Source: Dehalococcoidia bacterium
GTDB lineage: Bacteria > Chloroflexota > Dehalococcoidia > Lucifugimonadales > Australimonadaceae
NCBI GenBank assembly: GCA_034422795.1
Contig: DAOUJK010000022.1
Coordinates: 70,556 to 134,555, forward strand
Length of the DNA stretch: 64,000 bases
Reading direction: 5' to 3'
How positions within the stretch are numbered: position 1 is the stretch's first letter; every line of letters begins with the position of its first letter. This document shows positions 1 through 64,000 of the stretch, one piece after another. The position numbers and the translations under genes are program-made. A model generated the notes under the pieces. That model worked only from the letters and a program-made list of their open reading frames with translations. It did not search any database and was not told the origin of the DNA.

Positions 1-276
1 GGCGGGCGATGTGCCGGGGATGATCGCGTTGAGGTCGAGCAACCCGAACGCGTTCGCAGTGAACGACGGCGTGAGGAGGCGCATCTCTTGCGGCCACATC
101 TGGAACGAGGCTCCGACGTCGTGGCGATCGAGGATCGTGATGTCATTGACGCCGAACTCCTTGAGGGCAGCCGCGCATCCAAGTCCGGCCGGCCCCGCTC
201 CCACGATCGCGACTTGGCGGAGGCGCGACCGTTTCGGGGCCTGGTCCCGCTGCCGTAGTGTGCCCTTTTTGTTCAT
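1..276 (-). CDS. FAD/NAD(P)-binding oxidoreductase, N-terminal fragment (gene continues past window edge)
   Basis: My own minus-strand translation from ATG at 276 gives MNKKGTLRQRDQAPKRSRLRQVAIVGAGPAGLGCAAALKEFG... It has a Rossmann GxGxxG motif (GAGPAG) and a GGAGGAAGGGG RBS at about 280-290. It is absent from the ORF track because the window truncates it. Confidence 0.7.
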   Translation of the reverse strand, partial: MNKKGTLRQRDQAPKRSRLRQVAIVGAGPAGLGCAAALKEFGVNDITILDRHDVGASFQMWPQEMRLLTPSFTANAFGLLDLNAIIPGTSPA

Positions 277-571
277 GCGCCCCTTCCTCCGAACTCTCGT
301 TTACCGGGCCCTAGTTTCGCAGTATTGATACCTTATGTCAATATTCGCACTCTGGTCGGCCGGCCCGTAGTCAGACTCCAGTCTTGTCCGTGGAGGATCT
401 TGAAGCCGCGCGCGATAAGCGCCCTCATTCGTGCAGGAAGCTCGCGTCTGTACTGGTCCCACAGGCACGCTGACCCACCTGCAACGGCTTCATGAAGTCA
501 GCCGCAGTCGTGGCAGTCACGACACACGTATCGGCGCTTTCCCCCAGGCACAAGGTAGTGGGCGCAGGCAA

Positions 572-639
572 GAAGGTTCGCAGTACAGTACGCCGCGGCC
601 GGCAGTGGTGGGCCAACCGGTACTGTACTGCGAACCTTC
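572..639. repeat. perfect 20-bp inverted repeat (GAAGGTTCGCAGTACAGTAC / GTACTGTACTGCGAACCTTC) with 28-nt spacer
   Basis: Read directly: 572-591 is the exact reverse complement of 620-639. It lies in a ~350-nt stretch (330-688) that contains only short, mutually overlapping ORFs. Confidence 0.9.
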
Positions 640-688
640 GAATGGGTGGTGGCCCTGTGACCATTTGCATGGCCCCAGGTAGGCAGGG

Positions 689-1354
689 CTACGCCACCGT
701 ATTCTGTAGGAGTTGGTGAAGGCTGGCCTGCGTTGCTTGTCGCACAGCGACCGCCCGTTCATGTGACAAGCCACCTTGGCCAAGGTCGTCCAGCACACAA
801 GCGAGCTCGGGGTTGAACTCTCGAACTTGTTCCGCCATCTCCGGGCGAGAGAGGGGCATCACTCCTCGTTTCAAAAGCAAGGCGCGTGCAAGATGGCTGG
901 CGGCGTACAGGCACTGCTCCTCGAAGGCGTCAGCATCCCCCTCATCCAGCAGTTCGCTTGCCCACTTCAGCGATTTCTCAGCCCGCGCCACCTTTGGAGC
1001 CCAATCCAATGCGTGAGGATGGGTTCGCTCACTTGCTGCAGCTTGAGCCCACCACCCGTCCGGATCATGCAACACCTTTCCGTACAGTAGTGCCCAAGCG
1101 GGATAATCGTCGCCTTCGCGAAGTCGCTGGAGGAAATGAAGCCTGCTCTCCTGCTGGAGGTGGACCTCAATCGGAGGCCGAATGTCGAGCCGTTCATCTC
1201 CTGAGAATACGACGAGCAGATCGACATCGCTCCGCCAAGTCTCAACTCCTCGTGCCGCCGACCCAATCAGGACGACGGCAGCACATTCCATAAGCCCCGC
1301 GTCGCCGAGTTGGTCGAGCACCCAGTCGCCATATTCTTGCCGGCGTGGTTTCAT
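689..1354 (-). CDS. Pol-beta-superfamily nucleotidyltransferase (MNT-like) with C-terminal helical HEPN/KNT-like extension
   Basis: The NTase motif is GSAARGVETWRSDVDLLVV (G-S...D-x-D). The C-terminal half is helical (KSLKWASELLDEGDADAFEEQCLYAASHLARALLLKRG). There is a 4-nt ATGA overlap with the upstream HEPN gene. Confidence 0.7.
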   Translation of the reverse strand: MKPRRQEYGDWVLDQLGDAGLMECAAVVLIGSAARGVETWRSDVDLLVVFSGDERLDIRPPIEVHLQQESRLHFLQRLREGDDYPAWALLYGKVLHDPDGWWAQAAASERTHPHALDWAPKVARAEKSLKWASELLDEGDADAFEEQCLYAASHLARALLLKRGVMPLSRPEMAEQVREFNPELACVLDDLGQGGLSHERAVAVRQATQASLHQLLQNTVA

Positions 1355-1749
1355 CCGTCACCTGCCTGAGCAAGCAGCCTTGCTACCTCCTCGATGAAAG
1401 CCTCCAAATCAGCGGAAAGGCCCTCCAAGTCAAGTTCGAGTAGGTCCAGACCGGGGTCTCCGTACTGAACATCCTTCCTCAACTCGTTCAGGCGTTGCAG
1501 TTCATCCCCGATGTCCCTGCTCACCTTGCCATCCTCATATAGCTGGCGAGCGATGGCAATCTTGCTAGGGTGCGTTCTCTTCCAGGGAATGCCCTGTGCT
1601 TCTGCCGCGGCCACCACGCAACTCTCGTAAGCGTAGAACGCCCAGGTGACCGCTACTGCGTGATCTTCCGGCTCCCACGCAGCAACACTAACCCGGTCCC
1701 AATGTCTACGTGCTCTGGTCAGAGCGTCCTGCGCTTCTTGGCGTCCCAT
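1351..1749 (-). CDS. HEPN domain protein
   Basis: The layout is HEPN-like (PF05168): ...AFYAYESCVVAAAEAQGIPWKRTHPSK...LQRLNELRKDVQYGD. I placed the start at internal Met39 (MGRQEAQD...); the start is uncertain because no clear RBS is present, and the ORF could extend to 1863. Confidence 0.6.
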   Translation of the reverse strand: MGRQEAQDALTRARRHWDRVSVAAWEPEDHAVAVTWAFYAYESCVVAAAEAQGIPWKRTHPSKIAIARQLYEDGKVSRDIGDELQRLNELRKDVQYGDPGLDLLELDLEGLSADLEAFIEEVARLLAQAGDG

Positions 1750-1932
1750 AAGGCACAGGTTACCATGCAGCCCCTTGAGCTGTGGACAAGGAGAGCCCGG
1801 CCCACTGTCGAGGTGCGGTGTAGCGCTGTCCGGGTTGGTTATGGCACGGGGATGCGCTGCCAAGCGCCAGTCGCGGAGGGAACGGGGGGAGGGGATAGAG
1901 AAAGGGAGGAATGATGCTGTCGGGAACGCGAC

Positions 1933-2778
1933 GTGCCGATACCTGAGTCCAGGTTATCCCGGTGGAGCCATCATCAGGCTGCGACTGCCTTTACGCAGGC
2001 GCACCTCCCTATCCGGGCAGTCCTGCACGCCTACAGATGGCCCTCGGACATCAAGTACGAAGTCTTCCTCCAAGGGTCCTACAAGAACGACACGAACCTC
2101 GGCGGCGACAGTGATGTCGACGTGGTGGTGCGGTTGAACCAGCGGCTCAGGCCACGGGTCGCCGAGCTCTTCGGTCAGCGGTTGCAGGACAGCGCCTCCC
2201 ATCAGGGGGCATACCGACGATGGAAGTCTTTCAGGGACCATGCGCTCAAGGCGATGAGAGCCGGGTTTGGGAATGCCGCCGAGAGTGGCCGCAAGACCGT
2301 GAAGGTGCCGAAGGGGAAACTTCCGGCGGATGCCGATCTCGTAGTCACGCTGCGCTACAAAGAGGGCATAGCGTTTTACCTACAAGACGAGGAACGCTGG
2401 ATCGTCAGCTTTCCGCAGCAGCACTACAATCAGGGTCAGAAGAAGGAAGAGGCTACAGACCACCGATTCAAGAGGGCCATCCGCATGTTCAAGGCTGCCC
2501 GGAACCGGCTGGTCGAGAAGAAGGTGCTCGCTAAGAGCGCTGCCCCCTCCTACTTTATCGAGTGCCTGCTCTACAATGTTCCCGACAGCCTATTCGCACC
2601 GAAGCTGGCCCCGACGTACACGAGTGTCCTCGACTGGTTGAGGAGGGCGCACCTCAGGGAATTCAAATGCCAGAACGGAAGAGTGGACCTGTTCGGGCCG
2701 GGGCGGGAGCAGTGGACCCAGAAGAGGGCGCGGGCGTTCGTAGGGGCACTACAGGTCCTGTGGGAGGCGGGGGGCTGA
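1933..2778 (+). CDS. SMODS / CD-NTase-like nucleotidyltransferase
   Basis: GTG start. Motifs seen: GSYKNDTNLGGDSDVDVVV (GS...D-x-D), a third acidic motif LPADADLVV, and a C-terminal helical region with SYFIECLLYNVPDSLF. That last motif is typical of stand-alone SMODS-type NTases as I recall them. The family call comes from motif memory, not from a search. Confidence 0.6.
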   Translation: MPIPESRLSRWSHHQAATAFTQAHLPIRAVLHAYRWPSDIKYEVFLQGSYKNDTNLGGDSDVDVVVRLNQRLRPRVAELFGQRLQDSASHQGAYRRWKSFRDHALKAMRAGFGNAAESGRKTVKVPKGKLPADADLVVTLRYKEGIAFYLQDEERWIVSFPQQHYNQGQKKEEATDHRFKRAIRMFKAARNRLVEKKVLAKSAAPSYFIECLLYNVPDSLFAPKLAPTYTSVLDWLRRAHLREFKCQNGRVDLFGPGREQWTQKRARAFVGALQVLWEAGG

Positions 2779-2791
2779 GGATTCCATCGCC

Positions 2792-2820
2792 TTGACAGAT
2801 GACCCCTTAATCACCACAAT
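2792..2820 (+). promoter_or_regulatory. candidate sigma70-type promoter of the RHH-MTase operon
   Basis: TTGACA (2792-2797), a 17-nt spacer, then CACAAT (2815-2820), about 30 nt upstream of the RHH start. Confidence 0.4.
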
Positions 2821-2849
2821 GATGCAGAATTCATCACCTGCGTGAAGCA

Positions 2850-3044
2850 ATGGATGGGAAGACCATCAACAAGGACATCTCTCGCCTGACCGTTACCCTG
2901 GGCGAAGGCCAAAGAGCCGCCTTGGAGTCGATAGCGAGCCAGAATGGCACAACGATTGCTTTCGTGGTTCGCTACGCGCTTCGTAGGTTCATCGAAGAAC
3001 ACGGAGAAAATCCGTTGACGCTAAGGTTCCCAAGTGAACAATAG
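2850..3044 (+). CDS. ribbon-helix-helix (CopG-family) DNA-binding protein, possible controller protein
   Basis: 64 aa. ISRLTVTLGEGQRAALESIASQNGTTIAFVVRYALRRFIEEH fits a beta-strand plus two helices (RHH pattern). It overlaps the MTase start by 11 nt. Confidence 0.7.
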   Translation: MDGKTINKDISRLTVTLGEGQRAALESIASQNGTTIAFVVRYALRRFIEEHGENPLTLRFPSEQ

Positions 3045-4089
3045 AAACAGGAGAGGCCAAACCCCAGGCCACGGAAGGAAAGAGACATCGCCGGACCTTA
3101 GTCAGGAGCTAACGCCGGCATTTCAAACTGACCTAGGTCGCATGTACCAGGGGGATCTGGGACAGGTCCTTCGGCAGCGTCCTCTGACCGCATATAGGGG
3201 CCAAGTCCAGCTGATACTGACATCGCCTCCGTTCCCGCTCAATAAGAAGAAGAAGTACGGCAACCTGACCGGCGATGCTTACTTGAAATGGCTGACGGGG
3301 TTAGCCCCGCTATTGCGGGCATATCTGAAGCCAGAGGGATCCATAGTCTTGGAGCTCGGCAATGCTTGGAATCCTGGTAGTCCCACCATGTCAACCTTGC
3401 CCCTCAGGGCGCTACTGGGATTCCTGGAAGCCGGCGAACTGAATCTTTGCCAGGAATTCATCTGCTTCAATCCTGCTCGGCTTCCGACGCCGGCGCAATG
3501 GGTCAACATAGAGCGTACCCGCGTCAAGGACTCTTTCACGAGGGTTTGGTGGATGTCTCCAGGGGAACGCCCCAAAGCAGATAACAAGAAAGTTCTGACT
3601 AAGTACAGCAAGAGCATGCAGGACCTGCTGCGTAAAGGGACTTACAACTCTGGGCATCGCCCGTCTGGACACAACATAGGGTCAAAGTCATTCCTTTCAG
3701 ACAACGGTGGCGCAATCCCTCCCAATGTACTAGTCCCTGTAGCAGAGAACGAACCTCTCCCATTATTCGAAGTCCTGCCAATTGCAAACACCCGGGCTAC
3801 AGACGAGTATCAGGAGTACTGTAGCAGCAATGGATTACCAGTTCATCCTGCTAGGATGCAGGAAAAGTTGGCAGAGTTTTTCGTCGAGTTCTTGACAGAC
3901 GAGGGTGACATAGTCCTAGACCCCTTCGCTGGCAGCAACACGACAGGGGCGATTGCTCAGAGGCTCCGGCGCCGATGGGTGTCTGTCGAGCTCAACTCAG
4001 AATACGTTGGAGGAGCTGAGGCCCGGGTGCGACCAGATCTGATCGATGGCACTATGCCTGATCGTCCGTCTGAGCTCTCAATCCACTAA
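3034..4089 (+). CDS. beta-class N4-cytosine/N6-adenine DNA methyltransferase (SPPF type, probably m4C)
   Basis: Catalytic motif IV is LILTSPPFPL near the N-terminus. The AdoMet motif I is VLDPFAGSNTTG near the C-terminus. This IV-before-I order defines the beta class (N6_N4_Mtase family). Confidence 0.85.
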   Translation: MNNRNRRGQTPGHGRKETSPDLSQELTPAFQTDLGRMYQGDLGQVLRQRPLTAYRGQVQLILTSPPFPLNKKKKYGNLTGDAYLKWLTGLAPLLRAYLKPEGSIVLELGNAWNPGSPTMSTLPLRALLGFLEAGELNLCQEFICFNPARLPTPAQWVNIERTRVKDSFTRVWWMSPGERPKADNKKVLTKYSKSMQDLLRKGTYNSGHRPSGHNIGSKSFLSDNGGAIPPNVLVPVAENEPLPLFEVLPIANTRATDEYQEYCSSNGLPVHPARMQEKLAEFFVEFLTDEGDIVLDPFAGSNTTGAIAQRLRRRWVSVELNSEYVGGAEARVRPDLIDGTMPDRPSELSIH

Positions 4090-4120
4090 GTTCGACTTCG
4101 AACCAGAACCGAGGAATGGC

Positions 4121-4942
4121 ATGGCGACTGTCCCAGTTCGAGGGTTGTTGATGGAAGGAGAGTGGACTCCTCCCATTGATGTCCTCCTGGAGCACAGCGC
4201 TTCGCTACCCAGGATCATTGTGGATGCGAAGGACCATTTGTTTCCTGGCAGCTACTTGTGCAGGTTCGATCTACCTCTTGCAAGAGCGAACGACCTTGAA
4301 GAAGCCATTAGGGCTGACCTCGCGCTAGTGGCGAAGAGTTTTGACGCGTGGTATCTGTTGTTTGTGATGCCTGCGCGAACCGTAGACGTGGACTCGCTTG
4401 TTTCCAAATTGGAATCCGCAAGGTTGGTTGATCTTGGCGATAGAGCAGCTCGCCATCTTGCGAAGGGAATTGATGAGTTGGACGAGGGGGAAGCCCGACT
4501 TCTCGTCCGCGAAGTCCCGGGATTGGTCGTAGTTACCGACAATCCTGATCATGAGTGGCACGAGACCTTCACCGCTGCTCATCTAGAGGTGGAAGTCATC
4601 GTCGTCGAACCTTTTCCCATTCAGGACGATGGTTATGCGATTCGACTAGGCGGTCAAACTACTGCAGAAGATGACGTATGCATTATCGCCACTTGTGAGG
4701 AACATCCGACCTTCTCAACATGCTTGTTAGTAAACTGGGTCGATTCCATCGCAAGAGTGCCACCAGGTGACATCTCTCTCTCCTACAGAGGCATAGTGAC
4801 CCATTGGGAATTACGTCCAGGCGATCCTGTCTGGCAATTGCACGCCGTTGGTACCTTCCCTCTACTGGAGTCGCCGCCATACGAAATCGTTGAAGGCACG
4901 GACGGCACTTTTTCAATCAGGAAGCAAGAGAACAAGGCTTGA
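4121..4942 (+). CDS. hypothetical protein (candidate cognate nuclease or specificity partner; no recognisable domain)
   Basis: 273 aa. GAGGAA RBS at 4111-4116, and co-directional 31 nt after the MTase stop. I recognise no motif with confidence. Confidence 0.6.
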   Translation: MATVPVRGLLMEGEWTPPIDVLLEHSASLPRIIVDAKDHLFPGSYLCRFDLPLARANDLEEAIRADLALVAKSFDAWYLLFVMPARTVDVDSLVSKLESARLVDLGDRAARHLAKGIDELDEGEARLLVREVPGLVVVTDNPDHEWHETFTAAHLEVEVIVVEPFPIQDDGYAIRLGGQTTAEDDVCIIATCEEHPTFSTCLLVNWVDSIARVPPGDISLSYRGIVTHWELRPGDPVWQLHAVGTFPLLESPPYEIVEGTDGTFSIRKQENKA

Positions 4943-4958
4943 GGGAGGTGCTGCAGTC

Positions 4959-6455
4959 ATGGAACTGGAAATCGGGACCGAAATCATAAGGTCGTACAAG
5001 CGCCTTTCGTATTCAGCCTGGCATGCCTTGGCGGAATTTGTGGACAACTCTGTCCAGTCCTTCTTGAACAATAGATCGATTCTAGAGGACTCTTACGGAG
5101 AATCTGGAACAGGTTTAACGGTAGATATCCGCTACGAACGCGCCAATGGAGGACGGTTGACGATCAGAGACAATGCGATGGGGATGTCGGAGGTTGAGCT
5201 GTCGAATGCCCTGTACATTGGGAAGAGGCCCGAGATTGACTCGGGACTTTCTGAGTTTGGGATGGGACTCAAGACCGCCGCCTGCTGGTTCGGCGACCAA
5301 TGGGCCGTACGGACCAAGAAGCTAGGAGACACAACTGCTCATACTGTGTACTTCGACGTAGAGCAAGTCGCGAACGGCGACCTAGAACTGCGTCATGAAA
5401 CTTCGTCAGAGCGGCCGGAAGAACACTATACTGAGATAACAATAACTCAACTCAACCAGCGTTATTATGGGAGATCTATCCAACGAATAAAACTGTTCTT
5501 GGGTTCGATGTATCGGACTTACACCGGGAACGGGTTGTTGCGGCTCTTGTACAACGGTGAATCGCTGTCTTGGGTGTCTCCAATCGAAGGAAACAATGTT
5601 CATACTTCGAATGGGAAGCGGTCCTTTGAACACTTTTCTTTTCAGTTGGGCACAAGAGAAGTACGTGGGTGGATAGCTGTCATGGAGCGCGGAAGTCGTG
5701 CGAATGCGGGACTTACCATCATTCGTCGCGGCCGGGTACTTGTCGGCTGGCCCGACTCTTGGAGGCCGCAGTCAATCTTCGGCCAGTTTGAAGGCTCCAA
5801 CGATCTTGTCAACCAGAGGCTTGTCGGCGAGATAAACCTGGATGGTTTCAGTGTGAGTCACACTAAAGATGAGATCCTATTCGAAGATGACGACGAAGAA
5901 ACGCTGGAGCGAGAGCTCTTCCGGATAGCTGAGCCGTATATTGCGATCGCCCAGTCGTATCGAAAACGAGGAGTCCGTAGAGACCCTCCAGGAAGATCTG
6001 TGGTTACCTCAGCGATAGGAATGTTGGAGGATGAACTGCACTCCCAACGACTGCAGTCAGTGTTGGCGGCGAATGGAGACATACCGAGAGCGAGATATGA
6101 GACCTTCGCCTATCCCATGATACGGGCGGTAACAGGAACAGAGCCTCGAGGGACCTACACACTGGAAGGACTGCTCCTGAACATTTTTGTTTCCGATGAG
6201 TTATCAGACAGAGACCCGTATCTGGGGATCGCAATCGAATCTGACGATACCTTGAATGTCGTGATCAACATGAGCCATCCCCATGTTGGAGACTTGCGTG
6301 ACCGCATGGCAGTGCTCAACTATCTGAAGGAGTGCACCTTTGAAGGGATTGCTCAATGGAAAGTCGAAAAGACGTGGCACGCTGATGATCCATCGTTGAT
6401 TAGGGCAATCAAGGACTCCTTGCTGAGAATAGGCCGTTCTCTGAACGACTCATAG
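4959..6455 (+). CDS. GHKL (Bergerat-fold) ATPase, HATPase_c_3 / prokaryotic MORC-like
   Basis: N-box ALAEFVDNSVQSF, G1 box TIRDNAMGMS, G2 box LSEFGMGLKTAACWFG. The C-terminal region (GLTIIRRGRVLVGWP...LVGEINLDGFSVSHTKDEI) looks S5-like. GAGGGAGG RBS at 4941-4948. Confidence 0.8.
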   Translation: MELEIGTEIIRSYKRLSYSAWHALAEFVDNSVQSFLNNRSILEDSYGESGTGLTVDIRYERANGGRLTIRDNAMGMSEVELSNALYIGKRPEIDSGLSEFGMGLKTAACWFGDQWAVRTKKLGDTTAHTVYFDVEQVANGDLELRHETSSERPEEHYTEITITQLNQRYYGRSIQRIKLFLGSMYRTYTGNGLLRLLYNGESLSWVSPIEGNNVHTSNGKRSFEHFSFQLGTREVRGWIAVMERGSRANAGLTIIRRGRVLVGWPDSWRPQSIFGQFEGSNDLVNQRLVGEINLDGFSVSHTKDEILFEDDDEETLERELFRIAEPYIAIAQSYRKRGVRRDPPGRSVVTSAIGMLEDELHSQRLQSVLAANGDIPRARYETFAYPMIRAVTGTEPRGTYTLEGLLLNIFVSDELSDRDPYLGIAIESDDTLNVVINMSHPHVGDLRDRMAVLNYLKECTFEGIAQWKVEKTWHADDPSLIRAIKDSLLRIGRSLNDS

Positions 6456-6461
6456 GATGAG

Positions 6462-7700
6462 ATGATCACTAGGATTATCATAGGGCTTAGGAAATCGTTT
6501 ACGACCGCGTTTCCCAATCCAATTTGGCTTGCCGTGAGCCTCTTGGTTGCAGCGCTACTCGGCGTACTACTGGAGCTGTTTGGATTCCAAGTCATTCCCA
6601 GAGATCGAGACCCGTTCTATTTCTTGTTGGCCACTCTGGCGGCTACTTTGGGTACAGTTCTCGTTCTGGCCTTTACGTTTGCCCTTGTTGCTGCCCAAAT
6701 CGCAGCTCGATACAGCCAATTGCTGTCTGACCGAGTTCTGGGCGGCTGGGCCCTTTGGTATGCAGCACCCTTTGCGGTGGGTATTCTTATGCCTCTATTC
6801 TTACTTCACGGCCGTTTTCATCTATGGTCCGCACAGTGCAGCCTGATCCTGGGCGCATACTGCATAGTGTCACTGTTCCCTTTCGCGGCATCGGTGAGAA
6901 GGCTCCTGTCTGTTTATGAGGCCATTCAAGAGAAGGCTGGCGACCTAGAAAATGAGAAGGCACAAAATGATTGCTATAGAGTTGCTAACGAAATAGGCAA
7001 TATCTGCTTGGGTGCATTGAATCTCAGGGATTTCGAAACATTCGAACGCGGAGTGCGTCGGTTGGTGCAATCATCCCAGACAGATGGATTACATTATTTG
7101 CGACCAACAGTCGCTACAGAGATTAGAAGGATGATTCTGAGGACGGCAGATGATCTATTCGCATCCGAAATCTTGCTTCGTGCAGTGACAGAAATCGCAT
7201 TTGATCATAGATCGGAGTCGGATGCCCTTACTCAGGAACAAGTGCTCGATGAAACTTTGGGCGCATACGAATCGGTGAGTGTATCCGCGCTCCAACAGCA
7301 GAGTGACACCATTGATCTCTTACTCAGGGAGAGTGAACGGGCGATTGAACAATGCAAGACGAAGGAGGCAGCCAAACTCCAGCATCTGCTTTACATTATT
7401 GGTGGTCGCGCAATTTCGGGGCTCCCGATGGACTTGGATTGTGGAGGGCCGGTCCTTGGAGCAATTGGGAATCTGATCCAAACGGAGTATCGCTCCTCGC
7501 TGGAGCCAGCGGAGCGAGATGATCTAATCACTGCTGCTGTTATGCAGATCGAGTCTCTCGGCACAGCAGCAAGGGCAGTTAACAAGAACAATGTGACGGT
7601 TTCCGCAGTGACCGAACTCCAACGAGCGGAAAGGACCTTCGAAGACGAAACCGAAGGAGTGATACGGAGCATTAGGGCATCCTTATCTGAGTTGAGGTGA
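6462..7700 (+). CDS. membrane protein: four N-terminal TM helices plus ~260-aa helical cytoplasmic domain (DUF2254-like architecture)
   Basis: Hydrophobic segments: IWLAVSLLVAALLGVLLELFGF, FYFLLATLAATLGTVLVLAFTFALVAA, WALWYAAPFAVGILMPLFLL, CSLILGAYCIVSLFPFAA. It starts 6 nt after the GHKL ATPase stop. Confidence 0.7.
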   Translation: MITRIIIGLRKSFTTAFPNPIWLAVSLLVAALLGVLLELFGFQVIPRDRDPFYFLLATLAATLGTVLVLAFTFALVAAQIAARYSQLLSDRVLGGWALWYAAPFAVGILMPLFLLHGRFHLWSAQCSLILGAYCIVSLFPFAASVRRLLSVYEAIQEKAGDLENEKAQNDCYRVANEIGNICLGALNLRDFETFERGVRRLVQSSQTDGLHYLRPTVATEIRRMILRTADDLFASEILLRAVTEIAFDHRSESDALTQEQVLDETLGAYESVSVSALQQQSDTIDLLLRESERAIEQCKTKEAAKLQHLLYIIGGRAISGLPMDLDCGGPVLGAIGNLIQTEYRSSLEPAERDDLITAAVMQIESLGTAARAVNKNNVTVSAVTELQRAERTFEDETEGVIRSIRASLSELR

Positions 7701-7779
7701 TCCGGGGAGGTCCACCCCTTGGGTATTGACAGACCCCTAAGCCACATCTCGAAGATGGTTCTACATGTGGGGAGAGACC

Positions 7780-8664
7780 CTATCGCATTGGAGGCTGGGA
7801 TAGCGGTAGTCCTCTAAATGGGTCGTTCTCCCATATATGTTTCACATATTCAAAGAGCCCTTCCACTGGCTTGCGTTCATGGTAGTAGAGGCCACTTAGT
7901 AACTGATCGCCTGCACGGGTGAGTACGATTTTGCCTGCACTGATCTGTTCCCCTCTTCTGAATGGCACAACGAGCTCCCGTCCATGGTAGATGGCATGAA
8001 CACTCCCAATGGGAGGTACAGTCAATAGATAGCCGAACCCCGAATAGTTTATTAGCCCCAGGTCTTCAAGTTGATTGGCGTAGTAGTAGTTCATCCCATG
8101 ATCCGTATAGATTTCGTCTGTGAGGTCAAATACCAGCACGCGATATCCACTTCCACCAATTGCGTCCCAAGCAAAGTCACACAGATTTTGGAACACTTGG
8201 ACATCACTGCTCTCCAGGTTAGCAACCAGATTAACGGTTGCACGGGAGAACGATCCCTGACGGTTGGCTTCGCCAGCGAGAATCCTGGCCCACAGCTGAT
8301 GCATCTGTTCATCTGACACAGTGCTGCACCGCTGAAAGAAGGTGGTGACCCAGTCGTCTTCCATGGTGACGGGGTCGGCATCGTCATTGAGGTGGGGTAG
8401 TGCCAGCGTGACGATGCTTTCGATGTTGCGTTGCTTTGCGACCTCCTCGTGAGCGAGTCGATTGGCAGCTCGTTGCAGCAACCCAGCGACCTCAACATCA
8501 GTATGGGCCTCAGCAACCCTCCGGATATGCTGAGCCTTCGCTTCGGCTTCAGCCATCCGGAGGGTTTGGCTGGGGTCGAAGTGTCGACCGATGGCGTTCG
8601 ACACTTTCTCTATCAGTAGAGTGGCTGGGCGCGACAGGCCAAAGACCTCTAATCCTTCTGCCAC
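7780..8664 (-). CDS. DUF2806-like protein
   Basis: The central segment DDWVTTFFQRCSTVSDEQMHQLWARILAGEANRQGSFSRATVNLVANLESSDVQVFQNLC matches my recollection of the DUF2806 signature. It is convergent with the upstream operon. Confidence 0.5.
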   Translation of the reverse strand: MAEGLEVFGLSRPATLLIEKVSNAIGRHFDPSQTLRMAEAEAKAQHIRRVAEAHTDVEVAGLLQRAANRLAHEEVAKQRNIESIVTLALPHLNDDADPVTMEDDWVTTFFQRCSTVSDEQMHQLWARILAGEANRQGSFSRATVNLVANLESSDVQVFQNLCDFAWDAIGGSGYRVLVFDLTDEIYTDHGMNYYYANQLEDLGLINYSGFGYLLTVPPIGSVHAIYHGRELVVPFRRGEQISAGKIVLTRAGDQLLSGLYYHERKPVEGLFEYVKHIWENDPFRGLPLSQPPMR

Positions 8665-8687
8665 CTGTGGTGCCTCCTAGCACACGG

Positions 8688-8987
8688 TTATTCCGCGTTC
8701 TTGCGCGGTCTGCCGCGCCTGCGTCCATCCGACGACCAGAAGTAGACCGTGGTCCCAGTGCGCCGGAACTCCAGTTTCGTTCCGAGCGCCGTCGCAGCTG
8801 CGTTCAGCCTGCGCCGAATCGCCTGCGTCGTCTCGCCCTCTCCCGCCTCCAGCTTCCCCGCCTCTCCCGCGGTCACCCGCTGGATGTAGCCGACGTACTC
8901 TTGCAGCAGCGCCGCGCGCTTGCCGGTTGCGCTCCGCGCGCGGGCCTCGCCGATCGGTAGTGTGCCGAACGTGGGCATCCTGTCCAC
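8688..8987 (-). CDS. small basic protein with C-terminal AT-hook-like motif
   Basis: 99 aa. Third-codon positions are strongly G/C-biased when read by eye. The C-terminus GRRRGRPRKNAE contains the RGRP AT-hook core. Confidence 0.55.
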   Translation of the reverse strand: MDRMPTFGTLPIGEARARSATGKRAALLQEYVGYIQRVTAGEAGKLEAGEGETTQAIRRRLNAAATALGTKLEFRRTGTTVYFWSSDGRRRGRPRKNAE

Positions 8988-9349
8988 CTCCTGGTGCGTG
9001 CAGCCGCGTGCCGCAGCCGCCTCTGTGGCTGGAGACTATAGCACCCTGAGCCCGCCCACCACCCACGGCGCCGTCGAGCGTGTACCGCTCCCACTTCCGC
9101 CCGCGCCCCCACGTCGTGCACCTTGTCAGCTCCGTGGTCGCCGCCAGGGTGATGTGCTCCCACCGCGTTGTCCCGGCCAGCACGTGGTCCCGCCCACACT
9201 CCCGACATGGGCCCGCCGAAGGCGCTGGACAGCGTGCTCCCTCACGACTCAAGCCATGCCCAGCGCCTCCCCCGAACACCCCAGGCCACCGCGACACGTC
9301 ACCGTCCTCGCCGCCTGAGAGAAGTTCGCCCTCACCCTCCATCCACCGG

Positions 9350-9442
9350 CTGCAAGCTTGTCGTTCTCACTCGTGGGGCTTGTCCGATCACCCCGTCTCC
9401 GGGCCCTGCAAACTTGTAGTTGCCACTCGGGGGGCTTGTTCC
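9350..9442. repeat. two imperfect ~36-nt direct repeats (CTGCAAGCTTGTCGTTCTCACTCGTGGGGCTTGTCC / CTGCAAACTTGTAGTTGCCACTCGGGGGGCTTGTTCC)
   Basis: Read directly at 9350-9385 and 9406-9442, in the non-coding region upstream of the replication-relaxation gene. Confidence 0.8.
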
Positions 9443-9606
9443 GCTTCCCGCCTCCAGCGGTAAACCGGAACTGCTCGCTGCGCCGCTCCCGCGATGGCGC
9501 GGAACGCCGCGCTCGCCCTGCCCACGACCCAGTTCGCCCGTCACCACGTAACTCGTTTCTCTGTACTACCCCCGCACCCCGCGCACCCCTGTTCGCCATG
9601 CGGGCC

Positions 9607-9642
9607 TCGTAAGGGGGGCCTGTGCGCGAGCCCCCCTTACGA
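9607..9642. other. perfect 12-bp stem hairpin (TCGTAAGGGGGG ... CCCCCCTTACGA), 12-nt loop
   Basis: Read directly, about 105 nt upstream of the start at 9748. Confidence 0.85.
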
Positions 9643-9747
9643 GACATGACGTTCCGCGTCGCGGAGCACGCATGCTGATACCCGGCCCCTGCGCCGTGGG
9701 AAGCACGGCGGGAGCCTGACGGACAGCCACCGTGGACGGAGACAAGG

Positions 9748-11397
9748 ATGAATCCGATAGACCGGGAGATACACGCGCTGCGCAGCCTGGCGTCGATGCC
9801 GTTCCTCGACGGTCAGGAGCTGGCCGCCGTCTCGGGCACGCCCCGACGCACCATGCACGATGCGGTGAGTGCCCTGAGGCGCAGGGGGCTCGTCGATGCG
9901 GTGCCGCACGCCATCGACCTGCTGGCCCCCACCCACCGCCTGTACGTGACGCGCAGGGGGCTGGAGCGGCTCTCCGAGTGCGAGGGGGAGAGTGTGCAGC
10001 AAGTCCTCGACCGCTACCCCGTCTCCGCGCACTGGCGGCGCATCCTGCTGGGGCGCCTCGATGCGGTTGCCGTCATCTACCGGCTCGCGCGCAGGATCGC
10101 GGAGGCCGAAGGCCCCTTGCTCCTGTGCTGGCACCGGAGCGCGCCGGTGGACGCGTCGATCACCCTGGACGACGGGCGCGTCGTCGGCATCGTGCGGCAG
10201 GGAGCGACGTCGGACAGGACGGGCTTCTCGAAGCGGGTGTGGCGGCTCCTCGACGGTTCCCAGCCCGGCGCCGTGCTCGTGCTCGCGCCGGACGAGGTGC
10301 GCCTCCGGCATGGCGCCGGGCTGTTCAGGCGCGCGTCGATGCACGTGTTCCTGGCCCTGGAGCGCGATGCCGTCCTCTCCTCACGCGGCGAGCGGATATG
10401 GCGCCTGCCCTCCCTCGACAACGCGGTCGACCTCTGCACGGCCCTCTCGGGCGCTCGGCTCCGCGGGTCCCCGGTGGAGGAGCGGCGGCTGTCGAGGCCG
10501 CTCGTGCCCGCCGATATCCGGATACCCGACGCGCTCCTGACCGTCCCCGACTATCTTCTCCCGGTGGTGCTGAAGCCGGCATTGAAGCGGACGCTGGACG
10601 TGCTGGGCGACTGGCCGTGGCTCATGTCGAAGGATCTGGGCGGGCTGCTGGGGATCTCGAAGGGGCGCACGTCGCAGCTGACGGTCCCGCTGGTGAGCGC
10701 CAGGCTCGTCAGCAGGGTGGAGATGGGAGGGCGGGAGCGGCTGGCGCTGACGGACTGGGGGCTGGCGGTCCTGGCTCGCCGCGACCGCACGTCTGTCGGC
10801 GGGCTGCGGCGGCAGTGGAGCGTCGAGTCGGCCGGGGGAAGGGGTCCGCTCACGTGGCGCAGGGTATCGGGGAGGCGGAGCAGGCTGCTGGCGCGGAACA
10901 TGGCCCACACCGACGCGGTGCACGGATTCCTGGCGCAACTGGCGACGCAGGCGAGGGCCAAAGGGCATCGGGTGGTGCAGATCGACCCGGCGCACCGGGC
11001 GTCGCGGCACTTCCGGCACCGGGGTGAGATGCGGGCGGTGCATCCCGACGCGTTCGGCATGCTGCGGGTGGGCCGCGCGAGGAAGCCCTTCTTCCTGGAG
11101 TGGGAGCACCGGGCGGTGCGTCCCGGCACGATGGCGGCGCGCCTCGCGCCGTATCTCCGCTACTACGCGACGCGCGAGCCCGTCGACGACCACGGGGCGG
11201 AGCCGGTCGTGCTCATGGTCTTCGACGATGCGGCGGTCGAGGCGCGGTTCCTGGTGGTCGCGCGGCGGGAGATGGCGCGCAACCGCGTCCGTCTACCGCT
11301 GTTCGTGTCCCACCGGGGGAGGCTTGAGGCCGTGGGGCCGATGGGGGCGGCGTGGCGCAGGCCCGGCGTGCTGGAGCCGGGGTACGCCTTCGAGTGA
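9748..11397 (+). CDS. replication-relaxation family protein (two wHTH-containing halves)
   Basis: The C-terminal half has a Replic_Relax-like signature: NMAHTDAVHGFLAQL...HPDAFGML...PFFLEWEHR...LAPYLRYY. Two wHTH-like segments are present (LDGQELAAVSGTPRRTMHDAVSALRRRGLV and LMSKDLGGLLGISKGRTSQLTVPLVSARLV). Confidence 0.65.
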   Translation: MNPIDREIHALRSLASMPFLDGQELAAVSGTPRRTMHDAVSALRRRGLVDAVPHAIDLLAPTHRLYVTRRGLERLSECEGESVQQVLDRYPVSAHWRRILLGRLDAVAVIYRLARRIAEAEGPLLLCWHRSAPVDASITLDDGRVVGIVRQGATSDRTGFSKRVWRLLDGSQPGAVLVLAPDEVRLRHGAGLFRRASMHVFLALERDAVLSSRGERIWRLPSLDNAVDLCTALSGARLRGSPVEERRLSRPLVPADIRIPDALLTVPDYLLPVVLKPALKRTLDVLGDWPWLMSKDLGGLLGISKGRTSQLTVPLVSARLVSRVEMGGRERLALTDWGLAVLARRDRTSVGGLRRQWSVESAGGRGPLTWRRVSGRRSRLLARNMAHTDAVHGFLAQLATQARAKGHRVVQIDPAHRASRHFRHRGEMRAVHPDAFGMLRVGRARKPFFLEWEHRAVRPGTMAARLAPYLRYYATREPVDDHGAEPVVLMVFDDAAVEARFLVVARREMARNRVRLPLFVSHRGRLEAVGPMGAAWRRPGVLEPGYAFE

Positions 11398-11428
11398 CCT
11401 TGCTCGGACGAGGAGGGACGCCTGCGCC

Positions 11429-11641
11429 TTACGCGGCTTCATCCATGCCCTGCGTGCCGACATCCTCCCCGTCTGTGCTCCCGTGGCGTCCAGTTTCGGG
11501 TTCCGTGGCGGCGTCCGGCTCTTGGTCGACAAGGCAGCGGCGCGCGATGAGACGGGCCAGTATCCGCAGCCCGTCCAACCGCAACTCCTCCTGCTCCTCC
11601 GTCAGTCTCCGCTTCTTCTGCCGCACGTCTCCGCTCCGCAT
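11429..11641 (-). CDS. hypothetical small protein
   Basis: 70 aa starting MRSGDVRQKKRRLTEEQEELRLDGLRILARLIARR. It has G/C-rich third positions and a clean TAA stop. No family recognised. Confidence 0.3.
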   Translation of the reverse strand: MRSGDVRQKKRRLTEEQEELRLDGLRILARLIARRCLVDQEPDAATEPETGRHGSTDGEDVGTQGMDEAA

Positions 11642-11836
11642 GCATCCGATCCCGGTCGCGCGCCGGTGGTGTTGGTGTATCGCTTGACGAGAACATACGT
11701 TCTTCACGGAGCCGAGTGTATCCACGGGATCCGCGCGAGCACAACGGCCCCGGTGACGCGGCGAGGTGAACGGTCGACCGATCGCTTGCTCGGATGAAAC
11801 CAGAGTTCGCTCAGATCGCGCAGTTGACTGGTCCGG

Positions 11837-12175
11837 TCAGTTCTCCAGCGGGTAAGGCCGGAGCCGCACCTTGGGATCCGGTGCGACCTCCTCCACCCGG
11901 GTGACGGCGACTCCAAAGAGGAACTGCAGCCACGCCACGAGCTGGTCATGCACCGCCTCAAAGGTCTCTCCGGTGAACTCCTTGCCGGTGTCCATCCGGA
12001 TGGCATGGCTGTCGGCATCCACGCGCGCATAGCGCGCCGTCGAGTAGGTCTCCAGGAACACCGCGTCCGGGCTGTGCACCAGCGTCACCACGTAGCCCTC
12101 CATGGGCTGCCTGCCCGGTGACTCCATCAGGTAGGGACCCTGGTACTGCAGCATCGCCTCGACCCGCTTCGCCAT
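11837..12175 (-). CDS. hypothetical protein
   Basis: 112 aa from the internal Met (MAKRVEAMLQYQG...), immediately downstream of the XRE gene on the same strand. Confidence 0.5.
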   Translation of the reverse strand: MAKRVEAMLQYQGPYLMESPGRQPMEGYVVTLVHSPDAVFLETYSTARYARVDADSHAIRMDTGKEFTGETFEAVHDQLVAWLQFLFGVAVTRVEEVAPDPKVRLRPYPLEN

Positions 12176-12211
12176 CAGGTATCCCCCTCGCCCACCCGGT
12201 GCAAGCCGCAC

Positions 12212-12454
12212 CTACGGTTCACGTGCCGTCTCCAGGACGAAGAGGTCGTCGAATGAGGCCGCCAGCGCCTCCAGCAGGCGCCGCCGCGTCTCCGGCCCGG
12301 GTTGGCGCTTCCCGGTCATCAGTTGCGAGAGGTAGCCCGACGAGATGCCTGTCAGGTGTGCCAGTTCGTTCTGGGTCATGTTCAGCCGGTTGAGCCGCTC
12401 CCACACCGCACGGGGCTTGAGTATCGCGACGAGCGGACGACGCCTACCGGACAT
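12212..12454 (-). CDS. XRE-family helix-turn-helix transcriptional regulator
   Basis: NMTQNELAHLTGISSGYLSQLMTGKR is a classic HTH_3 pattern. Start placed at the internal Met (MSGRRRPLV...). Confidence 0.75.
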   Translation of the reverse strand: MSGRRRPLVAILKPRAVWERLNRLNMTQNELAHLTGISSGYLSQLMTGKRQPGPETRRRLLEALAASFDDLFVLETAREP

Positions 12455-12583
12455 ACCCGCCGTCCCTTCCGAGCGGCATGCGGTCCGGGTGTGCGCGGAC
12501 GAATCCGCGCACGCGACGAACGGGTGCGTGTACGCCCCCAAGACGCCCCGAAGGAGTCCACAACGCCGAATAGGGCATCCCGC

Positions 12584-15500
12584 CTACCGCACCACCCGCC
12601 ACACGTACTCCACGTCCCGTATGTCCTCCGCAAGGAACCGCTGGCACAGCGCCAGCTCATCGCCCTCCGGCGTCCGACCGGACGACGTCTGTGCCGCGGC
12701 GATGGCGGCCTCCATCTCGTCCCAGCAGTTGTCCCCGAAGCGCGACTCGAAGCGCCGCCACCCCACGGTGTCGTACACCGCCACGAGCACGAGCCGCCCC
12801 CCAGCAACAACCGGGCGGGAGGTTACGAGGAAGCCGGAGCCGGCGCCGCTGGCGTTCACCGCGCGCAGCCGCACCGAGCCGATAGTCACGCCCGCTATGG
12901 TGTAGGACGTGGTGCCGGGGCCGCTGTTCGGGATGGGGATCCACGTGCTCCCATCGAGCGAATACTCATACCGCACGATGCTGCTGTCGCCTGGGTTGCT
13001 CCACCTCAGCGTGATGCCGCCCTGCCCCGCCGTCACGGTCAGCCCCATGGGGGTCGCAGGGGGCGGCTGCCCGGGGGTGGCGCTGGTCGCCGCAGACGGG
13101 CCCGCGTTGCTGGTGCCGCGCACGGCCCGCAGTTCGATCCTGTAGGTGGTGCCGTTGGTCAGGCCGGTCACGGTGTACGAGGTGGTGGTCGCGCCGCTGC
13201 CGCTGATGTCGGTCCAGTCGGGGCTCCAGCTGCTGCCGCCGTCCGCGCTCACCCGGTACTGGTACTTGCTGATCGCCGAGTTGCCGGGGTTGTTCCAGCG
13301 CAGCGAGGCCTGGGTGTCGCCAGCCGTGGCCCTCAAGCCGGTCGGGGTCGCCGGGGGCGGCACTCCGGCGACGGCGGTGACGCTGGCGGCCGGGCCCGCG
13401 TTGCTGGTGCCGCGCACCGCCCGCAGCTCGATCCTGTAGGTGGTGCCGTTGGTCAGGCCGGTCACGGTATACGAGGTCGTTCCCGCGCCGCTGCCGCTGA
13501 CGTCGGTCCAGTTGGGGCTCCAGTTGGTCCCGCCGTCCGCGCTCACCCGGTACTGGTACTTGGTGATCAAGGAGTCGCCAGGGTTGGTCCAGGTCAGCCT
13601 GACCTGAGTGTCGCCGGCCTGGGCCGACAGGCCGCTCGGGGCCGCCGGGGGCTGCTGTCTGGGAGTGGCGCTGACGTTGGCGCTCGCCGTGCCCGGCGTG
13701 TTGCCCTGATCGATCACCGCGCGCACCTGGAACGTGTAGGCCGTGCCGTTGGTCAGGCTGCCCACGGTGTGCGAGGTCGTGCCTGCGCCGCTGCCGGGGA
13801 TGTCGGTCCAGGCCGGCCAGTTGGTCCCGCCGTCCGTGCTCTGGCGGTACTGGTACTTGCTGATCGCCGTGTTGCCGGGGTTGGTCCAGGTCAGCGTGAC
13901 CTGGCCGTCGCCGGCTGCGGCCTGCAGGCCGGTCGGCGCGGGCGGGCCGGTCTTGGTGTAGCCGTAGATGCCGATCTTCTGCGGATTGTGGGCGGTGCTC
14001 CACGCCGTGACGGCTCGTGCCCTCGTCAGCCCGGCGTCGTGGATGGTGAAGCCTGACGCCGCGCCGGAATCCTCCCCGTTGTCGTCGGTGCGACGGAGAT
14101 CGAACGTCCCGCTACCGCCGCTGGCTGAGTCGAACACGACCCAGTACGTAGTGCCTTCGGTCAGGTCGATGCCGGCGCCGCTGGCCGTGAACGTGTTGCC
14201 CCCGCCGGACAGCGCGGCCGGCTCGGTCAAGTCCGTGCAGGTCGTGCCCGGCACGTGGGAGGAGCCGCTGGAATCGTTGTTACAGACCTTGACACTGTAG
14301 CCGCTCGGCCCGGGAGGGGTTCCCGAGCCACCCGCGCCGAGAATGACGTAGCTCAGCTTGAAGCCCGCATCGTGAGACCCGGTGGTGAAGGCCTGCGCGG
14401 CGTCATTGGTGACGATGTTCGTACCGGCAGCAGTGCCGATGTTCTTGTTGAGGTTCTTGACCAGTTGCCCCGCGGGCGTGGCGCTGACGCTGGCGGCAGC
14501 GCCATTGTCGGTCCCGGCAACGGCCCGCAGCTCGAACGTGTACTTCGTCCCGTTGGTCAGGCTGCTCACGGTGTGGGTGGTGGTGGTCGCGCCGCTGCTC
14601 GGGACGTCGGTCCAGGCCGACCAGGTGCTCCCGCCGTCAGTGCTCTGGCGGATCTGGTACCCGGTGATCGTCGAGTCCGAGGGGTCGGTCCAGTTGAGCA
14701 CGACCTGGCCGTCGCCGCCCTGCGCCGTCAGGCCCTGCGGGGCCGCCGGTCCCGCCGCTGTCTCGGTGCCATACAGGGCGAACCGCGACACGCTGCCGCT
14801 AGGACTTCCGAAGGCGGCCGTGCTGTTGTGGGCCCTGCGCGATGAGCCGTTGGTGATGCTCCAGCCTGTCAGTCCGTCGCTGTCCTCGTGGTAGTTCCCG
14901 GCCCTGCCGAGTCTGAAGGTGCTGGCAGCCTCGCCTTGGTCCCAGACCAGGGCGTAGGTGGTGCTTGCGCTGAGGCTCTCGGGGGTCGTCAGGGTGAAGG
15001 CGTTCAGCCCGGCGGCAAGGGCGGACGGTTTGTTGAAGGTCGCCAGCTTGGCGGCTCCCGACCCGGTCGACCACAGCTCCAGCTCGTACGTGGTCGGCGG
15101 AGTGCCGAGGGTGTCGACTGTGATTACTGCCCGGGTCAGGCTGAAGGATTGGGACCCGGTGGTGAATTGCGTGTGAATGTCCCTGCTGACGTTATCTCCG
15201 AAACTGGCGCTGGCAACGACGTTGCCGACCAGTTTGCGGGCCGAAGAGGCCTTCGGCCCGCCCCGGATGGCCATCATGAGACTCGAACCCAGTGTCTGCC
15301 AAGTCGTGAGGCCTACTCCTCTGACCAGTCTGCCGTTTGCGATGCTCCAGCCGCTGGAAGCGCCGCGGTCCTCGTCGTCTGAACTGGTGGTGCTCAGCTG
15401 CGTTGAGAGATTTACGCTCTGAGTCGAATCGACGTACAGGATGTAGGTGCCTGCGTCCAGGTCGATGCCGCCTGAAGGAGCGGTGAAGGTGTTGCGCCCG

Positions 15501-17050
15501 ACGACCAACTCCGAGGGGTTGGTCAGGGTGCCGTGATTCGTTGACCCCGGGGTGTTGTTGGTTCCGACCGAACGGATCGATACGCTGAAGTTGGATGCCG
15601 TCGAGCCGGATTCGCCGGTCAGCGCCAGTTCCACCGCGGTCAGATTGACCCCGCCCGCGCCGACGGTGAAGGGCTGCGAATGGTCGTGGTCGAATTCATC
15701 TGAACTGAAGCTCGCTGGCGGGACGACAGTGGCCCGCAGGTTGCTGACCAGGGGGGAGATGTTCGTGGCGGTCGTGCTGCTGACGGCCGGCACGTCGTTC
15801 TCCCAGGCGTCCTTCAGCTTGTTGCTGGTGGGCTGCCCGTACTCGGTGGTGACCGTCTGGTCCAGCCTGGGAATGTGGTTAGACACTATCTCGTACCTGA
15901 CCTGCTTGCCGCTGATGACCACCGAGTTCCCTACTGCGGCCACTCGTATGCCGCCGCCGACCCTGTACCCGAACGCTCCATGGGCCGTGCCGGAGTCCTC
16001 CTTCAGGCTGCGGTCGAAGGTCAGGGTCATCCGGTTCCCGTCCACCACGGCGGACGTGAGCGACGGGTCCACGTCGGTCAGGTTGGTGACCGCCTGGTCG
16101 GTGTAGGTGGCCACCTCGTTGCCATCCACGTCCTTCAGCTTGTTGCCGCTGCCGGGCTTGGTGTACCGGGCGGTCACGGTCTGCCCGGAGGTGACGGTGG
16201 GCACAGTCAGGACCGCCCGCTTGCCGCTGACGCTGATGGCGGTGGCGTTCTGGTATGAACCGCTGCCTATCTTGATACCGAACTGGCTGGCCGCGGGCGC
16301 GGCGCTGGAGTCCAGGTAACGGTCGAAGGTGGCGACCAGCTTCGTCCCGTCGATCTCAAGGCTCTCCACCGTCGGGGCGCCGGATTCCTTGGCGCGGCCC
16401 AGCACCTGCATCTTCAACGAGTCATTGAACTGGGTCCAGGTTGTTTCAAGATGAGTGCTTGCCAGCACGCCGTTGGCGATGCTCCAGCCGATCTCCTGGA
16501 AGTCCTCATTGTCGGAATTGGTGCTGCTCACGACGGTAGAGCCGACGCCGGCTGCCGTGGTGGTCAGCACCACGTAGTAGGTGGTCCCCTTGGTCAGCTC
16601 GATTCCGCCTCCGCTGGCGGTGAACGTATGGAATACTGCTTCGGCCGTAGACGCCAGCGTGCCGGACAGGGTCAAGTCGTGGCCGCTTGGGCAGTTGGAG
16701 ACGGGGTTGGAGTCGCTGCCCGTGCAGACCTTCACGTTGAAGGTCGACGCGGTCGTTCCTATGGCGGAGAACCTAATCTTGACGGAGGTCAGCACGTAGC
16801 CGTGCTGGTGGGTACCGGCCGTGAAGGCCTGAGCCATGTCGAAAGTGGCGGCGCCGATGTCTCTTCCAGCACCACCGGTCTGATTGTCGTTGTCGACGAG
16901 GACCTCCTCCGGCGGGGCCGACGAGCTGGATTGCCCCATGACCGGAGCCGGTGCAGAGGAGGAGACGACGAGGGTGGCGAAGAGCACAAGGAGCAGCACC
17001 GCCAGACGGCGCACCGGGAGGGAGGGCCCGTATGACCGGGGGCTGCTCAT
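12584..17050 (-). CDS. very large secreted surface protein with Ig-like and fibronectin type III repeats
   Basis: N-terminal signal or anchor segment RRLAVLLLVLFATLVVSSSAPAP. There are about five FN3 units (e.g. LTWTNPGDSLITKYQYRVSADGGTNWSPNWTDVSGSGAGTTSYTVTGLTNGTTYRIELRAV) and two SbsA/Big-like units. Four copies of an unrecognised ~150-aa module are also present. Confidence 0.85.
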   Translation of the reverse strand: MSSPRSYGPSLPVRRLAVLLLVLFATLVVSSSAPAPVMGQSSSSAPPEEVLVDNDNQTGGAGRDIGAATFDMAQAFTAGTHQHGYVLTSVKIRFSAIGTTASTFNVKVCTGSDSNPVSNCPSGHDLTLSGTLASTAEAVFHTFTASGGGIELTKGTTYYVVLTTTAAGVGSTVVSSTNSDNEDFQEIGWSIANGVLASTHLETTWTQFNDSLKMQVLGRAKESGAPTVESLEIDGTKLVATFDRYLDSSAAPAASQFGIKIGSGSYQNATAISVSGKRAVLTVPTVTSGQTVTARYTKPGSGNKLKDVDGNEVATYTDQAVTNLTDVDPSLTSAVVDGNRMTLTFDRSLKEDSGTAHGAFGYRVGGGIRVAAVGNSVVISGKQVRYEIVSNHIPRLDQTVTTEYGQPTSNKLKDAWENDVPAVSSTTATNISPLVSNLRATVVPPASFSSDEFDHDHSQPFTVGAGGVNLTAVELALTGESGSTASNFSVSIRSVGTNNTPGSTNHGTLTNPSELVVGRNTFTAPSGGIDLDAGTYILYVDSTQSVNLSTQLSTTSSDDEDRGASSGWSIANGRLVRGVGLTTWQTLGSSLMMAIRGGPKASSARKLVGNVVASASFGDNVSRDIHTQFTTGSQSFSLTRAVITVDTLGTPPTTYELELWSTGSGAAKLATFNKPSALAAGLNAFTLTTPESLSASTTYALVWDQGEAASTFRLGRAGNYHEDSDGLTGWSITNGSSRRAHNSTAAFGSPSGSVSRFALYGTETAAGPAAPQGLTAQGGDGQVVLNWTDPSDSTITGYQIRQSTDGGSTWSAWTDVPSSGATTTTHTVSSLTNGTKYTFELRAVAGTDNGAAASVSATPAGQLVKNLNKNIGTAAGTNIVTNDAAQAFTTGSHDAGFKLSYVILGAGGSGTPPGPSGYSVKVCNNDSSGSSHVPGTTCTDLTEPAALSGGGNTFTASGAGIDLTEGTTYWVVFDSASGGSGTFDLRRTDDNGEDSGAASGFTIHDAGLTRARAVTAWSTAHNPQKIGIYGYTKTGPPAPTGLQAAAGDGQVTLTWTNPGNTAISKYQYRQSTDGGTNWPAWTDIPGSGAGTTSHTVGSLTNGTAYTFQVRAVIDQGNTPGTASANVSATPRQQPPAAPSGLSAQAGDTQVRLTWTNPGDSLITKYQYRVSADGGTNWSPNWTDVSGSGAGTTSYTVTGLTNGTTYRIELRAVRGTSNAGPAASVTAVAGVPPPATPTGLRATAGDTQASLRWNNPGNSAISKYQYRVSADGGSSWSPDWTDISGSGATTTSYTVTGLTNGTTYRIELRAVRGTSNAGPSAATSATPGQPPPATPMGLTVTAGQGGITLRWSNPGDSSIVRYEYSLDGSTWIPIPNSGPGTTSYTIAGVTIGSVRLRAVNASGAGSGFLVTSRPVVAGGRLVLVAVYDTVGWRRFESRFGDNCWDEMEAAIAAAQTSSGRTPEGDELALCQRFLAEDIRDVEYVWRVVR
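13098..13685. repeat. two near-identical 294-nt tandem copies (FN3-coding units)
   Basis: GGGCCCGCGTTGCTGGTGCCGCGCAC...CCTGTAGGTGGTGCCGTTGGTCAGGCCGGTCACGGT recurs at 13098 and 13392, a period of 294 nt (98 codons). Confidence 0.8.
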
Positions 17051-17211
17051 CGCGTCAGCCCCCGTGGCGGGATGTGAAGGCTACGCGGGGAGCGAAAGCC
17101 GTAAGCCGCCCGCTTGGAGCCCCAGTACACGGGATCATCTGGTTCCGGGCTAGTGTGACATCGGGACGCGCGGCGGGTCACTCCCGGAAGGGGCGTGTAC
17201 GACGTTGTACC

Positions 17212-17249
17212 CCTATGGAGTGTATAAGTGCATTTATGCACGCTTTGGC
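17212..17249. repeat. lox-like recombination site, left (15-8-15; outer arm degenerate)
   Basis: CCTATGGAGTGTATA-AGTGCATT-TATGCACGCTTTGGC. The spacer is the reverse complement of the right-site spacer. Confidence 0.6.
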
Positions 17250-17312
17250 CTTCCGGCTGTGGACGTGCGTAAGACTTCGACCGTAGAGGAGATAGCCAAT
17301 GCCCCCAATGAC

Positions 17313-18335
17313 ATGCCCGTGCGGGATGGCACGGCCATACCCGGTAACGCCGCCTCTATCGCACTTGGAGCCCCCCCGCAGCGGACCGAAGGCCTGACGG
17401 AATCAGACGCCGGCAACCTGAACGCCGTTCTCGGCCATGAGATGGCCCCTAACACAGCGATGAACTACCGCCTGCAGTGGCGGAGCTTCGTCGCGTGGGC
17501 ATTGAAGAAGGGCGTGCAGGCCCTGCCTGCCGACCCGGGTCAGGTTGCCGCCTACCTGGCGAACCGCCTTGAGGAGCACGGCCACAAGCCCGCGACCCTG
17601 CAGATGGCCGCTGCCGCCATCGCGTACATCCACAGGACCACTGGACTCGTCAATCCCTGCGCCTGGCCGGAGGTCAAGAGGACGCTCAGAAGCGCCATCC
17701 GCAAAGCGGGAAAGGCTCAGAAGCAAGCCCAGGCGCTCACCGCGGAGGCGCTGGCAGCCATCCGGTCAACCGCGCGCGAACCCCGACCTGGGCGAGGTGG
17801 AAGACTGGAGAGTCCCCGCGTCGCCAGGCGCAGGGGAGACCTTGACGTTGCGTTGGTTTCGCTCATGCGCGACGCGATGCTGAGGGTGTCCGAGGCCGCG
17901 GCCCTCCAGTGGAGGGACATCGAGACCGAGTCGGATGGGACGGGACGTCTCCTGATCAGACGCTCCAAGACAGACGTCGACGGAGATGGTGCAGTCGCCT
18001 TCCTGTCCACTCAGACCATGGAGGCGCTGAGCCGGATACGAAACGGCGCACCCGGCTCCGAGAGCGTGTTCGGACTCCGGCCCAACCAGATGGCGCAGCG
18101 CATCAAGAAGGCGGCTCTGGCCGCAGGCCTGGGGGACGGCTTCAGCGGCCACTCTCCCCGAGTGGGTATGGCGCGCGACCTCGCGAGGGCGGGGATCGAG
18201 CTGCCGAGTCTCATGATCGCAGGGCGGTGGCGCACGCCTGGAATGCCGGCCCACTACATCCGCAACGAAACGGCTGGCAAGGGCGCAGTAGCGCAGTTCT
18301 ATCGCCTCAGCGCCCCCGCCTTCAGCGCTACCTGA
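17313..18335 (+). CDS. Cre-like tyrosine site-specific recombinase
   Basis: SGHSPRVGMARDLARAGIELPSLMIAGRWRTPGMPAHYIRNE parallels Cre SGHSARVGAARDMARAGVSIPEIMQAGGWTNVNIVMNYIRN (the His, Arg and Tyr catalytic positions). MLRVSEAAALQWRDI...LLIRRSKTD parallels Cre LLRIAEIARIRVKDI...IHIGRTKT. Start codon uncertain: ATG at 17313 or an upstream GTG. Confidence 0.85.
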   Translation: MPVRDGTAIPGNAASIALGAPPQRTEGLTESDAGNLNAVLGHEMAPNTAMNYRLQWRSFVAWALKKGVQALPADPGQVAAYLANRLEEHGHKPATLQMAAAAIAYIHRTTGLVNPCAWPEVKRTLRSAIRKAGKAQKQAQALTAEALAAIRSTAREPRPGRGGRLESPRVARRRGDLDVALVSLMRDAMLRVSEAAALQWRDIETESDGTGRLLIRRSKTDVDGDGAVAFLSTQTMEALSRIRNGAPGSESVFGLRPNQMAQRIKKAALAAGLGDGFSGHSPRVGMARDLARAGIELPSLMIAGRWRTPGMPAHYIRNETAGKGAVAQFYRLSAPAFSAT

Positions 18336-18358
18336 GGGCAACGTGCGAGGAAAATGTA

Positions 18359-18387
18359 TTGACGTTCGGCTATGGCGAACCTAGGCT
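18359..18387 (+). promoter_or_regulatory. candidate outward-facing promoter inside the cassette
   Basis: TTGACG (18359-18364), a 17-nt spacer, then TAGGCT (18382-18387). It lies downstream of the recombinase stop and points across the right lox-like site. Confidence 0.35.
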
Positions 18388-18408
18388 TACAGGCGTTTTG
18401 GTCGAGGA

Positions 18409-18446
18409 GTAAAAGCGTGCATAAATGCACTTATACACGCTTTTAC
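18409..18446. repeat. lox-like recombination site, right (15-8-15)
   Basis: GTAAAAGCGTGCATA-AATGCACT-TATACACGCTTTTAC. The two arms are reverse complements at 14 of 15 positions around an asymmetric 8-bp spacer. Confidence 0.7.
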
Positions 18447-18827
18447 CTTGTACGCCGGGAGTCCGGGCGGCGGACGGATCACCTGGGATCCCGACCCCTG
18501 TGAGCCCCTCTCCTGGTCGACCTGGCACCCCCACTCCGCCTCCCCCTTCCCGCTGGCTGCCTCTCGAGTCCTCCATCCTCTCAGCCCCTCCATATCGTTA
18601 AACGACCGGGACGTGCAGACGGATGCGAAGACTTGGGTTCCCCATGCCTCGATTCTTCTCCGCTGATCGCGGGTCCAAGGGAGAACAGGTTCCTCCTCTC
18701 CCCTACGCATCCCGTCATGTGGCAGCGTTCCGCCGGGCATCTGACACCAGGCCCTTGACCTGCGCAAAGAACTAGTCAGACCATCGCCCTATAGCAACCG
18801 CAGAAGACACGAAGGAGCACTCCCGAC

Positions 18828-20657
18828 ATGACCGAACGACAGAACCCCACCACTGCAGCCCTCTACGCGCGGGTCTCCAGCGATAGGCAGGACGTCGACC
18901 TCTCCGTCGCCGCCCAACTCAGAGCCCTCAGGGACTACGCGCAGAAGAACAACGTCGCCGTCGTCCGCGAGTACATCGACGAGGCAGAGAGCGGGCGCGT
19001 CGCTGACCGGCCTCAGTTCCGCCGCATGATCGACGAGGGCAGCAAGACCAGCTCACCCTTCGAGGTCATCCTCGTCTGGAAGTTCTCACGCTTCACTCGC
19101 AAGCGCGAGCACGCCGTGGCATTCAAGTCCATGCTCCGCAAGAAGGGCATCAGGGTCGTCTCCATCACCGAGCACGCAGACGACACCCCCACCGGCAAGC
19201 TCATGGAGGCCATCATCGAGTCCGTCGACGAGTTCTACTCGGAGAACCTCGCCCAGGAGGTCATCCGGGGGATGCGCGAGGCGGCCTCGCGCGGCTTCTG
19301 GGTTGCACCCCAAGCTCCCTACGGCTACAGGAAGGTCCACGTGCAGGACGGCGCCAAGAAGCGCCCTGTGCTGGAGCTCGACCCGCCCGCCGACGCCGTG
19401 GTCAGGCGCATCTTCAGCATGGCGCTCAGCAGCACGAGCGTCCTCGACATCACCAAGACCCTCAACGCCGAAGGCGTCCCCTCCCCGGACGGCAAGCGGT
19501 GGATGAAGACCACCGTCCACCGCATGCTCGGCAATGAGGCATACGCGGGAACCCTCGTCTGGGGAACCACCGCGAAGGACAACACGCCTCCCGTCCGCGT
19601 CGAGAAGGCGTTCCCCGCCATCGTCTCCCAGCGGGAGTTCAAGCGGGTGGAGAAGATGCTGCGCTCCAAGGCCCCGAAGGTCACGAATCCCCGCCGCGTT
19701 GCCAGTCCTTACCTCCTCAGCGGCCTCCTCACCTGCCAGACGTGCGGCAAGGCCCTCACTGCGGCAGAGGCCAAGGGCGGCAGGTACACCTACTACGTCT
19801 GCCACTCCCTCCTCAAGCGCGGGAGCGGCGAGTGCACAACCCCGCGCCTCAACGCCAAGCGCTTCGAGCGGCTCATCATCGACCAGATCAGGGAGCACAT
19901 CCTCACCGAGTCCAACGTCCGCGACCTCGTGAAGATGGCCAACGAGGAGATGGACTCCGTCATCAGGGAGCAGCAGGAGCGTGTCGAGGCAGCCGACGCC
20001 GAGCTCGCCGACATCCGCAGGCGCATGGACCGCCTCTGGGAGCTGGTCGAGAAGACCGACCTCACCATGGAGGAGATCCTCCCGCGCATCCGGCATCACC
20101 TGGAGAACCAGGAGCGGCTGGAGCGGGCGGCCGACGAGGCGCGAGCCCTGATGGCCCTGCGCAGGGCCAATGTCCAGGACGTGGAGCGGGTCGCGGCCTA
20201 CGCCAGGGAGATGAGCGATTTCCTGATGGAGAGCGACCTCACCGAGACAAAGGCCTTCATCCGGTCGTTCGTCAAGGAGATCGCGGTCCGGCCCGGCAGG
20301 GCAACGATCCACTACACGATCCCCACCCCGTTGGACAACGACATCGGCGGTGCGGACGTCGCGGAGATCGCCCTCAGCCGCCGAGTTATGAGTTCGGTAA
20401 CGTCTGGTGGGGAAGGGGAGACTCGAACTCCCACGCCACTTGGGCACATGATCCTAAATCATGCGCGTCTGCCATTCCGCCACTTCCCCCGGACGTATCG
20501 TACCGCAGTCAGCCGGCTACTATCGCGGACGCCTGCGGCGGCGCGGCGGACGCCGCCGCGCGGGCGGCGGAGGCGGCTCTTCCTCCGGGGGCGCCTCCAC
20601 AAACCTGACCTCATCGCTCTCCCTCTGCTGCGCTCCGGGCACGGGCGCATTCAGTGA
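18828..20657 (+). CDS. large serine recombinase (resolvase + recombinase + zinc-ribbon + coiled coil)
   Basis: N-terminus TAALYARVSSDRQDVDLSVAAQLRALRDYA...DRPQFRRMI carries the catalytic Ser. Zinc ribbon: CQTCGKALT...YYVCHS...GECT. GAAGGAG RBS upstream. The last ~85 codons are antisense to tRNA-Leu and its flank and probably are not native to the protein. Confidence 0.85.
   Translation: MTERQNPTTAALYARVSSDRQDVDLSVAAQLRALRDYAQKNNVAVVREYIDEAESGRVADRPQFRRMIDEGSKTSSPFEVILVWKFSRFTRKREHAVAFKSMLRKKGIRVVSITEHADDTPTGKLMEAIIESVDEFYSENLAQEVIRGMREAASRGFWVAPQAPYGYRKVHVQDGAKKRPVLELDPPADAVVRRIFSMALSSTSVLDITKTLNAEGVPSPDGKRWMKTTVHRMLGNEAYAGTLVWGTTAKDNTPPVRVEKAFPAIVSQREFKRVEKMLRSKAPKVTNPRRVASPYLLSGLLTCQTCGKALTAAEAKGGRYTYYVCHSLLKRGSGECTTPRLNAKRFERLIIDQIREHILTESNVRDLVKMANEEMDSVIREQQERVEAADAELADIRRRMDRLWELVEKTDLTMEEILPRIRHHLENQERLERAADEARALMALRRANVQDVERVAAYAREMSDFLMESDLTETKAFIRSFVKEIAVRPGRATIHYTIPTPLDNDIGGADVAEIALSRRVMSSVTSGGEGETRTPTPLGHMILNHARLPFRHFPRTYRTAVSRLLSRTPAAARRTPPRGRRRRLFLRGRLHKPDLIALPLLRSGHGRIQ
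20405..20489 (-). tRNA. tRNA-Leu (anticodon TAG), class II, CCA encoded
   Basis: Manual fold of GGGGAAG-TG-GCGGAATGGCAGACGC-G-CATGA-TTTAGGA-TCATG-TGCCCAAGTGGCGT-GGGAG-TTCGAGT-CTCCC-CTTCCCC-A-CCA. It has a 7-bp acceptor stem, a 5-bp anticodon stem, a long variable arm and a TTCGAGT T-loop. Confidence 0.9.
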
Positions 20658-21188
20658 GGTAGCGGGCGCCGCCGGAGGCTGAGCGCGAAGAAAGACAAGC
20701 GCAAGCAGCACCATGAGCGGGTGGACCAGGGGCAACCCGCCGGTGAACAGGTACAGAAAGCCGGCGCCCACGCCTCCCGTGGACCACCACATGGCCTTCA
20801 ACCCCTTGCGGCGCGCCATCAGGGGAATGAGCCCAACGGACCCGACGAGCAGACCGATGAGCACAACCACTCCCATGGTGGATAGCATCCCCCTTTGCGC
20901 CGGAGGGTCTTCGGCCGCGTCGTCAGGAGCGTCGGTTGAATCTTCCTCCGAGGTCTCTTCCGAGGCCGCAGCGCCTTCCGAAACCCCGGTAGCCCCTTCT
21001 CCCTCCGCCATAGGCTCAACAAACGCCAGAGGCAGGGCGAAGATAAGAGCCGCGCTGGTCACTATGGCCAGAGGCCAGGCGTACAGCGGATGCATGGAGA
21101 AGAGGAATGGTGTCCTTTGCTGCATGTCTGAAGCGTACACGAACGCGCCCTCACTTGACACCGGGAGCACACGCTCGCACGATACCAA
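20520..21188 (-). CDS. hypothetical membrane protein with acidic linker and Arg/Pro-rich tail
   Basis: TM-like segments: LYAWPLAIVTSAALIFALPLAFV, MGVVVLIGLLVGSVGLIPLMA, GVGAGFLYLFTGGLPLVHPLMVLLALVFL. Start uncertain (Met at 21188, 21125 or 21095). Confidence 0.5.
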   Translation of the reverse strand: MVSCERVLPVSSEGAFVYASDMQQRTPFLFSMHPLYAWPLAIVTSAALIFALPLAFVEPMAEGEGATGVSEGAAASEETSEEDSTDAPDDAAEDPPAQRGMLSTMGVVVLIGLLVGSVGLIPLMARRKGLKAMWWSTGGVGAGFLYLFTGGLPLVHPLMVLLALVFLRAQPPAAPATSLNAPVPGAQQRESDEVRFVEAPPEEEPPPPPARRRPPRRRRRPR

Positions 21189-21214
21189 CGCGCGCCCTGT
21201 CGGGGCGTATTTTC

Positions 21215-22057
21215 ATGACGGAGGAGACGATGAGCGTAGATCTGGGCGGCATAAAGATAGAGAACGCCGAAGAGAAGTTCGTGGAGATGAGCCACGGCAC
21301 GACCCGCTATATCGAGGCGGGCGACGGCTATCCCACCATCCTCGTGCACGGTGTCGGCTACACGAGCGGCGCTCACGACTGGATGCTGAACATCGGGCCG
21401 CTCTCCAGCAAGCTACGGGTCATCGCGGTCGATGCGCTTGCGTGGGGCAAGGGCGAGGGCTGGCTCGAGCAGGAGTACTCGTTCGCGTATCTCGTGGACT
21501 TCCTGCGCGAGTTCCAGGATGCGCTCGGGCTGGAGAAGACCAACCTCGTGGGCCACTCGATGGGCGGATGGCTCGCCTCCCTCTTCGGCTACGAAAGCCC
21601 GCACCGGCTCAACAAACTCGTCCTCGTTGCCAGCGGCGGAGCGATGCCGCGCCAGTTGCCGAGCATGGTGCAGTTCCAGCCCCCATCACGCGACCAGATC
21701 CTCAGCAGCCTGCGGACCAGGGTGAACGCGGACGTTGACCTGGAAGCGATGGCCGACTACCACTACGCTCTTGCCCAGAACCCTGAGCGGCTCGCCGCCT
21801 ACCAGCGCGTACTCAACCACATGAACAACATGGAGACGCGCCGCCGCTACAACACGGTCCGCCGCTTCCCACACATCCCCGTTCCCACGCTCGTAGTCTG
21901 GGGCCGGAACGATTCAACGAACGCCCTGGAGATGGGAGAGATGACCCACGCCGGCATCCCGGGGTCGAAGATGGCGGTCTTGGAGTGCGACCACTGGGTC
22001 CCGACCGGCGTGCCAGACGAGCTGAACGCAGCGTTACTCGACTTCCTGTCGGACTAG
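21215..22057 (+). CDS. alpha/beta hydrolase (meta-cleavage-product hydrolase-like)
   Basis: ILVHGVG oxyanion region and the nucleophile elbow LVGHSMGG. Confidence 0.8.
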   Translation: MTEETMSVDLGGIKIENAEEKFVEMSHGTTRYIEAGDGYPTILVHGVGYTSGAHDWMLNIGPLSSKLRVIAVDALAWGKGEGWLEQEYSFAYLVDFLREFQDALGLEKTNLVGHSMGGWLASLFGYESPHRLNKLVLVASGGAMPRQLPSMVQFQPPSRDQILSSLRTRVNADVDLEAMADYHYALAQNPERLAAYQRVLNHMNNMETRRRYNTVRRFPHIPVPTLVVWGRNDSTNALEMGEMTHAGIPGSKMAVLECDHWVPTGVPDELNAALLDFLSD

Positions 22058-22098
22058 GGGAGCGCGGACCGGCAAGCGCGCAGGTTCTTCGCGGTCGC

Positions 22099-22461
22099 CT
22101 AGTCAAGCACCTCGACTCGGAAGAGATGGCTGCCGACGACGCGCGCCTCAACCGTATCCAGCGCGTCCTCTTTCGCGAGGATGCGCGTCAGGAGCGCGCG
22201 CTTCTCGTCGACGTCACGAATGAGCGTGGCGCGCGCCCGCAGGTCGCGCTGCACGCTCTGCTTCAGGTGGTAGGTGAACTCCGGGTTCGCGAACAGATTA
22301 GCCGCCCAATCCCGCTTGCCGGGGTTGTTGGAGAGGTACAACTGGCCATCCAACTGGCGCAGCCGTACCTCCTTGCGATGCGGCTTCCCGCTCCTGCGTC
22401 CGGTGGTCGTGATGTCGACGAGCCTGTCGGTTTCCAGTGCCTGGCGTGCTGCGTCGTCCAA
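22099..22461 (-). CDS. deazaflavin (F420)-dependent nitroreductase-family protein
   Basis: VDITTTGRRSGKPHRKEVRL is characteristic of this family. I place the start at TTG (22461), which is preceded by AAGGAG 7 nt upstream. The longer ATG-start ORF would overlap the upstream gene by 67 nt. Confidence 0.65.
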   Translation of the reverse strand: MDDAARQALETDRLVDITTTGRRSGKPHRKEVRLRQLDGQLYLSNNPGKRDWAANLFANPEFTYHLKQSVQRDLRARATLIRDVDEKRALLTRILAKEDALDTVEARVVGSHLFRVEVLD

Positions 22462-22490
22462 GGTGCGGCTCCTTGTGATGGGATATGCGG

Positions 22491-22892
22491 TCAGCTGGCC
22501 ATCGAGCTGGTGATGTAGGTGTGGGTGATTACTTCCCAGACGTGGCCGTTCTCGCATTCGAAGTAGAAGCCGCGACCGTTGTGCTTGTAGTTGATCTCGC
22601 CATCCGTGCGGGAGCCGGGGCCGCTGCCGTACACAACGCCCTCTTCCCTGACGCGCCCCAGGATGTCGTCGAACTCCTGATCTGAGGCGAGGAAGGCGTA
22701 GTGGTTGGAGCGCGGCTTCGCCTCGCCTTCGCGCAGGTCGTCGAAGTCGAGCGTGAGCTTGTCGTTGATCTTCACCGGCGCGAAGTGGCCGTAGGGGCCC
22801 TTGTACTCGAGCCCGAAGATCCGGGCGATGAACTCGGCGGACTTGACCTTGTCGTAGGCGGGAACAATCGTGTGATCCAACTGAAGCGCCAT
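22491..22892 (-). CDS. VOC-family (glyoxalase/bleomycin-resistance/dioxygenase) protein
   Basis: MALQLDHTIVPAYDKVKSAEFIARIFGL...HYAFLASDQEFDDILGRV fits the VOC pattern. Start at the internal Met. Confidence 0.7.
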   Translation of the reverse strand: MALQLDHTIVPAYDKVKSAEFIARIFGLEYKGPYGHFAPVKINDKLTLDFDDLREGEAKPRSNHYAFLASDQEFDDILGRVREEGVVYGSGPGSRTDGEINYKHNGRGFYFECENGHVWEVITHTYITSSMAS

Positions 22893-23027
22893 GACTGACC
22901 TCCCTGTGACTTCCTGATTCGCCCTACAGCATACTCCGAGCGGCAAGCCCGCGCAGCCCACTCCCTGCCGGGCTCCGCGCCCCGGTGTTAGGCTAACGCC
23001 GCGCGGCACAGCGCAGAGGAACGAGCC

Positions 23028-24026
23028 ATGATCATCGACATGCACACGCACATCGTCCCAAAGGACTTCCCCTACCTCACCGACCGCCCATCCGGCGACG
23101 CCTTCCCTTCCATGGAACCGAAGGACGACGAACGCTCCACCATCATGATCAGCGGAGAAGAGTACCGGACGGTCCGCGACGTCTGCTGGGACGCCCCGAA
23201 GCGCGCCTCGGAGTTCACCAGCCAGGGCACAGACAGGCAGGTGCTCTCTCCCCTGCCCGAACTACTCATGTACCACCTCGACCCCAGGGACGGCGCAGAC
23301 CTCGCCAGACATCTGAACGAGACGATCGCGGGGATGGTCGCCGCAGAACCGGAGCGTCTCTACGGACTCGGCTCCGTTCCGATGCAGGACGTCGAACTCG
23401 CGGTGGCGGAATTGAGCGTCATCAAGGAGCTCGGCCTGCACGGCGTGGAGATACGCTCCAACATCGAGGGCCGCAGCCTCGGCGAGGAGCGATTCCGCCC
23501 GTTCTTCAGGGAGGCCGCCGCGCTGGGTCTCGCGGTATTCCCGCACGCGAACCGCCCCACGTTCGCGGACAGGCTGGCGCACATCCCGCCCATCATTGCG
23601 GACGCCCCACTCGGATTTCCTATCGAGTCCGGACTCGCCGGGGCATCCATCATCTGGAGCGGGTTGCTCGACGAGCTTCCGGAACTGCGCATCTGCATCA
23701 GCCACGGTGGGGGCGTGCTCATGCAACTGCTCGCCCGCAGCGACGAGAACTGGCATTCGCGCGAGCCCGTCCGCAAACTCCTCCCCAGGCCGCCCATGGA
23801 GTACGCCGCGATGCTCTACTACGACGACATCGCGTTCGGGACGGCCCCGCTGCGCTACCTGATAGACCACGTTGGCGCCAGCCAGGTGATGATCGGCTCG
23901 GACTGGCAAGGCGGCGGACCCAAGTCGCCATCGCCGGAGGAGGAGTTCGACGCGCTTGGCCTCGGCGCAGAAGAGCGCGACCTCATCGGCTGGAAGAATG
24001 CGCTGCGCTATCTGGGGATCGAATGA
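23028..24026 (+). CDS. amidohydrolase-2 family protein (ACMSD-like decarboxylase/hydrolase)
   Basis: N-terminal metal motif MIIDMHTHIVP, and C-terminal VMIGSDW. Confidence 0.75.
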   Translation: MIIDMHTHIVPKDFPYLTDRPSGDAFPSMEPKDDERSTIMISGEEYRTVRDVCWDAPKRASEFTSQGTDRQVLSPLPELLMYHLDPRDGADLARHLNETIAGMVAAEPERLYGLGSVPMQDVELAVAELSVIKELGLHGVEIRSNIEGRSLGEERFRPFFREAAALGLAVFPHANRPTFADRLAHIPPIIADAPLGFPIESGLAGASIIWSGLLDELPELRICISHGGGVLMQLLARSDENWHSREPVRKLLPRPPMEYAAMLYYDDIAFGTAPLRYLIDHVGASQVMIGSDWQGGGPKSPSPEEEFDALGLGAEERDLIGWKNALRYLGIE

Positions 24027-24032
24027 CCGGGG

Positions 24033-24782
24033 CTACGCGTCACGCACCCTCTGAATGAACGCGACATCCTCGGCCTGCGGCGCCCTGTCCATGCCCTCGA
24101 ACGAACCCGCCGCGTAGTTGCCGGCTATCGCCTCCGGGAGCCCCGGCTTGCTCGCGAAGTGCGCCATCGTCCGCTCCTGCAGGGCGTCCCACCGCGCTGC
24201 GAGCGCCTTCGCCTCCGGGCTGGCAGGGTCGAGGCCACGCGACGCCCGAACGTCGGCGAGGAGCGCTGTCCACTCGTGTTCGACGGCTTGGATCTCCTCA
24301 GGCGGCGTCTCAGCGCGCAGCTCCGCGAACTGAGCCATCTGCTCCTGCGTGTAGTACTTCTCCATCAGGTTTCCTCCACTGCTGTTCCCAGCCGCCTCCG
24401 CGGCCGCCAGCACCAGGTTCCAGTCCCACGCGCCGCTGCGCTCCTGCGCCTGCAGTGCGTTGCCTATCGCCGACTCGATACGCTGCAACTCCTCGATACG
24501 CTCCCGCAGGGCGAGGCGCTGCACGCGGAGCGATGCGGCGACGTCGAAGTCTTCGCCGTCGAGCACGTCGCGGATGCGGCGCAGGGGGAATCCCAGGCAA
24601 CGCAGGGTGAGCACCTGTTGCAGTCGCAAGAGGTCGGGCTCGCTGTAGAGGCGATAGCCTGACTCTGAACGCGCAGAAGGCTGCACAAGGCCGAGCCGGT
24701 CGTAATGGTGCAGCGTGCGGACCGATACGCCGACCCGTGCAGCCAGCTCTCCAACGCGATAAAGGCGCGGGTACGTGTTCAT
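24033..24782 (-). CDS. MerR-family transcriptional regulator with TipAS-like C-terminal domain
   Basis: YRVGELAARVGVSVRTLHHYDRLGLVQPSARSESGYRLYSEPDLLRLQQVLTLRCLGF. The C-terminal ~140 aa resemble the TipAS antibiotic-recognition domain. Confidence 0.8.
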   Translation of the reverse strand: MNTYPRLYRVGELAARVGVSVRTLHHYDRLGLVQPSARSESGYRLYSEPDLLRLQQVLTLRCLGFPLRRIRDVLDGEDFDVAASLRVQRLALRERIEELQRIESAIGNALQAQERSGAWDWNLVLAAAEAAGNSSGGNLMEKYYTQEQMAQFAELRAETPPEEIQAVEHEWTALLADVRASRGLDPASPEAKALAARWDALQERTMAHFASKPGLPEAIAGNYAAGSFEGMDRAPQAEDVAFIQRVRDA

Positions 24783-24791
24783 GACAGCATC

Positions 24792-24822
24792 AGCGTAAAG
24801 CCTGACGCCGCGTGAGGGTCAA
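24792..24822 (-). promoter_or_regulatory. MerR-type promoter with 19-bp spacer containing a 17-bp near-palindrome
   Basis: On the minus strand: TTGACC (24822-24817), a 19-nt spacer, then TACGCT (24797-24792). The spacer holds CCTCACGCGGCGTCAGG, a palindrome with one mismatched pair. The -10 element ends 9 nt before the merR-like ATG, implying a near-leaderless transcript. Confidence 0.5.
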
Positions 24823-24851
24823 CACCCCTTCATGAATATGCTGGCGACAGC

Positions 24852-25097
24852 CTATGCGCGGCTGTCGCCGGTGTAAGAAGAGGTGCGGCCGGGCCCCACG
24901 AAACGGTTGCCGTCAACCGTAGCGATGTCCTCGGACGGCAAGGAGGCCTCGTCGCCCTCGGCGACGTCCGCTCCGCCCAGGACGTCGACAAAGCGGACGC
25001 TCGCGGTAGTGCCGTCCGCGCTCACGCTCAGCAATTCGACAACGTCCCCGCTTACCGTTACCAGGCGCGTGCCTGCTTCGATGCCTTCCAGATTCAT
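24852..25097 (-). CDS. hypothetical small protein downstream of the Rieske oxygenase
   Basis: 81 aa from the internal Met (MNLEGIEAGTRLVTVSGD...), 23 nt after the oxygenase stop and on the same strand. Confidence 0.5.
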   Translation of the reverse strand: MNLEGIEAGTRLVTVSGDVVELLSVSADGTTASVRFVDVLGGADVAEGDEASLPSEDIATVDGNRFVGPGRTSSYTGDSRA

Positions 25098-25120
25098 GCT
25101 GCGACTCCGAATCGTTCTCT

Positions 25121-26521
25121 CTAGCCTGGCGAGACCTCGACCGTCGTCTTGGCCGACTTCGGGAACGGCGGCGGCAGCGGAGCGCCGATGCGCTTGGCGT
25201 ACTCCAGGTTCAGCGTGTTGAACTTGCCGGACGAACCGGTCGACATCCCTTCGACGTGTCGGCTTGGGTTCTTCGGGATGGCCGTCTTCCCTTCGATGAC
25301 CTCGTCGTCCATCCGGTCGAACGGGATCCAGATGATGTCGTTCTTCGCGGGGTCGCGGAACACATTCATCGGCTCGCCGCCGTCTTCCATGATCTGCATC
25401 TGCTCCAGAAGCATGCGGCGGAAGAGAATGATGCCGATGTCCGACTGCCCCAGCTTCTCCAGGTAGCGGCGCGTGCGGGGGCCCTGCGACGTCCACGCGA
25501 AGTGGTCCTGCCCGCTGTTGTTATCCAACTGCTCCCAGATGGGCTGACCCCACTCGTCCACCCCGGCGATCGGCACGTGGTAGACGGGTATCTCGTCTTC
25601 CCGCTGGTTCGGGTTCTCCCCTTCGCGCGGCCAGTGAGACTGGTAGTAGACGTAGTACGTGTGCGTGTCGTCCATCGGCACGCGGATCTGGAAGTCGTGC
25701 CCGCCCGTGCCGGACTCGAGGTTCGGGAAGAGTATCGGGTGACCGTAACGCCAGCCTATGGACTCTTCCTGCTCCTCACCCTCCAGCCAGCGGTGCTTCA
25801 GGATACCGTGCTCGAACCTGCTGGTGGACGCGGAGATGTGCCGCATCGTGCGACCCGCCTTCCGCCAGTACGGCCCGAAGTCCTCATTCTCTTCCGGCGG
25901 GCGCTTCCCGTAGATGTCGCCACGGTGCTTCAACAGCCCGACCCGCTGGAGAGCGTACTTGGAGAAGTAGCCATGGAGGTACTCGGCGTGGATGGGGTCC
26001 AGCGAGTTCTCCATGATCTGCAGCCAGTTGCAGGTGACGACAGTCCAGCCGATGCTCCTGACCCTGCCCTCTTCCACGAACGGGTAGTAGTGCGGGAGCA
26101 ACGGAGCAGGCTGCGGGCCGAGGTAGGCGAACACCAGTCCGCCGAGCGTCTCCACCGGGTACGCCTTCAACTGCACGCGCTCGGGGAAGGTCGAGTTCGC
26201 AGGCTCGGCGGGCATCTCCAGGCACTGGCCCGTCTCGTCGTACAGCCAGCCGTGGTAGGGGCAGCGGAGTCCTTTCGGCTCAGGGATACCCCAGAGCATG
26301 TTGACCCGACGGTGAGCGCATGAGGCGTCGATCAGGCCGAATGTGCCGCTCTCGTCCTTGTACAGCACAAGGTCTTCGCCCAGCAGGCGGATCGCCTTCG
26401 TGGGGTTCTCGTTGAACTCAGAGACTCCGGCGATGGGCTGCCAGTAGCGGCGCATGAGTTCGCCCATAGGCGTGCCGGGTCCTACCAACGTCAACCGATC
26501 GTTCTGCTCTTGGGTCAGCAT
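25121..26521 (-). CDS. Rieske [2Fe-2S] aromatic-ring-hydroxylating oxygenase, alpha subunit
   Basis: Rieske ligands CAHRRVNMLWG...CPYHGWLYD. The catalytic-domain His motif is DPIHAEYLHG. Confidence 0.85.
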   Translation of the reverse strand: MLTQEQNDRLTLVGPGTPMGELMRRYWQPIAGVSEFNENPTKAIRLLGEDLVLYKDESGTFGLIDASCAHRRVNMLWGIPEPKGLRCPYHGWLYDETGQCLEMPAEPANSTFPERVQLKAYPVETLGGLVFAYLGPQPAPLLPHYYPFVEEGRVRSIGWTVVTCNWLQIMENSLDPIHAEYLHGYFSKYALQRVGLLKHRGDIYGKRPPEENEDFGPYWRKAGRTMRHISASTSRFEHGILKHRWLEGEEQEESIGWRYGHPILFPNLESGTGGHDFQIRVPMDDTHTYYVYYQSHWPREGENPNQREDEIPVYHVPIAGVDEWGQPIWEQLDNNSGQDHFAWTSQGPRTRRYLEKLGQSDIGIILFRRMLLEQMQIMEDGGEPMNVFRDPAKNDIIWIPFDRMDDEVIEGKTAIPKNPSRHVEGMSTGSSGKFNTLNLEYAKRIGAPLPPPFPKSAKTTVEVSPG

Positions 26522-26607
26522 CGTTCACCTCCCTGGCTACCCTGACCATGTTCTTGTCTAGGGGAAGATTGCCACTCCGAGCGCGCTCCGGTCAAATGCC
26601 CCCGCAC

Positions 26608-27003
26608 CTACGCACTGAGGACAGGCGAGCCGTGGTGGTGCACCATCAGCCACTGCCCGTGCCGACTGCGGAAGACATTCGTCGCTTCAACGTGCGCGTC
26701 CACCACGCGCCCTCCAGCCACCGACGTCAGGTTCTCGGTGCACGTGACCCATGCAACGCTGCCCGCGACCGTCGCCTGGGCGCCGGTTATCGTGAATGTC
26801 ATCATGGCCGCGCCCTCGAATATGCGCTCCCAGCTCTCCATGACCTCGGCCCAGCCGTCGAGCGCCCGCCATCCGGGGTGGATGCACGTCACCACATCCT
26901 CGCGCGACCAGACCTCTTCCATGCGGCGTATGTCCAGCGTACTGAACGCATCGTAGAACGCCCTGTTGGAGTCGAGAACCGCCGCTTCGTTTGCATCGCT
27001 CAT
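26608..27003 (-). CDS. SnoaL-like / NTF2-fold (DUF4440-type) protein
   Basis: AVLDSNRAFYDAFSTLDIRRMEEVWSREDVVTCIHPGW...WLMVHHHGS is typical of the family. Start at the internal Met. Confidence 0.65.
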   Translation of the reverse strand: MSDANEAAVLDSNRAFYDAFSTLDIRRMEEVWSREDVVTCIHPGWRALDGWAEVMESWERIFEGAAMMTFTITGAQATVAGSVAWVTCTENLTSVAGGRVVDAHVEATNVFRSRHGQWLMVHHHGSPVLSA

Positions 27004-27081
27004 CGCGTAGACTCTACCACGATAGCCCGGTCGCCGATGCCGATGTATCATCCGCGGCGCGTTGAGAGGAGGAAGACGCCT

Positions 27082-27873
27082 ATGCCCAGTTTCGACATGA
27101 CGGACCGCGTAGCCATCGTGACCGGAGGCTCACAGGGGTTCGGCAAGGCCATCTCGCTTGCACTCGCACGCCAGGGCGCGAACGTCGTCGTCGCGGCACG
27201 CGAGCCGGAGCAAGTGACAGTCGGCAGAGAGCGGCCTCACGCCCCGGTCCACCCCGTCGTGGACGAGATACGCGCCATCGGCAGCCGCGCGCTCGGGGTA
27301 ACGGCTGACGTACGCAACCAGGACGAGGTGGACAACCTCGTCGCGCAGACCATGAACGAGTTCGGACGTATCGACGCGCTCGTCAATGTCGTCGGCGGCA
27401 GTTGGGGCGAGACGTTCCGCTCCGGTCCGCTCATGGAGTTGGAGCCGCACGACTTCATCGAGTGCTACCGGGTGAACGTGCTCACGGCGTTCATGTGCTC
27501 CAAGGCCGTGCAGCCGATCATGAAAGCGCAGGGTAAGGGCGCCATCGTCAACATCGCGTCCGGTGCGGGGGTCAACCCCGGGACGGGGCAGGCCGCTTAC
27601 GGCGCGGCCAAGGCAGGCGTCATCAACATGTCCAAGTCCATGGCATACGAGTGGGCGCCGGAGGTCCGCGTCAATGCCATCGCGCTCGGCGGCATCGAGA
27701 CGCCCCACCGGCCCATGTGGCACGAGAGCGTCCGCTCCGCCACAACAAACCGGAGCGCCATGGGGCGGCTCGGCACACCGGACGAGCACGCGGGCACCGT
27801 CCTCTGGCTCGTCTCAGACGCCGCAGGTTACATCACCGGTACAGCCATAGAAGCGGACGGCGGTCGGCGTTAG
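27082..27873 (+). CDS. short-chain dehydrogenase/reductase (SDR)
   Basis: VAIVTGGSQGFGKAI (TGxxxGxG) and YGAAKAG (YxxxK). GAGAGGAGGA RBS upstream. Confidence 0.85.
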   Translation: MPSFDMTDRVAIVTGGSQGFGKAISLALARQGANVVVAAREPEQVTVGRERPHAPVHPVVDEIRAIGSRALGVTADVRNQDEVDNLVAQTMNEFGRIDALVNVVGGSWGETFRSGPLMELEPHDFIECYRVNVLTAFMCSKAVQPIMKAQGKGAIVNIASGAGVNPGTGQAAYGAAKAGVINMSKSMAYEWAPEVRVNAIALGGIETPHRPMWHESVRSATTNRSAMGRLGTPDEHAGTVLWLVSDAAGYITGTAIEADGGRR

Positions 27874-27909
27874 GAAGACGAAGGCCCGCACACGGCAAGG
27901 AGCAGAGAC

Positions 27910-28731
27910 ATGCCATACGAAGACCGGTTCGTGGACAACAACGGCGTTCGCATCCACTACGAGGTGGAGGAGGGGCCCGCGGAGTCGCCTGTCATCATCT
28001 TCGTGCACGGCATGGGCGGCAGCACGAAGGGCTGGCGGATGCACGGCTACCCGGAGAAGCTGCGCGACGAGTACAAGGTCGTCCTCATCGACTCGCGCGG
28101 GTTCGGCCAGAGCGACAAGATGAAGGACCCGGAGGACTACGGACGCCAGCAGAAGGTGTCCGACGTCACCGCCGTGCTCGACGACCTCGGCGTGGACAAG
28201 GCCTATTACTGGGGCTACTCCATGGGCGCAAGCATCGGCTGGGCGGTCGGCATGTTGGCCCCTGAGCGTTTCCACGGGCTCGTTCTCGGGGCCTACCCCG
28301 TGCTCTCACCGGAGGTGCCCGAGATCGACCGCGTGCGGTGGGAGGCACGCGCCAAGCTCATGCGCCTCGGCATGGACGTCTACATCGCCGCGATGGAGAT
28401 GGACCAAGGCCCCTTGGCGGAGGAGAACAAGGCGCGGCTGCTGGCGAACGACAAGGACGCCTACGCCGCACAGCAGATAGCCAACCTGAGTTGGGGAGCG
28501 CCGGACGAGGACATCCGCAATATGACTCTGCCCGCCCTCGTCTACTCCGGCACCGAGGACGAGTACCCCATGCCACGCAACCACGCGCTTACGAAGCGCT
28601 CCGCGTCGCTTGCGCCCAACGCGAAATTCCTGCCGCTGGAGGGCCACACGCACGCATCCGCCATGGCCTCGCCGGACGTGGTGATCCCCCACGTGCGCGA
28701 GTTCATCGCCATGGTCGAAGGCTCACGTTAG
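27910..28731 (+). CDS. alpha/beta hydrolase, tandem paralog 1 of 4
   Basis: IIFVHGMGGS and the nucleophile elbow WGYSMGASIG. AAGGAGCA RBS. Confidence 0.85.
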   Translation: MPYEDRFVDNNGVRIHYEVEEGPAESPVIIFVHGMGGSTKGWRMHGYPEKLRDEYKVVLIDSRGFGQSDKMKDPEDYGRQQKVSDVTAVLDDLGVDKAYYWGYSMGASIGWAVGMLAPERFHGLVLGAYPVLSPEVPEIDRVRWEARAKLMRLGMDVYIAAMEMDQGPLAEENKARLLANDKDAYAAQQIANLSWGAPDEDIRNMTLPALVYSGTEDEYPMPRNHALTKRSASLAPNAKFLPLEGHTHASAMASPDVVIPHVREFIAMVEGSR

Positions 28732-28758
28732 CAACGCCAACGCCTAAGGAGCAGCGTC

Positions 28759-29580
28759 ATGCCATACCAGGACCGGTTCGTCGATAACAACGGCGTCAGC
28801 ATCCACTACGAGGTGGAGGACGGGCCCGTGGAGGAGCCCGTCATCGTCTTCGTACATGGCATGGGCATGAGCACGAAGGACTGGCGGAACGCAGGCTACC
28901 CGGAGAAGCTGCGCAACGAGTTCAGGGTTGTCCTCATCGACTCGCGCGGGTTCGGCCAGAGCGACAAGCCGAAGGCCCCCACTGACTACGGGCGACCGCA
29001 GAAGGTGTCCGACATCACAGCGGTCCTGGACGACCTCGGCGTCGACAAGGCGTACTACTGGGGTTTCTCCATGGGTTCCAGCATCGGCTGGGCGGTCGGC
29101 ATGCTGGCGCCCAATCGGTTCCACGGCCTTATCCTCGGCGCATACCCCGTGCTCTCGCCGGACGTACCGGAGATCGACCGGGTGCGGTGGGAGGCGCGCG
29201 CCAAGCTCATGCGCCTCGGCATGGACGTCTACGTCGCCGCGATGGAGATGGACCAGGGCCCCTTGCCCGAGGACAGCCGGGACCGGCTGCTGTCGAACGA
29301 CAAGGATGCCTACGCTGCACAGCAGCTCGCCAACCTGGAGTGGGGCGCGCCGGACGAGGACATCGTCAACATGACGCTCCCCGCCCTTGTCTACTCAGGC
29401 ACCGACGACGACTACCCCATGCCGCGCAACCACGCGCTCACCAAGCGCTCTGCATCGCTTGCGCCCAACGCCAGGTTCCTGCCGTTGGATGGACACACGC
29501 ACATGTCCGCGTTCCTCGCAGCCGACCTGATGATCCCGCACGTGCGCGAGTTCATCGCCATGGTGGAGGACACGCGCTAG
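28759..29580 (+). CDS. alpha/beta hydrolase, tandem paralog 2 of 4
   Basis: Colinear with paralog 1 along its whole length (MPYQDRFVDNNGVSIHYEVEDG...). AAGGAGCA RBS. Confidence 0.85.
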   Translation: MPYQDRFVDNNGVSIHYEVEDGPVEEPVIVFVHGMGMSTKDWRNAGYPEKLRNEFRVVLIDSRGFGQSDKPKAPTDYGRPQKVSDITAVLDDLGVDKAYYWGFSMGSSIGWAVGMLAPNRFHGLILGAYPVLSPDVPEIDRVRWEARAKLMRLGMDVYVAAMEMDQGPLPEDSRDRLLSNDKDAYAAQQLANLEWGAPDEDIVNMTLPALVYSGTDDDYPMPRNHALTKRSASLAPNARFLPLDGHTHMSAFLAADLMIPHVREFIAMVEDTR

Positions 29581-29606
29581 AGCGCGCGAGGCAAGGAGCA
29601 ACCGCC

Positions 29607-30422
29607 ATGGCATTCGAAGACCGCTTCATCAACAACGACGGTGTCCGCATCCACTACGAGGTGAACGACGACGCACCGGACGACGCGCCTTCGCTCGTGC
29701 TCATGCACGGCATGGGCATGAGCACGAAGGACTGGCACGACGCCGGTTATGCAACCGTGCTCTCCGCCGATTTCCGGCTCATCCTCATCGACTCCCGCGG
29801 CTTCGGCCAGAGCGACAAGCTCACCGACCCCGCCGACTACGGACGCGCGCAGAAGGTGTCCGACGTCACTACCGTGCTGGACGACCTCGGCATCGAGAAG
29901 ACGTTCTACTGGGGCTACTCCATGGGCGCCAGCATCGGATGGGCGCTCGGCATGCTTGCTCCGCACCGTTTCCACGCGCTCGTTCTCGGCTCATACCCGG
30001 TCATCCCCCTGCCTGTCCCCGATTTCGACCGTGCCCGCTGGGAGGCCCGCGCCAAGATCATGCGCCTCGGCATGGACGTCTACGTCACCGCCATGGAGAT
30101 GGACGCCGGGCCTCTTCCGGATGCCGACCGCGAGCGGCTGCTGGCGAACGACAAGGACGCCTACGCCGCGCAGCAACTCGCCAACCTGGATTGGGGTGCG
30201 CCCGATGAGGACATCGTTAGCATGACGCTCCCCACGTTCGTCTACGCCGGCACGAAGGACAGGCGCAACCACGAGCCAGCCAGGCGGTGCGCGTCGCTCG
30301 CACCCAACGCGTCGTTCCTCTCGCTGCCGGACCACACGCACATGCAGGCGTTCCTGGCAGCGGACACAATGGTCCCCCACGTACGCGGGTTCATCGAGAG
30401 AGTTGGGACCCGCGTCGGCTGA
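29607..30422 (+). CDS. alpha/beta hydrolase, tandem paralog 3 of 4
   Basis: MAFEDRFINNDGVRIHYEVNDDAPDDAP...GYSMGASIG. Start at the internal ATG preceded by AAGGAGCA. Confidence 0.85.
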   Translation: MAFEDRFINNDGVRIHYEVNDDAPDDAPSLVLMHGMGMSTKDWHDAGYATVLSADFRLILIDSRGFGQSDKLTDPADYGRAQKVSDVTTVLDDLGIEKTFYWGYSMGASIGWALGMLAPHRFHALVLGSYPVIPLPVPDFDRARWEARAKIMRLGMDVYVTAMEMDAGPLPDADRERLLANDKDAYAAQQLANLDWGAPDEDIVSMTLPTFVYAGTKDRRNHEPARRCASLAPNASFLSLPDHTHMQAFLAADTMVPHVRGFIERVGTRVG

Positions 30423-30446
30423 CACTCGGGACCAGGGAGTAACACC

Positions 30447-31259
30447 ATGTCATTCCAAGACCGGTTCGTGGACAACGACGGCGTCCGCATCCACTACGAG
30501 GTGAACGACGACGCGCCGGACGACGCGCCTCCGCTCGTGCTCATGCACGGCATGGGCGGCAGTACGAAGAACTGGCACGACGCCGGTTATGCAACCGCGC
30601 TCTCCGGCGATTTCCGGCTCATCCTCATCGACTCCCGCGGCTTCGGTCAGAGCGACAAGCTCACCGACCCCGCCGACTATGGACGCGCGCAGAAGGTGTC
30701 GGACGTCACCGCTGTGCTGGACGACCTCGGCATCGAGAAAACGTTCTACTGGGGCTACTCCATGGGCGCCAGCATCGGATGGGCGCTCGGCATGCTTGCC
30801 CCGCACCGTTTCCATGCGCTCGTACTCGGCTCTTACCCCGTCATCCCCCTGCCCGTCCCTGAATTCGACCGCGCCCGATGGCAGGCCCGCGCGAAGATCA
30901 TGCGCCTCGGCATGGACGTCTACGTCACTGCACTGGAGATGGACGGGGGAGCACTCTCCGAGCGCCGGCGCGAGCGACTGCTGGCCAACGACAAGGAAGC
31001 CTACGCCGCGCAGCAGCTCGCCAACCTGGACTGGGGCACACCCGACGAGGACATCGTCAACATGACGCTCCCCACGTTCGTGTATGCGGGCACCAAGGAC
31101 ATCCGCAACCACGAGCCTGCCGAACGGTGTGCGTCGCTCGCACCCAACGCGTCGTTCCTCTCGCTGCCGGACCACACGCATACACAGGCGTTCGAGGTAG
31201 CGGACACGATGGTCCCCCACGTGCGGAAGTTCATCGCGGGAGTAAGGGCGTCGCTTTGA
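30447..31259 (+). CDS. alpha/beta hydrolase, tandem paralog 4 of 4
   Basis: MSFQDRFVDNDGVRIHYEVNDDAPDDAP... It is nearly identical to paralog 3 over long stretches. Confidence 0.85.
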   Translation: MSFQDRFVDNDGVRIHYEVNDDAPDDAPPLVLMHGMGGSTKNWHDAGYATALSGDFRLILIDSRGFGQSDKLTDPADYGRAQKVSDVTAVLDDLGIEKTFYWGYSMGASIGWALGMLAPHRFHALVLGSYPVIPLPVPEFDRARWQARAKIMRLGMDVYVTALEMDGGALSERRRERLLANDKEAYAAQQLANLDWGTPDEDIVNMTLPTFVYAGTKDIRNHEPAERCASLAPNASFLSLPDHTHTQAFEVADTMVPHVRKFIAGVRASL

Positions 31260-33095
31260 TAACGGCCTTCACCCTGAAGATCGCAGCTGCTATCACAGGA
31301 CTCGCCCTGGCCGGCGCCGGCGGATACGGGGCCGGAGTCTACCTTGGGTACTTTGCGATTCCATTCGTGTCCGACCCACCGGAGCATTCGGCCCGCTACT
31401 ATCCGGATGACGTCATCGCCTACTCATGGATGACCCTGAACCCCGGCGGGGGGCAGCGGCGTCACATGGCCGATATATTCGAACGCCTGACGGACATCTC
31501 AACCGTTCGTGAATGGCAAGAGGAACTCGAAGACGCCCTTGAAGATGAGCTGGACATAGAACCCGATGATCTGGCCTCATGGCTCGGGGCAGAGATGTCC
31601 GCAGCAGTGATCGACTTCGACAGCCGGGACGGGACCACTGAGGTTGCCGGGACCGTGCAGGTACGGGACAGGGAGGCCGCCGAGGATTTCATCGACAAGA
31701 TACTGGACCGCCTGGAAGATGACGGCGGCTTTGACTTCGGTAAAGACGACTATGGGGACTTCGACACGTGGGTGGACGAGGCAGGCCGGGACGACTACCA
31801 ACTATCCCTTGCCTTGTCCAACGACCTGCTTGTGGTCGCATCGGCTGAGCACACCCTGAAGATCGTTCTGGACAGGGTGAGCGGCAGGCAGACCCGTACA
31901 CTCGCTTCGGATGGCGCTTTCCAGGAAGCGCGTACCGCACTACCCGGCCGCCGCTTCATGTCTGTTTACGTGGACTATGAGAACCTTCTCGATGTCATAG
32001 AAGATGCAACCGGTATCGCGTCTACGGATACTGGAACTGCTGGCTCTCAAGCTGGATGCGGCGACCTGTTCTCCTCCATGCCCGACTGGGTTGCGATGTC
32101 GGCAGGCGTGCTCGAGCGCGGGATAGTGCTGGAGGCTGTATCGCCGCTCACAGGCGGTGGGCTGCCGGAAGCACCTGAACTCCCTGATGCGGCCGAACTG
32201 CTGCCGGCGGATGCGTTCGGGTTCGCCGCTGTGTCGTTCAATCCGGTGGTCGCGGAATGGCGTGAAGCGTTGCATGGATGTGGGATAGCAGACCTCTTTG
32301 GCGACGACCTGTGGGATGAACTTCTGGGAGCCATCCCTCCAAATGATCAGCGGGAGTGGTTCGCGGAGATCGACAGCCTGGGAAGGGAGGAGTCGGCACA
32401 ACCTCTGCCTGAGCCGCTGGACAGTGACGCCACGCTGGCCGACGCCCTCGACGTGGGCCTGTGGGCGGGGAGCCGGCTGGCGGGGTTCGACCTCGAAACA
32501 GACCTGCTCGACCACCTGGGAGGAGCGGCCATCGCGAGTGTTCTGCGCGTAGGCAGTGACCTGTTGGAAAACACCGTTGGACGCTGTGGCGATGTTGTCC
32601 TACAGGCCGCGCAGCGAGGATGCGCTGGATGAGACGCTCGACAAGGTCGTCTCGTGGCTGGAGGATGAGTTGGACCTGGATTTCGATCCAGCCAACGTTG
32701 GAGCTGACCGCAACGCCCGTCTCCTGGACCTGAGCGATGTCGACGACATCGGCTACGCCCCGGGCTACGTGCTGCACGATGGTTTCCTGTCGTTCGGCAC
32801 GACAGAGGAAGCGATAGAGGCTGTCGTGTCGCGGCAACGGGGCGAGGGGGATGCGCTCGCCTCGGACGGCGAATACCGCCGGGCCACCGGACACCTCCCG
32901 GGCAACCGGGGCATGCTGGCATACGTCAGCCTCCAGAGGATCGTCAGCCTCGTATCCGACATCAGTCCGGCAGACCTTGACCGGGGAACAGCGAACACCC
33001 TTGAGGAAACGTTGGGGGCTCTGGCCATGAGCGCCGGTTCGAACGACGGCGTTTCCCGGGCTGCGCTGGTGCTCACGCTCTTCCCCGGGGAGTAG
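31256..33095 (+). pseudogene. membrane-anchored DUF3352-like protein gene split by a frameshift (ORFs 31256-32632 and 32556-33095)
   Basis: TTG start overlaps the preceding TGA. N-terminal TM segment is ITAFTLKIAAAITGLALAGAGGYGAGVYLGYF. The protein-like reading continues in another frame after the A4 run at 32568-32571 (...GSDLLE|TPLDAVAMLSYRPRSEDALDE...). The DUF3352 assignment is tentative. Confidence 0.5.
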
Positions 33096-33184
33096 CGCCA
33101 CCAACTTACGGGAAGCCGCTATACTGACCCGGGTAGCTGTACCCACCTATGGGAATGCCCAGCTTGTTCATGGAGGCAGAAGCC

Positions 33185-34381
33185 ATGAAGGACGGCATGC
33201 GGTTCGTTGATTGCGACATGCACGTGATGGAACCGGCGGATATCTTCGACCGGTACCTCGACCCGAAGTTCAAGGACCGCGTCATCAGCGCTCCGGGGCG
33301 CGCAGGCGGCTCCTCAATGGTGATCGACGGGCTCTCCCGCTCCGGCGATGACGACCTCCAGCAGTACCGGAAGCGCAATAAGAACGTCTCCGCCAACCAG
33401 CGCCAGCCGCTCTCCGCCTCGCGCTCGGCCCCGTACCTTGGCTTCGCCATCGAGCGCAACTACGATCCCATCGCCCAGGTGATGGGGATGGAGATGGAGG
33501 GGGTGGACATCGCTGTCCTCTTCCCGACGATGGGGCTGAGCCTCATCGCGCGGAACGGCATGGACCCGCTCCTCTCCGAGGCGCTCTGCCAGGCGTACAA
33601 CAACTGGATCCACGACTTCTGCCAGTACAGCCCGGACCGGCTGAAGTTCGCCGCGATGCTGCCCTTCCACGACGTTACGCTCGCGTGCCGGGAGCTGCGC
33701 CGCTGCGTAACCGAGCTCGGCGCGGTCGGCTCCTTCATGCGCCCCAATCTCGTGAACGGTCGCTACTGGCACTCCAACTACTGGGAGCCGCTCTACAGCC
33801 TGCACGAGGAGCTCGACGTGACGTGGGGATTCCACGAGGGCACCGGCGCGTGGTACTCCAACATGAACACGCTCTACGGCGAGAACCGCTTCTACCGTCA
33901 CGTCGCGAGCCACTGGATAGAGATGCAGCAGGCGCTCATCGCGATGGTCATCGGCGGCGTCTTCGAGTTCCACCCCAACCTGCGCGTCGGCTTCCTCGAG
34001 GCGCAGAACTCATGGGTACCCGGCGTCCTCAGCCGCATCGAGTGGGACTACCCGCAGTACCTGGACACCCACGCGCCCTACCTCTCGCTGACGCCGAAGG
34101 AGTACTTCCGGCGCAACTGCTGGGCGGCCGTCGAAGGAAGCGAGCCGGAGATCGAGGCGACCGCATCACTCATCGGCGCGGACCGCATGTGTATCTCGAC
34201 CGACTACCCGCACTTCGACTCGAACTTCCCGAACGTGTCGAACAACCTGGTGCAGGGCGTTTCGCGGGAGACGGCTGCCGCCGTCCTCTACGGCGGCGCG
34301 ACGCTCTACAACTTCAGCGAGGCAGACTTCGCGAAGGCGGACGCCGCGCGGGAGGAGCAGCAGGTCGCGCTCGCCCGCTAG
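33185..34381 (+). CDS. amidohydrolase-2 family protein
   Basis: MKDGMRFVDCDMHVMEP metal motif, and CISTDYPHFD near the C-terminus. GGAGG sits 8 nt upstream of the ATG at 33185. Confidence 0.75.
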   Translation: MKDGMRFVDCDMHVMEPADIFDRYLDPKFKDRVISAPGRAGGSSMVIDGLSRSGDDDLQQYRKRNKNVSANQRQPLSASRSAPYLGFAIERNYDPIAQVMGMEMEGVDIAVLFPTMGLSLIARNGMDPLLSEALCQAYNNWIHDFCQYSPDRLKFAAMLPFHDVTLACRELRRCVTELGAVGSFMRPNLVNGRYWHSNYWEPLYSLHEELDVTWGFHEGTGAWYSNMNTLYGENRFYRHVASHWIEMQQALIAMVIGGVFEFHPNLRVGFLEAQNSWVPGVLSRIEWDYPQYLDTHAPYLSLTPKEYFRRNCWAAVEGSEPEIEATASLIGADRMCISTDYPHFDSNFPNVSNNLVQGVSRETAAAVLYGGATLYNFSEADFAKADAAREEQQVALAR

Positions 34382-34397
34382 GCGCGAGCGACGAGGC

Positions 34398-35249
34398 TCA
34401 GGGCAACCCCAGCTCGTCAGCGAAGCCGAGGATGGCGGCGACGGTCGCCTCCGGCTGCTGCTCTTGCACGTAGTGCGCGCTGCCTTCGACCGGCCAGCCG
34501 CGAACGTCGTCCGCGACCTGCCGCCACGCGCCGAGCACGTCCGCATTCGCCGACGGCCCGGAACCGCCCCATATCGACAGCATCGGCACCGTGATCCTCC
34601 GCCCGGCGGCGACCTCCGCCCGCCAGTAGTCCGGGTCCTCCTCCAGCGCAAGACGGTAGTCCCATATCACCGCGTCCGCGGTGCCGGGACGGGAGAACAT
34701 CTCCACGTAGAACGCCCGCTCCTCCGGCGACAGGTGCGGGTTCCGGTCCAGGAATAGACCGAAGAAGAGCTCCGGTATCGCGTTCACGATGGGTTCGGCC
34801 ACGTTGCGCTGCCGGAAGAAGTCGAAGTACCACTGCCGCCCGCTCGAGTCGCGACGCTCCCCGCCGACACCCTGCGGCGTCGAATCGATCTGCACCATGC
34901 CCGCGACGCGCTTCGGCAGGTCCGCGGCGATGCGTCTCGCGGTCGGCGCGCCCTTGTCGTGCCCCACGACGACGAAGCGCTCGTGGCCGAGATGGTCCAT
35001 CAGCGCAACCGCATCAGCCGCCATCGTCGCGAGGCCGTAGGCGGCGGGGTCGGCGATGCGTTCCGAGTCGCCGTAGCCCCGGCGGTCTGGCGCGACGACG
35101 GTGAACCGCTGGGACAGCGCGGGCGTGATCTGCTCCCAGGTGCGGCGCGTGCGCGGAAAGCCATGCAATAGCAGCAGCGGAAATCCGCTCCCGGACGTTT
35201 CGTACGCCGCGCGTACGCCGTTGACCATGGCGGACCGTGCCTCGCCCAT
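34398..35249 (-). CDS. alpha/beta hydrolase (epoxide hydrolase / haloacetate dehalogenase-like)
   Basis: PLLLLHGFPRTRRTW and VVGHDKGAP (Asp nucleophile elbow). Confidence 0.8.
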   Translation of the reverse strand: MGEARSAMVNGVRAAYETSGSGFPLLLLHGFPRTRRTWEQITPALSQRFTVVAPDRRGYGDSERIADPAAYGLATMAADAVALMDHLGHERFVVVGHDKGAPTARRIAADLPKRVAGMVQIDSTPQGVGGERRDSSGRQWYFDFFRQRNVAEPIVNAIPELFFGLFLDRNPHLSPEERAFYVEMFSRPGTADAVIWDYRLALEEDPDYWRAEVAAGRRITVPMLSIWGGSGPSANADVLGAWRQVADDVRGWPVEGSAHYVQEQQPEATVAAILGFADELGLP

Positions 35250-35256
35250 GGAGCGC

Positions 35257-35382
35257 CTACGGCCAGACGAAGCTGAGGACGATGAGCAACGCGCCGGTGG
35301 CGATGACGCCTCCGGCGGCGACGGGCCACAGGATGTAGCCGATGTCCTCAGCGTTGCCGAACGGCCAGATCAGGTCTTTCAC
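35257..35382 (-). CDS. candidate 41-aa membrane peptide (below ORF-track cutoff)
   Basis: My translation is (GTG)KDLIWPFGNAEDIGYILWPVAAGGVIATGALLIVLSFVWP*. GGAGG sits 9 nt upstream of the GTG. The stop lies 7 nt before the hydrolase ATG. Confidence 0.35.
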   Translation of the reverse strand: MKDLIWPFGNAEDIGYILWPVAAGGVIATGALLIVLSFVWP

Positions 35383-35453
35383 GAGTCAACTCCTCCGTGG
35401 GACTACCGCCATCATAGTCGGGTGGGCAGCGCCGCTGTCAACGCAGCTCAACC

Positions 35454-36386
35454 TCACTCTACGCTCGCCTCCGCATCCCGCATCGCGTCCACGGTCCGGA
35501 GGATGCCCTCGTTGAGCGGCACGACGGCCCGCCAGCCGAGTTCCCGCTCCGCGCGGCGCACGTCCAAGTAGATGCGGTGCACGTCGCCTGGGCGTTCCGC
35601 CGCGTGCTCCGGGCTGCCGTCGTAGTCGGTGGCCCCGGCGAGCGCGTCGAACACCTGCAACACCGTCGCTCCCTCCCCGGTGCCGATGTTGAAGACGCCG
35701 TTCTCCTGCTGTGCAAGCGCAAGCACGTTCGCCCGCACCACGTCGTCCACGTAGACGTAGTCCCGCTCGTGCGAGCCGTCGCCGAAGATGACGGGGCGCT
35801 CACCGCACAGCATGGCGTTGGCGAAGATCGCGACGACTCCCGCCTCGCCGAACGGGTCTTGCCGCGGGCCGTAGACGTTGCCGTAGCGCAGGATCGTGTA
35901 GCGGATGCCATGGAGCGTGCAGAGCGTCTGCACGTACGCCTCGGCAGCCGCCTTGGACGCCCCGTACGGAGAGAGCGGGCGGATCGGGTGTTCCTCGTCC
36001 GCGGGCAGCCGCTGCGGTTCGCCGTAGAGTGCGCCTCCGGTGGAACTGAACACGACGTGCCCCACGCCGTAAGCGGCGCACTGCTGGAGGACGTTCAGCG
36101 TGCCGAGCACATTCACTTCCGCGTCGTGCATCGGGTCGCGGACGGACTCGCTGACGCTCGCGTGGGCCGCGATGTGCAGGACGACCTCCGGTCGCGCGGC
36201 CTCGAACGCCGCCGCGAGCGCCGGGCTGCGGATGTCGATCTCGTAGAGCGCAGCCTCTAGGTTGACGTGTGCGCGCTTGCCGGTGGCGAGCACGTCCACG
36301 ACCGCGACGTTGTGTCCTTCGGCGATGAGCCTGTCCACGAGGTGGGAGCCGACGAATCCCGCTCCGCCTGTCACCAGAATGTTCAA
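35454..36386 (-). CDS. NAD-dependent epimerase/dehydratase (UDP-glucose 4-epimerase-like)
   Basis: MNILVTGGAGFVGSHLVDRL, and YGASKAAAE (YxxxK). Confidence 0.85.
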   Translation of the reverse strand: MNILVTGGAGFVGSHLVDRLIAEGHNVAVVDVLATGKRAHVNLEAALYEIDIRSPALAAAFEAARPEVVLHIAAHASVSESVRDPMHDAEVNVLGTLNVLQQCAAYGVGHVVFSSTGGALYGEPQRLPADEEHPIRPLSPYGASKAAAEAYVQTLCTLHGIRYTILRYGNVYGPRQDPFGEAGVVAIFANAMLCGERPVIFGDGSHERDYVYVDDVVRANVLALAQQENGVFNIGTGEGATVLQVFDALAGATDYDGSPEHAAERPGDVHRIYLDVRRAERELGWRAVVPLNEGILRTVDAMRDAEASVE

Positions 36387-36390
36387 CTTC

Positions 36391-37461
36391 TCACAGGCGA
36401 TAGTAGCGCTGGGCGTTCCGGTTTAGGATCGCCGCCTTGGCGCTGTCTGAAAGTTCCTCGCTCTCCCGCACTTCCTGTATCTCCCGCTTGCACATCTCCG
36501 TCGTCACCTCGTGCGGGAAGTCGCTGGAGTAGAGGAAAGCGTCCGCGCTGTAGCGCGTCGTCGCGAAACCGAGCGCGGGCTCCTCACCCTCGCACCCGAT
36601 GTAGAGTCGGCCGTCGCGGATATGCCGCAGGATGTACTCGCTGGGTATCTCCTCACCGTGCGGGCCGTACTCGCCCTCGGGGTCGTGCTCGATGTGTGTG
36701 ACGTGCGAGCGGTCGAACCGCTCCATCGCCATGAGGAACCAGCCGACGCCGCCTTCCAGAAAGCTCATCCTCATGTTCGGGAACCGGTCCAGCACGCCGT
36801 TGAAGACGATGCTCGCCATCCCGATCATGACGCCCATCGGGTGCCCCATCGCGTGAACGGGCGCGTACCGGTTGAGGTCGTCGAAGCCCATACCGTCGTG
36901 GCAGCCGCCGTGGACCGCGACCGCACAGCCCAGCCGGTCCGCTTCCTTGTATACGGGCCAGTATGCCTTCGCGCCCAGGTGCATGCTCAGGCCACGTGAG
37001 GGCAGCATCGCGCCCACCATGCCCAACTCGGTCACTGCGCGCCGGAGCTCCTCCACCGCGGCGACGGGGTCCTGCATCGGAACCAGGGCCATGCCCTTGA
37101 AACGCGGATCGCGGGTGCAGTACGTCGCGTGGAGCCAGTCGTTGTAGGCCCGCGTCGCGGCGACCGCCCAGTCGACGGCGGTGATCTTGCCACAGGCGAG
37201 CCCCCGGGTCGGGTAGAGCACGGTGGTGTCGATGCCCACGTCGTCCAGGAATGTGAGCCATTCGTCCGGTCCCACCACGCCCCGCTTGATGCGTTCCGGG
37301 TCCGGCTCGGTCAGGTGGTAGCCGTGGAAGTGGTCGAAAGGCGGGAAGATATTCTGCATCCTGTCCCTGTGGAACGGCGTAGGCAGGAATTCCCGGATGC
37401 CATCGTTGTCTTCCCGGACATGCCCGTCGGCGTCGATGACCAACTCGATGTTCGCATTCAT
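36391..37461 (-). CDS. amidohydrolase-2 family protein
   Basis: MNANIELVIDADGHV..., with CAVAVHGGCHDG and SSDFPHE motifs. Start at the internal ATG preceded by GGAGGAGG. The upstream part of the 604-aa ORF is antisense to the MFS gene. Confidence 0.75.
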   Translation of the reverse strand: MNANIELVIDADGHVREDNDGIREFLPTPFHRDRMQNIFPPFDHFHGYHLTEPDPERIKRGVVGPDEWLTFLDDVGIDTTVLYPTRGLACGKITAVDWAVAATRAYNDWLHATYCTRDPRFKGMALVPMQDPVAAVEELRRAVTELGMVGAMLPSRGLSMHLGAKAYWPVYKEADRLGCAVAVHGGCHDGMGFDDLNRYAPVHAMGHPMGVMIGMASIVFNGVLDRFPNMRMSFLEGGVGWFLMAMERFDRSHVTHIEHDPEGEYGPHGEEIPSEYILRHIRDGRLYIGCEGEEPALGFATTRYSADAFLYSSDFPHEVTTEMCKREIQEVRESEELSDSAKAAILNRNAQRYYRL

Positions 37462-37563
37462 GGCCCTCCTCCTGCGCGGAGTATAGCCTCTGCCCCTGGC
37501 AAGCAAACAGACGCTGCCTTCAGGCGAGCGCCAGGCGGGCGGCGTATAGTGGACTGACCTCCC

Positions 37564-38826
37564 ATGCACGCGCCAGACCCTCAGACAGCCGCCTCCGCGA
37601 CGCAGGACCCCGTCTCCCGCCGGGCGCTCGACTATCCCGACTTCCGCATCCTGTGGTTCACCACCGGTCTCGTGGCGGGAGGCGTCTGGTTCCAGCAGGT
37701 CACGCTCGGCTGGCTCGCCTACGAGCTCACCGAAGACCCCCTGCAGGTCGCGGGCGTAGTGGGCGTGCGGACGCTTCCGTTGCTGCTGTCGCCGGTCACA
37801 GGGGTGATTGCCGACCGGGTCGACAGGCTGAAACTGCTGCTCGTAGACCAGGTGCTGGTCACGGTCCTGGTCTTCGGTTTCGCCCTCGTGCTGTTGAACG
37901 ACCTGCAGCAGCTGTGGCACCTGTATGTTTTCGCCGTGCTGTTCGGCACGCTGTGGGCGGCAAACAACCCGGTGCGCCAGGTGCTCATCGCGAACACCGT
38001 GCCTCGCGAGGCGCTGATGAACGCGACGGCGATGACCTCGATGTCGTTCAACATCATGCGGGCCGTCGGCCCGGCCATCGGCGGGTTCGTCATCGCCTTC
38101 TTCGGCCCGGGCATCAACTTCCTGATCCAGGGGTTCCTCTTCCTGATGGCGCTGGCAGTAGTGACGCGCATGCGGACGCCGTACTACACGGCGAACCGAG
38201 CGCACGCACGGGAGAGTTCTCCGCTGCAGAACCTCCAGGAGGGATTCGCTCGCGTCATCAGCGAGCCGACCACGCGCATCACGACCGCGATGACGTTCGG
38301 GCTGTCGATGACGATGATGGCGATGGTGTTCAACCAGCTTCCGGTGTACACCGCGGAGATACTCGGCAACGACGACGGAAGCCAGCTGGGCCTGCTCCTC
38401 ATGGCGATGGGGTTCGGAGGTTTCCTTAGGACGGCGTTGCTCGCGCTGCTCATGTCGACGCGCCGGAAGGGAGTCCTCGCCTCCGTAGCATTCGCGCTCT
38501 CAGCGGTCAGTGTCGTGGTCCTCTCGCAGGCGACGGTGCTGTGGCTCGCGATGCTTGCGCTGCTCCTCCAACAGATGTTCGTGCAGGTGGTGATGACGAC
38601 GAACATGACCGTCGTGCACACGATGACGTCAGACGACCTGCGGGGCCGCGTCATCGGCGTCTACCAGATGGAGATCGGCATGATGCCGTTCTGGGGGCTG
38701 GTCGCTGGCGCTCTCTCCAGGGCGTACGGCGTAGACAACGCCTTCCTCGTCGGGGGCATCGCAGGACTCGCGATCATCGGCGTTGCGACCGTCGCGCTAC
38801 CTCGCTACCGGCGGCTGGAGGTGTAG
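37564..38826 (+). CDS. MFS transporter (MFS_3 / enterobactin-exporter-like)
   Basis: FRILWFTTGLVAGGVWFQQVTLGWLAYELT. About 12 hydrophobic segments. Confidence 0.8.
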   Translation: MHAPDPQTAASATQDPVSRRALDYPDFRILWFTTGLVAGGVWFQQVTLGWLAYELTEDPLQVAGVVGVRTLPLLLSPVTGVIADRVDRLKLLLVDQVLVTVLVFGFALVLLNDLQQLWHLYVFAVLFGTLWAANNPVRQVLIANTVPREALMNATAMTSMSFNIMRAVGPAIGGFVIAFFGPGINFLIQGFLFLMALAVVTRMRTPYYTANRAHARESSPLQNLQEGFARVISEPTTRITTAMTFGLSMTMMAMVFNQLPVYTAEILGNDDGSQLGLLLMAMGFGGFLRTALLALLMSTRRKGVLASVAFALSAVSVVVLSQATVLWLAMLALLLQQMFVQVVMTTNMTVVHTMTSDDLRGRVIGVYQMEIGMMPFWGLVAGALSRAYGVDNAFLVGGIAGLAIIGVATVALPRYRRLEV

Positions 38827-38836
38827 CGGCACCCTC
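38779..38836. repeat. left copy of direct repeat flanking the sacsin-like insertion (authentic 3' end of MFS gene)
   Basis: GGCGTTGCGACCGTCGCGCTACCTCGCTACCGGCGGCTGGAGGTGTAG+CGGCACCCTC encodes ...GVATVALPRYRRLEV*. Confidence 0.75.
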
Positions 38837-39014
38837 ACCCCGGCCCTCCCTAGGGGGAGAGGGAGCAGAAATCCTCCACCAATGAGCGAGCGGACGCACA
38901 CCAATGAGCGCCTGCTGCTCGCTTTCGAGCGCGAATAACCCGGAATGAGCATGCCGCTTCACTCTCGCACACGGCGCCGACAGGAGCGGCCCGCTGAACC
39001 GGTCGAAAATTGTG

Positions 39015-39042
39015 TCTCATTTCTTCTCATTTAGTCTCATTT
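39015..39042. repeat. three 10-bp-phased copies of TCTCATTT
   Basis: Read directly at 39015-39022, 39025-39032 and 39035-39042, abutting the stop of the sacsin-like ORF. The complementary AATGAG core also occurs three times at 38881-38949. Confidence 0.8.
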
Positions 39043-41246
39043 CATTCCTGCGACCCATCCCCCGAGCGGGCCGGGCCCTGGTGCTCTCCCGCCGGTGGCG
39101 GCGCGTCGTCACCAACCAGCGTAGCCGACGCAGGCGCGACCGCACTTCGGCCCATAGAGGAGCGGAGGACGCTCGCATATCGGTCACTCACCCACACAAG
39201 CCTAGGCGTTTGCTTGGCTGCGGCGGCAAAACTATCCGCCTCGCGATCAATGGCTGAAGGGAGATAGGCGTCGGTGGGACGCGCGCTTACTACTCGGCGC
39301 CGTCCCCCCTCGTACACGTACGCTTCAATTGATATGGCGCGACCAACATTAGGCCCCAGAGTAGTTCGTTCGCCAGGATCGATTACCTCAAATGCAGCCC
39401 TGAGGGCCTGCACTTGCTCGTCGGTAAGCGGTAGTGCAAGAGCACGACCGGACTGGCCAGCTGCAGCAAGCCGACGAACCACAGCCTGATCATCTGGCTC
39501 ATTGAGCAGAGCCCCACATTTACGAAGCCATGTCATAACCGTGCGGGCAGCTTTGCTCTCTTTACGATGTGCAGGGTGAAGCAGAGTGACGATACCGAGC
39601 CGCTGCCCCAGTGGCGTGGTTTCTACTGCTAGGGCTTCGGGGGAATCTGAAGCTGGAGGAGTGAGGCGTCGCTCATCATCAGCAATCACGCATCGGAAAT
39701 CGAGCAACCGCTCCGTAAGCCCCTCGTCCAGTGCTGCTCCGACAAGCGCAATCGTAGCGTCCTCAGGTCTGGTTTGGTCATCCAGCAGAGCGAGCGCTTG
39801 CTCAACGCTCACCGGTTCAGGGAGGTCTGCGCCAGCGGCTCGCCAGCCGTCCAGCACTGAACGCCACTTACCCGCTTGGTCTCTGACTTGAACAGGGAGC
39901 GTTGCGGGAAGATCGGCCAAGCTCGCCGTTTCGGCCTCGGTCAAGACTCCTTCGAGTGGTGGCGCTTCCACCGCGAGTTGCGACAGGCTGACAAGTCCGA
40001 GGGAAGAGATATGAAACGAGACTCCAGAAGCAACACTTTGCCAAGCATGAGCGGTGACCGCAGCCGTAAGGGAATCGAGTATAGGCGACGCTGTATCTGC
40101 TTCAAGTGCGTCTTCCTGCGGCATCGCCAGCCATGCCGTTTGAGGGTCGCGGGAGAAGAGGTCGAGCGCAGCCTGCGACCAAAGTTCGGCGAGAAAAGGA
40201 ACCAAGGCTTTGTTCCATGCGGTGTCGGCGAAGCCCTGCCGGTTCGTAAGCGGGTCGAACTGAGCGTTCACAAACAGGGGAAGGCGCGTGGGTACTACTG
40301 GAAGCCCCGCGTAGACCTGCCCCTTACCAGAAGGCCAGAGAGGCAAAGCCACCGCGATTGGAGTGGTTGCACCAGTCGCCTTACGTGTACGCCTAACTTT
40401 CGCAGGCACCGGGACCTCAGCACTGTAAACCACCCATGAGCGTCCGTCGGTCGCTTCAGCGTAATGGCGCGACAAAGCCGCAGATGCCCAGGGTACAGCC
40501 GCTCCCTCCTGGTTTTGGCGCGCGAGAGCAAGTTCGCGAACCGAGTCTCCTTCAGAAGTCAGCAAGGTGATTCGTGAGACATAGCGCAAGAACAGCAATC
40601 CGGCGTCGCCCCATCTGCTGAGCCATTCCTCAATCTCATTCGACTCTACGGCCCCGGCCTCAAGAGGGATTCGCAGTGTGGTCCAGCCCGGCTCTTGGAA
40701 CTGGGGTGGAAGCGCGGTCGGGGCTATTGGCTCAATGGTGGGGTCACCGAGTTCCACATGGTATGGATGGCAGTGAACCTCAATCTTCATCGATAGCGAA
40801 CGAAGGGCCATGAGTCCAATCCCGAATCTGCCCACAGAGGCGATTTCGCTGCCCTTGGTGCTGAACCACGGGGTTGCTAATCCAAGCACATGCTTGAGGC
40901 GTATAGGGAGACCGTCATGGCTAATCAGGAGATCGGTTGGCCTCAGACACAACCGGATCTGTGAAGCCTCGACATCGTCAGCATTCTGAACAATCTCAGC
41001 AAGCCCCTGAAACCGGTCACTGGAGAGCATTTCCCCGCTGTCGCGGGCACCCTCCATCATATTCGCAGCGACGCCGGGGAGTTCTTCAAAGAGCTTACCC
41101 AGTCGCCGAACCGCTGCCTCAGCCGTTCGGAGGTCACTCGGTTCATATGCGGGTTCGAAGTTCTTGTCCTTCGTATCGAAAAGTTGCTCAGCGGCACTTT
41201 CCGCAAGCGCAATCTGGTCGGTGGCATTGGTCAGGGTATCCGGCAT
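39042..41246 (-). CDS. sacsin-like GHKL ATPase family protein (possibly C-terminally truncated)
   Basis: N-box LAEIVQNADDVEA, then ISHDGLPI, then VGRFGIGLMALRSLS. Start at MPDTLTNA (ATG at 41246) with a purine-rich RBS. Most of the gene is visibly AT-richer than its flanks. Confidence 0.75.
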   Translation of the reverse strand: MPDTLTNATDQIALAESAAEQLFDTKDKNFEPAYEPSDLRTAEAAVRRLGKLFEELPGVAANMMEGARDSGEMLSSDRFQGLAEIVQNADDVEASQIRLCLRPTDLLISHDGLPIRLKHVLGLATPWFSTKGSEIASVGRFGIGLMALRSLSMKIEVHCHPYHVELGDPTIEPIAPTALPPQFQEPGWTTLRIPLEAGAVESNEIEEWLSRWGDAGLLFLRYVSRITLLTSEGDSVRELALARQNQEGAAVPWASAALSRHYAEATDGRSWVVYSAEVPVPAKVRRTRKATGATTPIAVALPLWPSGKGQVYAGLPVVPTRLPLFVNAQFDPLTNRQGFADTAWNKALVPFLAELWSQAALDLFSRDPQTAWLAMPQEDALEADTASPILDSLTAAVTAHAWQSVASGVSFHISSLGLVSLSQLAVEAPPLEGVLTEAETASLADLPATLPVQVRDQAGKWRSVLDGWRAAGADLPEPVSVEQALALLDDQTRPEDATIALVGAALDEGLTERLLDFRCVIADDERRLTPPASDSPEALAVETTPLGQRLGIVTLLHPAHRKESKAARTVMTWLRKCGALLNEPDDQAVVRRLAAAGQSGRALALPLTDEQVQALRAAFEVIDPGERTTLGPNVGRAISIEAYVYEGGRRRVVSARPTDAYLPSAIDREADSFAAAAKQTPRLVWVSDRYASVLRSSMGRSAVAPASATLVGDDAPPPAGEHQGPARSGDGSQE

Positions 41247-41332
41247 AGCCTTCTCTTCAATTGTGGGTTTGGCGACGGGGGCAGAGGGATAGTATACGCG
41301 GCATGCTCCAACTTCCTCTCGTAGACCGCGTC

Positions 41333-41389
41333 GCCGTCGCCACCCTTGCGTTCCCGCGCTACCGACGATTGGAGCTGTAGCGGCCCCTC
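41333..41389. repeat. right copy of direct repeat: degenerate duplicate of the MFS gene 3' end
   Basis: GCCGTCGCCACCCTTGCGTTCCCGCGCTACCGACGATTGGAGCTGTAG+CGGCCCCTC would encode AVATLAFPRYRRLEL*. It is codon-aligned with 38779-38826 at 36 of 48 nt, including the stop codon. Confidence 0.75.
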
Positions 41390-41473
41390 GCTTGCTCTGG
41401 TACTGCGCAGGCAGAAAGAACGTGCTCGGGAGAGCGACGCGTATAATCGCGACAGCGCAGCGAAGGGGGACGC

Positions 41474-42778
41474 GTGGCATCGGACGCAGCGCCGGGCAGG
41501 CAAGGCAAGGGCGGCATCTTCTACGGCTGGTACATCGTGGCAGCTCTGCTGTTCATGACGTTCGTCTCCATCGGTTTCCGGCAGAGCTTCGGGTTGTTCC
41601 TTCCGTCGTGGACGAAAGAGTTCGGTGTATCGGTCTCCTACATGTCCACCGTCGCGTTCGTCGGATGGATGGTGAACGGCATCGCCCAGCCGGTGGTGGG
41701 CGGGCTCGCCGACCGTTATGGAGCGCGCGTCGTGGCCTGTGTGAGCGTCGCAGTGCTTGGCGTGAGCACGCTGGCCATGGCGTTCTCGCTCAACATCCTG
41801 ATGCTGGCTTTCTTCTACGCAACGCTTGCATCGTTCTCGAACGCCGGAGCGATGTTCACGCCCATCACGCCACTCATAGCGCGCTGGTTCGTGCGACGGC
41901 GCGGCGCGGCTCTGAGCATCATCACCGCCGGCGGCTCCGGCGGCGCGATGCTCCTGGTGCCGTTCTCAGCCTTCCTGCTGGAACTCTTCAACTGGCGGGT
42001 CGCTCTTGCAGTCGTCGCAGGAATCATGCTGGTGCTCGTCCTGCCGCTGGTGCTGGTGGTGGTCCGGAACCAACCGGGGCCGATGGGGCTGAGGCCGGAC
42101 GGCGACGCACCAGGGACCGAGGATGGCCAGCAGAGGCAACGACTCGTCGATGGTCCGCTCACCGTATCCCACTGGCGGCAGGCATACCGCTCTTCGCCCA
42201 TGTGGCAACTCACGCTCACCTATGTGGTCTGCGGCGTGACGACTGCGATCATCGCCGTCCACTTCGTGTCGTTCGCAAACACGGAGGGGATCTCGGAGAC
42301 GACTGCGGCGCTTGCCTTCGCGCTGCTGAGCTTCTCCAACGTGGCTAGCGTGCTCGCGGTGGGTTTCCTGCTCTCCGACCGTCTTCAGCGGAAGGACACG
42401 CTTGCCATGGTCTACGCGGTCCGTGGGCTGGGCTTCCTCGCGCTGCTCGTCATGCCAACCCCCATGGGCCTGTGGGCGTTCGCGGTCGTCGCAGGCAGCT
42501 CGTGGCTGGCGACCGTGCCGCAGACGAGCGCGCTCGCCGCGGAGATCTACGGCATCCGCAATTCGGGGTCCATCACGGGGATGCTGACCATGGTGCACAT
42601 GTGCGCCGGGGCCGTCGCCGTCCTTGCCGCAGGTTTCACCTACGACTATTTCCTCTCCTACGACCCGGTCTGGGTGGTGTGCGTGGTGATGCTGGCAGGG
42701 GCCTCGCTGATGGCGTGGAGGGTGCGCGAGCGGGAGGTCTCAGCACGCTACATGCCCATGCGGCTCGCGGAAGCCTAG
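41474..42778 (+). CDS. MFS transporter (oxalate/formate antiporter-like)
   Basis: GTG start with a GAAGGGGGA RBS. GIFYGWYIVAALLFMTFVSIGFRQSFGLFLPSW. Confidence 0.8.
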   Translation: MASDAAPGRQGKGGIFYGWYIVAALLFMTFVSIGFRQSFGLFLPSWTKEFGVSVSYMSTVAFVGWMVNGIAQPVVGGLADRYGARVVACVSVAVLGVSTLAMAFSLNILMLAFFYATLASFSNAGAMFTPITPLIARWFVRRRGAALSIITAGGSGGAMLLVPFSAFLLELFNWRVALAVVAGIMLVLVLPLVLVVVRNQPGPMGLRPDGDAPGTEDGQQRQRLVDGPLTVSHWRQAYRSSPMWQLTLTYVVCGVTTAIIAVHFVSFANTEGISETTAALAFALLSFSNVASVLAVGFLLSDRLQRKDTLAMVYAVRGLGFLALLVMPTPMGLWAFAVVAGSSWLATVPQTSALAAEIYGIRNSGSITGMLTMVHMCAGAVAVLAAGFTYDYFLSYDPVWVVCVVMLAGASLMAWRVREREVSARYMPMRLAEA

Positions 42779-42799
42779 GAGAGAAGCGGGGGCTGGGGC

Positions 42800-42982
42800 A
42801 TGCGCGCACATCACTCGGAGCCAACGGACTCGGAGTTGCTGGAATGGCTCGTCCATACCGTGGACTCTATCCTCGGGCAAGGGCCGCTGGTGATGGTGGC
42901 GCTCATCGCCATAGTGGTGCTGCTGATCCCGCTGGCGATAGCCGTCCTGGCGCTCCGCAGACGCGGAGGGTCTCAGCCGTAG
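42800..42982 (+). CDS. small single-pass membrane protein
   Basis: 60 aa with the hydrophobic segment LVMVALIAIVVLLIPLAIAVLAL followed by RRRG. Confidence 0.45.
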   Translation: MRAHHSEPTDSELLEWLVHTVDSILGQGPLVMVALIAIVVLLIPLAIAVLALRRRGGSQP

Positions 42983-43043
42983 GCGAGTCCAGTACGCTTC
43001 GGGGCAGAAGACCGTGGGGCGAAGGCTCGACTATGATTAAGCC

Positions 43044-43748
43044 ATGGCATGGCTATTCGGGTCGTCCAAACGAGCGCTCAGGCAGAGGGTCGCACGGCAG
43101 CACAATGGAACGCTCTGCCAGGCGCCAGACGGCGCCACTTTCGTAGTCAGCGCTCGGGGCCGGTGGAATCTCGTTTTCGACTTCGACACGCCCGAGGGCC
43201 CCGCTCCGATCCCGCTATTCGGTCAGCGCCAGGCGACGCGCATCGGGGTGCCTTTCACGCCCCGCGGCGAGTTCGCCTGGACGCTGCGGCGCCGTCCCAT
43301 CGTGGGAGACGCCATCGCCAGGCAGCGTCGAAAGTTGGAGCGTGAGGGAGCGGACGCCCTGGAGGAGTTCGTCCGCAAGCTACAGTCCGAACTCAACCCC
43401 CCTTCCGTACCCATGGGCTATGGCGATTTCGACTACGAGTTCAACATCGAAACCAACGACGAGGACAGGATTCGTGACCTCTTCGCCGATCCCGACCTCC
43501 GTCGCTCCCTCCAGGCCCTGCCTTCCGTGTCGTTCAAGGCAACGCAAGACGACGAGTGGTTCTACTGGGTGTTCGAGGAGCAGACCGATAACCTGGCCAT
43601 CCTCTACTGTCAACTGGCCGGAACAGTGGACGACGACGCTCTGCTCGAGGACCTCTCGGACCTCCTGGAGGCCATCATAGTGCGGCTGGCGGCGATGGGA
43701 ATCGCGGAGCCGACCCGCCCCGGCTTGTTCCTCGGGACAGGCACGTGA
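43044..43748 (+). CDS. hypothetical protein
   Basis: 234-aa ORF with protein-like composition. No motif recognised. Confidence 0.5.
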   Translation: MAWLFGSSKRALRQRVARQHNGTLCQAPDGATFVVSARGRWNLVFDFDTPEGPAPIPLFGQRQATRIGVPFTPRGEFAWTLRRRPIVGDAIARQRRKLEREGADALEEFVRKLQSELNPPSVPMGYGDFDYEFNIETNDEDRIRDLFADPDLRRSLQALPSVSFKATQDDEWFYWVFEEQTDNLAILYCQLAGTVDDDALLEDLSDLLEAIIVRLAAMGIAEPTRPGLFLGTGT

Positions 43749-43775
43749 CCGGGCCGAGTGCGGGGCCCGGAACCG

Positions 43776-45044
43776 TCAGGGCGACTCAACGGCACGCGCG
43801 CTGCGCCGGGGAGGCCTCGTGAAGAACACCAGAGCGCTGACTGACAACCAACAGACCGCGACCAGACTGAACGCGCCCATATAGCTGCCCTGGTTGTCGC
43901 GGAGCGTGGCAAGCATCAGCGGCGACGCGGCGTTCGACGCCGTCATGAAAGGCCGCATCATGCCACGTATCCCACCGATGTGGTCGCGGCCGAAATGGTC
44001 CGCGACCGTAAGGGCGTGGAGTTGGTAGAAGCCGGGTTGGGTCAGCCCCTGGGTCGCGGCCCACACGAACAGCATCCACGGATGGCCGACAACCAGAACG
44101 AGCACAACGCTCAACCCGGTCAGTCCCGCCTGGCAGGTGAACACGTAGCGGAGTGGGAAGCGGCTGGACGCGGTCCCCCAGATGAAGCGATTGGCGACCG
44201 CACAAACGCCATACACCATCAGGACGCCTGCGCCTATCTCTGCACCGAATCCACGGTCCTCCATGAACGGCAGCCACTGGACCTGGAACCCTGAGAGTCC
44301 AAGCGTCGCCACGAGGCCCGCCGTTGAGAGCATCCAGAAAGAGGATGTACCCAACGCCTCGCGCCGGGTGAGGCCCGGCCCCTCAGGCGCGACCTCTCGC
44401 GCAGCCTCCCGCTCTTGCGCCGGGGAACCGCCGTTGTCGGGCTTGAGACCCATGCTCTCCGGACTCGTGCGGACCAGCAGCATCAGAGGCGCTATCACCG
44501 CGATGACGCCGAGCCCGGTCCAGAACCAGGCCATACGCCATCCAACGGCGGCGATGAGCAGGATGATTATGGGAGGGAATACCAGGATGCCCAAGGGTGA
44601 ACCTACGTTGGCCCACATCAATGCCTGGGGGCGTCGGCGTACGAACCACTTGACGACGATCGCATCGAGCACTCCTACGCTCAACAAGGCGCCCAGCGAG
44701 CCGAGGACCCCGAATGCCATGTAGTACTGGAACGGCGTCTCTACCCACGTCACCAGGACGAAGGACAGGCCGGAGATGACGGTGCCCAGCGGCAGCATGA
44801 CACGAGGCAGCCACCTGTGGTCGGCCAGAGGACCCAGGAATGGGCCCAGGATGCCTCCGGCCAGCACCCGGAGCGTCAGCGCGCCGAATACCGTAGCCCT
44901 GGTCCAACCCAGATCGTCGTGCATCGGTCCGGCGAAGACGCTGCTCGCGAAGTGGGCCCCTCCCGTTTGGAATGCGCTGTTGACCGCTGCGAGAAACACG
45001 ATGACCCAGCCATAGAACGGTAGCCGTTTCGCAACTGCGTCCAT
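43776..45044 (-). CDS. MFS transporter
   Basis: LPFYGWVIVFLAAVNSAFQTGG... About 12 hydrophobic segments. Confidence 0.8.
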   Translation of the reverse strand: MDAVAKRLPFYGWVIVFLAAVNSAFQTGGAHFASSVFAGPMHDDLGWTRATVFGALTLRVLAGGILGPFLGPLADHRWLPRVMLPLGTVISGLSFVLVTWVETPFQYYMAFGVLGSLGALLSVGVLDAIVVKWFVRRRPQALMWANVGSPLGILVFPPIIILLIAAVGWRMAWFWTGLGVIAVIAPLMLLVRTSPESMGLKPDNGGSPAQEREAAREVAPEGPGLTRREALGTSSFWMLSTAGLVATLGLSGFQVQWLPFMEDRGFGAEIGAGVLMVYGVCAVANRFIWGTASSRFPLRYVFTCQAGLTGLSVVLVLVVGHPWMLFVWAATQGLTQPGFYQLHALTVADHFGRDHIGGIRGMMRPFMTASNAASPLMLATLRDNQGSYMGAFSLVAVCWLSVSALVFFTRPPRRSARAVESP

Positions 45045-45063
45045 GTCGGCCTCGCAGCGCCTC

Positions 45064-46374
45064 TCATCCCGGCGAAGCCGGTGACCAGGTCTTCCGCCTG
45101 GGGCGGCGGGCGGCGAGGAAGAAGAAGCCCGCGAAGAACGCCCCCACGACGTAGACCATGTGTATGGGTTCGTAGCTTCCCGTGAGCCGGAAGGCGAATG
45201 CGGTGACGAGCGGCCCCAGCGCCATCGCGGGCGTGACGAGCAGAACGGTGAAGCCCGTGATCGCGCCGACGTGCCTGCGGCCGAAATAGTCCGGCCACGC
45301 CTGCGACTGGAGCTGCTGCGAGCCGCCGATGGCGAGGCCGATCGGCAACGCAGCAGCGAAGAGGGTGGCGGGCGTGTCGGCCAGGACGTAGAGCGCGATC
45401 GAGAGGGAGTAGCCGAAGCCCCAGAGTGTCAGGCCGGCATGGATGCCGAAACGAGCGGCGATATAGCCCCAGAACGGCCGTCCCAGGAGCGCGCCGAAGC
45501 CGAAGAAGGCGAACGCGCTCGACGCGAACCGGAACGCGAGCCCTTCGTCCATGAAGTAGAACACCATGTTGGCGATAACGCCGGTGGCGGGGAAGCCGGT
45601 GAGCATGAGCGAGACCACGATGAGCCAGAGCGTTCGCGTGCGTACGGCCTCCCGCAGCGTCCAGCTGTCCTCGTCCGATACACCGCGCGATGGACCGCGC
45701 AGCGCGGCCGGCGCCACGTCTGACCGACCGCCGTCGGGGAGTTGCCCGTGGTCCTCCGGCCTGCGCCGAACGATGAGCCAGACGAGCGGGGCGAGGATGC
45801 ATATCTCGACGACACCGAGAACGCCCCAGCCGGCCCGCCAGGAGGTCTCTTCGATGAGGATGGCGAAGACCGGGACCATGGTGAAGCCAAAGACCGCGCG
45901 CCCACCGCTGGACCAGGCGAACGCGGCAGCCCGGCGGCGCACGAACCAGTTCGCGATCGCCGTTCGCGGCCCCACCACCTCCAGCCCCGTTCGCGCGGCG
46001 CCGACCCCGATGCCAAGCAGCGCGTAGTACGCCCAGGGGACGCTCGTGAACGCCAGCAGTACGAGGCAGGCGCCGCCGAACAGGGCGCTGAGCGTCATAC
46101 CGAGCCGTGCGCCGCTCCTGTCGAACAGCGGGCCGAGCACCATGCCGAGCCCGGCGGAGACGAATGTGGCGACAGTGAGCGCGCCGGTGAGCATCGTGCG
46201 GCTCCAGCCGAGGTCGTTCTCCATCGGTACGACGAGCAGGCCGAAGAGGTAGCTGGTGGCGGCGCCATGGGTGAAGAGCGCGAGGAAGGAGACGCCGACT
46301 ATCCACCATCCGCGGAAGGACGGGTAGAGCGTGAGGCGGCGGGTGGGCGTGGTGCTGCTCATGGGAGGGTTCAT
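45064..46374 (-). CDS. MFS transporter
   Basis: Start at the internal Met (MNPPMSSTTPTRRLTLYPSFRGWWIVGVSFLALF...). The upstream part of the ORF crosses a repeat array and is unlikely to be coding. Confidence 0.75.
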   Translation of the reverse strand: MNPPMSSTTPTRRLTLYPSFRGWWIVGVSFLALFTHGAATSYLFGLLVVPMENDLGWSRTMLTGALTVATFVSAGLGMVLGPLFDRSGARLGMTLSALFGGACLVLLAFTSVPWAYYALLGIGVGAARTGLEVVGPRTAIANWFVRRRAAAFAWSSGGRAVFGFTMVPVFAILIEETSWRAGWGVLGVVEICILAPLVWLIVRRRPEDHGQLPDGGRSDVAPAALRGPSRGVSDEDSWTLREAVRTRTLWLIVVSLMLTGFPATGVIANMVFYFMDEGLAFRFASSAFAFFGFGALLGRPFWGYIAARFGIHAGLTLWGFGYSLSIALYVLADTPATLFAAALPIGLAIGGSQQLQSQAWPDYFGRRHVGAITGFTVLLVTPAMALGPLVTAFAFRLTGSYEPIHMVYVVGAFFAGFFFLAARRPRRKTWSPASPG

Positions 46375-46413
46375 TCTTGCACAGGTTGTGGAGGCTGCCA
46401 CGGGACGGCGCCG

Positions 46414-46574
46414 ATCAAGGTGGCCAATGCCGCGTGAATCTGGCCACCTTGATGGCCGCGTTACGAGTGAATCGGACCTTACGATCTGGCCACCTTGGCC
46501 ACCTTGATGTGGGCGTTTCCAAGGCCGTGGTCTGCTTCCTATATCAAGGTGGCCAAGGTGGCCAACGAATTCAC
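46414..46574. repeat. nested inverted-repeat array built from the TTGGCCACCTTGAT unit
   Basis: ATCAAGGTGGCCAA at 46414-46427 faces TGGCCACCTTGAT at 46441-46453. TGGCCACCTTGGCCACCTTGAT at 46487-46508 faces ATCAAGGTGGCCAAGGTGGCCAA at 46543-46565. GTGAATC/GAATTCAC elements flank them. Confidence 0.85.
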
Positions 46575-46725
46575 TAGTTCGGGACTCACTCATAGACCGC
46601 GTTGATGGCAACGGGACCAGGCTATAGACGCAGTCTATGGCTGGTGCAGGGCGCGTAGTCATGCCTCCAGCGTAGCTGATGCGGGGTCGACCGGGTAAGA
46701 GGCAGATGTCACAGTGGCGACAGGG

Positions 46726-47637
46726 TCATCCGATGTCGAGGGCTATGACGACGGCGCCACCCACGATGAGGGCAGTGGAAACGAGCTTGACCGTGACCGT
46801 GCCGCGCGTCGTGACCTCGCCGAGCGCGCCGCGCCACACGAGCGAGAGGCCGATGGTGAAGACGACGAGGAAGAACGTTCGCAGGCTCGAGAGTGCTGTC
46901 ACGAGCGTCGTGGGGCCGAGCGAGAGCGCCCAGAGGATCAGGAAGAGGCTCGTGTTGGCGACGACGAACTGGTTGAGGGCCATGTACCCGAGCGCCGGGC
47001 TACGGGTGCGGAAGAAGGAGACGATGTCGTCCAGCGGCTGCCGCCGCAGGTTCAACGCGAGAAGGACGCTGCCCAGGGCGAGCATGCGCAGCGCGTGCGC
47101 GAACAGCACCGGCAATTCGTTCACCGCCGTCTTGCCGAACACGAAGGAGCTGCCTTCTATGAGGCTGCCGAGCATGAGCAGCAGGAACGTCCTGCCCGGA
47201 AGGAAGCCGCGGGATGCGCCGGGGCCGGACGAGATGAGCACCGCGCCCCCAACCACTGCGAGCACCGCGAGCCACTCCACCCCGTTCAGGCGCTCGCCGA
47301 GGAAGAGGAACGCGATGAGCGCCGTGAAGATGGGGTACGTCTGGTAGACGGGGATGGCGCGGGAGACCTCGCTCGTGTAGAGGGCGCGCACGAGGATGTG
47401 CGCGCCGAGGCCGTAGAAGACGCCGGAGAGCAGCGCCCAGAGCACGGCTTCCAGCGTTGCCGACTCCGGGACCCCGGAGACGAGGAGCAGCGCCGTCCCG
47501 ACGAACGGCATGGTGAGGCCGATGGCGAGCGGCTGGGTGCCCGGTGTGCGGGCATACCGGTGAATAATGGTCTTGTCGAGGATGCCGATGCAGGCGGCGA
47601 GCGCCGCGCCAGCCAGCACGACCACTACCCAGGACAT
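46726..47637 (-). CDS. EamA/DMT-family transporter, tandem paralog
   Basis: MSWVVVVLAGAALAACIGILDKTIIHRYA... 10-TM pattern. Confidence 0.8.
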   Translation of the reverse strand: MSWVVVVLAGAALAACIGILDKTIIHRYARTPGTQPLAIGLTMPFVGTALLLVSGVPESATLEAVLWALLSGVFYGLGAHILVRALYTSEVSRAIPVYQTYPIFTALIAFLFLGERLNGVEWLAVLAVVGGAVLISSGPGASRGFLPGRTFLLLMLGSLIEGSSFVFGKTAVNELPVLFAHALRMLALGSVLLALNLRRQPLDDIVSFFRTRSPALGYMALNQFVVANTSLFLILWALSLGPTTLVTALSSLRTFFLVVFTIGLSLVWRGALGEVTTRGTVTVKLVSTALIVGGAVVIALDIG

Positions 47638-47640
47638 CGG

Positions 47641-48555
47641 CTATACGCTCCCTAACGCGATGACGGCCACACCGGCCACGATGAAGATGGTGGAGACGAG
47701 TTTAACCGTGACCGTGGCGGGCGTCGTCACCTCGCCCAGAGCGCCGCGCCACACGCGGGCAAGGGCGAGGGCGAAGGCGACGACGAAGAATGTCCGCAGG
47801 CTGGAGAGCGCAGTAACGAGCGTCGTAGGGCCGAGCGAGAGCGCCCAGAGAAAGAGGAACTGGCTTGCGTTGGAGATGACAAGCTGATTGAGGGCGACGT
47901 ACTTGAGCGCGGGGCTGCGCGTACGGACGAACCACAGCACCTGTTCCAGTGAGCGCCGGCGCAGGTTCAGCGCGAGCAGGACGCTGCCGATGGCGAGCAG
48001 ACGCAGCGCGTGCGTGAACAGCACGGGCAGCTCGTTCACCGCCGACTTGCCGAACACGAAGGAGCTTCCCTCTATGGCGCTGCCGATGATCAGGATGATG
48101 AACGCCCTGTCCAGCAGGAAGCCGCAACCGGACTCGTCCCGGCGGAAGGAGAGCAGCACAGCGCCGCCCACGACGGCGGACATCGCGAGCCACTCCACGG
48201 CGTCCAGCCGTTCGCCCAGGAAGATAACCGCGATGAGCGCGGTGAAGATGGGATACGTCTGGTAGACGGGTATGACGCGGGAGACCTCCTGCCTGTAGAG
48301 CGTGTACACGAGGATGTGCGTTCCGAGGCCATAGCACAGGCCGGATGCAAGGGCCCAGAGGATGGCCTCGGACGTTGCAGACGCGGGGATGCCGGTCGCC
48401 ACAAGCAACGGAAGCCCGATGAGCATCATGGTGATACCGATCACGAGCGGTTGCAGGTACGGCATGCGGGCGTAGCGGTGGATGACGGTCTTGTCGAGGA
48501 TGCTGAGAGCCGCGGCAAGCGCCACGCCCGCCAAGACGATAGCTACCCAGGACAT
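47641..48555 (-). CDS. EamA/DMT-family transporter, tandem paralog
   Basis: MSWVAIVLAGVALAAALSILDKTVIHRYA... Colinear with the neighbouring paralogs. 3-nt intergenic gaps. Confidence 0.8.
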   Translation of the reverse strand: MSWVAIVLAGVALAAALSILDKTVIHRYARMPYLQPLVIGITMMLIGLPLLVATGIPASATSEAILWALASGLCYGLGTHILVYTLYRQEVSRVIPVYQTYPIFTALIAVIFLGERLDAVEWLAMSAVVGGAVLLSFRRDESGCGFLLDRAFIILIIGSAIEGSSFVFGKSAVNELPVLFTHALRLLAIGSVLLALNLRRRSLEQVLWFVRTRSPALKYVALNQLVISNASQFLFLWALSLGPTTLVTALSSLRTFFVVAFALALARVWRGALGEVTTPATVTVKLVSTIFIVAGVAVIALGSV

Positions 48556-48558
48556 CCC

Positions 48559-49476
48559 CTAACCACCCGTGACGGCAATCGCTGCGACACCGGCCACGAT
48601 GAGGGCGGTCGAGACGAGCTTGACGGCGACGACACCGGGCGTCGTGACCTCGCCGAGCGCGCCCTTCCAGACGAGGGCGAGCGCCGTGCTGTAGACGACG
48701 AGGAAGAAGGCGCGCGCGCCGGACAACGCGGTGACCAGCGCCGCAGGACCGAGGGCCAACGCCCAGAGAAGAAGGAGAAGCCCCGCCGTGGCGATGATCA
48801 GCTCGTTCATGGCGACGAACCGGAGCGCCGGGCTGCGGGTGCGGACGAACGTGCGCACGTCGTCCACGGAGCCGCTCCGGAGGTTGAAGGCAAAGAAGAC
48901 GGCCCCAAGCCCCAGGGAGCGCACCGCGTGCGTGAAGAGGACCGGCAGTTCGTCCACCGCAACCTTGCCGAATACGTGCGCGCTGCCGTGGATAGCGCTG
49001 CCGATCATGAGCAACACGAACGCCTTATCCAGCAGGATGCTGCGAAGGGAGGTGGAGCCGGGCCGGAACGAGATCAGCACCGCTCCTGCGACAACGACGG
49101 CCACTGCGAGCCACTCGACCACACCCAGTTCCTCGCCCAGGAAGAAAAAGGCGTAGATGGCAGTGAAGATGGGGTAGCTCTGGAAGACCGGGATGGTGCG
49201 CGACACTTCATTCCAGTAGAGAACGCGTATGAGGAACTGCGCGCTCAGGCCGAAGACCACGCCGGAGACGAGCGCCCAGAACACGGGGGCCCACTCTGCC
49301 CCCTCCGGAACGCGGACGGCGGCAAGTACGACGATCCCGACGAACGTCTGCGCGATGCCGATGAGGAGCGGCAGCGTATGGGGCGTAGTGGCATAGCGGT
49401 AGATGACGGTCTTATCGAAGATGCTGACGATCCCGGAGACCGCCGCACCCGCCAGCGCAAGGACTACCCAGGACAA
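48559..49476 (-). CDS. EamA/DMT-family transporter, tandem paralog (TTG start)
   Basis: (TTG)SWVVLALAGAAVSGIVSIFDKTVIYRYA... aligns with the N-termini of the other two paralogs. The TTG lies 2 nt after the deacylase TAG stop. The longer 697-aa ORF is an artefact. Confidence 0.7.
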   Translation of the reverse strand: MSWVVLALAGAAVSGIVSIFDKTVIYRYATTPHTLPLLIGIAQTFVGIVVLAAVRVPEGAEWAPVFWALVSGVVFGLSAQFLIRVLYWNEVSRTIPVFQSYPIFTAIYAFFFLGEELGVVEWLAVAVVVAGAVLISFRPGSTSLRSILLDKAFVLLMIGSAIHGSAHVFGKVAVDELPVLFTHAVRSLGLGAVFFAFNLRSGSVDDVRTFVRTRSPALRFVAMNELIIATAGLLLLLWALALGPAALVTALSGARAFFLVVYSTALALVWKGALGEVTTPGVVAVKLVSTALIVAGVAAIAVTGG

Positions 49477-49478
49477 AC

Positions 49479-51200
49479 CTAGCCCGCCGCTCCGTTCCCG
49501 TTCCTCGCGGTCTCGTACCGCGAGTTGCGAACGACCTGGCCGGGGAGCGCGCCCGTGTGGACGCCGTCCTCCAGCAACACCTGCCCGTTGACGATGGTGT
49601 ACGGGATGCCGTGCGCCACCTGCTTCAGCCGCATGGAGCCGCCGGGCAGGTCGTAGGCCTCCTCGGACGGATCGAGACCGAGGTCCTCGTAGTCCATCAC
49701 GAGCACGTCCGCCTTGCTGCCGGGGGTAAGCCTGCCGCGGCCAGGTGTGCCGAAGACGTCCGCGGGGAACGAGGTGAGCCGGCGCACGCCCTCCTCCACC
49801 GGCATGATGCCCTTGTCTCGCACCCAGTGGCTGAGGAAGTGGACGCCGTAGCCATAGCCGCCCTCCCGCACGACGTGCGCGCCGGAGTCCGACAGGCCGA
49901 TGAGCGTGTGCTCGTCGTTGAGGATGGCTGCCATCGCCTCGTCGTCGTTGTTCTGCTGGTTGCGGGCGCACCACGTCTTCATCTCCTCCTCGACCGAGAG
50001 GTCGAGGAAGGCGTCCATGGCGCTGATGCCGCGCTGCGCGCCGAGTTCGGCGGCGGTCATGCCCGCGAGGCTCTTGTTCTTCTCCAGCGCGGGCTTGACG
50101 ATGACCACGTGGTCCCAGCGCCCGGAGAAGCCGAGCGCGGTGTTGTCGCTGTGCTCCGCGACCTCCTGCGCGAGCTGCGGACGGAGCGAGGCGTCCGCGA
50201 AGGCAGCGACGCGCTCCGACGTGCTGCTGTTCATGATGCGCTTCCAGGTGGGCATGAAGTTGAAGAACTCCGCGCTGTCCATCTGGAAGAAGCGCAGGCC
50301 GGGGCGCGGGTTGATCTGCGGGTAGATGCGCGCCGTCGTGTTCGCAGCCACGTCGGCGAGATGGGCGAGGTGCTCCCGCCACTGGTCCGGACGGAGCACG
50401 CTCTGGGTGATGGAGAGGTAGGTGACGGGACGCCCGCTGATCTCCGACATCCTCGTGCAGATGCCCTCGTTCAGTTCGAGGTCCCTCGGATCGCCTACCT
50501 GGATGACGCCGGTGCCGAGGTCGCGCAAAGCGCCCGCGATGGCGTACAGCTCGTCGATGGAGGCGACGTTGGCGGGGAGGAGCTTGCCGTCCATGCCGGC
50601 GTGGCGCGGGTTGCGATCGAACGACACACCGAGCGCCCCCGCCTCGATGCACTCGCGCACTGCGGTCTGAACCGCCTCGATCTCGTCGCCGGTGGCCTCG
50701 CGCTCCTGGGAGTCTGCGCCCATCACCCAGCGGCGGACGGCCGAGTGGCCGACCATGACGCCGAAGTTGATGCCGAGGTTATTGTCGAGCGAGCCGAGGT
50801 AGTCGCCGAAAGTACGCCAGCCCCACGGCACGCCGTTCATCAGCACGTCGTAGGGGATGGCCTCGACCTTCGCGAGCATCCCGGCGAGCGAAGGCTCGTC
50901 GCCCTCGCGCACCGGGGCCAGCGTCAGGGAGCAGTTGCCGCTCACGACGGTCGTGACGCCGTTGTAGCAGGAGAAGGTGCAGAGCGGGTCGAACGTGACC
51001 TGGCCGTCGTAGTGGGTGTGGTGGTCGATGAAGCCGGGAGTGACGACGCAGCCGCTGGCGTCGATCTCGCGCGTCGCGGGGCCGTCCAGCCGTCCCACGG
51101 CGGCGACGCGCCCGTCCACGATGCCGACGTCAGCGACCCGCGGAGCACCGCCCGTGCCGTCGACCACGAGGCCGCCCTTGATGAGCAGATCGAACGCCAT
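49479..51200 (-). CDS. N-acyl-D-amino-acid deacylase (D-aminoacylase) family amidohydrolase
   Basis: MAFDLLIKGGLVVDGTGGAPRVADVGIVDGRVAAVG...VVTPGFIDHHTHYD. Confidence 0.8.
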   Translation of the reverse strand: MAFDLLIKGGLVVDGTGGAPRVADVGIVDGRVAAVGRLDGPATREIDASGCVVTPGFIDHHTHYDGQVTFDPLCTFSCYNGVTTVVSGNCSLTLAPVREGDEPSLAGMLAKVEAIPYDVLMNGVPWGWRTFGDYLGSLDNNLGINFGVMVGHSAVRRWVMGADSQEREATGDEIEAVQTAVRECIEAGALGVSFDRNPRHAGMDGKLLPANVASIDELYAIAGALRDLGTGVIQVGDPRDLELNEGICTRMSEISGRPVTYLSITQSVLRPDQWREHLAHLADVAANTTARIYPQINPRPGLRFFQMDSAEFFNFMPTWKRIMNSSTSERVAAFADASLRPQLAQEVAEHSDNTALGFSGRWDHVVIVKPALEKNKSLAGMTAAELGAQRGISAMDAFLDLSVEEEMKTWCARNQQNNDDEAMAAILNDEHTLIGLSDSGAHVVREGGYGYGVHFLSHWVRDKGIMPVEEGVRRLTSFPADVFGTPGRGRLTPGSKADVLVMDYEDLGLDPSEEAYDLPGGSMRLKQVAHGIPYTIVNGQVLLEDGVHTGALPGQVVRNSRYETARNGNGAAG

Positions 51201-51287
51201 CGCACACCTCCGCTATGAGCGTTGGGGCTATGTTACACCCCGTGAGGCGAGCGGTAAGAAGATCCGGCGCTCTAAGCGCCCGGTGCT

Positions 51288-52973
51288 CTAGTCCGACAGC
51301 GCCTCCGCTACCTCGGCTTCGGTGAGGCCGTAGACCTCCATCGCCTTCTGTGGGGTGATGAGGCCGTCCTGGATGTCGCCCTTGACGAGCTCACGGTCGC
51401 GCTCGGCGGGGGGGAGCACGCCGCCGCCGCCGCCCGTCTCGATGCTGAAGACCTCGCCGGGCTGCATGCCGAGGTTGGAGGCGATGCCGGGGTAGCGCTC
51501 CTCGCGGTCGGTGCCGGGGTGGACGACGACGTAGGCATTGGCGCCGTTACCGCCGCCCTCCATACCGGCAGCCTCGCGCTTGGCCGCGCCGCCGGAGAGG
51601 CGACCGCCCGAGCGCACCTTGTACTCGCGCACGTAGCCGGGACCGCCGCGCGACTTGCCGTCGCCGCCGGTGTCCGGCAGCACCTCGAAGCGCGTCATGT
51701 CGACCGGGAACTCGGACTCGATGATCTCGACGCTCGTGAAGCGTCCACCGCTGGCGCGCGCGCCGACGCCGGAGAAGCCGTCGCCGCCGTCGAATGCGCG
51801 TGCGCCCGCGTACATCAGCTCGTACTGCACGTACTGGCGGTCGCCGTCGCCCTGGTAGCCGATGACGATGGAGCTCTGCGTGGAGCCGTGGGCGAGCGTG
51901 GGCTGTCCGGCGGCCTTCGCGACCGCGGTCATGATGACGCTCTCCGCGATAGCCATGGTCTTGGAGTAGAAGCCGACGGGACCGGGGAACTCCGGCGAGA
52001 TGATGCTGCCCTTGCGGAAGCGGCACTCGATCGCGTTGGCGAGTCCGTGATTGATGGGGAGGTAGGGGTCGGTCATGCAGATGACGCCGTTGTAGACGAG
52101 GCCGCGGATGAACGGTTCCCGCACGTTGATGGGGGCCGACGCCTGGTCGCCGGTGGCGGTGAAGTCCACGATAAGCCGATCGCCCTCCTTGATGGCGGCG
52201 GCGTGGAGGCGGATGGGCTTGCCGGGGTTCGAGGGGTCGTCCACCCACGTCTCGGACTCGCTGACGCCGTCCCTCCAGTGGGAGATGTACTCGCGGGCCT
52301 GCTGCTCCGTCCGCTCGCCGAGGTCGTCGAACATCTGGAGGAGGGTGTCCTTCCCGTAGGTGCGGAGCGCGTCTTTCACGCGCTCCTCGCCGATGGTGAA
52401 GCAGACGCCAGCCTTGGCGGAGAGGTCACCGATCATCATCTCGGGTACGCGGCTGTTGGCGCGCACGAACGTAGCCGTGTCCTGCACGAGCTCGTAGTTG
52501 CGCATATAGCGCACAGGCATGATCTGCAGGCCCTCGCCGAAGATGTCGCGGGACGTGGCGTTGCGGCTGCCCGCGGAGACGCCGCCGATGTCCGGCGTGT
52601 GCCCCATGCTCGCGGCGAAGCCGATCACCTCGCCGTCGTGGAAGATGGGAGTCATGATGACCATGTCGTTGGCATGGGGACAGCCGCTGTAGTAGGGATG
52701 GTTCGCAAGGAAGGCGTCGCCCTCGGCCATGTCGTCGAGGCTGTAGAACTGCAGCAGCCCCTTGATCGACTCCGGGTAGGCGGCCATGTGGCCGGGGTGG
52801 AACGACTGGCCGACGAGCCGCCCCTGCCTGTCCAGCACGCCGCAGCTGAAGTCGTGCGACTCACGGACGATGGTGGAGTAGCCGGTGCGGAAGACGGCCT
52901 TCTCCATCTCGCGGACGATGCCGTCCAGCCGGGCTCGGAGCACTTCGTAGGTGATGGGGTCAACGCGTGCCAT
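51288..52973 (-). CDS. hyuB: hydantoinase B / oxoprolinase family protein
   Basis: DPITYEVLRARLDGIVREMEKAVFRTGYSTIVRESHDFSCGVLD is the typical Hydantoinase_B N-terminus. Confidence 0.8.
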   Translation of the reverse strand: MARVDPITYEVLRARLDGIVREMEKAVFRTGYSTIVRESHDFSCGVLDRQGRLVGQSFHPGHMAAYPESIKGLLQFYSLDDMAEGDAFLANHPYYSGCPHANDMVIMTPIFHDGEVIGFAASMGHTPDIGGVSAGSRNATSRDIFGEGLQIMPVRYMRNYELVQDTATFVRANSRVPEMMIGDLSAKAGVCFTIGEERVKDALRTYGKDTLLQMFDDLGERTEQQAREYISHWRDGVSESETWVDDPSNPGKPIRLHAAAIKEGDRLIVDFTATGDQASAPINVREPFIRGLVYNGVICMTDPYLPINHGLANAIECRFRKGSIISPEFPGPVGFYSKTMAIAESVIMTAVAKAAGQPTLAHGSTQSSIVIGYQGDGDRQYVQYELMYAGARAFDGGDGFSGVGARASGGRFTSVEIIESEFPVDMTRFEVLPDTGGDGKSRGGPGYVREYKVRSGGRLSGGAAKREAAGMEGGGNGANAYVVVHPGTDREERYPGIASNLGMQPGEVFSIETGGGGGVLPPAERDRELVKGDIQDGLITPQKAMEVYGLTEAEVAEALSD

Positions 52974-52985
52974 GTCCGTACCTCC

Positions 52986-55040
52986 CTACGTCACGTCGAT
53001 GATGATGTTCAGGTAGTCGTCCACCAGGGCACGTTGGCCGGGGTAGACAACGGTTGTGGAGTCGAGCTGGTCAACGATGGCTGGGCCGTCGAAGCGATGG
53101 CTGGGTGCGAGGAGGGCGCGGTCGTAGACGGGACAGGGGACCACGCCCTGGGCGCTGTCGAAGCAGACGTCCCGCTCGCCCACGCGAGCAACGCGGGAGT
53201 CGGTGTCGGCGTGCGCCTGCCGCTTGAGCGTCGCCTTGGGGACGACAGCGGAGGCGCGCAGCCGGTAGTTGACGGCTTCAGCCTCCTCATCAGCCGCGGC
53301 ATGGCCGAACGTCTGCTCGTGCGTGGCGTCGAACCGCGCCCGCGCGGAAGTCACGTCCTGCTGCGAGACCCGGCTCTCGGCGCCAAGCGGTATCGTAAGC
53401 TCGTAACCCTGGCCAAGATAGCGGATGTCTATGCCGAACTCCAGGCGCAACTGGTCCAGCGCATAGCCTTCCGCAGTGAACTCGCGCTCCGCCTGCGCGC
53501 GCAGGTCCTGCATGATCCCCGTCAACTCGGTTGCGTCCAACTCGGACATCAGGCGCAGGCGGGAGCGGACGTAGTCATGGCGGGGGTCAGCCATGAGCAG
53601 GCCGAGCGCAGAGGTAACGCCGGGCGCGGGCGGGACTATGACCTTCGACATCTTGAGGTCGGCGGCGAGCCTGCCTGACGGCACCGGGCCCGCTCCGCCG
53701 AAGGCCACGAGCACGAAGTCCCGCAGGTCGTAGCCCTGCTCCGTGGAGACGGCACGGATACCTTCCTCCATCTTCGCGTTGATGATGCGGATGATGCCTT
53801 CCGCTGTCTCCAGCGTGCCGAGCCCCAACCGACCAGCCATCTCCGCGATAGCACGCTCGGCTCCGTCACGGTCGAGGCTCACGCGTCCGGCGAGTTTCGA
53901 CTCCGGGTTGAGGAAGCCGAGCACGAGGTTCGCGTCGGTAACGGTCGGCTGCGTACCGCCCTTACCGTAGGCAACGGGACCGGGGTCAGCCCCGGCGCTC
54001 TCCGGTCCGACCCGGAGTCCACCGCCGGACTCGACGGTCGCGATGGTGCCGCCGCCCGCGCCGATCGTATTGATCATGAGCATGGGGACAGCCAGCTCCC
54101 AGTTCCCGATACGCCCGCTCGTGGTCTCCAGGACACGTCCCTGCTGGCCTAGAGCGATGTCCGTGCTGGTGCCGCCCATGTCGAGCGAGACGACGTTGTC
54201 GAAGCCAGCGGTGGAGGCCACGGCCATCGCGGCCATCGCTCCGGCGCAGGGACCTGAGAGCACGGTCGTCACGGGCGTGACGCTCCCGATGCGGGCGACG
54301 CCGCCATTGCTCTGCATCACGTAAAGGGCGTCGCTCGTCACTTTCTCGGCTCGGACGCGCTCCTCCAGCGTGGCGAGGTACGTGCCCATCTTCGGGGAGA
54401 TGTAGGCATTCGCGACCGTCGTGCTGAGCCGGGGGAACTCGCGCATCTGCGGCAGCACCTTCGAGGATAGCGAGACGGTCGTCCCCGGCAGCTCGCGCTC
54501 GATGATCTCAGCGATGCGCTCCTCGTGTTCGGGGTTGAGGAAGGAGAAGAGGAGCACGACTGCGATGGACTCCACACCACGACGTCCGAGCGAGCGCACC
54601 GCCTCTGCCGCGGCTTCCTCATCCAGCGGGACGACGGTCTCGCCCTTGTAGTTCACGCGCTCCTTCGCCTCGCGGCGATACCGAGGGAGGACGGGCGGCT
54701 TCTTCTCCACGTAGACACTGGTGGCGCGGGAGGAGTCCTCGCTGGGCGCCAGGTGCCAGACGTCGTTGATCGCGCCGAAGCCCTCGGTCACGAAGAGGCC
54801 GACGTGGGCGCCCGCGCCAGTGAGCAGCGCGTTCGTCCCGACGGTGGTGCCATGGGAGAGCGAGAGCACATCGGCAGGAGCGACACCGTTGGCGAACGAC
54901 TCACGGATGCCGTCGATGATGGCCCTGCCCGGCTCGTCAGGGGTTGAGGGGAGTTTCAGGACCGCGAGGGCTCCGGTGTCCTGGTCCAGGACCACCATGT
55001 CCGTGAAGGTGCCCCCGGTGTCTACAGCGATGGCCTTCAT
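52986..55040 (-). CDS. hyuA: hydantoinase A / oxoprolinase family protein
   Basis: MKAIAVDTGGTFTDMVVLD and DMGGTSTD motifs. Confidence 0.8.
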   Translation of the reverse strand: MKAIAVDTGGTFTDMVVLDQDTGALAVLKLPSTPDEPGRAIIDGIRESFANGVAPADVLSLSHGTTVGTNALLTGAGAHVGLFVTEGFGAINDVWHLAPSEDSSRATSVYVEKKPPVLPRYRREAKERVNYKGETVVPLDEEAAAEAVRSLGRRGVESIAVVLLFSFLNPEHEERIAEIIERELPGTTVSLSSKVLPQMREFPRLSTTVANAYISPKMGTYLATLEERVRAEKVTSDALYVMQSNGGVARIGSVTPVTTVLSGPCAGAMAAMAVASTAGFDNVVSLDMGGTSTDIALGQQGRVLETTSGRIGNWELAVPMLMINTIGAGGGTIATVESGGGLRVGPESAGADPGPVAYGKGGTQPTVTDANLVLGFLNPESKLAGRVSLDRDGAERAIAEMAGRLGLGTLETAEGIIRIINAKMEEGIRAVSTEQGYDLRDFVLVAFGGAGPVPSGRLAADLKMSKVIVPPAPGVTSALGLLMADPRHDYVRSRLRLMSELDATELTGIMQDLRAQAEREFTAEGYALDQLRLEFGIDIRYLGQGYELTIPLGAESRVSQQDVTSARARFDATHEQTFGHAAADEEAEAVNYRLRASAVVPKATLKRQAHADTDSRVARVGERDVCFDSAQGVVPCPVYDRALLAPSHRFDGPAIVDQLDSTTVVYPGQRALVDDYLNIIIDVT

Positions 55041-55081
55041 GCTGCTCCTGCATAGATGAGGATGCGGTGGAGCCTATCATA

Positions 55082-55126
55082 GCCCCCGTCTGCGGGCAGC
55101 ACGCGTACTGCCCGGCAGACGGGGGC
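55082..55126. other. 45-nt near-perfect palindrome / hairpin in a divergent intergenic region
   Basis: GCCCCCGTCTGC-GGGCAG-CACGCGTA-CTGCCC-G-GCAGACGGGGGC gives 18 paired positions with one bulge. Confidence 0.8.
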
Positions 55127-55155
55127 CGGGACACCCGTGCGCTAGACTGTGCGCC

Positions 55156-55716
55156 ATGCCGGTCTACGCTGCGGTCTCGGTTTCCGTCGTCGTGGGGTAT
55201 CTGCTCGGTTCGCTGCCGTGGGCGTACCTTGCCGCGCGGCGGAAGGGCATCGTGATTGGGGAGGTGGACACGCGCATAGCGGGAACGGCGAACGTCTTCC
55301 GGCAGGTGGGCCGCCGGTGGGGCGTGCTCGTATTCGTCGGCGACGCTGGCAAGGGAGCGGCGGCCGTGGCCTTGGCGAACGCGATCGGAGCAGAGGGCCC
55401 GCTCGCCCTGTCCGCGCTCGCGGCAGCCATCGCGGGGCATAACTGGCCGCTGCTGGGGCTGTCGCGGTTGCCGGGCGGCGTCGGTTTGGCAACGCTTGCC
55501 GGGGGGTGCGTAGGTGCTGCGTGGCTGATCGCGCTGCCCTCGATGGCGCTCGGCGTGGGAATGATCTTCATCCTGCGGAACACGGGCGTGGGCGCGGCAC
55601 TCGGACTCGCGCTCTACGGCGTGCTGGCGCTCGTCACCGGGTTGGACCCGTGGACCATCGGCGGGCTCGCGGCGCTGGGCGTGCTGGTGGTGGCGTGGGC
55701 GAAGCTGCGGCGGTAG
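55156..55716 (+). CDS. PlsY-family (glycerol-3-phosphate acyltransferase-like) membrane protein, divergent
   Basis: GYLLGSLPWAYLAARRKGI...IAGTANVFRQVGRRWGVLVFVGDAGKGAAAV follows the PlsY layout. However, the canonical GSGNxGATN motif is degenerate. Confidence 0.55.
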   Translation: MPVYAAVSVSVVVGYLLGSLPWAYLAARRKGIVIGEVDTRIAGTANVFRQVGRRWGVLVFVGDAGKGAAAVALANAIGAEGPLALSALAAAIAGHNWPLLGLSRLPGGVGLATLAGGCVGAAWLIALPSMALGVGMIFILRNTGVGAALGLALYGVLALVTGLDPWTIGGLAALGVLVVAWAKLRR

Positions 55717-55745
55717 CAGTGGGTCGGGCTCTCGAGGGCGGGCCC

Positions 55746-56978
55746 CTAGTATCTGCTTGATCGTTCAGCGTAGACGTGATCGGGCAAGCCGTAGGTGATG
55801 CCCGCATCGTCGTATACCGATGCGCTCAGCAGGCCGACGAAATCGTCCGCCTTCGCCCTCCCGGCACGCTTCGGGAACAGCTTTGCCATCAGCTGCTTGT
55901 ACCTGACGTTCAGCCGGAACAACGCGAGCACGCCGAACGTGTGCCCCCTGGGATAACGCAACGCGGCAGCCGTCTCCTTCCCGATGAGGGCGCCGGATAC
56001 GTCGTAGACGTACTTCGCCAGGCCACGCCGCCGGGTAGGGTCGCCGATCCCGATAACCACGGGCGCCGAGTTGGCCAGCGCGTTCGCCATGACTATCGAT
56101 TCGAGTCCGTGGGGAGGTTCGCACGTGAGGCCGACTGTGAAGGTCTTCAGAGCTTCGGGCTCATCGTGGAAGAGAATGGTCTCAGGGATTCCCATAAGGT
56201 AGCCCGATCGGCGCCATATCTGCATGAAACTCGCCCGTTCCTCATCGGTGAACCGGGCGCCCAGTCGCCTTGCGTGGTACAGCAGGCGGGCTGAGAAGGC
56301 GGAGATGGCAAAGCCCGTATGCGCGGCGCTGATGGGCACGCCCCAGGCTTCCATGTCCCAGTCATCCGACTGGTTGAGCAAGCGGCGTATCTGCGCGTGC
56401 ACCAAGCGGATGCGGACAGAGAGTTTGAAGCCGTCGCCCTGCCTGTCCAGACCGCCCGGCATGAATATCTCCAGCATGTGCCGGTTATTCTGCTGCAGCC
56501 TTCTGACGCCCTGGTCGCGCAGCCGCCCGCTCAGGAAGAACGACCTGCTGATGTTGGTGGTGAACCCCTCCACCAGGACTCCGCCGACCATCCCCCCCAC
56601 GATGAGCGGCGAGTTCCGGTGGAAACTCCGGATGCCCGGCATCGGGTCTACCTCGTTGAACCAGTCGGGAAGCGAGTCCAGTCTACTGAAGAACTCCCGC
56701 AACGCAGCCGGAGCGTCGGCGAGGGCGCGCTTGTCCTCGTCCATTCCCGCCTGGATGAAGAGATACAGCTCGGCGCGTTCGAGCGAGGAGCATTCCTCCA
56801 GCATCTCGTCGGCCAGGGGGTCCCCTATGAGCGTGTGCTTGAAGTAGTTGATGGTGCGCTCGCGGTCATGCGCCAGCGCCCTCTCGACCTGCGGCAGATA
56901 GTCGGCGGGGAGCACGATGCCTTCGAGACTGTCCCCGCTCCCAGGGACAGGGGTAGGTGTTGTTTCAGGGTTCTGCAT
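55746..56978 (-). CDS. MpaB/DUF2236-family oxygenase-like protein
   Basis: SVRIRLVHAQIRRLLNQSDDWDMEAWGVPISAAHTGFAISAF resembles the DUF2236 core (RLxHAxVRxLL...W...G.PI). Confidence 0.55.
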   Translation of the reverse strand: MQNPETTPTPVPGSGDSLEGIVLPADYLPQVERALAHDRERTINYFKHTLIGDPLADEMLEECSSLERAELYLFIQAGMDEDKRALADAPAALREFFSRLDSLPDWFNEVDPMPGIRSFHRNSPLIVGGMVGGVLVEGFTTNISRSFFLSGRLRDQGVRRLQQNNRHMLEIFMPGGLDRQGDGFKLSVRIRLVHAQIRRLLNQSDDWDMEAWGVPISAAHTGFAISAFSARLLYHARRLGARFTDEERASFMQIWRRSGYLMGIPETILFHDEPEALKTFTVGLTCEPPHGLESIVMANALANSAPVVIGIGDPTRRRGLAKYVYDVSGALIGKETAAALRYPRGHTFGVLALFRLNVRYKQLMAKLFPKRAGRAKADDFVGLLSASVYDDAGITYGLPDHVYAERSSRY

Positions 56979-57197
56979 GGCGCCAATTCCGCTTCATCCG
57001 GTACCCGACACGCCACCCCCAGCAAGGATGGAACTGGTGAACGGATACGAAGACGCTATGGAAGTATAGGTTTGGGGCGATGCAGGGTCAACGCGAATGG
57101 ACAACACGTTACGTCCAAGATGTGCTACAGACGTACTACGCCAGCGCACGCATGCACGGCTGTCCACCCGCTCCCGACCGCCGCCATCGGTCGGCCT

Positions 57198-57974
57198 TCA
57201 ATGACGGATCGTCGCACCGCCCGACGCGACCACGATGTCACCGCTCACGAATGACGCCGAGTCGCTGCACAGCCACGCGCACACCTCGGCGATCTCCTCG
57301 GGCCTGCCGAAGCGCTGCATCGGCTGCGCCCGCAGCGTCCGCTCGCGGCGGTCCGGGTCCCGCGCTTCGTCGCGGGCGTACAGGTCACTGAGCATCGGCG
57401 TATCGATGGCGCCGGGCAAGATGCAGTTCACCCGGATCCCCATGGGCGTGTACTCCGCCGCCGCAGACTTGGTCAGCCCGTGTACGGCGTGCTTGCTGGC
57501 CACGTACCCCGACCCTCGCGGGAAGCCAACGAGCCCCGCCGGCGACGACACGTTGACGATGGCGCCGGAGCCGCGCGGGATCATCTGCTGCACCTCATAC
57601 TTCATGCAGAGCCACACGCCCTTCAGGTTGATGTCCATGATGGTGTCCCATTCCTCCTCCGTCTGTTCATGGACCATCTTGCCCGCGCCAAGGACCCCAG
57701 CGTTGTTGAAGGCGCAGTCGAGCTGCCCGTACAGCTCCACAGTACGGGCGACCATCGCCTGGACCTCCGAGTCCTTGCCCACGTCGGCACGAACGAACGA
57801 CGCTTCACCACCGTCCTCGCGGATGCCGCGCGCCGCTGCCTCCCCTTCCGCCTCGCGCCGGGCCGCGATCACCACTTTCGCGCCTTCCCTCGCGAACAGC
57901 CGGGCGGTGGCGAGGCCGATGCCCGAGTTACCTCCAGTGATCAGCGCCACGCGGCCATCAAAGCGTCCAGACAT
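57198..57974 (-). CDS. short-chain dehydrogenase/reductase (SDR)
   Basis: VALITGGNSGIGLATA and YVASKHAV. Start at the internal Met (MSGRFDG). Confidence 0.85.
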   Translation of the reverse strand: MSGRFDGRVALITGGNSGIGLATARLFAREGAKVVIAARREAEGEAAARGIREDGGEASFVRADVGKDSEVQAMVARTVELYGQLDCAFNNAGVLGAGKMVHEQTEEEWDTIMDINLKGVWLCMKYEVQQMIPRGSGAIVNVSSPAGLVGFPRGSGYVASKHAVHGLTKSAAAEYTPMGIRVNCILPGAIDTPMLSDLYARDEARDPDRRERTLRAQPMQRFGRPEEIAEVCAWLCSDSASFVSGDIVVASGGATIRH

Positions 57975-58193
57975 CGGTGTCCTCCTCGCCGACCGAGTGC
58001 GCCCTATGTTCGCCGCACGCGGCCTGCCGCACAAGCCAGCGCGAGCAGTGCGGCGACTGGCAGCGGCGGGCCTGCAAGCGTCCCCCACAGTCCGTTTCGC
58101 AGGCTCGACCCACGCATGGTCGGCACTCTCTCCATCGCTTATCATGACACCTTGAACCAGAGGTGCATCTCGGGCTGGCAGGAGGTGGGAACC

Positions 58194-59186
58194 ATGCTGG
58201 GCTTGGGACTTGCGTCAACCCACGTTGGCATGACCGAAACGCCGGAGTCCTGGAGGGCCGGCTTTGAGCGGCGCCTCGCTCGATGGCCGGAGTTGAAGGA
58301 CTCGCTCCCGCTCCAGTTGAAGGTCGAGACCGACGAGGTGATGGAAGGCTACCGGCAGCGGGTCGCCGCCGCCTTCAAGGTGCTGCGCGAACAGGTGGAG
58401 GCCTACAGGCCGGACGCCATCATCATGGTAGGCGACGACCAGCACGAGATATTCGACCACAGCAACGTGCCCGCGCTGGCCATCGTCACGGCGGAAGAGA
58501 TCTGGGGCACGCACCGGGTCGCCTACGGCTCGACGGAGGAAGGACCGAGGGTCGAGTACAAGACCAATCCTGAGCTCGCCCGCTACATCGCGAAGGAGCT
58601 CTTGAGGAAGGGTTTCGATCTGGCCAACCTGATCACTCTTGTGCCGCGGGGCAGCACCAGGGAGAAGGGGCTGGGGCACATGATCACAGGCCTCGTCCCG
58701 ATGGTGGACCCGGAGTACCGGATCCCCATCATTCCCCTCTACATCAATGAGTACTTCGCTCATCACAACGACTACTACCTGCCATTGCCGACTGCCGAGC
58801 GGTGCTACAACCTTGGCGTGGCGCTGGCCGAGGTCCTGGCAGACAGGCCGGAGCGCGTCGCCATCTACGCGTCAGGCGGCTTGTCGCATCCCGCCTCGGG
58901 AGGGGTGCCCCGCACGGCGGAGGGCGGCCTGCCGAACAACCTGCCGCTGGGCTATGTCGACGAGTTCCTCGACCGCTGGTTCCTGGACTGCCTGGAACGC
59001 AACGACAGCGACGCGATGAAGAAGCTGTTCATCGTCGACTCCGAGACGGTCCGTGCGGGAAGCGGCGAACTCCGGGCCTGGATCACCGTGGCTGGCGCCA
59101 TGGGCCGTCCCGCCAGGGTCCTGGACTACATGGCCCACTGGCACCAGGTGTGCGGCCTCGGCTACGCCTACTGGCCGCCCGAGTGA
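58194..59186 (+). CDS. class III extradiol ring-cleavage dioxygenase (LigB family)-like protein
   Basis: Start at the ATG preceded by GGCAGGAGGTGGGA. DAIIMVGDDQHEIF...VAIYASGGLSHP fits the LigB-type pattern as I recall it. Confidence 0.55.
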   Translation: MLGLGLASTHVGMTETPESWRAGFERRLARWPELKDSLPLQLKVETDEVMEGYRQRVAAAFKVLREQVEAYRPDAIIMVGDDQHEIFDHSNVPALAIVTAEEIWGTHRVAYGSTEEGPRVEYKTNPELARYIAKELLRKGFDLANLITLVPRGSTREKGLGHMITGLVPMVDPEYRIPIIPLYINEYFAHHNDYYLPLPTAERCYNLGVALAEVLADRPERVAIYASGGLSHPASGGVPRTAEGGLPNNLPLGYVDEFLDRWFLDCLERNDSDAMKKLFIVDSETVRAGSGELRAWITVAGAMGRPARVLDYMAHWHQVCGLGYAYWPPE

Positions 59187-59240
59187 CGAGTGTCGGAGCG
59201 GTGCTCCCGGGGATACTCACTGCGAATGCGCTGCTGATGG

Positions 59241-59326
59241 TGGTGCCGAGGGTGGGACTCGAACCCACACGCCCTTATGGACAGCAGATTTTAAGTCCGC
59301 GGCGTCTGCCATTCCGCCACCTCGGC
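59241..59326 (-). tRNA. tRNA-Leu (anticodon TAA), class II, CCA encoded
   Basis: Manual fold of GCCGAGG-TG-GCGGAATGGCAGACGC-C-GCGGA-CTTAAAA-TCTGC-TGTCCATAAGGGCGT-GTGGG-TTCGAGT-CCCAC-CCTCGGC-A-CCA. Confidence 0.9.
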
Positions 59327-59417
59327 ACGCTCCCACGATTATAGAGGCATGCCGCCGACGGGACACGGCGCCCCGGGGTTCCTTGCCCCACTCTTCCACC
59401 ACCCCTAACATGAGCGC

Positions 59418-60803
59418 ATGACGAACGCCATGTTCCGCGATCTGCCAGCAGTGAGCGACGTGCTGGCGCATCCCGCCATCGCCGCCCTGCTCGCAGAAGG
59501 CTATCGCCAGGACGTCGTGACGAACGCGGTGCGCGAGCGCATCGCCGCCGCGCGTGAAGCCATTGCCGGGGGTGCGCTACCCCCGACCGCCGAAGATGTC
59601 GCGCACGCCGTAGCGGACGCAGCCAAACAGGATGAGGCAGACTGGCCCGCGCCGGTGCTCAACGCAACGGGCGTTATCCTGCACACGAACCTGGGACGCG
59701 CCCCGCTCTCTGCCGAAAGCATCCGCGCTGCCGCCGCCGCTTCGGAGGGCTACTCGACCCTCGAACTGGACCTGCGCGACGGGAGACGCGGGAGCAGGCA
59801 CGCGGCGATCGCGCGGCTGCTGCGGCAACTCACAAGTGCTCAGGACGCCATCGCGGTCAACAACAACGCGGGAGCGGTCATGCTTGGCCTCGCAGCAGTG
59901 GCGGCAGGGCGCGAGGTCATCGTCTCGCGCGGAGAGGCGAGCGAGATAGGCGGCGGCTTCCGGATACCGGACGTGCTCGTGCAGAGCGGCGCAAGGCTCG
60001 TGGAAGTAGGGACGGTCAACAAGACCTACGCGGCGGACTACGAGCGTGCCATCACCAAACAGACTGCCGCGCTGTTGGTGGTCCACCGCTCCAACTTCCG
60101 TGTCGTCGGCTTCACGCACGAGCCGTCGCTGGCGGACATCGCGGCGGTCGGTGGAGCGCATGGCGTGCCCGTCCTCCACGATCTGGGCTCCGGAGCGTTG
60201 CTGGACACGGCGCGATTCGGCATCGGGCACGAGACGATGCCGCAAGAGAGCCTCGCGGCAGGCGCGGACCTGGTCTTCTTCTCCGGCGACAAACTGCTCG
60301 GCGGGCCACAAGCGGGGCTCGCTGCCGGCCGCTCCGACCTCGTGGCTGCGCTACGAGCACACCCGCTCGCGCGAGCCCTTCGGGCCGACAAGCTGACGCT
60401 CGCGGCGCTGCACCGGACGCTGTTGCACTACATCCGGGGCGAGGCAATGGAGAAGATCCCGGTCTGGCGCATGATCGCGGCTTCCGACGAGGCCCTCGAT
60501 GCGCGAGCCCGGTCGATCGCAGCGCGCATCGGCGCCAGTGCAACCGTCCTGGTCGGCGCGTCCAGGCTCGGTGGAGGCAGCCTGCCGAGCGACGAGCTGC
60601 CGACGCACCTCGTATGCATCGAAGCGTCGGCGGAGGGAGGGCCCGATGAACTCGCGCGGCGACTACGCGCGGGGGCGCCCGCCGTCGTGGGGCGCATCGA
60701 GGGCGACCGCGTGCTGCTCGACCCGCGCACCGTGCCACCGGAGCGCGACATGGAACTCGCTGAGGCCGTTTCGAGGGCGATCGCTACAGTCGCAGACGCC
60801 TGA
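59418..60803 (+). CDS. selA: L-seryl-tRNA(Sec) selenium transferase
   Basis: VLNATGVILHTNLGRAPL, SNFRVVGFT and FFSGDKLLGGPQAG (PLP lysine) are the SelA signatures. Confidence 0.8.
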   Translation: MTNAMFRDLPAVSDVLAHPAIAALLAEGYRQDVVTNAVRERIAAAREAIAGGALPPTAEDVAHAVADAAKQDEADWPAPVLNATGVILHTNLGRAPLSAESIRAAAAASEGYSTLELDLRDGRRGSRHAAIARLLRQLTSAQDAIAVNNNAGAVMLGLAAVAAGREVIVSRGEASEIGGGFRIPDVLVQSGARLVEVGTVNKTYAADYERAITKQTAALLVVHRSNFRVVGFTHEPSLADIAAVGGAHGVPVLHDLGSGALLDTARFGIGHETMPQESLAAGADLVFFSGDKLLGGPQAGLAAGRSDLVAALRAHPLARALRADKLTLAALHRTLLHYIRGEAMEKIPVWRMIAASDEALDARARSIAARIGASATVLVGASRLGGGSLPSDELPTHLVCIEASAEGGPDELARRLRAGAPAVVGRIEGDRVLLDPRTVPPERDMELAEAVSRAIATVADA

Positions 60804-62058
60804 ACGACGGCGCGGCAACGGTGATGAGGATGACCAACACCAGTCCGACCGAGCCGCCCATCAGCCACGCGACGGACACGCCGAGGCTCGCCGCGATGAA
60901 CCCGGCGACGACGCCCCCGAATGGCTGAAGCCCTATATCCACCATGTAGATGCCCATGACGCGCCCGCGCATGTAGTCCGGCGTAACGGTCTGCAGGATG
61001 CTGTTGTTCGTGGTCATCACCATGATGAAAAAGAGCTGTTGCACGACGAGTATGCCCCAGGCCACCCACCAGAGGTCGGTCTGAGAGAGCGCCACGACGG
61101 CCAGCCCTGCTCCGGCAACGCCCAGCAGCGAGAGGCGTCCCTTGTGCTGCACTGCATGGAACCGGGCAACGAGCACGGCCCCAACGAAGCCGCCGACACC
61201 CATGCCGACGTACATGAAGCCGAGCAGGGCTCCCTCCGAGTCGCCCAGGTCCTCCGCGACGAACACTGGCATCTGGGTCTGGATGAACGCCATCATCGTC
61301 AGCGTCGGCACGACGCTCAGCAGGATGGCGTAGCGGAGCACGGGCTCCCGCATGACGTAGCGCAGTCCTTCCTTGAGGTCGGCCAGGGGGGACTGCTCCT
61401 TGCGGCCCTCCCGGCCCTCCGCGTACTCAGCCCGGAAGGGGAGCACGAGCAACACGACGACGCCGTACATGACCGCCTGCAGGAGGAAGTTAACCTCCGC
61501 CCCCAGCAGGGCGATCATGCCGCCGGCAATGCCCGGGCCGATCATGCGCATGGAGTTGAACGCCATCGAGTTCAGCGCGATCGCGTTCATCAGCCGGTCC
61601 CGCGGCACGGAATTCGCAACCAGCGACTGCCGCAGGGGGTTGTTCAATGCCCAGCCGATCCCGCTCAGGAACGAGAAAACGTGCAGGTGCCAAACCTGAA
61701 CGACGCCGACTTGGAGGACCACCGTGAATATGGCGGCCAGGAGCGCCATGTAGGCCTGGTCCAGCAGAAGGACGATACGGCGGTCGAACTTATCGGCGAT
61801 AACTCCGGCGATGGGCGCGGCGAGCATCGGTAGAGCGCGCAGGCCCAACACGATGGAGACCTGGACCGGCGACCCGGTCATCTCGTACGCCAGCCAACCG
61901 AGCGTCACCTGCTGTATCCAGGTGCCGCTGCTCATGAAGATCGTGCCGAACCAGAGGAGCCGGTAGTTGCGGTAGCGGAGCGCAGAGAACGTCCCGCTCC
62001 AGCCCCTGGCCCGCCTCGGGTCGTCGGACGGCTCGGTGCGCTGACGAGGTGCTTGCAT
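60784..62058 (-). CDS. MFS transporter (MFS_3 type)
   Basis: YRNYRLLWFGTIFMSSGTWIQQVTLGWLAYEMTGS. It is a paralog of the 37564-38826 gene. 20-nt convergent overlap with selA. Confidence 0.8.
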   Translation of the reverse strand: MQAPRQRTEPSDDPRRARGWSGTFSALRYRNYRLLWFGTIFMSSGTWIQQVTLGWLAYEMTGSPVQVSIVLGLRALPMLAAPIAGVIADKFDRRIVLLLDQAYMALLAAIFTVVLQVGVVQVWHLHVFSFLSGIGWALNNPLRQSLVANSVPRDRLMNAIALNSMAFNSMRMIGPGIAGGMIALLGAEVNFLLQAVMYGVVVLLVLPFRAEYAEGREGRKEQSPLADLKEGLRYVMREPVLRYAILLSVVPTLTMMAFIQTQMPVFVAEDLGDSEGALLGFMYVGMGVGGFVGAVLVARFHAVQHKGRLSLLGVAGAGLAVVALSQTDLWWVAWGILVVQQLFFIMVMTTNNSILQTVTPDYMRGRVMGIYMVDIGLQPFGGVVAGFIAASLGVSVAWLMGGSVGLVLVILITVAAPSFRRLRL

Positions 62059-62171
62059 GGAGTGCCGTTAAGGTTACCAGCCTCAGGCGTACTGCGCCCC
62101 AGGCTCGAGGGCGTTGGTCCCCTCTCCCTTGAGAGGAGGCGCGCGACGGCGCTCCGCGTGGCAGAATCAGG

Positions 62172-63044
62172 ATGATGCTGTATGTATGGGTCGGGGTGGG
62201 GGTGGTGAGCGTTTCGCTCGCCTCCATCTTCATCAGGCTGGCGGACGCGCCCCCGCTCACGGTGGCGGCGTACCGCATGTGCATCGCCACCGTCATCGTC
62301 GGCGTTACAGCCGGCATCGCAGGCCGAAAGGAGTTCGCCGCCGTGCGCCGCTCCGACCTGCCGCTCCTCGCAGGGTCGGGAGTCTTCCTCTCAGCCCACT
62401 TCGCGCTCTGGATAACGTCGCTCTCACACACGTCCGTGGCAAGTTCGGTGTTGCTGGTCACGACCACGCCGGTCTTCGTTGCGGTGGGAGCGCACTTCGC
62501 CTCGCCGGACAAGGTCGGACGGCTCACGGCGCTTGCGGTGGCGGTGAGCATGGCGGGAGGCTTCATCATCGCCGCAGGCGACTGGGCGGAGGGGGAGCGT
62601 CACCTGCTGGGCGACGCGCTGGCGCTCGGAGGAGCGGTTGTGGTCGCAGGCTACCTGCTGGTGGGACGACGGGCGCGCGGACGTATCCCCAACCTGCCCT
62701 ACATCACCATCGTCTACGCGGTCGCCGCCGTTGTCCTGCTGGTAGCGGCAGTGGCGAGCGGCGCGCCCATGCTCGGCCTGCCGGCGGAGTCGTACTTCTG
62801 GATGGCGATGGCGGCGCTCCTGCCGCAGGCGGTCGGTCACTCTCTGCTGAACTGGGCTCTGGGCTACCTGCCCGCAGTGAACGTGACCCTGGCCGTCCGC
62901 GGCGAGCCGGTCCTCGCGACGCTGATGGCGATCCCGATCCTGGGAGAGGTCCCCCCGTGGACCGTGCTGCCGGGGGGCGTGTTGCTGCTCCTGGGTGTCT
63001 ACATCGCCGTGCGGAGCGGAGAGGCGCGGCGGGCCAACGTATAA
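62172..63044 (+). CDS. EamA/DMT-family transporter
   Basis: 10-TM pattern. ...SLASIFIRLADAPPLTVAAYRMCIAT... Confidence 0.75.
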   Translation: MMLYVWVGVGVVSVSLASIFIRLADAPPLTVAAYRMCIATVIVGVTAGIAGRKEFAAVRRSDLPLLAGSGVFLSAHFALWITSLSHTSVASSVLLVTTTPVFVAVGAHFASPDKVGRLTALAVAVSMAGGFIIAAGDWAEGERHLLGDALALGGAVVVAGYLLVGRRARGRIPNLPYITIVYAVAAVVLLVAAVASGAPMLGLPAESYFWMAMAALLPQAVGHSLLNWALGYLPAVNVTLAVRGEPVLATLMAIPILGEVPPWTVLPGGVLLLLGVYIAVRSGEARRANV

Positions 63045-63054
63045 TCGGCGCGCG

Positions 63055-64000
63055 ATGCTGGCCGAACTCACCGTCCGCAATCTTGCCGTTATCGAGGAGA
63101 CACGCCTTGCGTTCGGGCCGGGGCTGAACGTCATCACCGGCGAAACGGGAGCGGGCAAGTCGTTGCTGGTGGACGCGCTGGCGTTCGTTCTCGGAGGCGC
63201 GACCGACCGGGGGATGATGCGGCGAGGCGCGGACTCCACGAGCGTCGAGGCGGTCTTCTCTGTCAACCAGCGAGACGCGCGCGAGGCGCTTTCCGAGATC
63301 GGACTGGATGTGGACGAGGAGGACGGGGTTGCCGTGCTGTACCGGGAGGTGCACAAGGAAGGACGCACGGTCTCCCGCCTGAATGGACGCGCCGTGCCGG
63401 TGAGCGTACTGCGGACCGTCGGCGGGGCGCTGGTTGATATCCACGGGCAGGGGTCGCACCTTTCGCTGCTCGAACCGCGCTTCCAGATGCGGGCGCTGGA
63501 CGACTTCGGCGGCCTTGCAGAGCAGCGCGACGCTGTCGAATACGCCGTAGAGGCGACGCTCCGTCTGCGCGGCGAACTCGCCGACACCGATGCTGCGATA
63601 CGAGGGGCGGAGCAGCGGCGCGATCTGCTGGCATTCCAGGTGGACGAGATCGAGTCCGCCGCACTGGTGGATGGCGAAGAGGAGGCGCTGCTGCGGGAGC
63701 AGAACGTGCTGGAGCACGCCGAGAGCGTGCGCGATGCCTGCGCTGCCGCCTACCAGGCTCTGAGTGACGGCGACCGCAATGCCGCAGACCTCGCTGGAGA
63801 AGCGCTCGACCACCTTCGCCGCGCTCCCGGAGCAGCAGAGGCGCTGGCGGTCCACATCGAGACGCTGGAGTCCGCTGCCGCGCAACTCAGAGAGGCGGCA
63901 CGGGAGGTGCGGGACCTCGCAGAGAGCGTTGAGTCCGATCCGGCACGGCTTGCGGAGATCGAGGAGCGCGTGGGACTGCTGCGCCGGCTCAAGCGGAAGT
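63055..64000 (+). CDS. recN: DNA repair protein RecN, N-terminal part (continues past window end)
   Basis: My translation from ATG at 63055 gives MLAELTVRNLAVIEETRLAFGPGLNVITGETGAGKSLLVDALAFVLGG... (Walker A motif GETGAGKS). Confidence 0.85.
   Translation, partial: MLAELTVRNLAVIEETRLAFGPGLNVITGETGAGKSLLVDALAFVLGGATDRGMMRRGADSTSVEAVFSVNQRDAREALSEIGLDVDEEDGVAVLYREVHKEGRTVSRLNGRAVPVSVLRTVGGALVDIHGQGSHLSLLEPRFQMRALDDFGGLAEQRDAVEYAVEATLRLRGELADTDAAIRGAEQRRDLLAFQVDEIESAALVDGEEEALLREQNVLEHAESVRDACAAAYQALSDGDRNAADLAGEALDHLRRAPGAAEALAVHIETLESAAAQLREAAREVRDLAESVESDPARLAEIEERVGLLRRLKRK

Follow-up and report, generated by a model that had tools for sequence, protein, structure and literature searches.

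Organisation of the locus

The window, the 64,000-nucleotide stretch of DNA that was analysed, carries at 2850–7700 on the forward strand five tightly packed, co-directional genes. Their products are, in order, an RHH-like protein, a beta-class SPPF methyltransferase (MTase), a 273-aa protein, an ATPase of the GHKL type and a protein with four transmembrane segments (4-TM protein; Table 1). ORF calling on this strand reproduced the gene calls of a preliminary description of the same DNA, as well as the spacing given there: an 11-nt overlap between the RHH-like and MTase genes, then intergenic distances of 31, 16 and 6 nt. The overlap is probably genuine, since no in-frame start other than the GTG at 3034 lies 5′ of PAFQTDLG, a stretch conserved in distant MTase homologues; the ATG of the third ORF likewise agrees with the N-termini of its homologues. 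The genes lie in low-GC DNA, as had been noted (GC 0.48–0.55 over 2750–8500, against ~0.60 on the left flank and 0.65–0.74 on the right), and a convergent gene at 7780–8664 falls within the same low-GC stretch. The arrangement is more than chance, because another nine loci, in which GHKL identity ranges from 51 to 94%, show MTase–unknown–GHKL–4-TM in the same order (in one, L003, the 4-TM gene is split, and another, L009, ends at a contig edge).

Table 1. Features of the cassette and its upstream region in the window.
Feature	Position	Strand	Basis
CD-NTase-like nucleotidyltransferase	1933..2778	+	PADLOC Cyclase, E 1.5e-78
Sigma-70-like promoter element, TTGACA-17-CACAAT	2792..2820	+	Motif match; counterpart in L001
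Two 20-nt direct repeats (TTAATCACC.../TTCATCACC...)	2807..2849	+	Overlap the -10 element and leader
Small RHH-like (Arc/CopG-type) protein, 64 aa	2850..3044	+	Weak profile matches
Beta-class DNA MTase (SPPF ... DPFAGS), 351 aa, GTG start	3034..4089	+	PF01555 and PADLOC MTase_II
Pseudo-nuclease, 273 aa: BamHI-like (D...ExE) nuclease homologue, then C-terminal beta-rich domain	4121..4942	+	hhalign, Foldseek, residue comparison
MORC-family GHKL+S5 ATPase, 498 aa, conserved C-terminal domain	4959..6455	+	HATPase_c_3, MORC signature
4-TM protein, 412 aa: DUF2254-like membrane module and ~260 aa cytoplasmic alpha-solenoid	6462..7700	+	Hydrophobic segments, AF2

The promoter-like element from which the operon had been proposed to start is present, and is retained as TTGACA-17-CATAAT in an 83%-identical cassette (L001), but the motif alone is not above chance (four sites found, 3.9 expected from shuffles). 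The direct repeats that follow are a possible operator for the RHH-like protein. This protein has a strand-helix-helix sequence pattern and weak matches to RHH_9 (E 0.087), a RelB-like profile (E 0.064) and an Arc-like PHROG (E 0.009); it is presumed to be the transcriptional controller of the operon, and its gene was seen in three loci, those of the window, L001 and L095.

The assignment of the second gene as a beta-class SPPF methylase was confirmed by its motifs and by profile matches (N6_N4_Mtase, E 2.7e-30; PADLOC MTase_II PDLC03323, E 2.5e-79). The enzyme is probably an N4-cytosine MTase.

A derived clade of a MORC-linked family

Sequence comparison shows common descent of the cassette core (MTase, nuclease-fold protein and MORC) with a widespread family in which an SF2 helicase is normally present and the D...ExE nuclease is intact. 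About 80 loci of this MTase–(SF2 helicase)–nuclease–MORC family were sampled from many phyla; in a set of 92 loci, ~58 have the order MTase–helicase–nuclease–GHKL, at least ~16 have MTase–nuclease–GHKL, and nine, or ten with the later addition of L095, have MTase–nuclease–GHKL–4-TM. In a neighbour-joining tree of the GHKL protein the 4-TM loci form one monophyletic group, the boundary of which lies between homologues that have the 4-TM gene (P0063, 51% identity; P0058, 52%) and one that has the helicase (P0067, 45%). Three linked differences set the sub-clade of the window apart: the helicase is absent, the nuclease site is degenerate, and a 4-TM gene follows the MORC gene. The MTase family and its motifs are common to all three clades, and both the MTase and the ATPase motifs are intact in that of the window. 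All cassette genes are under purifying selection (dN/dS 0.08–0.18 overall; MTase 0.09–0.15, GHKL 0.08–0.09, 4-TM 0.15–0.18).

The preliminary description had proposed an undescribed system. Such a system is not named in PADLOC, NCBIfam, the PDB or the searched literature; it is not, however, an isolated invention but a derived clade of a predicted restriction-modification (R-M)-like family. Operons of broadly this type, in which R-M genes are linked to MORC, were predicted computationally by Iyer, Abhiman & Aravind 2008 (PMC2292703), to whom the preliminary description had aptly pointed. According to the available part of that paper, those operons, like the family described here, place a MORC-signature GHKL+S5 ATPase beside a DNA methylase and a restriction-endonuclease-fold protein, include an SF2 (Rad25/ResIII-like) helicase, which the sister clades also carry, and show a sporadic, mobile spread across phyla. 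The clade of the window differs from them in lacking the helicase and the E-D-ExK-type residues and in adding a 4-TM/alpha-solenoid protein; no membrane partner is described in that part of the paper, and the whole class is a prediction. Experimental work on MORC-associated R-M operons was not found in the searched literature.

The nuclease-fold protein and the MORC ATPase

The third ORF, previously considered unassignable, can be assigned as a homologue of the nuclease subunit of the family (hhalign against helicase-type nuclease homologues, E 5e-23 and 1e-18). The motif pattern, together with a weak Foldseek match of the AF2 model (pLDDT 74) to MunI as the top hit (E 0.023), points to a nuclease fold; profile searches of the intact nuclease homologues against the PDB and Pfam gave nothing significant. 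In the 75 loci outside the TM clade, the residues of the parent motif E...D...ExE...Q (E26, D66, E81, E83 and Q96) are conserved at 100%, and H92 is among the nuclease residues conserved at 95–100%. Among 19 TM-clade members E26, E81 and H92 are kept in none, E83 in four and Q96 in two, and D66 (18 of 19) is the only parent motif residue retained. The divergence is not decay, because the gene has a dN/dS of 0.15. T139, D140 and E163 are invariant residues specific to the clade. The protein is presumed to be a DNA reader or adaptor. A role for it as the endonuclease partner of a Type II R-M system was rejected, the invariant acidic residues of the family having been lost.

The ATPase (HATPase_c_3, E 3.6e-18), described previously as MORC-like, is a true prokaryotic MORC: the signature GhXhhpXXRhl, found in 89 of 92 members, reads GLTIIRRGRVL in the window protein. 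At least 95% of 91 family members keep E26, D29, N30, D71, N72, G75, G101, G103, K105 and K303, and residues of the C-terminal domain, including N437 and H440-P441, reach the same level across all clades.

These conserved positions bear on the possibility that the cassette is still a DNA-cleaving, ATP-dependent restriction system, in which a rebuilt site (D66, D140, E163) or another subunit, for example the MORC C-terminal domain, would cut, with the 4-TM protein serving just to place the enzyme at the membrane, the site of phage DNA entry. The retention of D66, the clade-invariant residues and the GHKL C-terminal conservation are each compatible with such a system, and MutL-type GHKL proteins, which may bear C-terminal endonuclease sites, offer a precedent. 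We nonetheless consider it unlikely, given the joint loss of the independently conserved E26, E30, E81, H87, H92, Q96 and Y105. The GHKL C-terminal motif is also present in clades with an intact separate nuclease, and is thus unlikely to be the cutter, and none of the five proteins matches a nuclease family in domain or profile searches.

The membrane partner

The product of the last gene has, as previously described, four TM segments and a large helical domain in the cytoplasm, confirmed by four hydrophobic segments and an all-helical AF2 model (pLDDT 85.8). No homologue was found in the PDB or BFVD at E < 1e-3, Foldseek giving generic helical repeats only; PADLOC gave no matches, and no relative among known pore-forming or defence effectors was detectable. 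Matches to DUF2254 are sub-threshold in 13 of 25 family members, the window protein likewise; the DUF2254 family has no function on record.

The gene lies directly 3′ of the GHKL gene in all ten TM-clade loci examined, with the MTase alongside, and in no other clade, so that the proposed GHKL–4-TM linkage held; in the loci read, the two genes are separated by 1 to 24 nt or overlap by 4 nt. It is the sole conserved gene at this position, and only in the TM clade. For 17 of 30 metagenomic 4-TM clusters, the longest contig is equal in size to that of a TM-clade GHKL cluster, implying that the two genes share a contig. The 4-TM protein is a clade-specific partner and a candidate effector. Membrane proteins of other defence systems may serve as sensors or anchors rather than effectors; here, conservation of TM2–TM4 (0.77–0.82) above the cytoplasmic domain (0.55) argues for a function within the membrane over that of a passive anchor.

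The same conservation weighs against non-nucleolytic exclusion or silencing. In that reading, MORC loaded by the pseudo-nuclease at unmethylated sites would clamp and compact foreign DNA, much like eukaryotic MORCs acting on chromatin, and the 4-TM protein would tether the complex at the membrane, near the point of DNA entry. The invader would then neither replicate nor be transcribed, with its DNA left uncut and the cell left alive, by a BREX-like logic. In a passive tether one would not expect the membrane helices to be better conserved than the soluble domain, and the need of the sister clades, with the same MORC, for a nuclease and helicase is left unexplained. The loss of nuclease residues and helicase with retention of ATPase and MTase fits this reading, as does the modelled alpha-solenoid domain, which resembles an interaction scaffold, and looping and clamping of DNA by R-M-operon MORCs is proposed in the available part of Iyer et al. 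(PMC2292703). On balance it seems to us rather improbable.

Mobility and genomic context

The cassette is found as a discrete unit in unrelated genomic contexts, and insertion sequence (IS) elements or recombinases flank several loci. Homology between the window and L001 has sharp edges at 1930 and 7706. The preliminary description had delimited a five-gene unit at 2792–7700, but in both loci the mobile unit begins at 1930 with the CD-NTase-like gene, which scores 217.8 bits against NCBIfam DS2_2_antiphage, under the cut-off of 350. Only an 80-aa remnant of this gene was called in L095, and it is absent from L002–L004, L010, L089 and L090; the gene is not among the conserved components of the system. 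A role for the 4-TM protein as a CBASS effector was rejected, the protein being conserved in loci that have no CD-NTase gene. The neighbourhood in the window further includes an HEPN/NTase pair, a DUF2806/Abi_alpha-like gene, an integrase, a serine recombinase and a tRNA-Leu; related loci have GmrSD and transposases nearby.

Mobility of this kind might also suggest a module that is not primarily antiviral, either a selfish addiction module, in which loss of the MTase would expose host sites and release a membrane toxin, or an epigenetic or regulatory module on a mobile element. R-M systems can act as addiction modules, and the sharp edges and flanking recombinases would suit such a unit. Addiction and defence are, however, compatible with each other, the parent family and neighbourhoods are typical of defence islands, and viral contigs rarely carry the family (two GHKL and no 4-TM matches in IMG/VR), which argues that it is not a phage weapon. 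We regard a primarily non-antiviral role as highly unlikely.

Comparison with known systems and proposed mechanism

With Type III R-M (Mod and Res) the family shares a beta-class methylase and ATP-dependent recognition, and the sister clades also share an SF2 helicase of the ResIII type and a PD-(D/E)xK-like nuclease; unlike Type III systems, the family splits helicase and nuclease into two proteins and adds a MORC ATPase, and the window has lost both Res functions. A small DNA-binding protein overlapping the MTase start and the MTase_II match recall Type II R-M with a controller (C) protein, but the window appears to lack an active endonuclease, its controller resembles RHH proteins and not the HTH C-proteins usual in such systems, and two conserved genes, MORC and 4-TM, are added. 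BREX ties self-marking by methylation to a non-cleavage outcome, and PrrC–EcoprrI couples an abortive-infection effector to an R-M system; the methylase is the only component homologous to either, and coupling in the window would run from the MORC ATPase to the membrane protein. Multi-pass membrane proteins in operons with a cytoplasmic sensor or enzyme also occur in CBASS/Pycsar (TM effectors), Kiwa (KwaA) and Zorya (ZorAB), although none matches the 4-TM protein in sequence or fold. A GHKL ATPase controls the output of MZA (MzaB) and of GHKL-Shedu (VcSduA / paraMORC3, PMC12137116); MzaB shares only the N-terminal ATPase fold with the window protein (28.7 bits, cut-off 850), and the window has neither the Z1, AIPR and MutL partners nor a DUF4263 nuclease domain.

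We tentatively favour, at somewhat less than even confidence, an R-M-derived, MORC-driven defence module on a mobile island, in which a methylation-gated sensor has a membrane output instead of cleavage. The MTase would be the source of the self-mark, modifying host sites, probably as m4C, and the pseudo-nuclease would bind and read unmethylated sites of incoming DNA, and would load or activate the MORC ATPase for ATP-dependent dimerisation and clamping. MORC would then contact the solenoid domain that the 4-TM protein exposes to the cytoplasm, and the strongly conserved membrane helices of this protein may in turn make or open a lesion or channel. The infected cell would depolarise and stop growing or die, an outcome taking the place of DNA cleavage. 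Autoregulation by the RHH-like protein would allow methylation to be set up ahead of the sensor/effector arm. Such an abortive-infection-type membrane output is consistent with the loss of nuclease and helicase.

The parent kind of operon has already been predicted by computation; the clade of the window departs from it in the absence of the helicase, the degenerate nuclease site and the 4-TM partner. The coupling of a MORC ATPase to a 4-TM protein suggests an undescribed route from unmethylated foreign DNA to a defence response.

Operon layout, composition and neighbourhood

ORF calling recovered the five co-directional genes reported in the preliminary description; these mechanical calls all lie on the forward strand, with an overlap of 11 nt and then gaps of 31, 16 and 6 nt. 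The operon also lies, as had been claimed, in an AT-richer segment, with a GC content of 0.48–0.55 between 2750 and 8500, against ~0.60 on the left flank and 0.65–0.74 on the right. The promoter-like element proposed ahead of the first gene holds up in part: it is kept in the related cassette of locus L001, where it is nearer to the consensus than in the window, but such sites occur at chance frequency (4 against 3.9 expected) and its presence is statistically unremarkable. Two direct repeats overlap its −10 region and lie ahead of the gene for the putative controller.

Features in and around the cassette (window positions)
Feature	Position	Strand	Remarks
Nucleotidyltransferase with HEPN-like C-terminal part	689–1354	−	overlaps next gene
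HEPN protein	1351–1863	−	
CD-NTase-like nucleotidyltransferase	1933–2778	+	PADLOC Cyclase E 1.5e-78; PHROG 18746 E 7.6e-45
Promoter-like element	2792–2820		
Direct repeats	2807–2849		two, 20 nt each
Gene 1, RHH-like protein	2850–3044	+	ORF call
Gene 2, MTase	3034–4089	+	ORF call
Gene 3, formerly unknown protein	4121–4942	+	ORF call
Gene 4, GHKL ATPase	4959–6455	+	ORF call
Gene 5, four-TM protein	6462–7700	+	ORF call
DUF2806 protein	7780–8664	−	DUF2806 E 2.5e-29; weak Abi_alpha E 2.2e-4
Replic_Relax/MarR-like protein	9748–11397	+	
Repeat-rich protein, 1488 aa	12584–17050	−	fibronectin type III and SWM repeats
Tyrosine integrase	17205–18335	+	
Large serine recombinase	18828–20657	+	ORF overlaps tRNA-Leu
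tRNA-Leu	20405–20489	−	

The CD-NTase-like gene upstream of the operon also matches the NCBIfam model DS2_2_antiphage (217.8 bits, under the cut-off of 350), and no recognisable effector adjoins it. The window and L001 are homologous from 1930 to 7706 (83.5% over 5.8 kb), and the mobile unit in these two loci therefore includes this gene. It has diverged more than the rest of the unit (69% amino acid identity, with a dS of 1.2 versus ~0.5), is represented by an 80-aa call, a remnant, in L095, and is absent from the other loci of the clade that carries the four-TM gene (4TM clade). We treat it as a fellow traveller of the MORC cassette. We reject the idea of the four-TM protein as effector of the upstream CD-NTase because the pair is not conserved, the four-TM and MORC genes being retained in at least six loci without the CD-NTase-like gene; no nucleotide-sensing domain was detected.

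The overlapping gene pair divergent from the CD-NTase-like gene looks like a HEPN/MNT-type toxin–antitoxin or defence pair. The DUF2806 gene, convergent with the operon and in the same low-GC stretch, does not follow the cassette in L001 and so is probably a candidate defence gene in its own right. The low-GC region adjoins the Replic_Relax protein, both recombinases and the tRNA-Leu gene, suggesting an integrated mobile element; the first ~20 kb of the window look like one such element or a stack of several. Repeat-rich surface proteins similar to that of the window are found near the cassette in L002 and L095.

By its context, namely defence-island neighbours and carriage on a mobile element, the cassette is a putative anti-phage defence system. 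A mainly selfish or regulatory module would likewise be at home on a mobile element, a reading that we regard as very unlikely. A decaying cassette is excluded by the dN/dS ratios, which place all cassette genes under selection, with the MTase and ATPase staying intact.

The putative controller and the methyltransferase

Family scans gave only weak matches for gene 1 as an RHH/Arc-like protein (E 0.009–0.09). The gene is confined to the closest relatives of the window, and in its place the remaining 4TM-clade MTases are extended at the N-terminus by ~140 aa (STQRAYSRQW..W..NG...LPA....V..YL). This extension, which resembles the SAM-like core-binding domain of tyrosine recombinases, is found in L002 (5681–7081), L003 (5701–7098), L004 (5702–7120), L010 (5626–7086) and L089/L090 (3699–5096), loci that lack a separate RHH gene.

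Gene 2 matches N6_N4_Mtase (E 2.7e-30) and the PADLOC model MTase_II (E 2.5e-79), and its family and its motifs SPP[FY] and DPFxGS are common to all three clades delineated below. The SPPF motif is typical of N4-cytosine enzymes. Downstream of the L001 cassette, a 172-nt fragment (13292–13463) matches the central part of the window MTase gene (3718–3887) at 73% identity and is probably a relic of another copy.

The ATPase carries the MORC signature

Gene 4 matches HATPase_c_3 (E 3.6e-18), and its full-length relatives number in the thousands. The eukaryotic MORC silencing factors presumably descend from prokaryotic MORC ATPases. The MORC-like character initially ascribed to the protein is borne out at each of the places examined: the residues of GHKL motifs I–IV (E26, D29/N30, D71/N72/G75 and G101/G103/K105) are kept at 95% or more across 91 family members; the basic residue of the S5 region is the conserved K303, in the sequence SHTKD; and the motif GhXhhpXXRhl, whose form in the window is GLTIIRRGRVL, is shared by 89 of 92 homologues. 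By this last motif Iyer, Abhiman and Aravind (2008; PMC2292703) defined the MORC family, and the ATPase is thus predicted to belong to the family as they delimit it, S5-domain signature included.

Searches of the PDB with the single GHKL sequence gave no match, and those with a profile only marginal matches to the Hsp90/HtpG ATP lid. In the C-terminal domain (residues ~416–490), which is without family assignment, conservation over the three clades reaches 95% or more at S416, Y421, N437, H440-P441, K485-D486 and L489-R490.

Three operon architectures share the methyltransferase and ATPase

The wider family was sampled with the window ATPase as bait; genomic context was examined for 16 protein matches, and 80 loci, one genome per species, were fetched from 316 matches spanning Chloroflexota, Actinomycetota, Bacteroidota, Acidobacteriota, Proteobacteria, Planctomycetota and others. 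Purpose-built profiles sorted the loci into three architectures. In the first (~58 loci) the order is MTase, SF2 helicase, a ~260-aa protein and GHKL ATPase; in the second the MTase is followed by a ~270–300-aa protein and the ATPase, with ~16 clear cases, mostly from one Bacteroidota clade, further loci of this class ending at contig edges. The third comprises MTase, a ~270-aa protein, ATPase and four-TM protein, and is found in the window and in L001–L004, L009, L010, L089, L090 and L095.

A simple distance tree of the GHKL proteins, built by neighbour joining, unites the loci with the four-TM gene in one clade. The boundary of this clade is sharp: ATPases with 51–52% identity to that of the window are accompanied by the four-TM gene, whereas the nearest outgroup, at 45%, has a helicase. 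Outside the clade no conserved gene lies 3′ of the GHKL gene, and no SF2 helicase was found in the window or in any locus within it. The helicases of the ~58 sister loci match PADLOC PbeA-like and ResIII/Rad25-type models; they are not those of the third operon type of Iyer et al., as the motif DThhQXuRhFG occurs in 0 of 58.

In eight loci of the helicase-less Bacteroidota clade (L022, L038, L043, L049, L068, L076, L083 and L088) a longer MTase of ~419 aa precedes the nuclease gene and matches the family profile weakly (E 1e-11 to 1e-14). Here the methylase appears to have been exchanged, while the nuclease and MORC genes stayed.

Gene 3 is related to a predicted nuclease whose putative catalytic pattern it has lost

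The third ORF had been described as unassignable, and family scans (Pfam, PADLOC, NCBIfam, PHROGs) indeed give no match; hhalign revises this description, aligning the protein over its full length with the ~260-aa protein of the helicase-type loci (probability 99.5%, E 5e-23; 99.1%, E 1e-18). Across 75 loci outside the 4TM clade this protein has an invariant pattern of E26, D66 (mostly as PD), E81-x-E83 and Q96, with Y105, H87 and H92 conserved at 89–95%. The D...ExE arrangement is the BamHI-type variant of a PD-(D/E)xK site.

Conservation of the nuclease pattern within and outside the 4TM clade
Residue	In 75 other loci	In 19 4TM-clade sequences	Usual state in 4TM clade
E26	100%	0/19	replaced by G/S
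D66	100%	18/19	kept
E81	100%	0/19	replaced by F
E83	100%	4/19	replaced by V/A
H92	95%	0/19	replaced by S
Q96	100%	2/19	replaced by R/K

An AF2 model of gene 3 (pLDDT 74) has an N-terminal alpha/beta domain followed by a beta-rich C-terminal domain. Its top Foldseek matches, all weak, are the restriction and repair nucleases MunI (E 0.023), Bax1, EndoMS and MUS81, and profiles of the intact homologues found nothing significant in the PDB or Pfam. Assignment to a PD-(D/E)xK-like nuclease fold is only moderately supported.

With a dN/dS of 0.15–0.19, gene 3 is under purifying selection. Because the catalytic pattern is lost and selection is maintained, we conclude that it is a putative pseudo-nuclease, kept for a function other than catalysis, of which DNA binding or assembly is the most plausible. 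D66 persists, and the 4TM-clade proteins have invariant residues of their own, T139 and D140; an enzyme that still cleaves, through a rebuilt or relocated active site and with the four-TM protein as its membrane anchor, would be a different reading of the cassette, and one we think unlikely given the other replacements.

The four-TM protein

A confident AF2 model of gene 5 (pLDDT 85.8) comprises four membrane helices, in agreement with four hydrophobic segments, and then an all-helical repeat domain of ~260 residues; the N-terminus is rich in K/R. The only likenesses of the helical domain are to generic ARM/HEAT or designed solenoids, and Foldseek searches of the PDB and BFVD returned generic designed-repeat, importin and TPR matches, none with E < 1e-3. 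Conservation is highest in TM2–TM4 (0.77–0.82, versus 0.55 in the cytoplasmic domain), with polar and aromatic residues among the conserved positions.

Pfam, PADLOC, NCBIfam and PHROGs gave no match for the protein, DUF2254 of Pfam included. Sub-threshold DUF2254 matches are nevertheless present in 13 of 25 family members (best E 4.7e-4), and a distant relative possessing the TM module passes the threshold (42.9 bits versus 28.8). Among 1.84 billion representative proteins, 371 relatives were detected with a profile, about a dozen of them full-length; the remainder, roughly 350, have only the membrane module in common and differ in their C-termini. Some of these relatives also match DUF2254, mostly below threshold.

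The proposed linkage of the ATPase and the membrane protein is supported by their conserved pairing: in the 4TM-clade loci the four-TM gene follows the GHKL gene, starting 1 to 24 nt past its stop or with a 4-nt overlap in those read. For 17 of 30 metagenomic clusters of the four-TM protein the longest contig has the same length as that of a 4TM-clade GHKL cluster, implying that the two are co-located. Scans of JGI metagenomes and IMG/VR found no relatives of the four-TM protein, so the question whether this gene occurs without a GHKL partner was addressed through the contig matches in the protein database and through the ten loci. The contig of P0178, a distant relative in the TM module, is short and IS-flanked, and its context uninformative. 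In L003 the four-TM gene is split into two overlapping ORFs (9530–9745 and 9631–10755), for which the gene caller gave a 188-aa product alone; this may be a frameshift or an assembly error, and may amount to a natural knock-out of the membrane partner.

Relation to known systems

The view that the operon corresponds to no named system stands after searches of the five proteins and their neighbours with PADLOC, NCBIfam, Pfam and PHROGs: among the five, beyond the weak gene 1 matches, only the MTase and part of the GHKL protein were matched, the latter to MzaB (28.7 bits versus a cut-off of 850, N-terminal 130 residues only). The suggested resemblance to a Type II R-M unit was not upheld, as no REase model matches and the putative nuclease-fold protein is without catalytic residues; a Type II system with a C-protein would have an active cognate restriction endonuclease, which the window appears to lack. 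MZA differs in having a full-length MzaB and the partners MzaA/C/D/E, none of which is in the window. CBASS pairs a CD-NTase with an effector that responds to its nucleotide signal; in the window a CD-NTase-like gene lies upstream of the operon, and elsewhere the four-TM/MORC genes are conserved without it. By the features tested, the cassette is not Type II or Type III R-M, MZA or GHKL-Shedu, and probably not CBASS.

Of the known kinds, the MORC-associated R-M operon, a purely computational prediction of 2008, comes closest. Iyer et al. predicted R-M operons in which MORC/paraMORC ATPases are joined by DNA methylases, SF2 helicases and RE-fold nucleases, the helicase being a partner in ~70% of the MORC-associated operons. 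The helicase-bearing sister loci fit this general description. The window has the MORC ATPase and, directly upstream in the operon, a DNA methylase (N6_N4_Mtase), but lacks the helicase, and its putative RE-fold protein has the catalytic residues E26, E81, E83 and Q96 replaced. It adds a membrane component, of which no description was found in the available text of that paper or elsewhere in the literature searched. Searches combining GHKL, MORC, HATPase_c_3, DUF2254 and DS-2 with defence gave no description of the dead-nuclease/four-TM variant; the literature searched likewise held no experimental work on the prokaryotic MORC family and no function for DUF2254.

The comparisons show that an R-M-like MORC family gave rise to the system; as judged from the protein sequences, the helicase and nuclease activities have been lost or are predicted to be disabled in the 4TM clade, and a membrane protein has been gained.

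Proposed mechanism and implications

In the mechanism which we propose, methylation would still define self, the pseudo-nuclease would read unmethylated DNA, the MORC protein would turn this reading into an ATP-dependent conformational signal, and the output would run through the four-TM protein. As that output we tentatively prefer a lesion or channel in the membrane, leading to an abortive-infection-type outcome, since constraint on the four-TM protein is strongest in its membrane helices. Non-cleaving exclusion by a membrane-tethered MORC clamp would be an alternative, which we consider improbable. The full sequence of events, in which an R-M lineage swapped DNA cleavage for a membrane effector, with a methylation-gated MORC, a dead-nuclease reader and a DUF2254-like four-TM protein that depolarises or kills the cell, is a possibility we hold with some reserve.

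The cassette (~4.9 kb, rising to 5.8 kb when the cyclase-like gene is counted) is small enough for direct cloning and testing. The three sister architectures of the family, with MTase and MORC in common and with helicase plus nuclease, nuclease, or dead nuclease plus membrane protein as the variable part, constitute a natural experiment, and their comparison could reveal how MORC acts on DNA and how its output can be rewired; the nuclease site has been lost in step with the acquisition of a membrane partner, a clean evolutionary switch that lends itself to testing. Were the membrane protein to act as effector, methylation-based self-recognition would be able to drive an abortive-infection response, and the membrane module would be assigned a role. 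Should the whole proposal prove true, this would be the first R-M lineage to exchange cleavage for a membrane effector, epigenetic self/non-self discrimination would be linked directly to abortive infection, and prokaryotic MORCs and the DUF2254-type membrane module would gain a first function.

Follow-up and report, generated by a model that had tools for sequence, protein, structure and literature searches.

The 64-kb stretch of DNA analyzed here, which is called the window throughout, contains a gene for a Cre-type tyrosine recombinase (17259–18335, plus strand) bracketed by two inverted lox-like sites. On the left of this cassette lies a gene on the minus strand (12584–17050) for a giant secreted protein of 1,488 aa with fibronectin type III (FN3) repeats (Pfam fn3, 1.1e-46) and an N-terminal signal-peptide-like segment. 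On the right lies a large serine recombinase gene on the plus strand (18828–20657; Resolvase, Recombinase and Zn_ribbon_recom domains), whose 3′ end overlaps a tRNA-Leu gene (20405–20489, minus strand) and which is also kept in the related loci L030 and L001. No second copy of the tRNA-Leu segment that could delimit an island was found within the window. Two short ORFs start inside the sites themselves: a 28-codon ORF (18417–18503, plus strand) begins at a GTG in the arm of the right site in the present orientation, and a 64-codon leader ORF (17047–17241, minus strand) begins at the GTG in the inner arm of the left site and ends with a TGA that interlocks with the giant gene's ATG in the 4-nt sequence ATGA (17050–17047).

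The sites were recovered in a repeat search of the window as a 27-nt inverted repeat, whose arms (17220–17246 and 18412–18438) are complementary at 100%, and both 38-bp sites were found as the preliminary description had placed them. The left site (17212–17249) reads CCTATGGAGTGTATA-AGTGCATT-TATGCACGCTTTGGC and has a good inner arm; its outer arm is degenerate past GTGTATA, so that only the 7 nt adjoining the spacer match (9/15 overall), again as had been noticed before. The right site (18409–18446) reads GTAAAAGCGTGCATA-AATGCACT-TATACACGCTTTTAC and is a near-palindrome around the spacer AATGCACT, with the previously reported agreement of its arms at 14 of 15 positions. Because the spacers AGTGCATT and AATGCACT are mutually reverse-complementary, the sites are inverted. 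The loxP-like geometry of an 8-bp spacer between two arms was thus upheld, with one qualification: the end bases (A...T) are complementary and the asymmetric core is therefore the 6 bp GTGCAT, in which the asymmetry depends on two positions only. The sites qualify as simple targets, the right one consisting of two arms and the 8-bp spacer and the left one of a full arm and a 7-nt arm, and their core GTATA-N8-TATAC is also that of loxP. The hexamer TTGTAC, to which attention had been drawn, is indeed present outside both sites (17205–17210 and 18448–18453). At three or fewer mismatches, the 27-mer occurs twice in the 64 kb and never in 100 dinucleotide-preserving shuffles. A search for further copies of the site, which the preliminary description had proposed, yielded none beyond this pair: neither a third nor a solo lox-like site was detected in the window with the 27-mer, with two 20-mers at up to three mismatches or with a relaxed core scan. 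The only match in an Rfam scan of 16500–19200 was a meaningless miRNA match on the palindrome.

The sole long ORF inside the cassette matches Pfam Phage_integrase (PF00589) at 3.6e-12, and its best PDB sequence matches are all Cre (8e-18). Residues 276–328 align with Cre 285–337 (GHSPRVGMARDLARAGIELP versus GHSARVGAARDMARAGVSIP), the HMMER alignment to Cre spans GHSPRVG...RW...HY, and the catalytic residues R191, K219, H280, R283, W306 and Y315, equivalent to Cre R173, K201, H289, R292, W315 and Y324, are all present and are invariant in an alignment of 16 sequences. When a model of the protein was compared with PDB structures by Foldseek, ranks 1–33 went without exception to Cre and to Tre, an engineered variant of Cre (about 3e-12, TM about 0.52), and the next match was XerA at 2e-5; identity to Cre in structural alignments is about 22–24%. 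The two-domain fold is therefore ranked nearer to Cre than to Xer, lambda Int or IntI, but the AF2 model is of moderate confidence (mean pLDDT just 65) and was used for fold ranking alone, which limits the weight of this test. With Pfam, PDB sequence matches and catalytic residues in agreement, the earlier statement that the only enclosed gene encodes a Cre-like protein was borne out, and both the sequence and the fold ranking place the enzyme among the Cre-type tyrosine recombinases. Where its translation begins is uncertain, the candidates being GTG 17259, which is the start assigned to protein P0001 at 95% identity, and ATG 17313, only about 10–60 nt from the left site; the stop codon ends at 18335. 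A strong Shine-Dalgarno (SD) sequence with an ATG at 17299 opens a different frame. Promoter scans gave nothing convincing for the recombinase itself.

A new observation of this analysis concerns the 3′ end of the cassette, which carries an outward promoter, an SD sequence and a start codon in the site arm. The promoter-like element, which we call P_out, lies downstream of the recombinase stop (18359–18387, plus strand; TTGACG-17 nt-TAGGCT, 8/12 consensus positions) and at present points in the same direction as the serine recombinase gene. In the window it falls under the threshold of the promoter scan and was read from the sequence. Relatives have an equivalent, stronger element, TTGACT-16-GATAAT with an upstream TG, at a fixed distance to the right site, and P_out of the window lies nearer to the site than in this main family; in positions 5300–9000 of locus L020 the equivalent is the only promoter match. 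Such an element was found at the right end of 18 of 21 distinct cassettes and at the left end of none of the 21, as is required if the outward promoter is confined to one end, and no convincing leftward promoter was found at the cassette 5′ end. Behind P_out, GAGGAG (18404–18409) precedes, with a 7-nt gap, a GTG (18417–18419) that is part of the right site's inner arm and from which the frame leads outward over the site (SD and GTG together 18404–18419, plus strand). An SD-like motif 4–13 nt 5′ of the arm GTG was present at the right end in 19/19 distinct cassettes versus 5/19 at the left end. The window lineage has an SD-like GGAAGG also 5′ of the left-end GTG, and therefore the translational asymmetry is weaker here. 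The activity of P_out as a promoter is inferred.

What these signals could reach was examined from the ORFs of the flanks. On the flank without the surface-protein gene, the ORF is only 11–13 codons long in the majority of lineages; the window lineage has 28, and in a few lineages it is longer. On the other side, the GTG in the left inner arm is the same as the one that would arrive there, along with P_out and the SD sequence, if the cassette flipped, and the 4-nt stop/start overlap with the flanking gene recurs in the window, L001, L030–32, L002/L067, L004, L069, L073 and L074. In L008 and L037 the frame of the arm GTG passes directly into the flanking ORF and is still open where the locus ends, more than 845 codons on. 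The indels of +1 and −22 by which the window and L032 differ from L001 and L030 compensate each other, so that the leader frame is restored. Giant Ig/fn3/cadherin-like genes lie on the same side of the cassette in L020–L029, L061–L067 and L030–32. In locus L004, P_out, the SD sequence and the GTG are followed by a leader of 172 codons, ATGA and a giant gene whose product has a signal peptide; this order, as far as can be read from the DNA, is a natural ON arrangement. Because long open frames are common in DNA of 65–70% G+C, some of the leader ORFs could be non-coding.

The cassette was found in many Dehalococcoidia (Chloroflexota) genomes, and comparisons among them show the inversion. The loci L004 and L007 come from different genomes and are 89–90% identical in both flanks and 92.5% in the cassette, with opposite orientation of the cassette relative to the flanks; when they are aligned by the cassette, this is collinear while both flanks are swapped and reverse-complemented. 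In the second and independent case, the two copies L005 and L018 lie 170 kb apart on one chromosome with their flanks in the same direction and the cassette inverted. Alignment of the sites showed that each outer arm goes with its flank and each inner arm with the cassette, and therefore the crossover took place inside the spacer. These two cases, in which both orientations are represented, support for the family the earlier proposal of a self-encoded invertible cassette. All four close relatives of the window (L001, L030–L032) are in the orientation of the window, so that inversion is demonstrated for the family and not for the exact window lineage. Every one of the ten contigs listed, of 19 with a recombinase identical to P0022, has the same orientation. 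The spacers, of which there are ten variants across the lineages, are identical and inverted at the two sites in 24 of 26 distinct site pairs, and relatives of the window at about 92% DNA identity have AATGTGAT at both sites versus AGTGCATT at both in the window. A flipped spacer was seen in locus L063. Homologues of the recombinase number more than 1,400 at E ≤ 0.001, and the best 120 are about 70% identical. Distant homologues (≤50% identity; L044–L058) lack bracketing repeats, and therefore the architecture is a feature of the clade of ≥60% identity. On this evidence we regard the locus as a site-specific invertible cassette with high confidence. That the enzyme recombines both sites unaided is an inference from the natural inversions and the co-changing spacers, which are indirect evidence only, and that inversion is frequent enough for phase variation is inferred as well.

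We propose the following mechanism. The Cre-type recombinase would bind the two inverted lox-like sites (arms of about 13–15 bp, 8-bp spacer, 6-bp asymmetric core), and strand exchange in the spacer would flip the 1.2-kb segment that encodes it and that carries the putative outward promoter, SD sequence and GTG start behind the recombinase gene. With the GTG placed in the right site's inner arm, transcription and translation would both leave the cassette via the recombination site. In the present orientation, the signals would face right into the 28-codon ORF and possibly on into the serine recombinase gene; in the flipped orientation, they would read left into the leader of 64 codons that ends in the overlap with the FN3 start codon, and the flip would switch this gene on through transcription and translational coupling. 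The FN3 gene is accordingly only the presumed target of regulation, and the window is presumed to be in the OFF orientation. In our judgment it is probable that the locus is a self-contained promoter cassette that its Cre-type tyrosine recombinase inverts. That it switches the neighboring surface-protein gene ON and OFF is inferred without expression data and is favored with somewhat less assurance. The conservation of the promoter, the SD sequence, the GTG and the leader overlap is established; the control of the giant gene by P_out is an inference. Nearly every assembled locus is in the presumed OFF orientation, and this predominance is odd for a gene of 1,500–3,000 codons unless the gene also has its own promoter.

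A wider reading, which we consider speculative and rather unlikely, takes the cassette as the control element of an undescribed hypervariable surface-and-defence locus of soil Dehalococcoidia, whose promoter, SD and start set reads into either flank. One flank would then be the giant surface protein, a possible phage receptor, and the other an island side with swappable defence cargo and a catalytically inactive Cre paralog, which measures 269 aa in L020, is conserved next to the switch in many relatives and could set directionality; in the window, a serine integrase would occupy the island side instead. Low-asymmetry spacers (two positions in the window; flipped in L063) might permit occasional excision and re-integration, which, if real, would explain the spread of the module.

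It is also conceivable, with distinctly less probability, that the cassette inverts without any output to its neighbors, either regulating itself, when the flip merely joins its recombinase gene to an external promoter or cuts it off, or as a selfish or neutral property. The left site is only about 10–60 nt from the possible starts of the recombinase, for which no internal promoter was found, and in orientation B, represented by L004, the upstream gene of the inactive paralog is co-directional with the recombinase gene, so that transcription of the recombinase should vary with orientation. This leaves unexplained the one-sided and conserved outward promoter and SD sequence downstream of the recombinase, the recurrence, in independent lineages, of a 4-nt overlap with the flanking gene or of a frame that stays open into it, and the constant association with surface-protein genes. 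Self-regulation is compatible with the ON/OFF switch as an additional layer.

The recombinase might instead serve mainly as the integrase or cargo-capture enzyme of a defence-gene island, with the inversion of its own gene as a by-product of an internal extra site, which we judge improbable. Identical recombinases (P0022, P0047 and P0062) do lie beside differing defence cargo, including genes for type I R-M, MmeI, CBASS-like, DruA, GmrSD, RES and SNF2 proteins, the left site with its degenerate outer and good inner arm resembles a hybrid attL, and the module of cassette plus paralog is conserved from the left site exactly. However, no third lox-like site was found in the 6–10 kb of cargo at any locus of the relatives, nor in the 64-kb window; with just two sites per locus, the site-bounded cargo array of an integron-like system is absent. 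The breakpoint of the cargo lies just past the start codon of the paralog, where no lox-like site is evident in the aligned region, and the island side of the window is without cargo, having only the serine recombinase and tRNA-Leu. The recombinase family is essentially missing from viral contigs, in which a single distant relative of 35% identity was found, and a phage origin is therefore unsupported.

There is little reason to regard the window copy as a frozen relic, in which the sites and the gene are kept by descent while the recombinase is unexpressed or inactive and no inversion takes place at present. The single orientation of the four close relatives, the ambiguous start codon with a strong SD sequence and ATG 17299 in another frame, and an N-terminal region shortened in comparison with family members of about 415 aa would fit such a relic; the catalytic residues, however, are intact, the ORF has no interruption and is 95% identical with those of relatives, and the site cores are identical at 27/27 positions. 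Both spacers have, moreover, changed jointly since the split from the relatives of about 92% identity, which is hard to explain unless the sites still recombine or undergo gene conversion with each other.

The preliminary description had also allowed for a compact mobile cassette with a duplicated 6-bp core. As an IS-like element with a tyrosine-recombinase transposase, such a cassette would have the sites as its terminal inverted repeats and TTGTAC as a duplicated target or crossover core, and its opposite orientations in relatives would be independent insertions; we consider this scarcely tenable. It would account for TTGTAC just beyond both sites of the window, for the two or three copies in several genomes and for the homology of L020 and L061, which starts exactly at the left site. 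TTGTAC as a target duplication is ruled out by comparison with L001 and L030–L032: in relatives of about 92% identity the hexamers are TTGCCC/TTGTCC (L030), TGGCCC/TTGCAA (L032) and TTGCCC/TTGTAC (L001), so that no target-site duplication is kept at the repeats. Unrelated loci with homology ending at the repeats, as a transposon would leave, were not found either; intra-genome copies are homologous into at least one flank, and L006/L016, L002/L018 and L005/L018 share flanks far past the sites, which makes them segmental duplications and not copies of the cassette only. At the left end of L002 and L018, one homology boundary coincides with the site, which fits recombination between copies. The good and degenerate outer arms remain with their own flanks when the orientation differs, and the window has no further cassette copy or solo site. 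A Cre-type enzyme acting on inverted targets gives inversion and cannot excise the segment, as is established for Cre/loxP. Because the duplication is missing in relatives and intra-genome copies share flanks, the transposon alternative is rejected.

The invertible promoter cassette combines features of several known systems. Cre/loxP of P1 and the Dre/rox, Vika/vox, VCre and YR series have the same type of enzyme with the R-K-H-R-W-Y active site, and Cre/loxP has the same simple site design of 13–15-bp inverted arms and an 8-bp asymmetric spacer. Cre serves in circularization and dimer resolution of P1. The cassette is chromosomal in Dehalococcoidia, whereas Cre is on a phage or plasmid; its sites are inverted around the gene, and therefore the natural product is the inversion of the recombinase gene itself; and it differs further in one degenerate outer arm and in its outward promoter, SD sequence and start codon. 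In described Cre-type systems the target adjoins the gene, as in the cassette (PMC10250229). The architecture is analogous to that of Hin/hix of Salmonella (and Gin, Cin and Pin). There, the segment contains the invertase gene and an outward promoter, from which a neighboring gene for a surface structure is expressed in just one of the two orientations. Hin, however, belongs to the serine recombinases and depends on an enhancer and on Fis, whereas the cassette has a Cre-type tyrosine recombinase with lox-like sites, a start codon in the recombination site and a presumed output via a coupled leader ORF. FimB/FimE-fimS, the RecV/Cdi switches of C. difficile, IpuA/IpuB-ipuS and the capsule promoters of Bacteroides mediate ON/OFF phase variation (PMC6083910, PMC5386303, PMC2784873). 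As is proposed for the cassette, a tyrosine recombinase inverts a promoter element with short inverted repeats by a surface or adhesin operon, but the recombinase genes of these systems lie outside the 200–400-bp switch and belong to Fim/Xer-like groups, whereas the 1.2-kb cassette consists mostly of the gene of its own Cre-type enzyme and many of its relatives add the conserved inactive paralog. In Flp/FRT of the yeast 2-micron plasmid, the recombinase gene lies between its own inverted targets and flips its carrier segment, as in the cassette. There, however, the plasmid is eukaryotic, the repeats are 599 bp long and the purpose is to amplify the copy number. No outward promoter logic is known from that system, and Flp and the cassette recombinase are not close relatives.

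The arrangement of the cassette was not found described in the full-text literature searched, which includes no such switch in Chloroflexota. The family represents a panel of natural Cre-type recombinases whose native sites are known, with at least ten spacer variants and several arm variants. Exactly such pairs of recombinase and site are sought in searches for genome engineering (PMC10250229). As for regulation, a Cre-like reaction might be under the natural control of the conserved inactive paralog. If the proposed switch is true, it would represent a new phase-variation architecture, in which a Cre-type enzyme resides inside its own switch and exports transcription and translation through the recombination site; and because the family adjoins giant surface proteins and defence hotspots, it may matter for phage–host dynamics in soil.

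A repeat search of the window identified a perfect 27-bp inverted repeat (17220-17246 and 18412-18438), of which no further copy was present in the 64 kb when up to three mismatches were allowed, and none was obtained in 100 shuffles. Each repeat arm falls inside one 38-bp lox-like site: the right site (18409-18446) reads GTAAAAGCGTGCATA-AATGCACT-TATACACGCTTTTAC, with arms matching at 14 of 15 positions, and the left site (17212-17249) reads CCTATGGAGTGTATA-AGTGCATT-TATGCACGCTTTGGC, whose inner arm is good and whose outer arm retains a match in just the 7 nt that adjoin the spacer. Because the two spacers are reverse complements of each other, the sites are inverted; since the outermost two bases of the spacer are complementary (A...T), only the inner 6 bp, GTGCAT, make up the asymmetric core. 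Asymmetry of this spacer is confined to two positions. The only long ORF between the sites encodes a tyrosine recombinase (Pfam PF00589, 3.6e-12). All 17 matches in a PDB sequence search were Cre or engineered Cre (best 8e-18), and the six catalytic residues (R191, K219, H280, R283, W306 and Y315) are conserved without exception when the protein is aligned with 15 homologs. When an AlphaFold model (pLDDT 65) was submitted to Foldseek, ranks 1-33 were occupied by Cre or its variant Tre (about 3e-12), and XerA was the next match (2e-5). A preliminary description based on the sequence alone, which had reported the 15-8-15 geometry, the 27-bp exact reverse complements, the inverted spacers, the degenerate left outer arm keeping its inner 7 nt and a Cre-like enclosed gene, was correct in every detail.

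No convincing promoter for the recombinase itself was found, and the in-frame candidate starts, GTG 17259 and ATG 17313, are without a Shine-Dalgarno (SD) motif. A strong SD (GAGGAG) does lie 7 nt upstream of ATG 17299, which opens a 32-codon ORF out of the recombinase frame (region 17290-17397), and this may be an upstream ORF limiting recombinase translation. In relatives, recombinase transcription may depend on the orientation, since an upstream gene is co-directional with the recombinase in the orientation designated B.

Recombinase homologs numbered more than 1,400 at E <= 0.001; the top 120, which derive from metagenomes and MAGs, share about 70% identity with it, and the matches in named genomes are all Dehalococcoidia or Tepidiformaceae (Chloroflexota) MAGs, with two or three copies in several chromosomes. 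Almost no member of the family was found in IMG/VR. At 60% identity or above, nearly every locus has the gene bracketed by an inverted site pair of the same design (consensus about CTAAAGCGTGTATA-AANNCAGT-TATACACGCTTT, with arm variants in some subclades), and this pair is absent from homologs at 50% identity or less.

Comparison of homologous loci, designated here by L numbers, revealed cassettes in opposite orientations. The orthologous loci L004 and L007, from two genomes, have collinear cassettes (92.5% identity), and each left flank corresponds, in reverse complement, to the other locus's right flank (89-90% identity); L005 and L018 are two copies located 170 kb apart on chromosome OZ244718.1, with flanks in the same direction and the cassette inverted. 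Alignment of the sites shows that the outer arms, of which one is good and one degenerate, go with the flanks and the inner arms with the cassette, which places the exchange point inside the spacer, as would be expected for a Cre-type reaction. The earlier proposal of a self-encoded invertible cassette is supported by both pairs, and it is well supported, at the level of sequence comparison, that the cassette is invertible and that inversion has occurred in nature among relatives. Identical 8-bp spacers in inverted orientation were found in 24 of 26 distinct site pairs, with ten different spacers across lineages; relatives at about 92% DNA identity to the window have AATGTGAT at both sites and the window has AGTGCATT at both. 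A matched change of this kind would be expected from heteroduplex formation during recombination, and points the same way. At one locus on a single low-coverage contig (L063, 11378-11399), the right-site spacer is flipped, with AATATAGT on the same strand as the left site and two substitutions, so that its two sites are in direct orientation. Low-asymmetry spacers, the window's included, might allow occasional excision.

The hexamer TTGTAC outside both window sites had been taken as a possible duplicated 6-bp core, by which the segment would be a transposon-like mobile cassette, but this occurrence is peculiar to the window: the hexamers are TTGCCC/TTGTCC, TGGCCC/TTGCAA and TTGCCC/TTGTAC in the close relatives L030, L032 and L001, respectively. 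The transposon reading is also contradicted by within-genome copies that share sequence past the sites on at least one side, like segmental duplications, and by a search for extra site copies, in which neither the window nor the 6-10 kb of DNA neighbouring the relatives' cassettes yielded a third or solo site; we have rejected it.

Downstream of the recombinase stop codon and ahead of the right site, the invertible cassette carries an outward-reading promoter-like element (P_out). In most lineages it is TTGACT-16-GATAAT with TG upstream, 81-89 nt from the site, and at one locus (L020) it is the sole promoter match in 3.7 kb. A uniform scan found such an outward element at the right end of 18 of 21 distinct cassettes and at the left end of none of the 21; the window's version (TTGACG 18359-18364, 17 nt, TAGGCT 18382-18387; 58 nt from the GTG) has 8/12 consensus positions and is below the scan threshold. 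An SD-like purine run lies directly upstream of the right site in all 19 distinct cassettes compared (left end, 5/19), and in the window GAGGAG (18404-18409) is followed after a 7-nt gap by GTG 18417-18419. Because this GTG belongs to the inner arm of the right site, the cassette takes its promoter, ribosome-binding site and start codon along when it flips, and the open frame crosses the spacer and then the outer arm to enter the flank that happens to adjoin.

On the flank next to the well-matched outer arm, the ORF from the arm GTG ends after 11-13 codons in most lineages, a few being longer; it has 28 codons (18417-18503) in the window lineage. On the opposite flank, it forms a leader that ends in a 4-nt overlap of its stop codon with the start of the following gene. 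The leader has 64 codons in the window (TGA 17049-17047, ATG 17050-17048), with the same arrangement in L032, and 57 codons with a GTGA overlap in L001 and L030, where +1 and -22 indels bring the frame back into register with that of the window and the peptide between them differs. Leaders of 178 codons (L002/L067, upstream of a 3,061-aa gene), 172 codons (L004, upstream of a giant gene with a signal peptide) and 114 codons (L069, L073 and L074) were found in other lineages, and in L008 and L037 the frame is open for more than 845 codons, up to the locus end. On the basis of frame match, an open frame that long at ~65% G+C and A after the start codon, the chance of the first stop falling exactly on the start codon is roughly estimated at about 1% or less per lineage. 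In L004, L007, L069 and L002, the leader is conserved (about YTPxSLRNxYGSxPAPxRRA...TLTAxHS) in the first ~130 nt outside the degenerate-arm site, which indicates that this target flank is part of the system and not random DNA; the conservation may act on a peptide or on an RNA.

In most lineages, the flanking genes encode large secreted proteins of Ig/fn3/cadherin-like type. L004 is one of the two loci in opposite orientation; there, P_out, SD and GTG face the leader and giant gene, which looks like an ON state, and the orientation opposite to that of L004 is shared by the window and nearly all remaining loci. The N-terminal half of the window's giant fibronectin type III (FN3) gene (12584-17050) is unalignable as DNA with L001, L030 and L032 despite 92%-identical cassettes, and its repeat-rich C-terminal part is 78-83% identical to theirs; judging from these alignments, the surface protein either evolves rapidly or is subject to exchange.

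In many lineages, the well-matched-arm side has a conserved Cre-like paralog (~269 codons, ~44% identity), always reading towards the cassette (L004 1420-2223; L007 4510-5322; L009 4485-5318; L020 7827-8636; L061 11806-12615). It is predicted to be catalytically inactive because the catalytic His is replaced by Asp (GHSxR to GDSPR, in GDSPRLG) and the protein is truncated ahead of the positions of the Trp and the nucleophilic Tyr; a role as regulator or directionality factor is possible, and the window lacks this paralog. Past the paralog, the cargo is highly variable and mostly defence-related, even beside identical recombinases; it starts just past the paralog's promoter region, where no lox-like site is evident. 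The right flanks of L020-L029, L061-L066 and L069-L074 have completely different, mostly anti-phage cargo after identical recombinases (type I R-M, MmeI, Z1+HATPase_c_3, CD-NTase-like, DruA, GmrSD, RES/HEPN, SNF2), and by this comparison constitute a hypervariable defence hotspot.

In the window, a tRNA-Leu gene (anticodon TAG; 20405-20489, minus strand) overlaps the 3' end of a large serine recombinase ORF (18828-20657), which suggests an integrated element with its integrase end here that would reach leftwards across the cassette and the FN3 gene; the tRNA-Leu segment occurs only once in the window, and ordinary metabolic genes lie beyond. Positions 1-9400 form a low-G+C block (50-60% versus about 66%) that looks like a defence or mobile island, with an N6/N4 DNA methylase, HATPase_c_3, a DUF2806/Abi_alpha protein and a nucleotidyltransferase (1933-2778) in its 1-9 kb, and a Replic_Relax/MarR protein is encoded at 9748-11397. 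DNA similar to this nucleotidyltransferase occurs in the cargo of relatives (L001 5653-6498, L008 and L010).

In the present state of the window, the recombinase reads rightwards and P_out, SD and GTG face right into the 28-codon ORF; no terminator-like site was found on the same strand between them and the serine recombinase gene (18828), and therefore P_out may also transcribe that gene. After inversion, these signals would face left and drive translation of the 64-codon leader and, through coupling, of the 1,488-aa FN3 protein (minus strand). P_out activity, inversion frequency and the effect on the FN3 gene are all inferred, not shown. Mechanistically, the reaction is that of Cre/lox, here put to inversion. 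Hin/hix is closest in architecture, having the invertase inside a segment with an outward promoter, although Hin belongs to another superfamily than the cassette's tyrosine recombinase; Flp/FRT has likewise a gene between inverted targets, and the FimB/E-fimS and RecV switches resemble the cassette functionally. Full-text searches of the literature turned up neither a described Cre-type recombinase flanked by inverted sites of its own nor any account of invertible switches in Dehalococcoidia; a published pipeline for native Cre-type sites seeks single palindromes near the gene (PMC10250229). New recombinase and site pairs could be drawn from the cassette family, which gives it practical value, and the cassette is a plausible, as yet untested, switch for a giant surface protein.

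What the first reader, a model, noticed from the sequence alone, without database searches (positions are those of the whole stretch)
38779..41389. ~2.5-kb insertion carrying a sacsin-like GHKL ATPase, flanked by a duplicated 3' end of the MFS gene
Seen: the last 48 nt plus stop of the MFS gene (38779-38826, ...GVATVALPRYRRLEV*) recur codon-aligned at 41333-41380 (AVATLAFPRYRRLEL*). They match at 36 of 48 nt, including the TAG and ~9 nt beyond, with weaker similarity further upstream. Between the copies lies one AT-richer gene for a 734-aa protein with QNADD/GRFGIG GHKL motifs.

Established: integrative elements that target a gene's 3' end leave such att-like direct repeats.

Inference: this is a single-gene cargo island with no integrase. 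The ATPase may be truncated, because I see no C-terminal nuclease-type domain. It could be a stand-alone defence-type gene.
Basis: partly seen in the sequence, partly recalled or inferred. Interest (0 to 1): 0.7.

Follow-up and report, generated by a model that had tools for sequence, protein, structure and literature searches.

The report
Truncated Tiamat defence gene insertion
A foreign phage-defence gene of the Tiamat (TmtA) family sits between two conserved transporter genes of an uncultured Dehalococcoidia bacterium, has lost the half that carries its nuclease, and leaves an orphan copy of the neighbouring gene's end; this is ordinary defence-gene gain and decay, with one unexplained detail in how it inserted.

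Summary
A 57-nt direct repeat (38777-38833 and 41331-41387, 77% identical, about 14 SD above shuffles) brackets about 2.5 kb. That DNA is absent from the same site in 19 related Dehalococcoidia genomes, where the MFS_3 gene is followed after 33-86 nt by the next MFS gene.

The 734-aa protein (39042-41246, minus strand) is the N-terminal half of TmtA, the single protein of the Tiamat anti-phage system (PADLOC E=2e-222, profile positions 5-706 of 1486). It keeps a sacsin/Hsp90-like GHKL ATPase. It lacks about 800 residues, including the C-terminal D...ExK nuclease-type domain.

A related metagenome contig (L032) carries the full-length gene at the same site. There it is flanked by an 82-nt, 99% identical duplication of the intergenic spacer, and a 98% identical genome (L005) is empty.

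No integrase, transposase or tRNA lies in or near either insert, and the duplicated segments differ between the two genomes. The right-hand copy in the window is the original gene end. The two copies differ mostly at synonymous sites, as two alleles of a functional gene would.

Verdict: a decayed, probably inactive Tiamat cassette. The insertion, the repeat and the truncation are real. The integrase/att reading is neither shown nor excluded.

The parts
37564..38826 (+). MFS_3-family transporter gene (420 aa), intact. Its last 50 nt are repeat copy 1.
   Evidence: Pfam MFS_3 E=4e-44. Same length as its orthologues in relatives.
38777..38833 (+). Direct repeat copy 1: the functional 3' end of the MFS_3 gene, its TAG stop and 7 nt beyond.
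   Evidence: Alignment with the closest relative, L099, runs 17 nt past the stop codon, to 38843.
38834..39131 (.). About 300 nt of unassigned filler between the MFS_3 stop region and the point where TmtA homology ends. It contains six AATGAG motifs: 38881, 38903 and 38944 on the plus strand, and 39016, 39026 and 39036 on the minus strand. It overlaps the non-homologous 3' tail of the TmtA reading frame (39042-39131).
   Evidence: No significant match to the TmtA 3' part, to the spacers of relatives or to Rfam. The motif cluster has P of about 8e-12. Bases 39043-39143 are 73% identical over 104 nt to intergenic DNA of L019 and L020.
39042..41246 (-). Truncated tmtA reading frame (734 aa). Residues 1 to about 700 are TmtA. 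The last ~34 residues are read from unrelated DNA.
   Evidence: PADLOC TmtA model PDLC03968, E=2e-222, protein residues 7-705 on profile positions 5-706 of 1486. NCBIfam sacsin N-terminal ATP-binding domain, 62 bits against a cut-off of 50. Nucleotide homology to the full-length gene of L032 is 77.7% over 39157-41335, and by global alignment it ends at about 39132. Predicted structure has pLDDT 78.6, is folded to about residue 655 and disordered over 662-734. Best fold matches are Hsp90/TRAP1, GyrB and sacsin SR1.
41247..41314 (-). Upstream region of tmtA: ribosome-binding site and a TATACT -10-like hexamer preceded by GCG. This is the right end of the cassette shared with L032.
   Evidence: Homology to L032 continues from the ATG to CCAACTT at 41308-41314. 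The hexamer was read from the sequence. The consensus promoter scan did not flag it.
41315..41330 (.). 16 nt (CCTCTCGTAGACCGCG) of unassigned junction sequence.
   Evidence: Read. L032 has 3 nt at the corresponding place.
41331..41387 (+). Direct repeat copy 2: the orphan, displaced original 3' end of the MFS_3 gene.
   Evidence: It is followed by the native spacer. Its peptide AVATLAFPRYRRLEL is 14 of 15 identical to the C-terminus in L007.
41381..41473 (+). Native MFS_3-to-MFS_1 spacer with the conserved GCGTATAATCGCG promoter and the ribosome-binding site of the downstream gene.
   Evidence: A TATAAT or TACAAT hexamer in a conserved GC-rich context is present in the spacers of all 17 relatives shown. 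This segment is 93% identical to L099.
41474..42778 (+). Downstream MFS_1 transporter gene (434 aa), intact.
   Evidence: Pfam MFS_1 E=1e-42. It lies directly after the MFS_3 gene in relatives.

Best explanation
What it is (shown): a decayed single-gene Tiamat (TmtA) anti-phage cassette in a strain-variable slot between two conserved MFS transporter genes of a sponge-type Dehalococcoidia genome assembled from a metagenome.

How it arrived (inferred): the cassette is a promoter plus the tmtA reading frame, with no mobility gene. It entered by a duplication-generating, Campbell-type event, in which the incoming DNA carried its own copy of the junction segment around the MFS_3 stop codon. That copy (copy 1) now completes the MFS_3 gene. 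The resident gene end (copy 2) was displaced 2.55 kb downstream, where it still sits in front of the native spacer and the promoter of the next gene. The two copies are different alleles, so the incoming copy came from another lineage. The recombination was done by functions supplied in trans: either an unidentified site-specific recombinase or the host's own recombination and repair.

What happened next (shown): about 2.4-2.5 kb of tmtA, from codon ~700 onward, was lost and about 300 nt of unrelated DNA stands in its place. The remaining protein keeps the sacsin/Hsp90-like GHKL ATPase and middle region but lacks the C-terminal D...ExK (DUF3883-like) nuclease-type domain. It is therefore most likely inactive as a Tiamat system, and is a recent pseudogene.

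Confidence by step: truncated TmtA, about 0.95. True insertion with copy 2 as the original gene end, about 0.9. Non-functional as a defence system, about 0.75. Campbell-type entry without a resident recombinase, about 0.5.
For: Family and truncation:
- PADLOC TmtA E=2e-222, covering only profile positions 5-706 of 1486.
- The full-length relative P0051, encoded in L032, covers profile positions 275-1485.
- L032 holds 2.53 kb that are missing from the window. Homology ends at about 39132.
- The C-terminal domain of relatives has invariant D1140, E1150 and K1152. A distant C-terminal homologue carries PF13020, DUF3883.

Insertion:
- Seventeen genomes from the GTDB-based genome collection (one representative per species), plus L099 and L100, have the order epimerase, amidohydrolase, MFS_3, spacer of 33-86 nt, MFS_1.
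- The conserved spacer and promoter follow copy 2, not copy 1.
- G+C is 56-61% in the insert against 64-67% in the flanks.

Same cassette elsewhere:
- In L032 the insert is 4607 nt, essentially tmtA alone, flanked by an 82-nt repeat that is 99% identical.
- L005 is 97.8-98.6% identical to L032 in both flanks and is empty.
- The right end of the cassette is shared with the window up to CCAACTT.

No mobility genes.

The two copies are alleles:
- They share 38 of 51 nt, which lies within the range of 35-51 seen between the orthologous gene ends of different species.
- pS is 0.53 and pN is 0.15 (Fisher P=0.012).

The truncation is recent, or the fragment is still under constraint:
- dN/dS between the window and L032 is 0.22, with no frameshift or stop in 700 codons.
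- All columns that are invariant in the family, including E84, N88, D90, D91 and G139-G144, are retained.
Against: - No recombinase, circular form or attP-like junction was seen.
- The two copies are only 77% identical and share at most 9 identical nt in a row. That is too little for RecA-dependent recombination, so this step needs either a site-specific enzyme or later overwriting of one flank.
- L032 and the window duplicate different segments: -5 to +77 against -50 to +10 (or +23) relative to the end of the MFS_3 stop codon. Either these were two separate events, or each lost part of a longer (~130 nt) duplication.
- Synonymous divergence of TmtA between the window and L032 (0.81) exceeds that of the flanking genes (0.50-0.58), which argues against simple co-inheritance.
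- The origin of the ~300 nt filler is unknown.
- Retained ATPase motifs and a low dN/dS leave room for a residual function.
Confidence: 0.6

Rival explanations
1. Remnant of an integrase-driven integrative island, comparable to an integrase-less 'CIME'. An element targeting the 3' end of the MFS_3 gene carried a replacement gene end, an integrase and tmtA as cargo. A later deletion removed the integrase together with the 3' half of tmtA. The AATGAG arrays in the filler would be leftover arm-type integrase binding sites.
For: - Direct repeats bracket an insertion that relatives lack.
- The pair of a replacement gene end and an orphan gene end differs mostly at synonymous sites. From my own knowledge, this resembles e14 and phage 21 integrated at the icd gene of E. 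coli.
- A cluster of six AATGAG motifs lies next to copy 1, three of them at exact 10-nt spacing. That looks like an array of protein-binding sites.
- The deletion starts just beyond this filler.
Against: - No integrase was found in the window's locus, in L032, or in any of the 30 or more related loci.
- In L032 the tmtA stop codon directly abuts the duplicated target, so there is no room for a lost integrase module.
- The duplicated segments differ between the two occupied sites.
- The two copies share no core longer than 9 nt.
Confidence: 0.2
2. Import by recombination with a related lineage that already carried tmtA downstream of its MFS_3 gene. There would be a homologous crossover in or upstream of the MFS_3 gene and an illegitimate joint between the tmtA upstream region and position -50 of the recipient's MFS_3 gene. 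The repeat would then simply be the donor's and the recipient's gene ends side by side. Alternatively, a repair or template-switch event duplicated the target on the spot.
For: - The two copies are as different as the orthologous gene ends of separate species, and each is closer to some orthologue than to the other copy. Copy 1 shares 45 of 51 nt with L002, copy 2 shares 44 of 51 with L015, and the two copies share 38 of 51.
- MFS_3 is only 81% identical in protein sequence to L007, while MFS_1 is 94% identical to L007. The nearest relative changes from block to block along the region.
- No recombinase is needed.
Against: - Once L099 is included, both flanks have the same nearest relative: 87% identity on the left and 90% on the right. 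The mosaic signal is therefore weak.
- The last 51 nt of the gene evolve too fast for alleles to be assigned.
- Two independent untargeted events in the same ~80-nt spacer, in the window and in L032, would be an unlikely coincidence.
Confidence: 0.15
3. The 734-aa protein is a functional short form: an ATPase-only TmtA derivative that acts as a sensor, a regulator or a dominant-negative partner, rather than a pseudogene.
For: - The reading frame is intact, and all family-invariant ATPase residues are kept.
- dN/dS is 0.22.
- The fold is confident to about residue 655.
- Its own promoter-like upstream region is retained.
- Database relatives of 728 and 733 aa exist.
Against: - The 728-aa and 733-aa relatives are full-length genes interrupted by frame breaks in low-coverage long-read contigs.
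- The last ~34 residues of the window protein are read from unrelated DNA and are predicted to be disordered.
- No partner gene lies downstream: only about 215 nt separate the stop codon from the MFS_3 gene.
- dN/dS between two sequences mostly reflects the time before the truncation.
Confidence: 0.1
4. The repeat is a chance match, or the locus is an assembly artefact.
For: The sequences are GC-rich and the repeat is short. The source is a metagenome-assembled scaffold.
Against: - The alignment scores about 14 SD above shuffles.
- The repeat is codon-aligned and includes the stop codon.
- An independent assembly (L032) shows tmtA at the same site.
- Synteny continues on both sides.
Confidence: 0.02

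Closest known systems
Tiamat anti-phage system (single protein TmtA; Millman et al. 2022, as cited in PMC12926258; PADLOC model PDLC03968)
   Same: The N-terminal ~700 residues match the TmtA profile at E=2e-222. The ATPase is of the same sacsin-like GHKL type. Like Tiamat, it is a single chromosomal gene; 10.1101/2023.03.30.534874 reports that Tiamat is almost always chromosomal in Actinobacteria.
   Different: Only profile positions 5-706 of 1486 are present. The C-terminal part is missing, including the PD-(D/E)XK-type domain that places Tiamat among the single-gene nuclease systems (10.1101/2024.10.26.620412). The host is an uncultured Dehalococcoidia. The closest protein is 74% identical and the next closest are 60% or less.
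Sacsin repeat region and Hsp90/TRAP1 GHKL ATPases
   Same: NCBIfam sacsin N-terminal ATP-binding domain. Weak sequence matches to the sacsin SR1 structures 5v44-5v47. Best fold matches are TRAP1 and Hsc82 (E=2e-8), GyrB and sacsin SR1 (TM-score 0.53 on the target).
   Different: Sequence identity is 11-15%. This is a bacterial defence context, not a chaperone. The resemblance is in fold and ATP-binding motifs only.
Elements that integrate into the 3' end of a protein-coding gene and bring a replacement end (e14 and phage 21 at icd of E. coli), and integrase-less derivatives flanked by att sites (CIMEs of the ICESt1/ICESt3 family). Recalled from my own knowledge, not tested here.
   Same: A functional replacement gene end plus a displaced orphan end form a direct repeat around foreign DNA. 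The differences between the copies are mostly synonymous. There is no integrase inside the island.
   Different: No integrase-bearing partner element is known for this site. No identical core was found. A second occupied genome duplicates a different segment. The insert there is a single gene with no room for lost modules.
Defence-gene hotspots between conserved core genes (for example the Pseudomonas island hotspots that hold Tiamat; PMC12629846)
   Same: Presence and absence vary at a fixed slot between conserved genes. A defence gene is the cargo. Decayed copies are found.
   Different: Here the slot holds one gene only, in a metabolic and transporter neighbourhood rather than inside a larger genomic island. 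The insert is also bounded by long (57-82 nt) duplications of the target.

Membership tests
Tiamat (TmtA) | Significant match to a TmtA profile | tested here: met
   PADLOC PDLC03968, E=2e-222, 739 bits.
Tiamat (TmtA) | N-terminal sacsin/Hsp90-like GHKL ATPase with conserved ATP-binding motifs | tested here: met
   NCBIfam NF047352, 62 bits against a cut-off of 50. The invariant residues E84, N88, D90, D91 and G139-G144 are retained. Fold matches to Hsp90, GyrB and sacsin.
Tiamat (TmtA) | Full-length protein of about 1,500 aa, including the C-terminal PD-(D/E)XK (DUF3883-like) domain | tested here: not met
   Only profile positions 5-706 of 1486 are covered. The window lacks 2.53 kb that L032 has. 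The D...ExK domain seen in relatives was not detected in the window.
Tiamat (TmtA) | Protection against phage on expression | not testable with these tools
   Needs an experiment.
Integrase-mediated integrative island, or CIME | Direct repeats bounding DNA that is absent from the same site in relatives | tested here: met
Integrase-mediated integrative island, or CIME | Integrase or other recombinase gene within or next to the island, or a known partner element at the same site | tested here: not met
   No such Pfam family among the genes of the 21-kb locus, nor among the genes called on the L032 contig. The tblastn comparison shows only the syntenic genes in the related loci.
Integrase-mediated integrative island, or CIME | An identical core sequence shared by both repeats | tested here: inconclusive
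   The longest identical runs are 9 nt (TGTAGCGGC) and 8 nt (CGCTACCG). This could serve as a core or could be chance within a homologous segment.
Integrase-mediated integrative island, or CIME | The same attachment boundaries in independent occupied sites | tested here: not met
   The window duplicates -50 to about +10 around the MFS_3 stop. L032 duplicates -5 to +77.
Transposon, IS or MITE | Terminal inverted repeats, a short target duplication and a transposase | tested here: not met
   No inverted repeats at the ends of the insert. No transposase. The duplications are 57-82 nt long.
tRNA-targeting genomic island | A tRNA or tmRNA gene at one boundary | tested here: not met
   The nearest tRNA genes are at 20405 and 50411.

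The most novel reading that the evidence does not exclude
The tmtA cassette (promoter plus reading frame, no recombinase) is a mobile unit of its own. It has entered the junction between the MFS_3 and MFS_1 genes at least twice, each time with a long target duplication that overlaps the MFS_3 stop codon: 57-73 nt in the window and 82 nt in L032. This would be a recombinase-free or trans-mobilised way for a single defence gene to move. Candidate routes are excision and re-entry of a circle through its flanking repeats, or a site-specific enzyme encoded elsewhere.
Probability: 0.12. Interest if true: 0.65.

Novelty: new member of a known kind. Interest (0 to 1): 0.33.

Why it matters
This locus shows gain and decay of a defence gene in an uncultured, sponge-associated Dehalococcoidia lineage. 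All three states are on record: the empty site, the occupied site with an intact gene (L032), and the occupied site with a half-deleted gene (the window).

It is a caution for annotation. The gene scores very strongly as Tiamat, yet it lacks the half that carries the presumed effector domain.

The unusual point is that a single gene with no mobility function is bounded by 57-82 nt duplications of its target in two species. If that reflects a general mechanism, it would help explain how single-gene defence systems move outside recognisable mobile elements.

Tried and rejected
- I looked for similarity between the two repeat copies further upstream. There is none beyond 41331.
- I tested whether the ~300 nt filler is a degraded TmtA 3' part, using DNA alignment to L032, tblastn with TmtA C-termini and a profile of 19 C-termini. 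None was significant. Only a 9-residue motif, SARSLVEDF against the consensus SAKSLVYDF, lies next to a stop codon at 38850-38852 (E=0.076). I kept this as a possibility only.
- I tested whether the filler is a shortened copy of the spacer. It is not significant against 17 spacers (z of 2.1 or less).
- Rfam gave no match over 38500-41700, and there is no tRNA nearby.
- I tested the piece that resembles L019 and L020 as a possible repeated element. Only three copies were found in about 1 Mb of related loci, and a single-sequence nhmmer search does not recover them.
- Scans of viral contigs for the TCTCATTT array and for the GC-rich piece gave nine matches that I did not inspect or follow up, and none, respectively.
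- I tested whether ~730 aa is a natural split point of TmtA. I rejected this: the 728-aa and 733-aa relatives are full-length genes with frame breaks.
- I looked for flanking direct repeats around 15 other tmtA loci. There are none apart from L032, so the repeats belong to this site and not to the gene family.
- I looked for closer relatives of the cassette in metagenome contigs. The first scan found none and the second found only loci at 56% identity or less.
- I looked for a conspecific genome through MFS_3 homologues. The best is 89% identical, so the decisive comparison of alleles within one species could not be made.
- A donor-and-recipient mosaic of the two flanks looked plausible. It weakened once L099 was included.

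Full report
**Source and setting**

The window belongs to a 447-kb metagenome scaffold (ENA ERZ23495130, scaffold_36). Its nearest relatives are Dehalococcoidia/Chloroflexota genomes assembled from metagenomes. From my own knowledge of their bin names (not tested here), several of these appear to be sponge-symbiont bins.

The local gene order is epimerase (minus strand), amidohydrolase (minus), MFS_3 transporter 37564-38826 (plus), a 734-aa gene 39042-41246 (minus), and MFS_1 transporter 41474-42778 (plus).

**Check of the observation**

- The two 48-nt stretches match at 36 of 48 positions.
- The repeat finder reports a 57-nt direct repeat, 38777-38833 and 41331-41387, at 77% identity.
- The local alignment scores 53, against 20.6 +/- 2.3 for shuffles.
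- Both copies are in frame and end in TAG.
- There is no further similarity upstream of 41331.
- The DNA between the copies has 56-61% G+C, against 64-67% in the flanks.

**It is an insertion, and copy 2 is the original gene end**

A scan of the species-representative genome collection with the MFS_3 protein returned 30 loci.

- In 17 of them the order is epimerase, amidohydrolase, MFS_3, then directly MFS_1. The spacer between the last two genes is 33-86 nt.
- That spacer contains a conserved promoter-like block (consensus GCGTATAATCGCG; a few genomes have TACAAT) and a ribosome-binding site.
- Two further contigs found through the protein database, L099 and L100, are also empty. L099 is the most similar relative: MFS_3 is 89% identical in protein sequence, and the flanks are 87-90% identical in DNA.
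- In the window this conserved spacer follows copy 2 (41381-41473), not copy 1.

Copy 2 is therefore the displaced original 3' end of the MFS_3 gene. Copy 1 now completes that gene, which has the normal length of 420 aa.

**Identity of the gene**

- Pfam gives only a sub-threshold sacsin hit.
- The PADLOC library places the protein in TmtA, the single protein of the Tiamat defence system. E=2e-222, with residues 7-705 aligned to profile positions 5-706 of 1486.
- NCBIfam recognises the sacsin N-terminal ATP-binding domain above its cut-off.
- An AlphaFold model built on 12 homologues has pLDDT 78.6 and pTM 0.70. It is folded to about residue 655 and disordered over 662-734.
- Its best PDB matches are Hsp90/TRAP1, the GyrB ATPase region and sacsin SR1. 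A sequence search of the PDB finds only sacsin SR1, weakly.

Tiamat is listed among the single-gene systems that contain a PD-(D/E)XK nuclease domain (10.1101/2024.10.26.620412). A 2026 review groups it with systems described as largely uncharacterized (PMC12926258).

**The gene is truncated**

The closest homologue, P0051, is 74% identical. It lies on contig L032 in the same place and orientation, between the MFS_3 and MFS_1 orthologues. It covers TmtA profile positions 275-1485.

- Window 39157-41335 aligns to L032 at 77.7% DNA identity. L032 has another 2.53 kb between that block and the MFS_3 stop.
- A global alignment puts the end of homology at about 39132, which is codon ~700.
- The last ~34 residues of the window's reading frame are read from unrelated DNA.
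- The missing part contains a domain with invariant D1140, E1150 and K1152 across 19 C-termini. One distant homologue of that domain carries PF13020, DUF3883. More distant plasmid-borne relatives of the window's N-terminal region are annotated as DUF3883 proteins.
- Database relatives of 728 and 733 aa are not natural short forms. Their contigs encode the whole protein with frame breaks.

**State of the remnant**

All family-invariant residues of the ATPase are present. dN/dS against L032 is 0.22 over 446 codons, with no internal stop. The truncation is therefore recent, or the fragment retains some function. Without about 800 residues, including the nuclease-type domain, it is unlikely to work as Tiamat.

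**How it got there**

There is no integrase, transposase or tRNA in the 21-kb neighbourhood, and there are no inverted repeats at the ends of the insert.

L032 gives the clearest picture:
- The insert is 4607 nt, essentially tmtA and about 70 nt upstream of it.
- It is bounded by an 82-nt direct repeat that is 99% identical.
- The repeat runs from the last 5 nt of the MFS_3 gene (TGTAG), through the whole spacer, to the first 5 nt of the MFS_1 gene (GTGGC). The tmtA stop codon directly abuts the left copy.
- L005 is 97.8-98.6% identical to L032 on both sides and has the empty site. The insertion is therefore polymorphic within one species.

The window shares the right end of the cassette with L032, up to CCAACTT at 41308-41314. 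It duplicates a different segment, though: -50 to about +10 around the MFS_3 stop, or perhaps to +23 judging by similarity to the L099 spacer.

Fifteen other tmtA loci show no flanking repeats. They lie in defence islands, next to IS elements, or as lone genes.

**The two copies in the window are alleles**

- They share 38 of 51 nt. That lies inside the range of 35-51 (mean 41.5) seen between the orthologous gene ends of different species.
- The differences are concentrated at synonymous sites: pS 0.53, pN 0.15, Fisher P=0.012.
- The amino-acid states of copy 2 are those of real orthologues; it is 14 of 15 identical to L007.

Most of the divergence therefore arose while both sequences belonged to working genes. 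One copy came from another lineage together with the insert. This fits three scenarios:
- a circle that carried a foreign allele of the junction;
- recombinational import from a lineage that already held the cassette.

The data do not separate these. The 77% identity and the 9-nt maximum identical run argue against plain homologous recombination between the two copies. The tight boundaries in L032 argue against a lost integrase module. Two occupied sites in one ~80-nt spacer argue against untargeted events. Synonymous divergence of tmtA (0.81) exceeds that of the flanking genes (0.50-0.58), so simple vertical co-inheritance is also unlikely.

**The filler, 38834-39131**

Its origin is unknown.
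- It has no significant similarity to the TmtA 3' part, to spacers or to Rfam families.
- It holds six AATGAG motifs within 161 nt: three on the plus strand, and three on the minus strand at exact 10-nt spacing. Only 0.04 are expected.
- A 104-nt piece is 73% identical to intergenic DNA in L019 and L020.
- A minus-strand peptide next to a stop codon at 38850-38852 resembles the extreme C-terminal TmtA motif (E=0.076). If this is real, the deletion is internal to tmtA, and the stop codon abuts the target as it does in L032.

**Verdict**

The finding is real, and its descriptive part is right. The gene is a truncated member of a known defence family. The insertion and the orphan gene end are well supported by empty and occupied sites. 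The 'integrative element with att repeats' reading is only partly supported. Interest is modest. The one point worth following is the recombinase-free, repeat-bounded single-gene cassette.

Noticed in passing
window 1900-8700: A separate low-GC island (51-59% against 64-70% elsewhere). It holds a CBASS-type oligonucleotide cyclase (1933-2778, PADLOC E=1.5e-78), a type II DNA methyltransferase (3034-4089), a HATPase_c_3 protein (4848-6455) and a DUF2806/Abi_alpha protein (7780-8664). It looks like a defence island.
   Followed up: partly
window 38881-39041: Six AATGAG motifs within 161 nt: three on the plus strand, and three on the minus strand as TCTCATTT at exact 10-nt spacing. The whole 64-kb window has 17. 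This may be an array of protein-binding sites of unknown origin.
   Followed up: partly
window 39043-39143; L019 4724-4825; L020 3975-4038: A GC-rich stretch of about 100 nt at the tmtA truncation point is 73-75% identical to intergenic DNA downstream of the epimerase gene in two more distant relatives. No other copies were found in about 1 Mb of loci.
   Followed up: partly
L098 7001-9658: Another truncated tmtA (885 aa), sitting as a lone gene between respiratory-complex genes and an NMT1-family gene on a 3.1-Mb Dehalococcoidia-type contig. Decay of tmtA seems to recur in this group.
   Followed up: no
L033 10001-14563; L034 10001-14512: Full-length tmtA genes interrupted by frame breaks near codon 700-730, the same region as the window's breakpoint. 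The contigs are low-coverage long-read assemblies, so these may be sequencing errors.
   Followed up: partly
window about 27910-31259: Four tandem paralogous alpha/beta-hydrolase genes of 270-273 aa each (gene list).
   Followed up: no
window 41474-46662: A cluster of MFS_1 transporter genes (41474-42778, 43776-45044 and 45064-46662), followed by three EamA genes. One small gene (43044-43748, 234 aa, no Pfam family) was found by tblastn only in L007 among the genome-collection loci; L099 and L100 have a 235-236-aa gene and matching DNA at the corresponding place.
   Followed up: no
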